Source: Candidatus Sumerlaeota bacterium
Lineage (GTDB): Bacteria > Sumerlaeota > Sumerlaeia > JAPLSS01
Reading direction: 5' to 3'
Length of the DNA: 19,898 bases
Assembly: GCA_026398515.1 (NCBI GenBank)
Contig: JAPLSS010000504.1
Span: forward strand, 1 to 19,898
Shown here: piece by piece, positions 1 through 19,898 of the stretch
How positions within the stretch are numbered: position 1 is the first letter of the stretch
Layout: each line of letters opens with the position of its first letter
Made by a program: the position numbers and the translations under genes
The notes under the pieces: generated by a model
The model's database searches: none
What the model saw: only the letters and a program-made list of their open reading frames with translations
Told to the model about the DNA's origin: nothing

Positions 1-163
1 CACCAGATTCCAAAACTCATCCGAAATCTCCCACGGGTGTGTGCGCGCCATGGCTGGCCTCCGTCTGCAGGATTGACAGCAGATGGATCATCCAAGAGGA
101 GGCCCGAATTTTCAAGCCATTTATTTATAGATAAGCTCTTAATAGTTGTTAGGTGGATCTACC

Positions 164-655
164 ATGATTCCCGAGCTTCTCAATAGCTACGTTCTCGCCC
201 TCGGCGACGTTCGCGGCGCGGTGGAGGAACTTGATGAGGAGGCAATGGTCCGGCAGTTCCCTGGGGTTCCGAATCACCCTACGTGGACGATCGGCCACCT
301 CGTCTACAGCGCGGAGGCTATTGGCGGCGAACTCGGCCTCCCGCCATGGCTTCCGCCATCTTGGATGGCTCTGTTCGGTACTGGTTCCATCCCACAGTCC
401 ACGGCTTCGGCGTATCCATCCCGCGCCGAACTGCTCGGTGCTCTCACTGACGCGGAAGCTCGGATCACGCGAGCTCTCGCGGCCTTGTCGCCCGAGGCGC
501 TGTCGACTCCTCTCCCAGATGTCCGGTATCGCTCCATATTCCCTACCGTAGGCCATGCGGCAGTCCATGTCCTTTCCGGCCATACGTCCTTCCATCTCGG
601 GCAGCTCAGTCTGTGGCGCCGAGCGGCAGGCCTGCCATGCCGCGGAGCGTCGTAG
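164..655 (+). CDS. DinB/YfiT-like (DinB_2 superfamily) metal-dependent protein
   Basis: ORF with GC3-rich codon usage. RBS AGGTGGA (151-157) lies 7 nt before ATG 164; the TTG at 146 is the alternative start used by the ORF track. His-rich motifs IGHLVY... and HAAVHVLSGHTSFHLGQL resemble the His triad and HxxxHxGQ of DinB_2 proteins. Confidence 0.55.
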   Translation: MIPELLNSYVLALGDVRGAVEELDEEAMVRQFPGVPNHPTWTIGHLVYSAEAIGGELGLPPWLPPSWMALFGTGSIPQSTASAYPSRAELLGALTDAEARITRALAALSPEALSTPLPDVRYRSIFPTVGHAAVHVLSGHTSFHLGQLSLWRRAAGLPCRGAS

Positions 656-742
656 CGCAACTGGCAGGGGTCCACCTAACCACGCGTTGCAGCGGACTCG
701 CTCCGCTCGCCGCTGAACGCGGTATCGCTATGCCTGAAGAAG

Positions 743-1141
743 ATGAAGACACCATCGCCCGCAAGACAACTTGAAGTGCCGAACGAGACGATAGAACGAC
801 TGGAGAACGCTCCGTTCGCCGACTTTCGCATTCAGGCGGTTTTCGACGCGCTCCAGGCTCTCGGCTTCGGAGGCAATATCCGGCGCCGCGTCGCACAGGC
901 GAATGAGATAAAGAAGGCGCTTGCGCCGCGCGATGCACGCGGGGGGGTCAGGGACAGGCAACGAAATCCCACGAGGGAGAGAGCGATGGCGGGCGTCTTC
1001 GGGCCGCGAAGGCTCGGGCGTTCGCGCGTTCGGGACGAGCGCCGCTTCCCGCTTGCTCCACTCGAGGCCATGGCATATTCTAGTGGAAACGGTGAGAGTT
1101 GGCGCGTCACGAACAGGGGAGGGGGAAGGGAGCCACAATGA
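743..1141 (+). CDS. hypothetical protein (Arg-rich C-terminus); possibly co-transcribed with hicB
   Basis: ORF ends TGA 1139-1141, overlapping the hicB ATG at 1138 as ATGA, a typical translational-coupling overlap. The N-terminal half looks protein-like. The C-terminal half is low-complexity and R-rich, and GC3 is only moderate, so coding status is uncertain. An antisense ORF 728-1138 competes. Confidence 0.3.
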   Translation: MKTPSPARQLEVPNETIERLENAPFADFRIQAVFDALQALGFGGNIRRRVAQANEIKKALAPRDARGGVRDRQRNPTRERAMAGVFGPRRLGRSRVRDERRFPLAPLEAMAYSSGNGESWRVTNRGGGREPQ

Positions 1142-1356
1142 AAGCGGAATTCACGGCCATCATTGAACCCGCGCCTGAAGGCGGCTACTGGGCCATATGC
1201 CCGGAAATCCCTGGCGCCAATGGACAGGGCGAAACGATTGAGGAAACCAAGAACAGCCTGCGGCAGGCGATTGAGTTGATTCTGGAGGATCGCCGGGCCG
1301 ACATCCTCCGCGGTCTGCCCGAAGACGCCATCCAGGAAAAGGTGCTGATCGGATGA
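1138..1356 (+). CDS. hicB: HicB-family antitoxin (UPF0150/YcfA-like)
   Basis: MKAEFTAIIEPAPEGGYWAICPEIPGANGQGETIEETKNSLRQAIELILE is the classic HicB N-terminal RNase-H-like-fold signature. A G-rich RBS (GGGAGGGGGAAGGGAG) sits directly upstream of ATG 1138. Confidence 0.8.
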   Translation: MKAEFTAIIEPAPEGGYWAICPEIPGANGQGETIEETKNSLRQAIELILEDRRADILRGLPEDAIQEKVLIG

Positions 1357-1466
1357 AACGGCGGGATCTCGAACGTAACTTGCGTCTCGTCGGCTGCTAA
1401 TGGAGATGGTTCTATGGGAGTCATGGCGGAATCTATGGTGGCTTACGCTCAGCCGCTGCTCGATGA
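1353..1466 (+). pseudogene. hicA: hicA toxin remnant (in-frame TAA stop at 1398-1400, degenerate downstream)
   Basis: ATG 1353 overlaps the hicB stop as ATGA. Translation gives MKRRDLERNLRLVGC*WRWFYGSHGGIY.... This matches the HicA N-terminus pattern MKxxDLxxxLxxxGC/W followed ~6 aa later by the GSHH motif (here GSHGG), but it is interrupted by TAA after 15 codons. The remainder is overlapped by the next gene. Confidence 0.45.
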
Positions 1467-1830
1467 AACGGACGGCTCGCCAGCCCAGGTGCAGAACGCG
1501 TTGACGCTGGCCCAGCTCTGCTGGAATCTGGCTTTGCTGCCAGAGTTAGGGAGCGATGACAGCCTCTCCGAGATGCGGAAGGCCCTCAAGATGGATGAGG
1601 ACGAGTTCGAGGGGTTTCGGCGCGACATCATCCTGCCGATGATCCAGAGGCATCACGAGATGTTCCCGGGCTTGGCCCCGATTGGATCGATGGACGAATC
1701 GGGAGGACTGCCGGTCCCGCGGACGCGCCCGGCGACAGCATCGCGTGCCGGGAAGTTCCCCGGGACTGGGCGCAATGAACCCTGTCCCTGCAACAGCGGG
1801 AAAAAGTATAAACGGTGTTGCGGGCGGTGA
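1414..1830 (+). CDS. SEC-C motif (SecA C-terminal metal-binding-like) domain protein
   Basis: The C-terminus NEPCPCNSGKKYKRCCG is a textbook SEC-C zinc-binding motif. Codon usage is GC3-rich. The start could alternatively be ATG 1423 or 1435. Confidence 0.7.
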   Translation: MGVMAESMVAYAQPLLDETDGSPAQVQNALTLAQLCWNLALLPELGSDDSLSEMRKALKMDEDEFEGFRRDIILPMIQRHHEMFPGLAPIGSMDESGGLPVPRTRPATASRAGKFPGTGRNEPCPCNSGKKYKRCCGR

Positions 1831-1921
1831 ATGTCGTGGCGCTTTGTGGCGAATTGCCCTTGGGCGGATTCGAGGGCGGCAACTCATGGCCCTTCGCGAC
1901 ACCCGGAGAGAGATGAATATC

Positions 1922-2016
1922 GGCGGTTGAGTAGCGCCGGTCGCCTGACCGGTAATTCCTAGCCATGCCGCCCATTGGATCATTACCGGTCAGGCGACCG
2001 GCGCTACTCAACCGCC
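1922..2016. repeat. perfect 35-bp inverted repeat flanking a 25-nt core (long hairpin/cruciform element)
   Basis: 1922-1956 (ggcggttgagtagcgccggtcgcctgaccggtaat) is the exact reverse complement of 1982-2016. Each arm also contains a small internal hairpin, ccggtc-gcct-gaccgg. It is intergenic, between the SEC-C gene and sdhB. Confidence 0.85.
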
Positions 2017-2102
2017 AGATGAATAGAGATGGTTGCATCGCGACGCGCTGATCCCCATAATGCCGGCGCTGATTTGGGGCAAGGCCCCGAGAAGGAGATC
2101 CA

Positions 2103-2870
2103 ATGTCTGAGAAGAAGATGAACCTCACCCTGCGCGTGTGGCGCCAAGCTGGGCCGAGCGCCCGCGGGCGTTTTGAAACCTACCCGGCGAAGAACGTTTC
2201 GCCCGACATGTCGTTCCTGGAGATGCTCGACGCGGTCAACAACGACCTGCTCCTCCAGGGGATCGAGCCGATCGCCTTCGACAACGATTGCCGCGAGGGG
2301 ATCTGCGGGACGTGCGGCATCGTCATCAACGGCAAGGCGCACGGACGCGATCGCGGCGGCACGGTCTGCCAGCTGCACATGCGCGGCTTCCGCGACGGCG
2401 AGATGCTGACCGTCGAGCCGTGGCGCGCCAAGGCCTTCCCCATCGTCAAGGACCTGGTGGTGGACCGCTCGGCGTTCGACCGCGTCATTCTGGCCGGCGG
2501 CTACATCTCGACCCACACCGGCGCGGCTCCCGAGGCCAACGCCATTCTGATCCCCAAGGCTAAGGCCGAATTGGCGATGGACGCCGCGGCCTGCATCGGC
2601 TGCGGGGCGTGCGTGGCCTCCTGCCCCAACGCCTCGGCCTCGCTGTTCGTGAGCGCGAAGATCTCCCACCTGGCGCTCCTGCCGCAGGGCCATCCGGAAC
2701 GCGGGAAGCGGGCGCTGGCGATGGTGGCGGCGATGGACCGCGAAGGGTTCGGCCATTGCACGAACATCAGCGAGTGCGAGGCCGTCTGCCCCAAGGAGAT
2801 CTCGGTGTCCAACATCGCGCGGATGAACCGGGAGTATCTGTGGGCGTTGGCGAGTTATTCGGCGGATTGA
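2103..2870 (+). CDS. sdhB: succinate dehydrogenase/fumarate reductase iron-sulfur subunit
   Basis: Strong RBS GAAGGAGA lies 6 nt upstream of ATG 2103. Three cysteine clusters are present. [10 protein letters not shown] is the 2Fe-2S cluster, [12 protein letters not shown] the 4Fe-4S cluster, and [13 protein letters not shown] the 3Fe-4S cluster. Size of 255 aa is typical. Confidence 0.9.
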
Positions 2871-3177
2871 CTTGGATTTCTCACCAGGCACGGTTCAGTT
2901 GCGGTTCCTGGGGGCGCGGGCGTCCTCACTCGCCATGAACCGCGTCGGATTTGGATTGATGGCGGTTGAAGCGATGCGGCGGCGACTCGCGTCGGCGGAC
3001 AGAAGGTTATGCTCAGCCCCGAGTAGTTCTTTCGGACGCTCATCATAAACTCAATCAACCCGCGATGGGCCTAGCCCGCCGCGCCGGTCCGCCAGGGCTC
3101 GCCGGCGTCGCCTTCCTTGTTGAACGACCACGGATGTCCAACGTCCGTCTGTCTCATGCGCGTATCCTTTCCCATTC

Positions 3178-4590
3178 TCATTCCAGCGCGAACCAGCTCA
3201 CCGAATACGGATGCAGCGTTCCTTCGCCCTTGTCGATCGACCGAATGTCGCCCCCGGCGCTGGACAACTTGTCGGACCAATAGGCCTTCTTTAGCGCCGG
3301 TTTCAAAACGGCGCCGTTCATCGTCACACTTCCGATTTGCGCGGCGCTCTTGTCGAGATTCAGGGTAAACAGGCATTTCTGTTTGTTGTCTTCGAAGTAA
3401 TACGCCTTCACCTCCGGGGAACCGCTCACGAGAGCCGGAGCATACTTCGTATTCTTGATATTCGACAGCAGTTGAAAGGCGTAATAGGCGGGGTTGACCC
3501 GATAACCGCTCCGCGGGTCGCGATTGTCATTGAGGCTCAGCGGATCATGGCTGTAGGAGCTTCCGAATTTCATATATTCCAGCGACTGATAGAAGCCCGG
3601 GTGGCGGAAATTATAGTCCGTGACATAGAGCAAGTACCAGCAGGTGTGGATGAACTGCAACATTGTGCCGCCATACGCCGACTTGGCTCCTCCCGGGCTT
3701 CCCAAGTCCACCATTCCCCACTGATCGATGTTCCAGTGGCTCGAATACCGCGCCAGCGCGGCATTATCCTTCTCAAGGCGCGCCATGAAAGCCTTCAATT
3801 CGCCCAGTCCCTCGTCGAACTGTTCGTCAACGCTCGCTCTCGGCTGGACGACGTTGCGACACCATTGATACTGCGTCATCCCATCGATGTCGTCGAGTTT
3901 CGCCACCGTAGCATTCCACTGCGCGGAGTAGGCCGTCGCCTTCGCCGAATCCACCGGCGCGGCCCAGGCGAAGATTTTCACCTCGGGATGCTTCGAGCGG
4001 AGCATGGCGATGTATCTCTTCGCGCGTTCCGCATACTCTTCCGCCGTCATAATGCGGCCCCCTCCCAGCTGCAATTCCACTCCGAGGATCACGGAGGCCA
4101 CCCGCACGCCGGCGCCCTTGATTTCCTTCAAGGCGCGATCGATCTCGTCCACCGTGCCGTGCCACACGTTCGCGTTTACGATGGCGTCGGCGTTCGTGTC
4201 CTTGCACAGGGCGATGAACTTAGTCAGGAAATTCTCCGTGGCCTGCATGCTCGCGGCATGGCGCTGGGAGGCCGCCTGCGCGTATTCCTCCTTGTTGAAG
4301 CAGTATCCCACTCCCTTCGGATCGTAATGCCACCAATAGCTGAGGCTGCCCCCGGGGTATTGGAAATGCGTCACCCCCATGTCCTTCGCCAGCCGGGTGA
4401 ACTCCGGGTCGTGCGTATTCCAGTTCTCCAGATAGTGCTCGGTCATCATGCCAAAGATGGAATTGTTCACCTCGGACATCTGTGTCGTCGATACCGAGAT
4501 GTCGACGCGCCCGTCGGCCGCCGTAAGTGAGGATCCCGTGGAAACGCACAGAGCGCACAACAGCAAAATCGGACGTATCGCCCATTTCAT
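3178..4590 (-). CDS. secreted clan GH-A (TIM-barrel) glycoside hydrolase, family uncertain (GH39/GH51/GH79-like)
   Basis: Sec signal peptide MKWAIRPILLLCALCVSTGSSLTAADG, with RBS GGAAAGGAGG 8 nt upstream of ATG 4590. The ORF-track start at 4638 is further upstream. The FQYPGGSLSYWWHY motif resembles the R(F/Y)PGG motif of clan-A hydrolases. Family assignment is not possible without a search. Confidence 0.65.
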   Translation of the reverse strand: MKWAIRPILLLCALCVSTGSSLTAADGRVDISVSTTQMSEVNNSIFGMMTEHYLENWNTHDPEFTRLAKDMGVTHFQYPGGSLSYWWHYDPKGVGYCFNKEEYAQAASQRHAASMQATENFLTKFIALCKDTNADAIVNANVWHGTVDEIDRALKEIKGAGVRVASVILGVELQLGGGRIMTAEEYAERAKRYIAMLRSKHPEVKIFAWAAPVDSAKATAYSAQWNATVAKLDDIDGMTQYQWCRNVVQPRASVDEQFDEGLGELKAFMARLEKDNAALARYSSHWNIDQWGMVDLGSPGGAKSAYGGTMLQFIHTCWYLLYVTDYNFRHPGFYQSLEYMKFGSSYSHDPLSLNDNRDPRSGYRVNPAYYAFQLLSNIKNTKYAPALVSGSPEVKAYYFEDNKQKCLFTLNLDKSAAQIGSVTMNGAVLKPALKKAYWSDKLSSAGGDIRSIDKGEGTLHPYSVSWFALE

Positions 4591-4715
4591 GGAACAGGCC
4601 TCCTTTCCGGTCTGGCGCCTTGCGGATGCTTGGCCCAATGCTCTCTCCCGCCTCGCTGGTTGCTCTGAAGGGTTGTGAACAGCGGCTTCCGCGACTCGTG
4701 GTCCGCTCCCGTCCG

Positions 4716-7247
4716 TCAGTCATAATCCCGCCAGGAGGAGATTCCGGAGTGGTCCGACCCGGAGGGGCGCTCGGAGACGATCGTGCCCATGGTGCTGACG
4801 GCGGTGTATTCGAAGTCCGGCTCCACGGCCAGCTGGACCGCGAATCCCGCCGCTCCCTGGTAATAGGCGCTGGAGTAAGTGGTGAACGCGGACCAATCCG
4901 TGGATCGACGCAGGAACACGTCATCGGTCCCCGACGACGAGGCGGAGCCTGTCACCCACAACGCTCCGTTCGCGCCGCACGCGCACGCGGCGGGATTGGC
5001 CACGCCCAGGTTGTTGACGACGGGGGTCGTGTCGGCGTAGTCGAGCCGGTAGAAAGCGCTATCCGTAGCCACAAACAGCTTGGTCGTGTCGGTGGGCGGG
5101 ACGGCCAGGCTTCCTGAGTTCTTGCCTGAGGTCTTGTTCCAGATTTTGGTCCAGTTCTGGCCGGAATCCGTCGAGCGCCAGACGCCGGTGGAATGGTCAT
5201 AGTAGTAGGCCAATGACGTCCCGGAAGGCCACGCAAACGGCGTCCCTTTGTCGTTCGGCGAGGAAATGGGGGGCCCGCCGCCGGTCAGGACCCAACTGCC
5301 GCCAGCGGCCAAGCGCCAGATCCCGCTGCCTTCGACCGCCGCCAGGATCACCTGCGAGCCGGCGGGGTACTCTACTTCCACGCCGTGCGGCGTCTTGCCG
5401 CTGGTTTTGTCCAGGAGCGATTTGCCGTCGGTCCCGGCGGGTTCCGTCCACGTCTTGCTGGAGGGGGTGAAGCGCCAGACGGCGCCGTCGGGGTCATCGC
5501 CGACGGCCACGTACACGTCGCCATTCGCGCCGTCCACGTCGACGCCGCGGACCAACGGCTTGGCGCCGGTCGGCGGCCTGGCGATGTAGGCCACCGACCG
5601 AGCGTGGTCGAACGAGCACCAGAGCCCGTTGTCGGTGTCGCCCACGTAGACGTATCCCGGATGGTTTGGATCGACGGCCACGGAGTTGTGAACCGCGAGG
5701 CCTGCTCCGATGACCGCGGGCTGCCACGCCGCGCCCCCATCCTTGGTCCGCCACATGCCCATCTGACCCACAACGTGGATGGTGTTCGTGTCGGCCGGGT
5801 TGATGAGGATCTGGTCGATCCCGAATTGGGTTCCGTCCAGCCTCTTCTCCTTCGACCAGCTGGCGGCGCAGCCGACGCCCTTGGCCGGGTCGCAACGCCA
5901 CCACGTTTCGCCGTTGCCCGCGGCCAGCGCGATGTCGACGGTGGTCGTGGCGGCGCTGCTGATGTTGACCCAGTTGAATCCCGAAGCGGCCTCCGCGTTC
6001 GTGCACTTCATCACCGTCGTATAGCGCCCGCTGCTTCCGCGCTCCTCCGGGGCGCAATTGCCCACGACGAGGATGTGGCTGCTTCCGTTGATGTAGCCGT
6101 CGATGGCGCACCACTTGGCCGTGGTGGTTCCGATGTTCAGGTTCGTCCAGGCCGTGTCGGCGGCGGCTGCGGAGGCGTTCTCCAGCCGCCGGATTCCCCC
6201 GGTGTTCGCGGCGACGTACAGACTGCCGCCCAGGGGCAGGATCTCCTCGGGGTTGGTCGGATTGGCGCCGCCGGTGAACTGCGTAGCCGCGCCCGCCGGG
6301 GTGACCCGATACACGCCCACGCCCTCAGCGGCCGCAAACAGGAACCCGCCGTCGAGCACGAGCCCCCTGATAACCACGCCGCTCAGCGCCAAGGTGGACC
6401 AATTCTGGCCGCCGTTCGTCGACTTCTTAATGCCCGTCAGCGTGCCCAGATAGACCGTGTTGACGTCGGCGGGGTCCACCGCGATCAGTTTGCCGACCGA
6501 GCGGGGATAGACCGTGCCGGTGGCCTGGACGGTGATGTCCGCGCCATAATGAACTCGCGACCACGTGACGCCAGTGTCCGTGGACTTGTAGAAGTTCCCT
6601 TGCGTGTCATTGCCCGCCGCGGCATAAAGCGTTCCTGACCCACTATGGTAGGTCGCCGAGGCGACGGCCCGGGCGCCGGTATCCTGGGGAATTCCCAGGG
6701 AGGACTGATACCACGTCTCGCCTCCGTCCACCGACCGTTGGATGCCCGCGACATCAGCGTTGGCCACCAGGATGGTGTCGCTCACTCGGACGATTCCGTC
6801 GACTTGTCCGCCGGCGTGCAGGCCGGAGGGATGGGATATTCCGTGCGGCCGGTCGTGTCGCACCGCGCTCCAAGTAGTTCCTGAGCCGTTGGCCGCTCCC
6901 ACTTCGAAGGCATAGGAGTGGTGATTCTCCAGCCCCGTCGCCGTGTACGTGGTCGGGCTAAGGGGAAGATCCGTGATTGTGGTGTACGGCTCGGCGGAGT
7001 TGGACGTCCTGTAACGCACCTGGTAGCTGATGGGATCGCCGCTGGCGGCGAGCCAATTCAGCGTCATCTGGAGGTCGCCCGGCTCGGTCGCCGGGTCGCC
7101 CCACGCCGGCGCTCCCGGCGCGGCCGCCATCGCCAGGCGGAACGAGAGGGCGGCCATGACAAGGGGTAACAGCAAGAGCCTCCTTGCCGCTGGAAGAAGA
7201 TCGGAGTCCAACGCAAGAAGGGCAGGGACCTTCCGTCTCTCGTTCAT
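4716..7247 (-). CDS. large secreted FN3 + BNR/Asp-box repeat protein (sialidase/GH74/sortilin-like beta-propeller)
   Basis: Long N-terminal signal with hydrophobic core RRLLLLPLVMAALSFRLAMAAA. A fibronectin-III-like segment (YQVRYRTS...YTATGLENHHSYAFEV) is followed by at least 5 SxDxGxTW Asp-boxes: SVDGGETWY, STDTGVTWS, STNGGQNWS, TKDGGAAWQ and STDSGQNWT. The ATG at 7247 has GAGG upstream, and GTG 7280 is an alternative start. Confidence 0.7.
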   Translation of the reverse strand: MNERRKVPALLALDSDLLPAARRLLLLPLVMAALSFRLAMAAAPGAPAWGDPATEPGDLQMTLNWLAASGDPISYQVRYRTSNSAEPYTTITDLPLSPTTYTATGLENHHSYAFEVGAANGSGTTWSAVRHDRPHGISHPSGLHAGGQVDGIVRVSDTILVANADVAGIQRSVDGGETWYQSSLGIPQDTGARAVASATYHSGSGTLYAAAGNDTQGNFYKSTDTGVTWSRVHYGADITVQATGTVYPRSVGKLIAVDPADVNTVYLGTLTGIKKSTNGGQNWSTLALSGVVIRGLVLDGGFLFAAAEGVGVYRVTPAGAATQFTGGANPTNPEEILPLGGSLYVAANTGGIRRLENASAAAADTAWTNLNIGTTTAKWCAIDGYINGSSHILVVGNCAPEERGSSGRYTTVMKCTNAEAASGFNWVNISSAATTTVDIALAAGNGETWWRCDPAKGVGCAASWSKEKRLDGTQFGIDQILINPADTNTIHVVGQMGMWRTKDGGAAWQPAVIGAGLAVHNSVAVDPNHPGYVYVGDTDNGLWCSFDHARSVAYIARPPTGAKPLVRGVDVDGANGDVYVAVGDDPDGAVWRFTPSSKTWTEPAGTDGKSLLDKTSGKTPHGVEVEYPAGSQVILAAVEGSGIWRLAAGGSWVLTGGGPPISSPNDKGTPFAWPSGTSLAYYYDHSTGVWRSTDSGQNWTKIWNKTSGKNSGSLAVPPTDTTKLFVATDSAFYRLDYADTTPVVNNLGVANPAACACGANGALWVTGSASSSGTDDVFLRRSTDWSAFTTYSSAYYQGAAGFAVQLAVEPDFEYTAVSTMGTIVSERPSGSDHSGISSWRDYD

Positions 7248-7466
7248 GGCGATGGCCTCATTGAGGAGTTGGGATTCCACCGATTTAGACTACATCCGTC
7301 CGCATGATCCTCACATGATGAAATGGGCCGGCGATCAGGGGTTTTCGCGCATCCCGGATGCGCCCCGAAACCACGCGATCCAAGCGCCGGGCCGTCCCAC
7401 GCCTCCCGTTTGGAACGAAGCCTCATGCCTGACTGTGGCGTCATCCGGTCGTTGCGTTGCTTTTGA

Positions 7467-8738
7467 CTACGCCTCGGCTTCGAGCGCGACCACGGCGATC
7501 TCGTTTTTGCCCGACCGGCCAAAGGGACGAGGCAGTGGCTGGGCGATGCCGTTGGCGTCCACCGTGCGGCAACGCAATTCGTATGGGCCCGGCGCCGCGG
7601 CCGTCGCCAGCGCGGCCCAGTGAACGAGGGTGTTGGGGATGGGCCAGGTGAACGGCTTCCCGGTCTCCGGGTCCATCTGCATCACCGGCGGCAGTTCGCC
7701 ATTGGGCAGATCGCCGCCCCATTTCTCCGGCGGCGGCAGGATGGCCGCGTCCTGCCAGTCGCCCTTGGCCAGATACGGATCGTTTTCCGCCATGGGCGCG
7801 CCGGCGGGCTTGATCCAGTATTGCGCCTTGCTCAAGCCCGAAGGCCCCACCTGCGCCAGACCCGTGATGGCGACGGGCTGTCCGGCCCGGACCTTCTTCG
7901 GCGTCTGGATGAAGCGCGCACAGGTTTTGATGGGGCTTTCGACGTCGTTGTTGCGTTCGGCGTAGCTGTCGTTGGACTGGGACGTGTTCGTCGCCAGGAT
8001 GCGGCGCAGCCACTTGATGGACCGGTTTCCGTAAAAACCCGGCGCGACGAGACGCACCGGTCCCCCGCCGGCCTGCGAGAGGAATTGGCCGTTCATCTTG
8101 TAACAGAGAATGACCGGCGCCTCCCCCGGCGCCTCCTCCAGGACCCGGCTGATAGGCAGCGAACTCTGGAAACAGTATTTGGGGTCGTCGCTATAGTCGC
8201 CGTAATAGAAGATGCGGCGGATGTTCCGCTTCGGCTCCGTCATCCAGAACACCTCGCGCAGCGGCACGCCTTCCCACAGGCCCATGCCGTACGGTGTGGG
8301 CGCGTTGGTGCAGGAGAGCACATGGAGAAATCGCACGGCGCGCGTCTCCGCCAGTTTCATGAGGGCCGGAAAATCCAGCGCGTTGCCCCGTTCGTTCGAG
8401 AGCGGATTGCCCATTTCGGAATCGCTGTCGGGGTCGGGGACGATTTCCAACCGCCAGGTTTCGGGGGTCAGGCCGAGAGACGGCAGTTGATCCGCCGGCA
8501 GTGTGTCAATGCGCGGGTTTCCGCGTCCGCCCTGCCTCCGGAACTTGCTCAAGGGCGTCAGGTATTCGAGTTCGCTGACGGCCTCGACCAGAAGCGGGTC
8601 CGAGACCACTTGTGTCTGCGCTTGCTTCGCCCAAACCGCCGGGGCGGGCAGCACGGCCGCGGCGCCCGCGCCCAATTGGAGAAAAAACCGGCGCGTCAGG
8701 GAGGCGTGCTCTGAGGCGAAATGCTCCGGTCTGTCCAT
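7467..8738 (-). CDS. TAT-exported sulfite-oxidase-family molybdopterin oxidoreductase
   Basis: Twin-arginine signal SLTRRFFLQLGAGAAAVLPAPAVWA. The Moco-domain motif FLHVLSCTNAPTPYGMGLWEGVPLREV carries the conserved Cys in a C-x-N context followed by W.GVPL, as in the SO/YedY family. Its ~420 aa suit a Moco domain plus dimerisation domain. Confidence 0.6.
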   Translation of the reverse strand: MDRPEHFASEHASLTRRFFLQLGAGAAAVLPAPAVWAKQAQTQVVSDPLLVEAVSELEYLTPLSKFRRQGGRGNPRIDTLPADQLPSLGLTPETWRLEIVPDPDSDSEMGNPLSNERGNALDFPALMKLAETRAVRFLHVLSCTNAPTPYGMGLWEGVPLREVFWMTEPKRNIRRIFYYGDYSDDPKYCFQSSLPISRVLEEAPGEAPVILCYKMNGQFLSQAGGGPVRLVAPGFYGNRSIKWLRRILATNTSQSNDSYAERNNDVESPIKTCARFIQTPKKVRAGQPVAITGLAQVGPSGLSKAQYWIKPAGAPMAENDPYLAKGDWQDAAILPPPEKWGGDLPNGELPPVMQMDPETGKPFTWPIPNTLVHWAALATAAAPGPYELRCRTVDANGIAQPLPRPFGRSGKNEIAVVALEAEA

Positions 8739-8987
8739 AGCCGACTTCTCCCACTGCTTTGTCTTTGCCGGCGAAACGTTGGCATCATGCCGCGATCCAA
8801 GTCAATCCCGACCGCTCGTAGATAGGAGAAACGGGGGTCATTCATGGCGTGAGCGGTTCGATGGAGGCCTCAGTCAACGGGAGCGAAGTTTAACCGAACC
8901 CTCCCGAAACTGAAACCATTGGAGGCGAACGCCGTTTTCAGGGCCTCGGAGGGCTGGCCATCGGCCTCTCGGATGACGGCCTTGCAT

Positions 8988-9176
8988 TCATAGTTCGTTT
9001 CGATTGCTCTGCACGGGTTTGTCGCCCTCGGCGCGCGACGCCCGCCTTCGCCGCTGCACCGCCTCGCGCAACAGGAATTCGATCTGCCCATTCACGCTGC
9101 GCAATTCGTCCTTTGCCCAACGATTGAGATCGTCCCACAGTTCGGAGTCGATGCGCAGCAGGAAAGGCTTCTTCAT
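8988..9176 (-). CDS. Arc-family ribbon-helix-helix DNA-binding protein
   Basis: MKKPFLLRIDSELWDDLNRWAKDELRSVNGQIEFLLREAV matches the conserved Arc-like RHH family, where a beta-strand is followed by two helices. The short 62-aa protein has an Arg-rich tail. Confidence 0.7.
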   Translation of the reverse strand: MKKPFLLRIDSELWDDLNRWAKDELRSVNGQIEFLLREAVQRRRRASRAEGDKPVQSNRNEL

Positions 9177-9191
9177 TCCACCAACTCTCAA

Positions 9192-9290
9192 AGGAATGAA
9201 AGCCACGGATGAACGCAGATGCGCACAGAAAGATGCTCTGCCTGGGGCCATCTGTGTTCATCTGTGTTCATCCGTGGTTCCTTTCATTCC
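9192..9290. promoter_or_regulatory. operator-like repeat cluster upstream of the Arc-like gene
   Basis: Inverted repeat ggaatgaaag..cacggatgaac (9192-9213) pairs with gttcatccgtgg..ctttcattcc (9266-9290). A 10-bp tandem tctgtgttca x2 (9251-9270) is followed by a degenerate third copy. The half-site GTTCATC/GATGAAC occurs three times, at 9207, 9256 and 9266. Confidence 0.45.
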
Positions 9291-9304
9291 AGTGGCGGGC
9301 GCTT

Positions 9305-10204
9305 TTAGTGATACAACGTCCCGGCGTTGACCACCGGCTGGGCGTTGGTCTCGCCGCAGAGAACCACCAGCAGATTGCTGACCATCGAGGCCTTGCGCTC
9401 GTCGTCCAGTTCCACGACGTTTTCCTGGCGCAGAAGATCGAGCGCCATTCGCACCATGCCGACCGCGCCCTCGACGATCTTCTGCCGCGCGGCGATGATG
9501 GCCGAGGCCTGCTGGCGCTTGAGCATCGCCTCGGCGATTTCGGGCGCGTAGGCCAGATGGCTCAGGCGCGCCTCCAGCACGCGCACGCCCGCTTTTTGCA
9601 GGCGCTGTTCCAGCTCCTGTTCGAGCGCCTTGGACACCTCGTCGATGCTCCCGCGCAGCGTGACGGTTCCTTCCCCTTCCCAGGAATCATACGGGTAGGC
9701 GCTGGCAAGGTGGCGCAGTGCGGACTCGCTCTGGATCATGACGTAGTCCATGTAGTCGTTCACCTCGAAGCAGGCGGCAAAGGTGTTCTCCACCTTCCAC
9801 ACAATGACCGCGGCGATCTCGATGGGATTGCCCGCCTTGTCGTTCACCTTGATCTTTTCGCCGTTCAGGTTATGCAGGCGTAGCGAGATCTTGCGTTTGG
9901 AGTAGAAGGGATTCGTCCAGTGGAATCCCTCGCTCTTGACCGATCCAATGTAGCGCCCGAACAGCAGAAGGACGCAGGCCTCATTCGGCTGGAGCATGAA
10001 GAAGCCGGGCGCGATCAGTATGGCCGCCAGCAGGAGGAACGGCGCGGCGATCAGCATCGCGACCGCGGACGCCGGCGCGACCCGGCTGTTGGCGATCGTG
10101 ACAATGCCGGCGATCGGGCAGGCGATCACCAGGATGAACAGCGCGATGTCCAGACACAGCCACCCCCAACCCGAACGGACTTGCACGTCAATTTCGCGAC
10201 TCAT
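9305..10204 (-). CDS. SPFH/band-7 (stomatin-prohibitin-like) membrane protein
   Basis: N-terminal hydrophobic helices ([23 protein letters not shown] and [19 protein letters not shown]) precede an SPFH core ([23 protein letters not shown]...) and a coiled-coil/Ala-rich C-terminus. RBS GGGGGTGG lies 7 nt upstream of ATG 10204; GTG 10213 is an alternative. Confidence 0.75.
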
Positions 10205-10231
10205 GGTTGCCACCCCCTGGCATAAGATTAT

Positions 10232-10253
10232 ATCGCCATGATATCATGGCGAT
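10232..10253. promoter_or_regulatory. perfect 22-bp palindrome (ATCGCCATGATATCATGGCGAT) in the SPFH promoter region
   Basis: The sequence is exactly self-complementary, lies 28 nt upstream of the SPFH start codon, and is AT-rich relative to its surroundings. A 2-nt centre is too tight for an RNA hairpin loop, which favours a dimeric-protein operator. Confidence 0.6.
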
Positions 10254-10331
10254 TTCACACGTCAAGGGGAAAACGGATGGGCAGCAGCGGCAGTGGCCTC
10301 TCCGCGTGGCGCAGGCGTCCCGCCTGCTATT

Positions 10332-11537
10332 TCAGCGCGTGGGGTAGAGTCGATGCAGGCGGGACGCCTGCGCCACGTACCCGCCGAAGACTTCGTGCAT
10401 CCGGTCGCAGTAGTAGCGCACGTTGTCCCACTCGGCGTCGCCGGCGATGCGGTGGTCGGGGCAGGGGAGGAAGCCGCCGAGATCGACGAGACGACGCAGT
10501 CGCTCGATCTCGGCGTCGATGGTTGCATGGTCGCGGGCGAAGATCTTCTTGTTCATGCCGCCCACGCCGCGCAGTTCCCGGCCATACTGCTTGCGCCATG
10601 GCTCGATGCTGGCGTCCCAAACGCCGACTTCGATGGGGAACATCGTGTTGACCCCGTTGCCGATCCACGTGGGGATCAGCGCGTCGATCTTGCCGTCGCA
10701 GTCCAGCGACACGATGTCGATGCCGTATTGATGCACGAGATCAGTGATGCGCCGGTAATGCGGGCCGATTTTGGCCTCGAACACGCGCGGCGAGATGAGC
10801 GGGCCGCTGCGATAGCAGATGTCCTCCCAGAAGTGGGCGAAATCGAACTTCGCGCCCGACTCCAGGGCGGTTTTGACGCACCGATGGCAAACCTCGGCGG
10901 CGGTCTCGATCATCTCATCCAGCAGCGGCTCGTCGTCGGCGAGCAGATAGACCGAGCCTTCCAGGGTCAGCCAGTTGCGGATGCGCCCATACAAACTGCC
11001 ACAGAACAGCCCGAGCGGATAATCGCGTTCGCCCTCGCGCAGGAATTCGGCGCCGCCTTCGTCGAACGGGACCATCTGGTCGCCGACGCGAACCTTGGCT
11101 TTCCGCACGCGGTCCGCTGAGAAGCGGAGCCGGGGCTTGTAATGCTCCTCCCACGCCGCACGGTCCTTGAGCAGGTGGTCGACGTCGGGTTGAATCGACC
11201 CCGCGCCGGGGACCTCCAGGATAGTCACGCCTTCGCCGTTCATGATCGTGCGCGACCCGTCGGGCCGCTCCTCGATCACCCGTCGTTGAAAGGCCGGCGC
11301 CAGGCTCGTTTGCGGCGAGAAGAGGGTGTGCCAACAGAGATCAAAGCCGATCTTGCGGCCGAGCGCCTCGCCGGCCGGCGTTCCGTCGGCGTATGCGCGC
11401 GCCTCGTCGCGGGTGATGTGCCCTTCCCTGGCCCATTTGTTCAACGTCTCCGCCAGAAAGCCGAAATGGACCACCGGCGCGTGGTCCGCCGATTCGTAGT
11501 GGAGGATTCGCATGGCGGCTTCGCGATGGGTCATCAT
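10332..11537 (-). CDS. uroporphyrinogen decarboxylase (URO-D) family protein (MtaA/CmuA-like methyltransferase or decarboxylase)
   Basis: Length (~400 aa) and motifs such as GVNTMFPIEVGVWDASIEPWRKQYGREL..VGGMNKK are consistent with URO-D-fold enzymes. RBS GGAGGG lies 9 nt before ATG 11537. The ORF-track start at 11573 is unsupported by an RBS. Confidence 0.55.
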   Translation of the reverse strand: MMTHREAAMRILHYESADHAPVVHFGFLAETLNKWAREGHITRDEARAYADGTPAGEALGRKIGFDLCWHTLFSPQTSLAPAFQRRVIEERPDGSRTIMNGEGVTILEVPGAGSIQPDVDHLLKDRAAWEEHYKPRLRFSADRVRKAKVRVGDQMVPFDEGGAEFLREGERDYPLGLFCGSLYGRIRNWLTLEGSVYLLADDEPLLDEMIETAAEVCHRCVKTALESGAKFDFAHFWEDICYRSGPLISPRVFEAKIGPHYRRITDLVHQYGIDIVSLDCDGKIDALIPTWIGNGVNTMFPIEVGVWDASIEPWRKQYGRELRGVGGMNKKIFARDHATIDAEIERLRRLVDLGGFLPCPDHRIAGDAEWDNVRYYCDRMHEVFGGYVAQASRLHRLYPTR

Positions 11538-11598
11538 GGGGCGATCCCTCCAAACCGGGGGTGTTAGTGGCACGGACTCGCGGGATTCCCGCTTCCCT

Positions 11599-11685
11599 CA
11601 ATCGTCCTGCCCCGAATCGTCCTGCCTTGGTCGGTTTCGCTCGATAGCACGACGTCAGGCAGGACGATTAAGGGCAGGACGATTG
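11599..11685. repeat. 28-bp near-perfect inverted repeat, built from tandem 12-mers, flanking a 31-nt core
   Basis: AATCGTCCTGCC x2 (11600-11611 and 11615-11626) is mirrored by GGCAGGACGATT x2 (11658-11669 and 11673-11684). The arms match at 26/28 positions. It is intergenic, between the sulfatase stop and the URO-D start. Confidence 0.8.
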
Positions 11686-11742
11686 GGGGCCGCCATGGAA
11701 TTCCGTCGCCCGAACGCTTGATTGCGGCCTCGTTTCTCTATG

Positions 11743-13695
11743 CTATTGCTCTCTCTTCTCCCCGCGGATGAAGTCGATGCGAATGTCCGCGGGCTTGTCG
11801 GTTTCCACGCTCAAGCGCAGCGCCACGATCTTCTTCTTCCAGCGCGGATTCTCCCCGACGGCGAACACGCAATCGTGGAATTGCCCGTCCGCTTGCAGGG
11901 GAACCGGAACGCTCTTCGGGGGGCTCCACCGCGTCAAGCCTTCGGCCAGCCACCACAGCGTGACCGAGCGCCCCGCGCTTGCCGCCATCCGCACGCGGAC
12001 CGTGGGATAGGCCTTGCCGTTGATCGCGCAGGCTTCGAGGGTCATCGACGGCTCGCGCCCCGTGGTTTTCGTCGCCAGGCAACCGTCCGCAATCGCCGGC
12101 GGCGCCAGGTCCTTGGCGGCCGTCCAGCCGTCGAGCGATTTGTCGAACGAAAAGTCGAGTCGGGTGACGCCGCCCGGCGCGGAGGCCGCCGGTTGCTCGG
12201 GCTCTCTCTGCGGACGCTTCGGCTCGGGCGCCGTCCCCTGCTCCGCCTCCTCGAGGGGGTGTTTGGGCGCCGTGCGGCCCTTGAATCGCGCCATGGCGGC
12301 CTGCAAGTCGATGTTGTCGCCGGTCTCCTTGCGCCACTGGTCGGTCAACGCGCGCAGCTTCGCCTTGATCTCGGCGCAGGCGGGGTCGTCGACGCGGTTG
12401 TTCAATTCGTAGGGATCGTCTTTCACATTATAGAGAAGCCAGTCGCCGTCCTCGATTCCGACGGACCAGGCATAGAGCCACTCCTTAGTCCGCACGGCGC
12501 GCCAGGACGGGATGAATCCCCCGCCGCCTCCGGTCGAGTTGATCGAGAGGAAGACGGATTCCGGCTCCTTATCGCTCTTGCCCGACAACACCTGGGATAG
12601 GTCCACGCCCTGCACGCCGTTGGGGATCGGCGCGCCGCACAGGCCGAGGAGCGTGGGCATCACGTCGACCGACGCGAACAGCGCGTCCTTCTTCTGGCCC
12701 GCGGGGATCTGGTCCGGCCAGCGCAGGAGGAACGGGATGTGCGCCGCCTCCTCCCACGGCCGCTGTTTTAGGCGCTGCCCCTGGGAATACAGCATGTCGC
12801 CATGGTCCGCCGAGAAGCAGACGATCGTCCGCCCGGCGATGCCCAGTTCGTCCAGCGCCTGCGTCATCCGGCCGACCTCGTGGTCCAGGCTGGCGATCAG
12901 GCCATAGTACTGCGCGATGTCGCGGCGCGCCGCGGCCTCCATGGATTTCGGCACGTTCGGTCGCAGCGGGACCTTCGCCGGATCGTAGAGGTCGAATTCC
13001 TCCGGCGGCTTGTAGGGGTTGTGCGGCGGGCCAAACGAGAGCATGAGGAGGAACGGCCGCTCGCGGTTCGCCTTCATGAAGTCGATGGCGAGGTTCGCCT
13101 GGTTCGTCGGCTCGTATCCGTCGACGGGGATCGGCTCCGGCGTGTCGCGGTAATAGTGGGTCTTGTAGTAGTTGTGGCTGCATTCGAGGGCGGCCCAGAA
13201 ATCGAACCCCTGGCGCGCCGGCCCCGGAGGGATGAAACCGCCGTGGCGAATGTCGCCGACCGGCGCGCGCCGGGCGCCTTCGAGGTGCCACTTGCCGATG
13301 TAGCCGGTGGAGTAGCCCTGGTCCCTTAACACCTCGGCGATAGTGATCTCCGACTCCGGCAGTTTGATGTCGTTGGTGATGACGCCGGTCGCGTGGCCGT
13401 AGCGCCCGGTGAGGAGCTGCGCGCGGTACGGCGAGCACAGCGGCGTGCACGAGAAGGCGTTGGTCAGCATCATGCCTTCGGCGGCGAGGCGGTCCAGGTT
13501 CGGCGTCTGCACGTATGGATCGCCCGCGCACCCCATCGCGCAAAAGCGCATCTGGTCGGCGAACACGTAGAGGATATTGGGGCGCTCTTTGGATTCTTCC
13601 GCAAGAAGCGGTGATTGCGGCAGAAATGAGGCCGCGGCCACGGCGCCGGACATGCGGTGGATGAACGCACGTCGGTTCAACGATTCATTGGGCAC
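11743..13695 (-). CDS. TAT-exported Cys-type sulfatase with C-terminal extra domain
   Basis: CTPLCSPYRAQLLTGRY is the sulfatase C-x-P-x-R FGly-modification signature. GKWHLG, SADHGD and the NILYVFADQ N-terminal metal-site motifs are also present. The RRAFIHRMSGAVAAASFL TAT signal implies the GTG 13695 start, which has AAGGAG 8 nt upstream. A Pro/Glu-rich linker and a ~160-aa C-terminal domain of unknown function follow. Confidence 0.85.
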   Translation of the reverse strand: MPNESLNRRAFIHRMSGAVAAASFLPQSPLLAEESKERPNILYVFADQMRFCAMGCAGDPYVQTPNLDRLAAEGMMLTNAFSCTPLCSPYRAQLLTGRYGHATGVITNDIKLPESEITIAEVLRDQGYSTGYIGKWHLEGARRAPVGDIRHGGFIPPGPARQGFDFWAALECSHNYYKTHYYRDTPEPIPVDGYEPTNQANLAIDFMKANRERPFLLMLSFGPPHNPYKPPEEFDLYDPAKVPLRPNVPKSMEAAARRDIAQYYGLIASLDHEVGRMTQALDELGIAGRTIVCFSADHGDMLYSQGQRLKQRPWEEAAHIPFLLRWPDQIPAGQKKDALFASVDVMPTLLGLCGAPIPNGVQGVDLSQVLSGKSDKEPESVFLSINSTGGGGGFIPSWRAVRTKEWLYAWSVGIEDGDWLLYNVKDDPYELNNRVDDPACAEIKAKLRALTDQWRKETGDNIDLQAAMARFKGRTAPKHPLEEAEQGTAPEPKRPQREPEQPAASAPGGVTRLDFSFDKSLDGWTAAKDLAPPAIADGCLATKTTGREPSMTLEACAINGKAYPTVRVRMAASAGRSVTLWWLAEGLTRWSPPKSVPVPLQADGQFHDCVFAVGENPRWKKKIVALRLSVETDKPADIRIDFIRGEKREQ

Positions 13696-13725
13696 AACAA
13701 CATCTCCTTCTCTTTGAGAACGGGG

Positions 13726-13813
13726 AGTATGGAGTCCCGCCTTTAGGCGGAATGTGCGATTGCCGGACTGTGCTTACCTAGCATCATTCCGCCTGAAGGC
13801 GGGACTCCATACT
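13726..13813. repeat. 29-bp inverted repeat (28/29) with internal mini-hairpins, flanking a 30-nt core
   Basis: 13726-13754 (agtatggagtcccgcctttaggcggaatg) matches the reverse complement of 13785-13813 except for one base. Each arm contains ccgcc-NNNN-ggcgg. A further nested inverted repeat, agtgcgac...gtcgcact (13838-13891), lies immediately downstream. Confidence 0.8.
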
Positions 13814-13899
13814 GCTGATCCTTGTTTAGGCCCGTAGTGCGACGTTCAGGTCGTACGAATACTCGACGACTTGTACGACCCAAAAGTCGCACTCCGAAC

Positions 13900-15165
13900 T
13901 CAACCCGCCACGATTTCGGCCACATCCGCGATGAACAACTGCCGCGCGCCGTGAGGAGCGGCTTGGAAACACACCTTCGTGAAATCGCGGCTCCACGCCG
14001 GATGGCCGTCCACTCGGAACACACTATCCGGATATTTCGACGGGTCAATGGTGGGGATGCCGCAGACGATTCTTTCTTCTTCCGCCGCGAGATCGACCAG
14101 CCGGATTTCCATGCGAGCCCCGTCTTCGCCTTTCTGCCGCTGGTCCGTCACGATGAACCGTCCGCGCGGCTCGATGCTCGGATGGCCCCGGCCTTCGATC
14201 TTCCCGCTCAGGCAGCGCGTCTCCGAGCCGTCAAACCGAAACTGCCAGTAGCGCGACTTCGCGACGCCGTCGGCCTTCATGTGGCGAAGAACGTGAACCC
14301 CGTCGGCATGCCAGTTTGGATGGCCGCCGCTGGCGCCCCAGACGGGCAGGCGCTCGCTCCCCGCCCCGCCCTGCGCGAAGCGGATGTCGCTCCCATCGGG
14401 ATTGAACGTAAAAACCATCGGGTTCACCGTGGCGGGCATCTGCGGATGAAGATAGCGGAGCACTTGCATCACCCGCGTTCCCTGGCGGTTGAACTTCGAA
14501 TGCCAGAAGTAATAGGCGCCGCCGGGGCGAGGCGGGGCAGAGGGAACGCGCGCCGCCACGTCCGCCAAACTGACGAGCAGCGTCTTCTCGTTCGTGCGCA
14601 GGTCGGTTCGCCAGATCCCCTCGTCCGTCGCCGCGCCGGGCGGAAGGCGGCGCGGATTCCCCGGCTCCTTCGGCGGCACGCCGTAGCCGAGTTGCGTCAC
14701 ATCGCGCTGTTCGTGCGGGAAGCCGATCACGCACGACTCGTCCGGCGCGATGCTGTAGAGCGGGCCGGCGAACGCGCGGGTTTCCCGCGTCTCCAGGTCG
14801 ATCCGCACGCACACCGCCGCATCGCCGATCACGTCGTTGGCGTAGAGGCGGCGATCCGTCGCGCCCCAATGCACGTTGGCGCCGGTCTGGAAGCCCCAGC
14901 AGCGCGTCGAGTACACGGACTGAATGGTTTGCTCCTCCAGGTCGATGACGCAGACCTCGGCCGCGTCGCCCAGCACGGGCATGCGGTCTTGGAACGGCAG
15001 GCGCGTGGCCGCCAGATAGCGTTGCGACGGGCTGAACGGCGTGACGTCAAAATAGGTCTGCACGTAGAAGCCGCCCTCGGGCGTAACCTGCATGACCGGG
15101 GCCAGTGTTTCACCTGGGCGGTAGGGCGTCAGGCGAAACGGCCTTTTCTTCCATGCATCGCGCAT
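13900..15165 (-). CDS. cytoplasmic beta-propeller protein, oligogalacturonide-lyase-like (tentative)
   Basis: The 421-aa ORF has an AAAGGA RBS 7 nt before ATG 15165 and no signal peptide. Its overall pattern (N-terminal LTPY..., repeated aromatic/Gly-rich blades, C-terminal HPAWSRDFTKV) recalls the OGL/Pectate_lyase22 beta-propeller family, a weak similarity judged by eye. Confidence 0.5.
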   Translation of the reverse strand: MRDAWKKRPFRLTPYRPGETLAPVMQVTPEGGFYVQTYFDVTPFSPSQRYLAATRLPFQDRMPVLGDAAEVCVIDLEEQTIQSVYSTRCWGFQTGANVHWGATDRRLYANDVIGDAAVCVRIDLETRETRAFAGPLYSIAPDESCVIGFPHEQRDVTQLGYGVPPKEPGNPRRLPPGAATDEGIWRTDLRTNEKTLLVSLADVAARVPSAPPRPGGAYYFWHSKFNRQGTRVMQVLRYLHPQMPATVNPMVFTFNPDGSDIRFAQGGAGSERLPVWGASGGHPNWHADGVHVLRHMKADGVAKSRYWQFRFDGSETRCLSGKIEGRGHPSIEPRGRFIVTDQRQKGEDGARMEIRLVDLAAEEERIVCGIPTIDPSKYPDSVFRVDGHPAWSRDFTKVCFQAAPHGARQLFIADVAEIVAG

Positions 15166-15264
15166 CGTTGTTCCTTTCTCCCGCGGGGTTGTCTTTCGGG
15201 CCTCTTAGAAACCGACCGGAACACTGCGGCTGAATGGCAGAACAGGCTGCGCCCAGATCGCAAT

Positions 15265-15627
15265 TCAGACGCTGCCGTGAGGGGGCGGTTGACGGAGCAG
15301 CGGCTCCAACTGCGCAATCAACACCGGGAGATGAATCGTGGCCAGCGCCCAGATGCGTTCGTGCTTGATCTCGCCGTATTCATGCGCGAGCACGTTGCGC
15401 TGGGCAATGACCTTCCGCCAGGGAATCTCGGAGTGGACATTCTGGAAGCCGCGAGAGACGTTGTGCGCCGCTTCGCCGATGATCTCGATATGTCTTTCCA
15501 CTGCGCCTCTTAGCATGCGATTGCGCAGATACTCGTCAAATGTCCGGCCGGACACGAACTCACACACCGCCCGGGCGGCGTCGAGCATGTCCCAGATATA
15601 CGAGGCGTCGCCGGTTTCAGCCCGCAT
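15265..15627 (-). CDS. hepT: HepT-like (DUF86) nucleotidyltransferase-substrate-binding toxin of a HepT/MntA toxin-antitoxin pair
   Basis: MRAETGDASYIWDMLDAARAVCEFV...RNRMLRGAVERHIEIIGEAAHNVS...RNVLAHEYGEIKHERIWA carries a DUF86/HepT-like Rx4HxY-type motif (RNVLAHEY). It overlaps the upstream mntA by 11 nt. The longer ORF-track start at 15849 would read through mntA in another frame. Confidence 0.75.
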   Translation of the reverse strand: MRAETGDASYIWDMLDAARAVCEFVSGRTFDEYLRNRMLRGAVERHIEIIGEAAHNVSRGFQNVHSEIPWRKVIAQRNVLAHEYGEIKHERIWALATIHLPVLIAQLEPLLRQPPPHGSV

Positions 15628-15922
15628 AAATGACCTCGTGCGTGCGAAGGATCTCGTGACGGCGATAGGGATTGCGCAGGGCGTCCTTCTCCACCAAGTC
15701 CACCGAGCGGCCGATGATTTGCTCCAATTCCTCGCGGATGTCGACAAGGTCCCACAGGCTCCAGGGCGCGTCTGGGGCAAAAGTGACCAAGACGTCGACG
15801 TCGCTGTCCGGACGGAAGTCGTCCCGCAATACCGAGCCAAAAAGCGCAAATTCCGTGATCTTCCACTTGCGGCAGAACTCGGGAATGCGGTCCGTGGGGA
15901 TAGCCAAAGAATATCGGCTCAT
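15617..15922 (-). CDS. mntA: MntA-like minimal nucleotidyltransferase antitoxin
   Basis: GSVLRDDFRPDSDVDVLV is the GS-x(9-10)-DxD nucleotidyltransferase motif. RBS GGAGGG lies 6 nt before ATG 15922. It sits immediately upstream of hepT and overlaps it. Confidence 0.8.
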   Translation of the reverse strand: MSRYSLAIPTDRIPEFCRKWKITEFALFGSVLRDDFRPDSDVDVLVTFAPDAPWSLWDLVDIREELEQIIGRSVDLVEKDALRNPYRRHEILRTHEVIYAG

Positions 15923-16140
15923 TGCGGCCCTCCGAGGTCAGTGATGCGAGTATGGGGGAACAGGCGGCGAACTCGCAATAGAAAGACGCTCGTCGTCTGC
16001 GGAATCGGCCTGCCTTGACCGGGCTTGCGCCGCTGTTGGAATGGATCCTCGAAAACTCCTATACGGCGCTTGGGCCTCTGCATACTATTCCGCCCGGCGA
16101 TTGGCAAGAAATTGACATTTCAACGCAGGAGAATGGCTGT

Positions 16141-17094
16141 ATGCAATCCGGGATGTCTTCCTTCTTAGTGCTCGGCGGGCTTTGGCTGACCCTATCCGCC
16201 GCCGCTGTCCGCGCCGACGACTGGCCCCAGTGGCGCGGGCCGGGCCGCGACGGCGTGTGGAAGGAAACCGGCGTCGTCGAGACGTTCGACAAGCCGCAAC
16301 TCGACCTCGTCTGGCGGCAGCCCATCGGCGGCGGCTATTGCGGCCCGACGGTGGCGCAGGGGCGCCTCTACGTCGCCGACCGCCTCACCACCCCCACCGA
16401 ACAGGAGCGCATCCTGTGCTTCGACGCGATGACGGGGGAGAGGCTGTGGGCTTACGCCTACGAACGTGAGTACCGCAACCTGCAGTACGCGTCGGGCCCG
16501 CGCGCCTCGATCTCCATCGACGACGGGCGCGCCTACGCTCTGGGTTCGTTCGCCGATTTCCATTGCCTCGACGCGGCTAGCGGCAAGGTCCTTTGGGGCA
16601 AGGACATGCTCAAGGAATACCAGGTGCGCGTGCCGCAGTGGGGCATCGCCGCCGCGCCGCTCGTCGAGGGCGACCTGGTCGTCCTGCATGTCGGCGGCTC
16701 GAACGGCGCGTGCCTGGTGGCGTTCGACAAGAAGACCGGCGAGGAACGTTGGCGCGCGCTCAACGACCGCGCCTCGTATTCCGCGCCGATCATCATCGAC
16801 CAGGCGGGCAAGCGGGTTCTCGTCTGCCTGACCGGCGAGCGCGTGGTGGGGCTCGATCTGCAATCCGGGCAACTCGATTGGGAGTGTCCGTTCCCGCCCA
16901 GCCCCAGGCGGGGGCCGATCACCGTCGCCTCGCCCGTTTTTCACAGCGGCTATCTCTTCTTCACCAACTTCTATGAAGGCTCGTTGTTGTTGAAAGTTGT
17001 GCCGGACAAACTGGCGGTTGAGGAGGCTGGAGCACGATGCACTTCATCCAGAACGGCGACAAGGTTTGGCTGTTCACCGAGCGCGGCGAGCTGA
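16141..17094 (+). CDS. secreted PQQ-like beta-propeller repeat protein (BamB-like); reading frame breaks near 17000-17040
   Basis: Signal peptide MQSGMSSFLVLGGLWLTLSAAAVRA is followed by DDWPQWRGPGRDGV and repeated GxLYV/LxALDAxTGxxLW blades. The frame-1 ORF ends at 17094 with an implausible tail. The final blade continues in another frame (17037-17411). Confidence 0.7.
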   Translation: MQSGMSSFLVLGGLWLTLSAAAVRADDWPQWRGPGRDGVWKETGVVETFDKPQLDLVWRQPIGGGYCGPTVAQGRLYVADRLTTPTEQERILCFDAMTGERLWAYAYEREYRNLQYASGPRASISIDDGRAYALGSFADFHCLDAASGKVLWGKDMLKEYQVRVPQWGIAAAPLVEGDLVVLHVGGSNGACLVAFDKKTGEERWRALNDRASYSAPIIIDQAGKRVLVCLTGERVVGLDLQSGQLDWECPFPPSPRRGPITVASPVFHSGYLFFTNFYEGSLLLKVVPDKLAVEEAGARCTSSRTATRFGCSPSAAS

Positions 17095-17411
17095 TGATCA
17101 CCCGCCTCTCGCCGCAAGGGGTGGAGGTGATCAGCCGCGCCCAGTTGATCAAACCCATGGTGAGCCAGTTGCCCCGGCGCGGCGGGGTCTGCTGGGCCCA
17201 CCCCGCCTTCGCCAATCGCCACGTTTACGCGCGCAACGACGAGGAGTTGGTCTGCGCGGATCTGACGGCGAAGTGTGCGAGTGGAACAGAATGTGTCAAC
17301 GCCGCCGCATGGCGTGGAGGGAAAGATGACGCATCCCGTATTTCTCAGACGCGTTGTTCTGAAGAACTACAAGAGCATTGCGAAATGCTCGGTCGCTTTG
17401 AATCCCCTTAA
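17037..17411 (+). pseudogene. displaced C-terminal blade of the PQQ beta-propeller gene (frameshift or sequencing error), over-running into the next gene
   Basis: The frame-0 translation DKVWLFTERGELMITRLSPQG...VCWAHPAFANRHVYARNDEELVCADL is the canonical last PQQ blade. That frame opens only after TGA 17019-17021, and no stop follows until 17411, 86 nt inside the downstream ATPase gene. Confidence 0.5.
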
Positions 17412-18543
17412 CTTCCTCGTGGGCCCCAATGGCGCGGGGAAAAGCAATTTCCTCGAAGCGCTGCGACTGGTTGCGGACGCGTTGAACACGTCTCTCGACC
17501 ACGCGTTGCGTGAACGAGGCGGGATTCAAGAGGTGCGTCGGCGTTCGTCTGGCCATCCAACGCATTTCGGCATTCGGCTGGAGTTCACGTTGCGGGACGA
17601 CGTCCAGGGACATTACGCCTTTCGCGTCGGCGCGAAGGAGAAAGGCGGATTCGAGGTCCAGGAGGAAGAGTGCCGCATAGAACCGGATTGGGGGAGCGCC
17701 TCGTTCTTCAAGGTCGAGTCCGGCGAGGTGAAGGATTCCAGCGCTCAGATATTGCCACCTGCCGCCGATGACCGCCTGTATCTGGTTGCTGCCGCGGGCT
17801 TACCCGAGTTTCGGCCTCTGTACGACGCCCTTTCGCACATGGGGTTCTACAACCTAAGCCCCGATGCGATTCGCGAGTTGCAGCCTCCCGATGCGGGTGA
17901 AACACTGAGTCGCGATGGCGGCAACTTGGCCAGTGTGCTCTCGCTCATGGAACGAGAGAACAAGGAGGCGCGCAATAGAGTCGTGGAGTTCTTGTCCGTC
18001 GTCGTTCCCGGCATTGTGGGGATCGAAACGAAGCATATCGCCAAGAAGGAAACCATCGAATTTCGGCAGAAGGTCGGCGGCAGCGCCAGCCCGTGGCGCT
18101 TCATGGCCGAGAACATGTCCGACGGGACATTGCGCGCGCTCGGCGTTCTGGCGGCATTGTTCCAGTCGGCGAACGGCGGAGCAAAGCGGGTGCCTCTTGT
18201 CGGAATCGAGGAACCCGAAGTGGCGGTCCACCCGGGAGCCGCGGGAGTTCTGCGCGACGCCCTGCGCGTAGCGTCCGCCAACACTCAAGTCTTGGTCACC
18301 AGCCACAGCCCCGATTTGCTGGATGACAAATCAATCGGCGATGAGTGCATCCTCGGAGTATCCAGCATCAACGGAGAGACCAAGATCGGACGACTGAATG
18401 ACGCGGAGCGATCGCTCATCCGTGATCGGCTATTCACGGCCGGCGAACTTCTGCGTTCAAGCGAACTTGGGCCCAATATCGAGCAGATCAACCAGATTCC
18501 CGCTCGACAACTCGAGCTTTTCGGCGAGGCCAGCCGTGAATGA
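17326..18543 (+). CDS. ABC/SMC-RecF-clade ATPase (AAA_15/AAA_21-like, OLD/AriA/GajA-type ATPase module)
   Basis: RBS GGAGGG lies 5 nt before ATG 17326. The N-terminus FLRRVVLKNYKSIAKCSVALNPLNFLVGPNGAGKSNFLEAL contains Walker A GPNGAGKS. Also present are an ABC-signature-like MSDGTLRAL, Walker B/D-loop VPLVGIEEPEVAVHP and H-loop VLVTSHSP. GC is visibly lower than in flanking genes. Confidence 0.8.
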   Translation: MTHPVFLRRVVLKNYKSIAKCSVALNPLNFLVGPNGAGKSNFLEALRLVADALNTSLDHALRERGGIQEVRRRSSGHPTHFGIRLEFTLRDDVQGHYAFRVGAKEKGGFEVQEEECRIEPDWGSASFFKVESGEVKDSSAQILPPAADDRLYLVAAAGLPEFRPLYDALSHMGFYNLSPDAIRELQPPDAGETLSRDGGNLASVLSLMERENKEARNRVVEFLSVVVPGIVGIETKHIAKKETIEFRQKVGGSASPWRFMAENMSDGTLRALGVLAALFQSANGGAKRVPLVGIEEPEVAVHPGAAGVLRDALRVASANTQVLVTSHSPDLLDDKSIGDECILGVSSINGETKIGRLNDAERSLIRDRLFTAGELLRSSELGPNIEQINQIPARQLELFGEASRE

Positions 18544-19144
18544 GATTCGACTGGCGGCCATTGTGGAAGGCCGTGCGGACGCCATAGCCCTTCCTCTTTT
18601 GACTCGGCGGATCGCCGGCGTGGTGGATCCTGCCCTGAGCATTCGGGTCCATCCCATTCTTCGAGTGCCGGCCTCGCGTCTCCTTAAAGAGGGGGAACTG
18701 GAACGCAGAATCGAGCAGGCGGCCCGCAATCTGGAAGGAAGAGGCGGCATCCTGATCTTGCTGGATTGCGACTGGAAAGACGGTTGTCCCGCCATCGATG
18801 GCCCGCGCTTGTTGGAACGAGCCCGCGCCGAGCGGCCGGACATACCCATCACTGTCGTGTTGGCCAAGAAGGAATTCGAGGCGTGGTTCATCGCCGCCGC
18901 TGCTTCACTGAGAGGGAAGAGGGAGTTGGCGGAGGATTTGACTCCTCCTTCGGCGCCTGAGGAGATCCGGGGCGCGAAGGAGTGGCTGTCGGCTCGCATG
19001 CCAAGAACACGACCCTGTGCCGAGACCATCGACCAGCCTGCCTTGACAGCGCAGTTCGATATGGACGCCGCGCGCCGAGGCGCGGACTCCTTTGACAAGT
19101 GCTATCGCGAGATCGTCCAGCTCTTGACGACGCTGCAGGGCTGA
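18536..19144 (+). CDS. DUF4276-like small protein with TOPRIM-like acidic motifs (putative nuclease partner of the ATPase)
   Basis: GTG 18536 overlaps the ATPase stop as GTGAATGA, indicating coupling. The protein is MNEIRLAAIVEGRADAIALPLL...ILILLDCDWKD...KKEFEAWFIAA. It has an N-terminal conserved Glu (IVEG), a DxD (LLDCD) and an E.EAW motif, a pattern I associate with DUF4276/TOPRIM-like domains. Confidence 0.6.
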   Translation: MNEIRLAAIVEGRADAIALPLLTRRIAGVVDPALSIRVHPILRVPASRLLKEGELERRIEQAARNLEGRGGILILLDCDWKDGCPAIDGPRLLERARAERPDIPITVVLAKKEFEAWFIAAAASLRGKRELAEDLTPPSAPEEIRGAKEWLSARMPRTRPCAETIDQPALTAQFDMDAARRGADSFDKCYREIVQLLTTLQG

Positions 19145-19177
19145 TAATCAACGCAATCGCGATAGGGATGAGCGAAG

Positions 19178-19206
19178 GGAGCGGCTTTGCCGCTCCGGTT
19201 CTTTCA
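19178..19206. terminator. putative bidirectional intrinsic terminator between convergent genes
   Basis: GGAGCGGC-tttg-GCCGCTCC is an 8-bp GC-rich stem with a 4-nt loop, followed by ggTTCTTTcaatc. It lies between the DUF4276-like stop (19144) and the thrS stop (19238). Confidence 0.5.
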
Positions 19207-19237
19207 ATCTGCTCGACGAACCTACGTCAATCAGACT

Positions 19238-19898
19238 TCATGCCTTCTTCACCGGCTCGTTGATCCGCTCATCGATTTCCTGGCGCGCCTGGGCGATCAT
19301 CGCGTCGATTGCGATTGCGCCTTGATCTCCCAGTTGCCGCCGCCGCAGCGCGACCTGGCCGCTGGCCGCTTCGTTCTTGCCGACGACGAGCATCAGCGGG
19401 ATCTTGCGCATCTCGGCCTCGCGGATCTTCTTGCCGATCTTCTCGTCCGACGGGTCGATTTCGGCGCGGATGCCGGCGTCGTTCAGTTGTTGCCACACCT
19501 GCTCCGCGTATTCGCGCTGGTCGGCGGAAATCGGCAGGACGATGGCCTGCACGGGCGCCAGCCACAGCGGGAAGTCGCCCGCCCAGTGCTCCGTCAGGAT
19601 TCCCAGGAAGCGCTCGATGGAGCCGAAGATCGCCCGGTGGATCATCACCGGACGCCGCCGCGAGCAGTCGGGCGCGATGTAAGTCAGGTCGAACCGTTCG
19701 GGCATCGAGAAGTCGACTTGGATCGTCCCGCACTGCCACGTGCGCTTCAGGCAGTCCTGGATGTGGAAATCGATCTTGGGGCCGTAGAACGCGCCGTCGC
19801 CGGGGTTGATCTTGAACTTCACACCCATCTCCACGAGCGACTCTTGCAGCGCCGACGTGGCCTTCTCCCAGATCTCGTCGGACCCCATGCTCTTCTCG
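19238..19898 (-). CDS. thrS: threonine--tRNA ligase, C-terminal part (gene continues beyond the window end)
   Basis: The sequence covers the class-II core, RTWQCGTIQVDFSMPERFDLTYIAPD...RPVMIHRAIFGSIERFLGILTEHWAGDFPLWLAP, and the anticodon-binding domain, AIVLPISADQREYAEQV...IRAEIDPSDEKIGKKIREAEMRKIPLMLVVGKNE. This is a highly conserved ThrRS C-terminus. Confidence 0.9.
   Translation of the reverse strand, partial: EKSMGSDEIWEKATSALQESLVEMGVKFKINPGDGAFYGPKIDFHIQDCLKRTWQCGTIQVDFSMPERFDLTYIAPDCSRRRPVMIHRAIFGSIERFLGILTEHWAGDFPLWLAPVQAIVLPISADQREYAEQVWQQLNDAGIRAEIDPSDEKIGKKIREAEMRKIPLMLVVGKNEAASGQVALRRRQLGDQGAIAIDAMIAQARQEIDERINEPVKKA

Follow-up and report, generated by a model that had tools for sequence, protein, structure and literature searches.

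The right end of the window, by which we mean the whole 19,898-nt stretch of DNA analysed (a short-read MAG contig from a Sumerlaeota metagenome), brings together a toxin-antitoxin (TA) pair, a damaged PQQ propeller gene, a two-gene ATPase module and thrS. The arrangement raises the question of whether these genes came as one element, as an earlier sequence-only reading proposed, or from separate sources. In our reading the locus is a defence-islet mosaic of an ordinary sort, built from cassettes of known kinds and with no new system. Two small modules, acquired independently of each other, probably lie in among a native PQQ/BamB-like pseudogene and a native thrS. The left module would be an intact MntA/HepT type VII TA pair and the right one an intact HEC-01 cassette, in which an ABC-type ATPase (HEC-01A) would be translationally coupled to a DUF4276-type TOPRIM protein (HEC-01B). 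So read, the locus is one more Sumerlaeota case of tiny defence or TA cassettes set among housekeeping genes without mobility genes, and it matters little outside annotation.

The PQQ/BamB-like gene

Intact PQQ_2/BamB-like relatives are encoded in a single frame of about 430-440 aa and end in C-A-x-L-x-A, followed by 1-5 residues and a stop. Against this standard, the gene in the window lacks 59 residues, carries a frameshift at 17025/17026 and has no stop at 17274. Its parts are as follows:

16141..17025, + strand: N-terminal part of the PQQ/BamB-like beta-propeller pseudogene, 295 codons in frame 1 (Pfam PQQ_2, 7.3e-29)
17025..17028, + strand: deletion junction GAG/GC-TGG, with 59 codons plus 1 nt (178 nt) gone and the frame changing from 1 to 3
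17028..17273, + strand: C-terminal 82 codons of the pseudogene in frame 3 (WSTMHF...CADLTAK), assigned by homology to P0002/L084
17274..17325, + strand: lost PQQ stop (TGT, 17274-17276), then a 49-nt spacer and the ribosome-binding site GGAGGG before HEC-01A

The gene is a predicted pseudogene with two separate lesions, a 178-nt internal deletion and a stop codon lost at 17274-17276. We measured the deletion against nine intact homologs (428-446 aa) and the DNA of the closest of them (protein P0002, locus L084). The N-terminal part matches residues 18-297 of the intact P0002, while the C-terminal piece shares 83% amino-acid identity with residues 358-439 and 78% DNA identity with L084. The missing segment (P0002 residues 298-356) corresponds to approximately one blade. 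Columns 310-368 of the protein alignment are blank in the window sequence alone, the window DNA aligns to L084 in two blocks around the deletion, and a tblastn search for the segment across the whole window returned no match. The deletion at 17025/17026 would thus take out about one blade and shift the frame. PQQ homology persists on both sides, so the frame break marks DNA lost from within the gene rather than a junction. A small indel error in the repeat cgttgttgttg (16983-16993) had been raised as something to check, yet frame-1 homology runs through the repeat to 17025. In the source record, the annotated 317-aa ORF, which continues out of frame as far as a TGA at 17092-17094, passes for a normal protein; marking it as a pseudogene, or checking the assembly, is advisable.

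The second lesion lies where PQQ homologs end, with the window reading AAG TGT (17271-17276) and L084 reading AAG TAG. Frame 3 then stays open up to 17411, 86 nt beyond the ATPase ATG at 17326. Sequence and homology therefore confirmed what had been noted of this gene, namely a tail in another frame that lacks its own stop and overruns 86 nt into the ATPase gene. We calculated that a stop-free overrun of 46 codons has a chance of approximately 27% at this base composition. The overrun would be a passive result of the stop loss, in a frame that translation begun at the PQQ start no longer enters.

The C-terminal piece is undegraded and keeps all family-invariant residues, and its pristine state leaves two options for the deletion, a very recent event or an artefact of assembly or strain variation. 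An unlikely alternative is that the break and the missing blade arose as an artefact of the assembly or consensus, or belong to a strain variant in the minority, and that the real gene is intact; if so, just the HEC-01 and TA modules would be noteworthy. The window is, after all, a short-read MAG contig, and 82 codons free of decay (83% identity to P0002, GC3 of 0.93) are what an intact gene would have. However, the 178 nt were lost from non-repetitive coding DNA, unlike a homopolymer-type error, and the breakpoint microhomology in the closest homolog (CTGG) is too short for a de Bruijn graph collapse. Furthermore, the stop codon is also gone, and one artefact would not account for both lesions.

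The MntA/HepT pair and the HEC-01 cassette

The left module consists of two genes:

15265..15627, - strand: hepT, type VII TA HEPN RNase toxin, 120 aa, intact
15617..15922, - strand: mntA, nucleotidyltransferase antitoxin, 101 aa

As in known MntA/HepT type VII TA systems, the antitoxin gene comes first, the genes overlap, both Pfam domains score above cutoff and both family motifs are present. The 11-nt overlap (mntA stop and hepT start) had been noted before and holds. HepT matches Pfam HepT-like (7.4e-24, 84 bits; cutoff 23.5) and carries the Rx4HxY motif (RNVLAHEY in the translation), and MntA matches Pfam NTP_transf_2 (5.5e-19, 69 bits, above cutoff) and PADLOC PDC-S09 (9.3e-28) and carries the GSx10DxD motif (FGSVLRDDFRPDSDVD in the translation). 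Unlike typical members, both proteins fall under the NCBIfam equivalog cutoffs of 60 bits (35.1 bits for HepT_toxin and 52.2 bits for MntA_antitoxin), which indicates a divergent subfamily and leaves domain-level membership standing. The pair is a predicted divergent, foreign-looking MntA/HepT type VII TA, in which the nucleotidyltransferase antitoxin would hold the HEPN RNase toxin inactive.

The right module and its flank comprise the following features:

17326..18543, + strand: HEC-01A, ABC-type ATPase, 405 aa (PADLOC HEC-01A; Pfam AAA_21 and AAA_15)
18536..19144, + strand: HEC-01B, DUF4276-like TOPRIM protein, 202 aa (PADLOC HEC-01B, 4.9e-62)
19178..19196, + strand: terminator-like hairpin, GC-rich, 8 bp (7 GC), with a T-rich tail after it
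19238..19898, - strand: 3' part of thrS (Pfam tRNA-synt_2b and HGTP_anticodon), the native right flank

Judged by sequence, the ATPase and its partner form a textbook example of the PADLOC candidate anti-phage system HEC-01. Residues 1-402 of HEC-01A align with positions 1-397 of the 399 in profile PDLC04178 (1.6e-164), and residues 4-197 of HEC-01B with positions 3-193 of the 197 in PDLC04196 (4.9e-62). HEC-01B has a GTG start and overlaps the HEC-01A stop by 8 nt, and its match to Pfam DUF4276 (27.5 bits) is under the 30.2 cutoff. The ATPase carries a Walker A (GPNGAGKS), a signature-like motif (SDGTLRALG), a Walker B/E (LVGIEEPE) and an H-loop (TSHSP); across 69 homologs, each of GPNGAGKS, SDGTLRALG, IEEPE and TSHSP is either invariant or conserved at 90% or more. 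HEC-01B retains E10, D76-x-D78, E112 and E114, of which E10, the metal-binding Glu after beta1, is present in 52 of 60 homologs and D76 and D78, the metal residues of the DxD after beta3, in all 60. It also has VEGRAD in place of the near-invariant VEGHGE beside the catalytic Glu, as well as the substitution E122A. The TOPRIM fold of HEC-01B is a predicted one: a sequence search of the PDB found no relative, and the single-sequence AF2 model had a pLDDT of 52. If OLD, Gabija and PARIS are a guide, the ATPase would serve as sensor and scaffold and would license a metal-dependent TOPRIM nuclease to cleave nucleic acid on phage infection.

No sigma-70-like promoter was found in the interval before HEC-01A (17274..17325). 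The hairpin downstream, placed between HEC-01B and the convergent thrS, comes from a consensus scan only (6 sites versus 4.0 expected). The thrS gene itself is cut by the contig end and is annotated as partial in the source.

Elsewhere, the two HEC-01 genes travel together. A near-full-length HEC-01B directly follows HEC-01A in 72 of 83 loci with a HEC-01A homolog; the remaining 11 include 7 cut by a contig end and 4 with HEC-01B decayed or missing. The two-gene cassette occurs at 65-76% amino-acid identity in Phycisphaerae, Verrucomicrobiales, Latescibacterota, Kiritimatiellae, Hydrogenedentes and others. Its neighbourhoods are highly diverse (113 adjoining ORFs match 96 different Pfam families), only DNA methylase and ResIII recur, and neither PQQ nor MntA/HepT was found as a companion in the survey. 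Some cassettes lie 8 nt inside methylase gene ends or adjoin aminoacyl-tRNA synthetase genes. The DNA homology of other HEC-01 loci to the window is limited to 17311-19138, starting at 17311-17326.

Composition and origin of the modules

We expressed codon usage as a z score for deviation from the core genes of the window (leave-one-out), a small reference set, since it comprises just nine segments of this single 20-kb contig. The lower GC previously noticed in the ATPase/TOPRIM pair was borne out (0.595 for HEC-01A and 0.622 for HEC-01B versus 0.65-0.67). GC3 is 0.70-0.77 in the modules versus 0.82-0.93 in native genes. Gene by gene, HEC-01A (GC3 0.704, z=7.1), HEC-01B (0.703, z=6.2) and mntA (0.765, z=4.6) contrast with the N-terminal (0.868, z=-0.1) and C-terminal (0.926, z=-0.3) parts of PQQ; the values for hepT are 0.76 and z=1.4, and those for thrS 0.889 and z=0.7. 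With codon-usage z about 0 and GC3 of 0.87-0.93, PQQ is native. Of the compositional contrast that had been anticipated, the GC3 and codon-usage part stood, whereas overall GC and tetranucleotide profiles showed no outliers within the window; codon usage and GC3 thus resolve the mosaic gene by gene where those profiles fail. The HEC-01 pair looks horizontally acquired and mntA less strongly so, an impression consistent with GC3 and codon usage, the cross-phylum identity of the cassette, its varied neighbours and the missing PQQ stop some 50 nt upstream.

Atypical codon usage may also stem from low expression rather than foreign origin. It is improbable, all the same, that no insertion took place and that HEC-01 and MntA/HepT are long-resident genes whose codon usage reflects low expression or family constraint, next to PQQ lesions of unrelated decay. 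Such residence would agree with the lack of mobility features: none of the major ORFs of the window has an integrase or recombinase Pfam domain, no tRNA was found, and the best flanking direct repeat is the 7-nt TCAACGC (17296/19148), at chance level (28% of shuffles did as well or better). It would also agree with the unremarkable tetranucleotide profiles and with contig part 1-4638, which deviates as much in codon usage. Yet the cassette is up to 76% identical to those of other phyla, when no relative of the contig's thrS exceeds 67% identity and none of its PQQ exceeds 57%, and the neighbourhoods of the cassette elsewhere are highly variable. Further, the fall in GC3 of 0.15-0.2 exactly in the two HEC-01 ORFs is a classic acquisition signature.

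We infer that the HEC-01 cassette was inserted beside the PQQ 3' end, and insertion stays at that level because no genome is close enough to show the empty site; L084, which carries the closest PQQ homolog, and L086 and L087, nearest in thrS, share no synteny with the window. The left junction, if any, must lie within 17274-17311, and the stop loss, some 50 nt before HEC-01A begins, would be the only feature that fits it. A junction had been placed at approximately 17000-17330, with the PQQ frame break exactly where the distinct module begins. Of that interval, 17274-17311 survives as the only possible part; 17000-17040 does not, being the site of the internal deletion, with PQQ homology on both sides. 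The break is 300 nt upstream of the module, and only the lost stop (17274) is near its boundary.

The same evidence makes it very improbable that the whole of 15265-19237 is one integrated accessory islet whose insertion broke the PQQ 3' end at about 17000-17330. All three units do have native-looking genes on either side, codon usage is atypical in two of them, the PQQ damage is close to the ATPase module and the closest PQQ homolog also adjoins a hepT-mntA pair. However, that TA pair is not orthologous (33-46% identity) and is on the other side of the gene, and HEC-01 elsewhere travels without PQQ or MntA/HepT. Distinct composition does not extend across the element; it is confined to the HEC-01 pair and mntA, and the PQQ gene in the middle matches the core genes in codon usage and GC3. 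Nor did the frame break or the search for an integrase, tRNA or repeat reveal an islet boundary. We give least credence to two further readings, that HEC-01 could move as a bare two-gene unit by an unrecognised integrase-independent route into gene 3' ends (the PQQ stop having been replaced here and the locus being a fresh insertion scar), or that VEGRAD, unique to this HEC-01B, could signal a TOPRIM effector whose function has changed.

Comparison with known defence systems

The HEC-01 pair of the favoured mosaic resembles PARIS (AriA/AriB), OLD and Gabija in teaming an ABC ATPase with a TOPRIM nuclease. HEC-01A has weak ATPase-domain matches in PADLOC to AriA (1.7e-27), Old (1.5e-22) and GajA (1.1e-14), and its closest solved structures are OLD (6p74) and GajA, in the Walker A region only. 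Unlike in PARIS and OLD, the TOPRIM partner is DUF4276-type rather than DUF4435 (AriB) or TOPRIM_OLD. PARIS was rejected on the lack of an AriB or DUF4435 match to HEC-01B in PADLOC or Pfam. OLD and Gabija were rejected as well: ATPase and TOPRIM are two ORFs here and not fused, and the Old and GajA profiles cover ATPase parts only. No helicase gene that could be GajB lies within 15-19.9 kb.

The methylation-associated defence system (MADS) includes an AAA_21-type ATPase, Mad3, and a homolog of DUF4276, Mad4; DUF4276 is a member of the Toprim superfamily (PMC12065111). HEC-01A weakly matches this ATPase (PADLOC mad3, 2.6e-28; NCBIfam MAD3, 100 bits). We rejected MADS on the 420-bit cutoff of MAD3 and the absence of a mad4 match to HEC-01B; no methyltransferase or other MADS gene was found among the window ORFs.

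[quoted passage not shown] A cold-seep representative is reported to be protective against at least one of T4, T5 and T7. Unlike the embedded form, the cassette in the window stands alone between a pseudogene and thrS, outside any Hma or restriction-modification system, and its HEC-01B differs by VEGRAD and E122A. It is alike in the full-length HMM matches of both components, in the order of an ATPase and an overlapping TOPRIM/DUF4276-like protein of approximately 200 aa, and in having conserved ATPase motifs and a conserved E/DxD metal site in the TOPRIM protein. For annotation, the 'AAA family ATPase' and the nameless gene beside it can be called a HEC-01 candidate defence pair.

Gene layout and composition of the flagged interval

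Every component of the interval that the sequence-only reading had joined into one accessory islet (15265-19237, with a TA pair, a PQQ propeller gene and an ATPase module) is of a known kind. Pfam searches gave the layout listed here; a sulfatase and further enzymes also lie upstream of the flagged interval.

Genes of the flagged interval and its edges (Pfam)
13900-15165: 421-aa ORF without a Pfam match, upstream of the flagged interval
15265-15627, minus strand: hepT
15617-15922, minus strand: mntA
from 16141, plus strand: PQQ_2/BamB-like propeller gene (PQQ; PQQ_N and PQQ_C are its parts before and after a frame break)
17326-18543, plus strand: AAA_21/AAA_15 ATPase (HEC-01A)
ending at 19144, plus strand: weakly DUF4276-like gene (HEC-01B, which with HEC-01A forms the cassette)
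19238-19898, minus strand: thrS, 3' part

The overlap of 11 nt between mntA and hepT noted earlier is exact: on the minus strand, mntA terminates with a TGA at 15617-15619, and hepT opens with an ATG at 15625-15627. The compositional shift proposed for the ATPase module is present in GC3 and codon usage; overall GC in the flagged region falls only modestly (about 0.60 against 0.65-0.70), with other parts of the window equally low, and tetranucleotide distance singled out nothing across the window and was uninformative here. GC3 lies at 0.82-0.93 in PQQ, thrS and the genes at 4716-15165; hepT has 0.76, mntA 0.765, HEC-01A 0.704 and HEC-01B 0.703. Using a Karlin-type codon-bias measure, applied leave-one-out against the core genes of the window, we obtained z scores of 7.1 for HEC-01A, 6.2 for HEC-01B and 4.6 for mntA, against -0.1 for PQQ_N and -0.3 for PQQ_C; thrS scored 0.7 and the short hepT 1.4. 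Because of these GC3 and codon-bias values, the interval reads as native-foreign-native-foreign-native, with a native PQQ gene between codon-atypical modules, and a single islet is unsupported.

Codon usage is also atypical relative to the core genes at positions 1-4638 of the window, in a DinB-like gene (146-655, z=8.0), ORFs at 743-1141 (z=7.0) and 3178-4638 (z=4.8), and a SEC-C-motif ORF (1414-1830, z=3.7); GC drops to 0.545-0.59 at 3200-3800. Here, too, the sequence is perhaps foreign, or else its genes are poorly called. A GC1 of 0.855 in the minus-strand ORF at 2004-2891 suggests that the wrong frame or strand was chosen.

The deletion in the propeller gene and its lost stop codon

The observation that PQQ is disrupted was largely right, but its key lesion had been misread: it is an internal deletion of 178 nt. 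As reported, the gene changes frame, with homology in frame 1 up to 17025 and in frame 3 at 17028-17273. Alignment with nine intact homologs of 428-446 aa revealed that columns 310-368, approximately one propeller blade, are absent from the reconstructed product between LAVEE and WSTMHF. At the DNA level, positions 16213-17039 align with 878-1705 of the contig L084, which encodes the closest intact homolog (P0002, 439 aa), and positions 17026-17274 with 1869-2117 of that contig. Across the break the window reads ...GTT GAG GAG / GC TGG AGC ACG ATG and L084 reads ...GTG GAG CCG GTC TGG ...(blade)... GAC CGC TGG AGC ACG ATC. What is missing corresponds to P0002 residues 298-356 and a single base from the codon that follows, so that a single 178-nt deletion accounts for both the lost blade and the -1 frame change. 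CTGG occurs at both deletion ends in L084, and the event is compatible with a microhomology-mediated loss between equivalent positions of adjacent blades, imprecise by one base.

From the alignment we reject the idea that an indel in a homopolymer or GTT repeat shifted the frame; the suspected (GTT)3 repeat at 16983-16993 lies inside well-aligned sequence (GSLLLK). Relocation of the blade within the window was likewise dismissed, the segment being absent from the rest of it. The 82 C-terminal codons show no decay, with 83% identity to P0002, a GC3 of 0.93 and all family-invariant residues kept, so the deletion is either recent or an artefact of assembly or strain. The deletion junction (17019-17039) also creates a Shine-Dalgarno-like GAGGAGG 11 nt before an in-frame ATG at 17037, from which a C-terminal fragment of 124 aa that overlaps the start of HEC-01A could be translated; the arrangement is probably fortuitous.

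The frame break had been read as part of an insertion junction at about 17000-17330. With PQQ homology on both sides, it is an independent internal deletion 250 nt upstream of the possible junction, and only the end where the stop is lost can mark one. There, frame 3 has no stop where the homologs end, with AAG TGT (17271-17276) in place of the AAG TAG of the closest homolog, and it stays open to 17411, 86 nt past the ATG of the ATPase gene, as had been noted. A stop-free run of 46 codons has a calculated chance of about 1/4 at the base composition of the window, so the overrun is unremarkable once the stop is lost. Homology to PQQ ends at 17273-17274 and homology to the cassette begins at 17311-17326, which confines a left junction, if any, to those 40-50 nt or so, where nothing but the absent stop codon resembles a scar. 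Since the neighbouring coding sequence is otherwise undecayed, we infer that the stop would somewhat more probably have been replaced by incoming DNA than lost to a random point mutation.

Identity and motifs of the HEC-01 pair

Both proteins match their PADLOC profiles at full length (HEC-01A, 1.6e-164; HEC-01B, 4.9e-62). HEC-01 was defined as an ABC ATPase with a TOPRIM protein carrying an OLD-like metal site, and the representative studied there did not protect E. coli (Payne et al., bioRxiv 10.1101/2024.01.29.577857); in a later cold-seep study, another representative was reported to be protective against one or more of the phages T4, T5 and T7. DUF4276 belongs to the Toprim superfamily and is kin to Mad4 (PMC12065111). 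HEC-01B starts with a GTG at 18536 that overlaps the HEC-01A stop (18541-18543) by 8 nt.

The Walker A, signature-like, Walker B/Glu and H-loop motifs conserved in 69 HEC-01A homologs are all present in the window, as are the TOPRIM Glu, DxD and ExE positions conserved across 60 HEC-01B homologs. Counting residues 12-16 and 122 from 18539, the window HEC-01B carries H12R, G13A and E16I beside the catalytic Glu and E122A further on, each found in 0 of the 59 other homologs, together with the rarer E14D near that Glu; residue 122 is Glu in 49 of 60. The catalytic E10 and D76xD78 are kept. The variant residues could reflect relaxed selection or an altered effector. The local sequence is VEGRADAI (18569-18586) against a near-invariant VEGHGE(C/V)E among the 60 homologs, and residue 122 is encoded at 18902-18904.

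Structure searches matched HEC-01A to OLD, GajA and PtuA around Walker A only, and a PDB profile search with HEC-01B matched no solved structure by sequence. A single-sequence AF2 model of HEC-01B (pLDDT 52) was too poor for a fold search; the order of predicted secondary structure and the E10/DxD positions weakly fit a TOPRIM-like alpha/beta fold.

Relatives, mobility signs and distribution of the cassette

Protein searches returned relatives at up to 57% identity for PQQ and up to 67% for thrS, and a thrS search of genome contigs gave distant relatives only (at most 63%, mostly Bacillota). We found no synteny with the window around the relatives P0002, P0248 and P0244, and what follows thrS in L086, a Sumerlaeaceae MAG, and in L087, another relative, bears no relation to the window. 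P0242 (L085 448-1536) was discarded as a close thrS relative. This duplicated fragment lies on a 1,555-bp ENA contig, probably a chimeric assembly, that carries the catalytic-core/anticodon-binding segment twice in tandem, each copy 55-57% identical to the window thrS, so its bit score is inflated.

On L084 (ENA ERZ27247977 k141_282500) the PQQ homolog lies between coaX and hepT-mntA, with no thrS. That TA pair (2352-3033) is downstream of and convergent with the PQQ homolog, on the opposite side relative to the window, and its identity of just 33-46% to the window pair rejects orthology. The two look like independent acquisitions beside related genes, a juxtaposition that reflects how common such modules are rather than shared ancestry. 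The window TA pair was probably acquired as its own small module, a reading short of proof.

Pfam detected no integrase in the window, tRNA and Rfam scans of it gave no match, and neither did a sigma-70 promoter scan of 15-19.9 kb; a terminator-like hairpin lies at 19178-19196, 3' of HEC-01B. Neither target-site duplications nor terminal repeats around the cassette exceed chance. The best direct repeat, the 7-nt TCAACGC at 17296-17302 and 19148-19154 (24 nt before the HEC-01A ATG and 4 nt after the HEC-01B stop), is no evidence of a target-site duplication because repeats of at least 7 nt arise in 28% of shuffled flanks.

HEC-01A homologs at 65-75% identity number in the thousands, with labelled sources that include Phycisphaerae, Verrucomicrobiales, Latescibacterota, Kiritimatiellae and Hydrogenedentes; for thrS and PQQ of the window the best identities stop at 67% and 57%. 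A near-full-length HEC-01B accompanies the ATPase in 72 of 83 fetched loci, mostly overlapping or a few nt from its stop; of the other 11, seven end at a contig end and four have HEC-01B decayed or missing. Loci with an intact HEC-01A but a decayed HEC-01B include L123 (7228-7311), L126 (6139-6222), L159 (2215-2499) and L157, where a 29-aa C-terminal remnant, an N-terminally truncated gene or nothing is left. They suggest that cassettes erode in nature. Among plasmids, relatives reach at most 36% identity. The sole match in a viral collection is a HEC-01A homolog lacking HEC-01B (L168 4944-6194, IMGVR_UViG_3300025715_000361; 76% over residues 1-386). Next to it come a 116-aa ORF and then a radical SAM/SPASM gene; Pfam found no phage hallmark domains among its neighbours.

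DNA similarity between the window and 83 other cassettes is confined to 17311-19138 and stops at the ORF boundaries. Conserved DNA at the cassette ends was rejected, the upstream regions of other cassettes being unlike that of the window and falling into several unrelated groups. The cassette overlaps the end of the upstream gene in 6 of 57 dereplicated loci, with an identical overlapped end in 5 of the 6. In L097, L120, L125, L157 and L161 there is an 8-nt overlap between the upstream gene and the HEC-01A ATG, and that gene has the conserved end …IAVKVIDPRGNEV…, which looks like a DNA-methylase C-terminus. The homolog distribution, the paired genes and the varied neighbours fit a small unit of two genes that spreads horizontally and has no mobility gene of its own. 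Composition and distribution together support, short of proof, acquisition of the window cassette as a separate small module. The 113 nearest-neighbour ORFs match 96 Pfam families, mostly housekeeping (tyrosyl-tRNA synthetase, PEP carboxykinase, pyruvate kinase and ribonucleotide reductase included); the only recurrent ones, N6_N4_Mtase (8 loci) and ResIII (5 loci), are consistent with the Hma/RM-embedded setting in which HEC-01 was defined.

Follow-up and report, generated by a model that had tools for sequence, protein, structure and literature searches.

A non-embedded HEC-01 gene pair, a candidate anti-phage system of ABC ATPase and DUF4276-family TOPRIM-like protein, in a Sumerlaeota genome

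HEC-01, the Hma-embedded candidate 01 of PADLOC-DB v2, couples an ABC ATPase to a TOPRIM protein and was first found in 2024 within Hma (helicase-methylase-ATPase) systems (Payne et al., bioRxiv 10.1101/2024.01.29.577857). In that work HEC-01B was structurally aligned to the metal site of BpOLD, and the first representative tested, in E. coli, failed to protect against classic coliphages or a subset of BASEL (10.1101/2024.01.29.577857). For another representative, a 2026 report describes protection of E. coli B against one or more of the phages T4, T5 and T7, giving neither fold-reduction nor mutants (PMC12881386). Experimental evidence on HEC-01 is thus limited to two plaque screens, the first negative and the second positive but sparsely documented. 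One survey of cold-seep genomes ranks HEC-01 within its 12 most abundant types of defence system. The small partner belongs to DUF4276, a family which published literature assigns to the Toprim superfamily and which is also used by Mad3/Mad4 of MADS, where mad3 and mad4 are required for defence, and by some Menshen effectors. A preliminary description of the locus presented here, made from the sequence, had held that pairs of an ATPase and a DUF4276 protein were absent from the published defence systems of known function; HEC-01, MADS Mad3-Mad4 and the Menshen effectors show this to be wrong.

Our analysis covered a 19,898-nucleotide stretch of a Candidatus Sumerlaeota bacterium genome (contig JAPLSS010000504.1), hereafter the window. 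Near its 3' end lies a new member of HEC-01, of a kind already catalogued as a candidate anti-phage system. Its main features, all on the plus strand, are:

17316..17320, plus strand: Shine-Dalgarno-like GGAGG, 5 nt 5' of the gene 1 ATG, read from the sequence.
17326..18543, plus strand: gene 1 (HEC-01A), ATG 17326 to TGA 18543, 405 aa, an ABC ATPase of the AAA_15/AAA_21 group (OLD/Gabija/Septu-like).
18526-18529, plus strand: GAGG, 6 nt 5' of the gene 2 GTG, read from the sequence.
18536..18543, plus strand: 8-nt overlap GTGAATGA of the gene 2 start with the gene 1 stop, suggesting translational coupling, read from the sequence.
18536..19144, plus strand: gene 2 (HEC-01B), GTG 18536 to TGA 19144, 202 aa, a DUF4276-family TOPRIM-like protein and putative metal-dependent nuclease.

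Both genes, and their overlap, were found where the preliminary description had placed them. They are two separate open reading frames, the stop codon of gene 1 occupying 18541-18543, and their products are 100% matches to the NCBI proteins 'AAA family ATPase [Candidatus Sumerlaeota bacterium]' and 'DUF4276 family protein' respectively. We take the GTG at 18536 as the start of gene 2 because the ATG at 18540 is not in its frame; this start is consistent with the HEC-01B profile alignment, which begins at residue 1.

Gene 1 belongs to the AAA_15/21 group of ABC ATPases, as do OLD, GajA, AriA and PtuA. It matched the PADLOC HEC-01A model PDLC04178 with an E-value of 1.6e-164 and 545.7 bits, residues 1-402 aligning to positions 1-397 of the 399 in the profile, and it hit the Pfam families that had been anticipated for it, AAA_21 (1.1e-26, spanning the full 304-position profile) and AAA_15 (6.4e-19). 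Other PADLOC models of the same kind were also matched, namely mad3 (2.6e-28), AriA (1.7e-27) and AbiLi (4.4e-20), together with the Old model in its ATPase part only. The motifs previously picked out in both genes are all present and conserved across 66 orthologous pairs; those of the ATPase are as follows, the residues named being kept in at least 97% of the 66 orthologues:

17422..17445, plus strand: Walker A (P-loop) GPNGAGKS, residues 33-40, with G33, N35, G36, G38, K39 and S40 conserved.
18115..18135, plus strand: ABC signature-like MSDGTLR, residues 264-270, conserved from M264 to R270.
18196..18219, plus strand: Walker B LVGIEEPE, residues 291-298 (IEEPE being 294-298), followed by H302, with G293, E295, E296, P297, E298 and H302 conserved.
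18298..18312, plus strand: H-loop TSHSP, residues 325-329, with H327, S328 and P329 conserved.

An AF2 model of gene 1 (pLDDT 80) returned an ABC head fold in Foldseek, its matches including PtuA, the SMC head, Rad50 and GajA at E-values of 1e-13 to 1e-11 and TM scores of 0.44-0.53, and the model contained no long coiled coil. Against the NCBIfam PtuA model, whose cut-off is 500 bits, gene 1 scored 25.

Gene 2 matched the PADLOC HEC-01B model PDLC04196 at 2.3e-62 and 208.5 bits, with residues 1-198 on positions 1-193 of the 197-position profile. Its match to Pfam DUF4276 (PF14103) covers residues 72-188 only, at 4.6e-6 and 27.4 bits against a gathering score of 30.2. Across the wider family, DUF4276 was matched at E <= 1 by all 130 representatives scanned, gene 2 included, with a best value of 2.3e-18, and the exact protein is annotated as DUF4276 both by NCBI and in a precomputed collection annotation. 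A small protein carrying the acidic constellation of TOPRIM enzymes had been proposed, and the residues concerned are indeed there:

18560..18580, plus strand: IVEGRAD, residues 9-15 (IVEG 9-12), with the TOPRIM-type Glu E11 right after strand 1.
18764..18772, plus strand: DCD (DxD), residues 77-79, at the end of strand 3.
18872..18889, plus strand: EFEAWF, residues 113-118, a second acidic cluster after strand 4.

Among the 66 orthologues, E11 is kept in 57 (Gly in 8 and Asp in 1) and the following G12 in all. D77 is likewise invariant and D79 is found in 65, while in the second cluster E113 is present in 65 and E115, W117 and F118 in every one. The secondary structure of the AF2 model runs beta-alpha four times over, the Glu following strand 1 and the DxD following strand 3; specifically, E11 directly follows the strand at 2-10 and D77-C-D79 lies at the end of the strand at 71-77.

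Comparisons with known folds were less telling. A Foldseek search of the gene 2 model against the PDB gave nothing at E <= 0.001, listing generic flavodoxin or Rossmann-like folds and, at a non-significant E of 0.07, the PARIS structure 8ux9. The family profile searched against PDB sequences found CheY only, at E 0.088, and hhalign of gene 2 profiles, one narrow (A1) and two broad (A4 and one of 143 sequences), against P2 Old returned a probability below 1%. That non-significant alignment pairs IVEGRAD of gene 2 with LVEGKTE of P2 Old and DCD with ILADCDF, which we regard as a lead only. Neither PHROGs nor NCBIfam gave a match for gene 2. RloB, DUF4435 and AriB went unmatched by it in Pfam and PADLOC, RloB appearing as weak cross-matches in 5 of the 130 family representatives, and the PADLOC mad4 model gave a weak cross-match at 0.0068. 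Gene 2, we conclude, is a DUF4276 protein whose predicted alpha/beta core is TOPRIM-like and whose E, DxD and ExE acidic residues are conserved. The earlier reading as a TOPRIM nuclease partner stands as regards the residues, the independent fold evidence for TOPRIM being no more than suggestive.

The two genes form a strikingly constant unit. In 80 loci drawn from about 20 phyla, the ATPase gene directly preceded gene 2 wherever the locus left space for it, so that the co-occurrence proposed for the pair proved strict. A 4-nt ATGA-type overlap was seen at 38 of 65 homologous junctions, and most others had a gap of at most 3 nt or a short overlap. Pairwise identities of the two proteins were correlated (r = 0.75), a value reached by none of 2000 Mantel permutations, and a natural ATPase-DUF4276 fusion of 609 aa occurred once among the best 150 representatives. 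The gene 2 family is large, with about 2900 clusters at 50% identity and at least 435 species-level genomes, and it includes degraded copies of the pair, one of them disrupted by an IS21 element. Gene 1 and gene 2 are inherited together and co-transcribed, with probable translational coupling, and the proposed coupled pairing of an ABC ATPase with a DUF4276 protein is borne out by the Pfam and PADLOC matches. These comparative data also supply mutants and constructs for mechanistic work, in the form of strict synteny, the invariant D77 and E115, D79 and E113 with a single deviating orthologue each out of 66, the variable E11 and the natural fusion.

The surroundings of the module in the window bear on its origin, and the features concerned are:

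15265-15922, minus strand: HepT/MntA pair, separated from the module by a PQQ beta-propeller gene.
19178..19196, plus strand: GC-rich hairpin followed by a T-rich stretch, resembling a terminator and lying in the 93-nt convergent spacer that precedes thrS; a pattern match only, from a consensus scan that counted 8 pairs, GC in 7.
19238-19888, minus strand: C-terminal part of thrS, convergent with gene 2 and 93 nt apart.

The module had been described as visibly lower in GC than its neighbours. The direction of this difference is right, but its size is small: GC is 0.605 in the module and 0.632 in the window as a whole, which puts the module at the 6th percentile of stretches of its size. Third codon positions show the difference more clearly, with GC3 at 0.70 in the module versus 0.81-0.91 in the adjacent housekeeping genes. 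Similarly, thrS is the downstream neighbour as proposed, in convergent orientation and across a 93-nt spacer rather than abutting, whereas HepT/MntA, placed directly beside the module in the preliminary description, is not adjacent to it. No integrase, tRNA gene, convincing flanking direct or inverted repeats or sigma-70-like promoter was found around the module, and PADLOC, run on the scanned open reading frames of the window, matched beyond the pair only MntA (candidate PDC-S09, an untested type). The idea of a defence islet is accordingly thin, amounting to one toxin-antitoxin (TA) pair one gene away and no integrase, tRNA or repeats. Horizontal acquisition fares better. It fits the codon composition and the taxonomically scattered nearest relatives, which come from Phycisphaerae, Elusimicrobia and deltaproteobacterial MAGs, and we consider that the Sumerlaeota genome probably acquired the module horizontally, between the PQQ-propeller gene and thrS. 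Relatives on mobile elements were few: none was found among IMG/VR viral contigs, a single weak match at 29% identity among INPHARED phages, and three Streptomyces megaplasmids in PLSDB.

Neighbours of the pair in other genomes were surveyed with a naive longest-ORF caller, taking the first gene on each side at 65 loci. The HmaA SNF2 helicase was a direct neighbour in at least 8 of the 65, and a large (~1000-aa) N6/N4 methyltransferase directly adjoined the pair in at least 6, its stop overlapping the ATPase start. The 25 most frequent PADLOC families among the listed neighbour matches were all helicase models. It should be considered that the defence-adjacent fraction is a lower bound because of the naive caller, the single gene per side and the use of the 25 commonest PADLOC families. 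Most loci had ordinary metabolic genes as direct neighbours, and in Poribacteria the arrangement PhyH - pair - sulfatase is shared by at least 7 genomes. A link to defence is supported by the HmaA and methyltransferase neighbours at some loci, by the degraded copies, by the protection reported for a HEC-01 representative in E. coli B and by the need for mad3 and mad4 in MADS.

Taken as a whole, these data make it likely that the locus is a stand-alone, horizontally acquired HEC-01 member in which an ATPase sensor or switch acts with a TOPRIM nuclease. Points that weigh against this account are the negative plaque screen and the thin documentation of the positive one, the lack of significant matches of gene 2 to solved folds, the Gly found in place of E11 in 8 of 66 orthologues, the scarcity of relatives in phage and plasmid collections, and the metabolic genes that flank most loci. 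If the pair works like OLD, Gabija, PARIS and Septu, its ATPase would bind the TOPRIM protein and serve as the sensor or switch for infection. A phage cue would bring about a nucleotide-dependent rearrangement, by which the Mg2+/Mn2+-dependent TOPRIM nuclease would be activated or released; the nuclease may then cut nucleic acid, whether DNA (the case for OLD and Gabija) or RNA/tRNA (the case for AriB of PARIS), and such cutting would stop phage replication or the infected cell. A bolder version, which we put forward tentatively and think unlikely, is that the subfamily is autonomous and makes up a fifth class of OLD-like ATPase-TOPRIM immunity, one that cleaves RNA and whose TOPRIM effector, at ~200 aa, would be the smallest known. 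The ATPase would then sequester the DUF4276 protein and release it on a phage cue, and the freed protein would cut tRNA or rRNA, in the manner of AriB and RNase M5, rather than DNA. Gly replaces the canonical TOPRIM Glu in some 12% of orthologues, and if this version were true, that would point towards a modified catalytic centre.

Several other explanations deserve to be weighed against the stand-alone HEC-01 system. The pair could be a non-autonomous effector cassette of an Hma-like or MADS-like, methylation-linked system, left here as an orphan that has lost its helicase and methyltransferase partners and is inert or only partly functional. The discovery of HEC-01 within Hma and the failure of a tested representative to defend on its own speak for this, as do the loci adjoined by HmaA or by the ~1000-aa methyltransferase, and the mad3/mad4 homologues act within the eight-gene MADS, where a methylase deletion is tolerated only together with deletion of mad2 or mad3. 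Nevertheless, about 50 of the 65 loci have no such neighbour and lie amid metabolic genes, the Poribacteria with their seven or more genomes among them, neither gene here is damaged or lacks a catalytic motif, and a HEC-01 cluster cloned alone was reported as protective (PMC12881386). The MAD3 equivalog score of 100 bits, with a cut-off of 420, also argues against it, and we judge a dependent cassette to be a rather improbable account. Lower still is our estimate for a selfish, TA-like addiction module in which the ATPase restrains a TOPRIM toxin and which persists by post-segregational killing rather than by defence. The tight two-gene operon with its overlap, the patchy distribution across phyla, the nearby HepT/MntA pair, the degraded and IS-disrupted copies and the mention of AbiEii toxin in the Pfam label of AAA_21 would all be compatible with such a module. 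Addiction modules, however, flourish on plasmids and phages, from which the family is nearly absent (the three megaplasmids, the one weak phage match and nothing in IMG/VR); the gene order and a 405-aa ATPase with a full catalytic set typify sensor ATPases, not labile antitoxins, and natural fusions are hard to reconcile with a logic of differential stability. Overall we find it very unlikely.

The remaining two explanations carry next to no probability. Gene 1 might be a housekeeping ABC ATPase of DNA repair or chromosome maintenance (RecF/RecN/SbcC/SMC-like) with gene 2 unrelated to it, as weak SMC_N, RecF, Rad50 and SMC matches and the structural similarity to SMC and Rad50 heads might be taken to indicate. 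These matches fall mainly in the Walker A region, RecF scoring 34.7 bits against a cut-off of 172 (in the Walker A region only) and SMC 18 against 729. Gene 1 is not a RecF, RecN or SbcC orthologue, an identity that would have refuted the earlier reading. Furthermore, the model lacks a long coiled coil, the flanking genes differ between most genomes, the nearest relatives sit in unrelated phyla and the linkage to the DUF4276 gene is strict; the scores and this linkage refute the housekeeping reading for practical purposes. Just as hard to credit is a divergent PARIS (AriA/AriB) or AbiL (AbiLi/AbiLii) system, even though gene 1 matches AriA (1.7e-27) and AbiLi (4.4e-20) and all of these are split pairs of an ATPase and a TOPRIM-like protein. 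The HEC-01 models are better by more than 130 orders of magnitude in E-value, gene 2 has no AriB/DUF4435 or RloB match, RloB being weak even in the 5 of 130 representatives, and it has 202 aa, as against the 35 kDa of AriB. For PARIS, AbiL and MADS, the lack of the right partner family or of accessory genes led us to discard membership.

Of the known systems, MADS Mad3-Mad4 resembles the pair in combining an AAA_15/21 ABC ATPase with an adjacent DUF4276/TOPRIM protein, but MADS is an eight-gene system with mandatory Mad6-8 and a methyltransferase, none of which was among the open reading frames scanned in the window; with these accessory genes missing and the MAD3 equivalog NF047739 far below its cut-off, membership was discarded. 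PARIS likewise splits its AriA ABC ATPase from the TOPRIM protein AriB, and the two designs likely share a logic in which a small TOPRIM nuclease is restrained by an ATPase that acts as scaffold or sensor. The partner here is DUF4276, not DUF4435, and has 202 aa in contrast to an AriB of ~35 kDa; the hexameric scaffold, the Ocr trigger and tRNA cleavage are features of PARIS. OLD and GajA carry ATPase and TOPRIM in one polypeptide of ~580 aa, while here they are two proteins and fusions are rare, and no GajB-like UvrD helicase was found among the window genes scanned. PtuA-PtuB of Septu and retrons offers the solved structures closest to gene 1 (PtuA, E ~1e-13, TM ~0.47) and is also a two-gene pairing of ABC ATPase and small nuclease, but PtuB is an HNH nuclease, not TOPRIM. 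With HEC-01 the likeness extends to both proteins: each aligns to its model over the full length, and the ABC ATPase is followed by the small TOPRIM-like protein as same-strand neighbours. The difference lies in location, since the copy described here sits by a PQQ propeller gene and thrS, not in an Hma system (the setting in which HEC-01 was discovered, though its detection does not require it), and adds a clean, intact and non-embedded example of HEC-01 from the little-studied Sumerlaeota.

Both proteins of the pair match, over their full length, the PADLOC models of the candidate anti-phage system HEC-01, with the ABC ATPase (gene 1) matching HEC-01A (PDLC04178) at 1.6e-164 and its DUF4276 partner (gene 2) matching HEC-01B (PDLC04196) at 2.3e-62. 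We regard these profile matches as decisive for the family assignment, and on this sequence basis the pair is a Sumerlaeota copy of an already catalogued candidate system, standing alone in its locus and of low novelty. Other PADLOC models (mad3/mad4, AriA, AbiLi, Old, GajA) match the pair far more weakly. The preliminary description, which saw here a candidate split OLD/PARIS/Gabija-like defence pair, was confirmed in its observation and was right at the family level. Its statement that no published defence system covers an ATPase and DUF4276 pair is outdated, because records now exist for HEC-01, for mad3/mad4 of the methylation-associated defence system (MADS), and for DUF4276 in the PARIS paper and the Menshen study. 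HEC-01 was defined through "guilt by embedding" in helicase-methylase-ATPase (Hma) systems and described as an ABC ATPase plus TOPRIM (10.1101/2024.01.29.577857), and in a 2026 cold-seep survey it ranks in the top 12 system types by abundance (PMC12881386).

The window is one contig, 19,898 nt long, from a Candidatus Sumerlaeota MAG. The pair and its surroundings in it are as follows:

11743-13695, minus strand: sulfatase
13900-15165, minus strand: 421-aa ORF, unannotatable
15265-15922, minus strand: HepT/MntA (HEPN RNase / nucleotidyltransferase) toxin-antitoxin pair
16015-17094, plus strand: PQQ/BamB-like beta-propeller gene, between HepT/MntA and the pair
5 nt 5' of the gene 1 ATG, plus strand: GGAGG, read in the sequence
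17326 (ATG) to 18543 (TGA), plus strand: gene 1, 405 aa
6 nt 5' of the gene 2 GTG, plus strand: GAGG, read in the sequence
18536 (GTG) to 19144 (TGA), plus strand: gene 2, 202 aa
19178-19196: terminator-like hairpin in the 93-nt spacer between gene 2 and thrS
after the pair, convergent with gene 2: thrS

NCBI entries from the same contig match both predicted proteins at 100%. The genes overlap by 8 nt (GTGAATGA), and since the ATG within this overlap lies in a different frame from gene 2, the gene 2 start is GTG 18536; the HEC-01B profile alignment begins at residue 1, and the N-terminal residues MNEIRLAAIVEG line up with MxxVRIAAIVEG, the consensus of the family. The two genes are co-transcribed, and their translational coupling is probable. 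Of 65 intact pairs elsewhere in the family, 38 join through a 4-nt ATGA-type overlap.

The gene 2 family is large, with 1372 clusters at 90% identity reaching E <= 0.001 (of 4228 word-sharing candidates scored), about 2900 clusters at 50% identity in an exhaustive search, and relatives in 435 GTDB species genomes. We compared the 80 best gene 2 loci, which come from Planctomycetota, Verrucomicrobiota, Elusimicrobiota, Chloroflexota, Poribacteria, Desulfobacterota-type MAGs, Latescibacterota, Spirochaetota, Acidobacteriota and others, and wherever the locus has room, gene 2 is directly preceded by an orthologue of gene 1 (51-73% identity). The exceptions are contig edges, with gene 2 within ~220 nt of the contig end at six loci and just the 3' end of the ATPase gene retained at a seventh (L066), and four degraded copies. 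The ATPase gene carries an internal deletion in L040 and is truncated in L070 and L077, the DUF4276 gene being intact in all three despite this damage; in L060 (2851-6064) the gene 1 orthologue is interrupted by a ~3.2-kb IS21-family element encoding IstA (rve and Mu-transposase C-terminal domains) and IstB. Pairwise identities of the two proteins are correlated (r = 0.75, reached by 0 of 2000 Mantel permutations). Given this strict upstream linkage, the idea that the pair does not co-occur across genomes clearly fails, and gene 1 and gene 2 are co-inherited as a unit.

Gene 1 encodes an intact ABC ATPase, with Walker A GPNGAGKS, signature MSDGTLR, Walker B IEEPE and H-loop TSHSP each at least 97% conserved among 66 orthologues, and with Pfam matches to AAA_21 (1.1e-26, whole profile), AAA_15 and SMC_N. 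In its AF2 model (pLDDT 80) a long coiled coil is absent, and the closest PDB folds are PtuA (Septu, retron Ec78/Eco7 complexes), SMC and Rad50 heads, and GajA (E 1e-13 to 1e-11, TM 0.44-0.53). By sequence, Thermus OLD and GajA come closest among solved proteins, with alignment restricted to the P-loop surroundings. The NCBIfam equivalog models for MAD3, RecF, PtuA, Eco8 effector, Rad50 and SMC all score far under their cut-offs.

Gene 2 is likewise intact and encodes a DUF4276 protein whose acidic residues are conserved. Its own Pfam score (27.4 bits) is slightly under the gathering score of 30.2; all 130 scanned family representatives match DUF4276. The AF2 model (pLDDT 83.9, pTM 0.81) runs beta1 (2-10), helix (18-30), beta2 (34-43), helix (54-66), beta3 (71-77), helix (85-99), beta4 (105-110) and then a helical C-terminal half, and places E11 after beta1, D77-C-D79 at the end of beta3 and E113/E115 after beta4. 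This order of strands and acidic residues is reportedly the TOPRIM arrangement of Aravind, Leipe and Koonin in 1998. The arrangement is restated in the Menshen study, where DUF4276 is a Toprim-superfamily effector domain, and HEC-01B has been called a TOPRIM whose metal site is OLD-like and conserved (10.1101/2024.01.29.577857). Across 66 orthologues D77, E115, W117 and F118 are invariant, D79 and E113 occur in 65, and E11 in 57, with Gly in eight and Asp in one. The eight with Gly (IVGG; L006, L016, L017, L018, L023, L045, L047, L052) are otherwise intact, all retain D77, D79, E113 and E115, and usually have a second acidic residue four positions further (GxGE/D); they may be catalytically altered or inactive. 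For the TOPRIM part of the proposal, independent fold and sequence tests were no more than suggestive: Foldseek with the gene 2 model gave no significant match, the family profile found none among PDB sequences, and hhalign against P2 Old was non-significant, although two local alignments fall on the Old motifs LVEGKTE and ILADCDF; weak RloB matches occur in 5 of 130 representatives. Since our own tests are suggestive and two published statements name TOPRIM, we hold a putative TOPRIM-like nuclease to be likely, not proven.

The composition of the pair (GC 0.605 versus 0.632 for the window; GC3 0.70 versus 0.81-0.91 in housekeeping neighbours and ~0.76 in HepT/MntA) fits the foreign origin proposed for it. 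A search around it in the window for tRNA genes, integrases and flanking repeats was negative. HepT/MntA does lie nearby, though with the propeller gene in between. Among the window ORFs scanned, the one PADLOC family matched besides those of the pair was the single-gene candidate PDC-S09, by MntA (15617-15922) at 9.3e-28. The HepT ORF listed as 194 aa from TTG is probably too long, since its Pfam domain begins at residue 88, implying a real start overlapping the MntA end. The propeller gene looks frameshifted near 17037-17094, judging from its reading frames: ORF 16015-17094 terminates in out-of-family sequence, and a typical C-terminal blade (…VCWAHPAFANRHVYARNDEELVCADL…) lies in another frame, in ORF 17037-17411, whose last 86 nt lie within gene 1. 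An assembly error, a pseudogene or the scar of module insertion could each account for this. The 421-aa ORF has no Pfam or PADLOC match and host-like GC3 (0.82); the longer ORF opposite it (13822-15513) is probably spurious. GC is lowest in the window at 3001-4500 (0.57-0.59), a stretch that has long ORFs on both strands (3178-4638, minus; 3337-4530, plus), none with a Pfam or PADLOC match, and that may hold another foreign or fast-evolving gene.

The family is almost missing from phage and plasmid collections, direct neighbours of the pair differ among genomes, and many loci lie amid metabolic genes. A PhyH (dioxygenase) - pair - sulfatase context is common to at least seven Poribacteria genomes (L057, L059, L067, L072, L075, L078, L080; seven upstream, six of these downstream too), with a larger intergenic distance (~40-60 nt between tblastn hit ends), and this recurrence suggests stable vertical inheritance within the lineage rather than a mobile island.

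The main rival reading is that the pair is an effector cassette of a larger methylation-linked system, orphaned in the window. Occasional embedding in Hma-like loci is found: an HmaA-type SNF2/PLD helicase is the direct neighbour in 8 of 65 loci, and in six loci an N6/N4 DNA methyltransferase of roughly 1000 aa lies directly 5', with a few nt of overlap between its stop and the start of the ATPase gene (L002/L083 6280-8794; L005 3132-6071; L047, L052, L029, L018), in L083 divided into a 583-aa MTase and a 238-aa protein without Pfam match. Such arrangements resemble MTase - ATPase - TOPRIM operons of three or four genes and are possibly Hma- or MADS-like; in MADS, mad3 and mad4 are required for defence, and the methylase is deletable only when mad2 or mad3 is also removed. 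The orphan reading is kept alive by a negative assay, in which a cloned HEC-01 representative failed to protect E. coli MG1655 deltaRM from a BASEL subset and from classic coliphages (10.1101/2024.01.29.577857). However, most loci are stand-alone, and a stand-alone HEC-01 assay was positive: one cloned cluster protected E. coli B from one or more of the phages T4, T5 and T7, as reported without quantitative detail or mutants (PMC12881386).

The analogy with OLD, Gabija, PARIS and Septu suggests a mechanism in which the ATPase would serve as sensor or scaffold and the TOPRIM protein as a metal-dependent nuclease activated or released upon infection. In the PARIS paper, MADS3-4 and AbiL are placed with the ABC-ATPase and TOPRIM systems, and DUF4276 appears in the list of effector domains. 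Fusion into one polypeptide also occurs on occasion: the family representative P0260 (609 aa) is a natural AAA_21/AAA_15 ATPase-DUF4276 fusion with DUF4276 at residues 414-606, an OLD-like single-chain architecture within the HEC-01 family.
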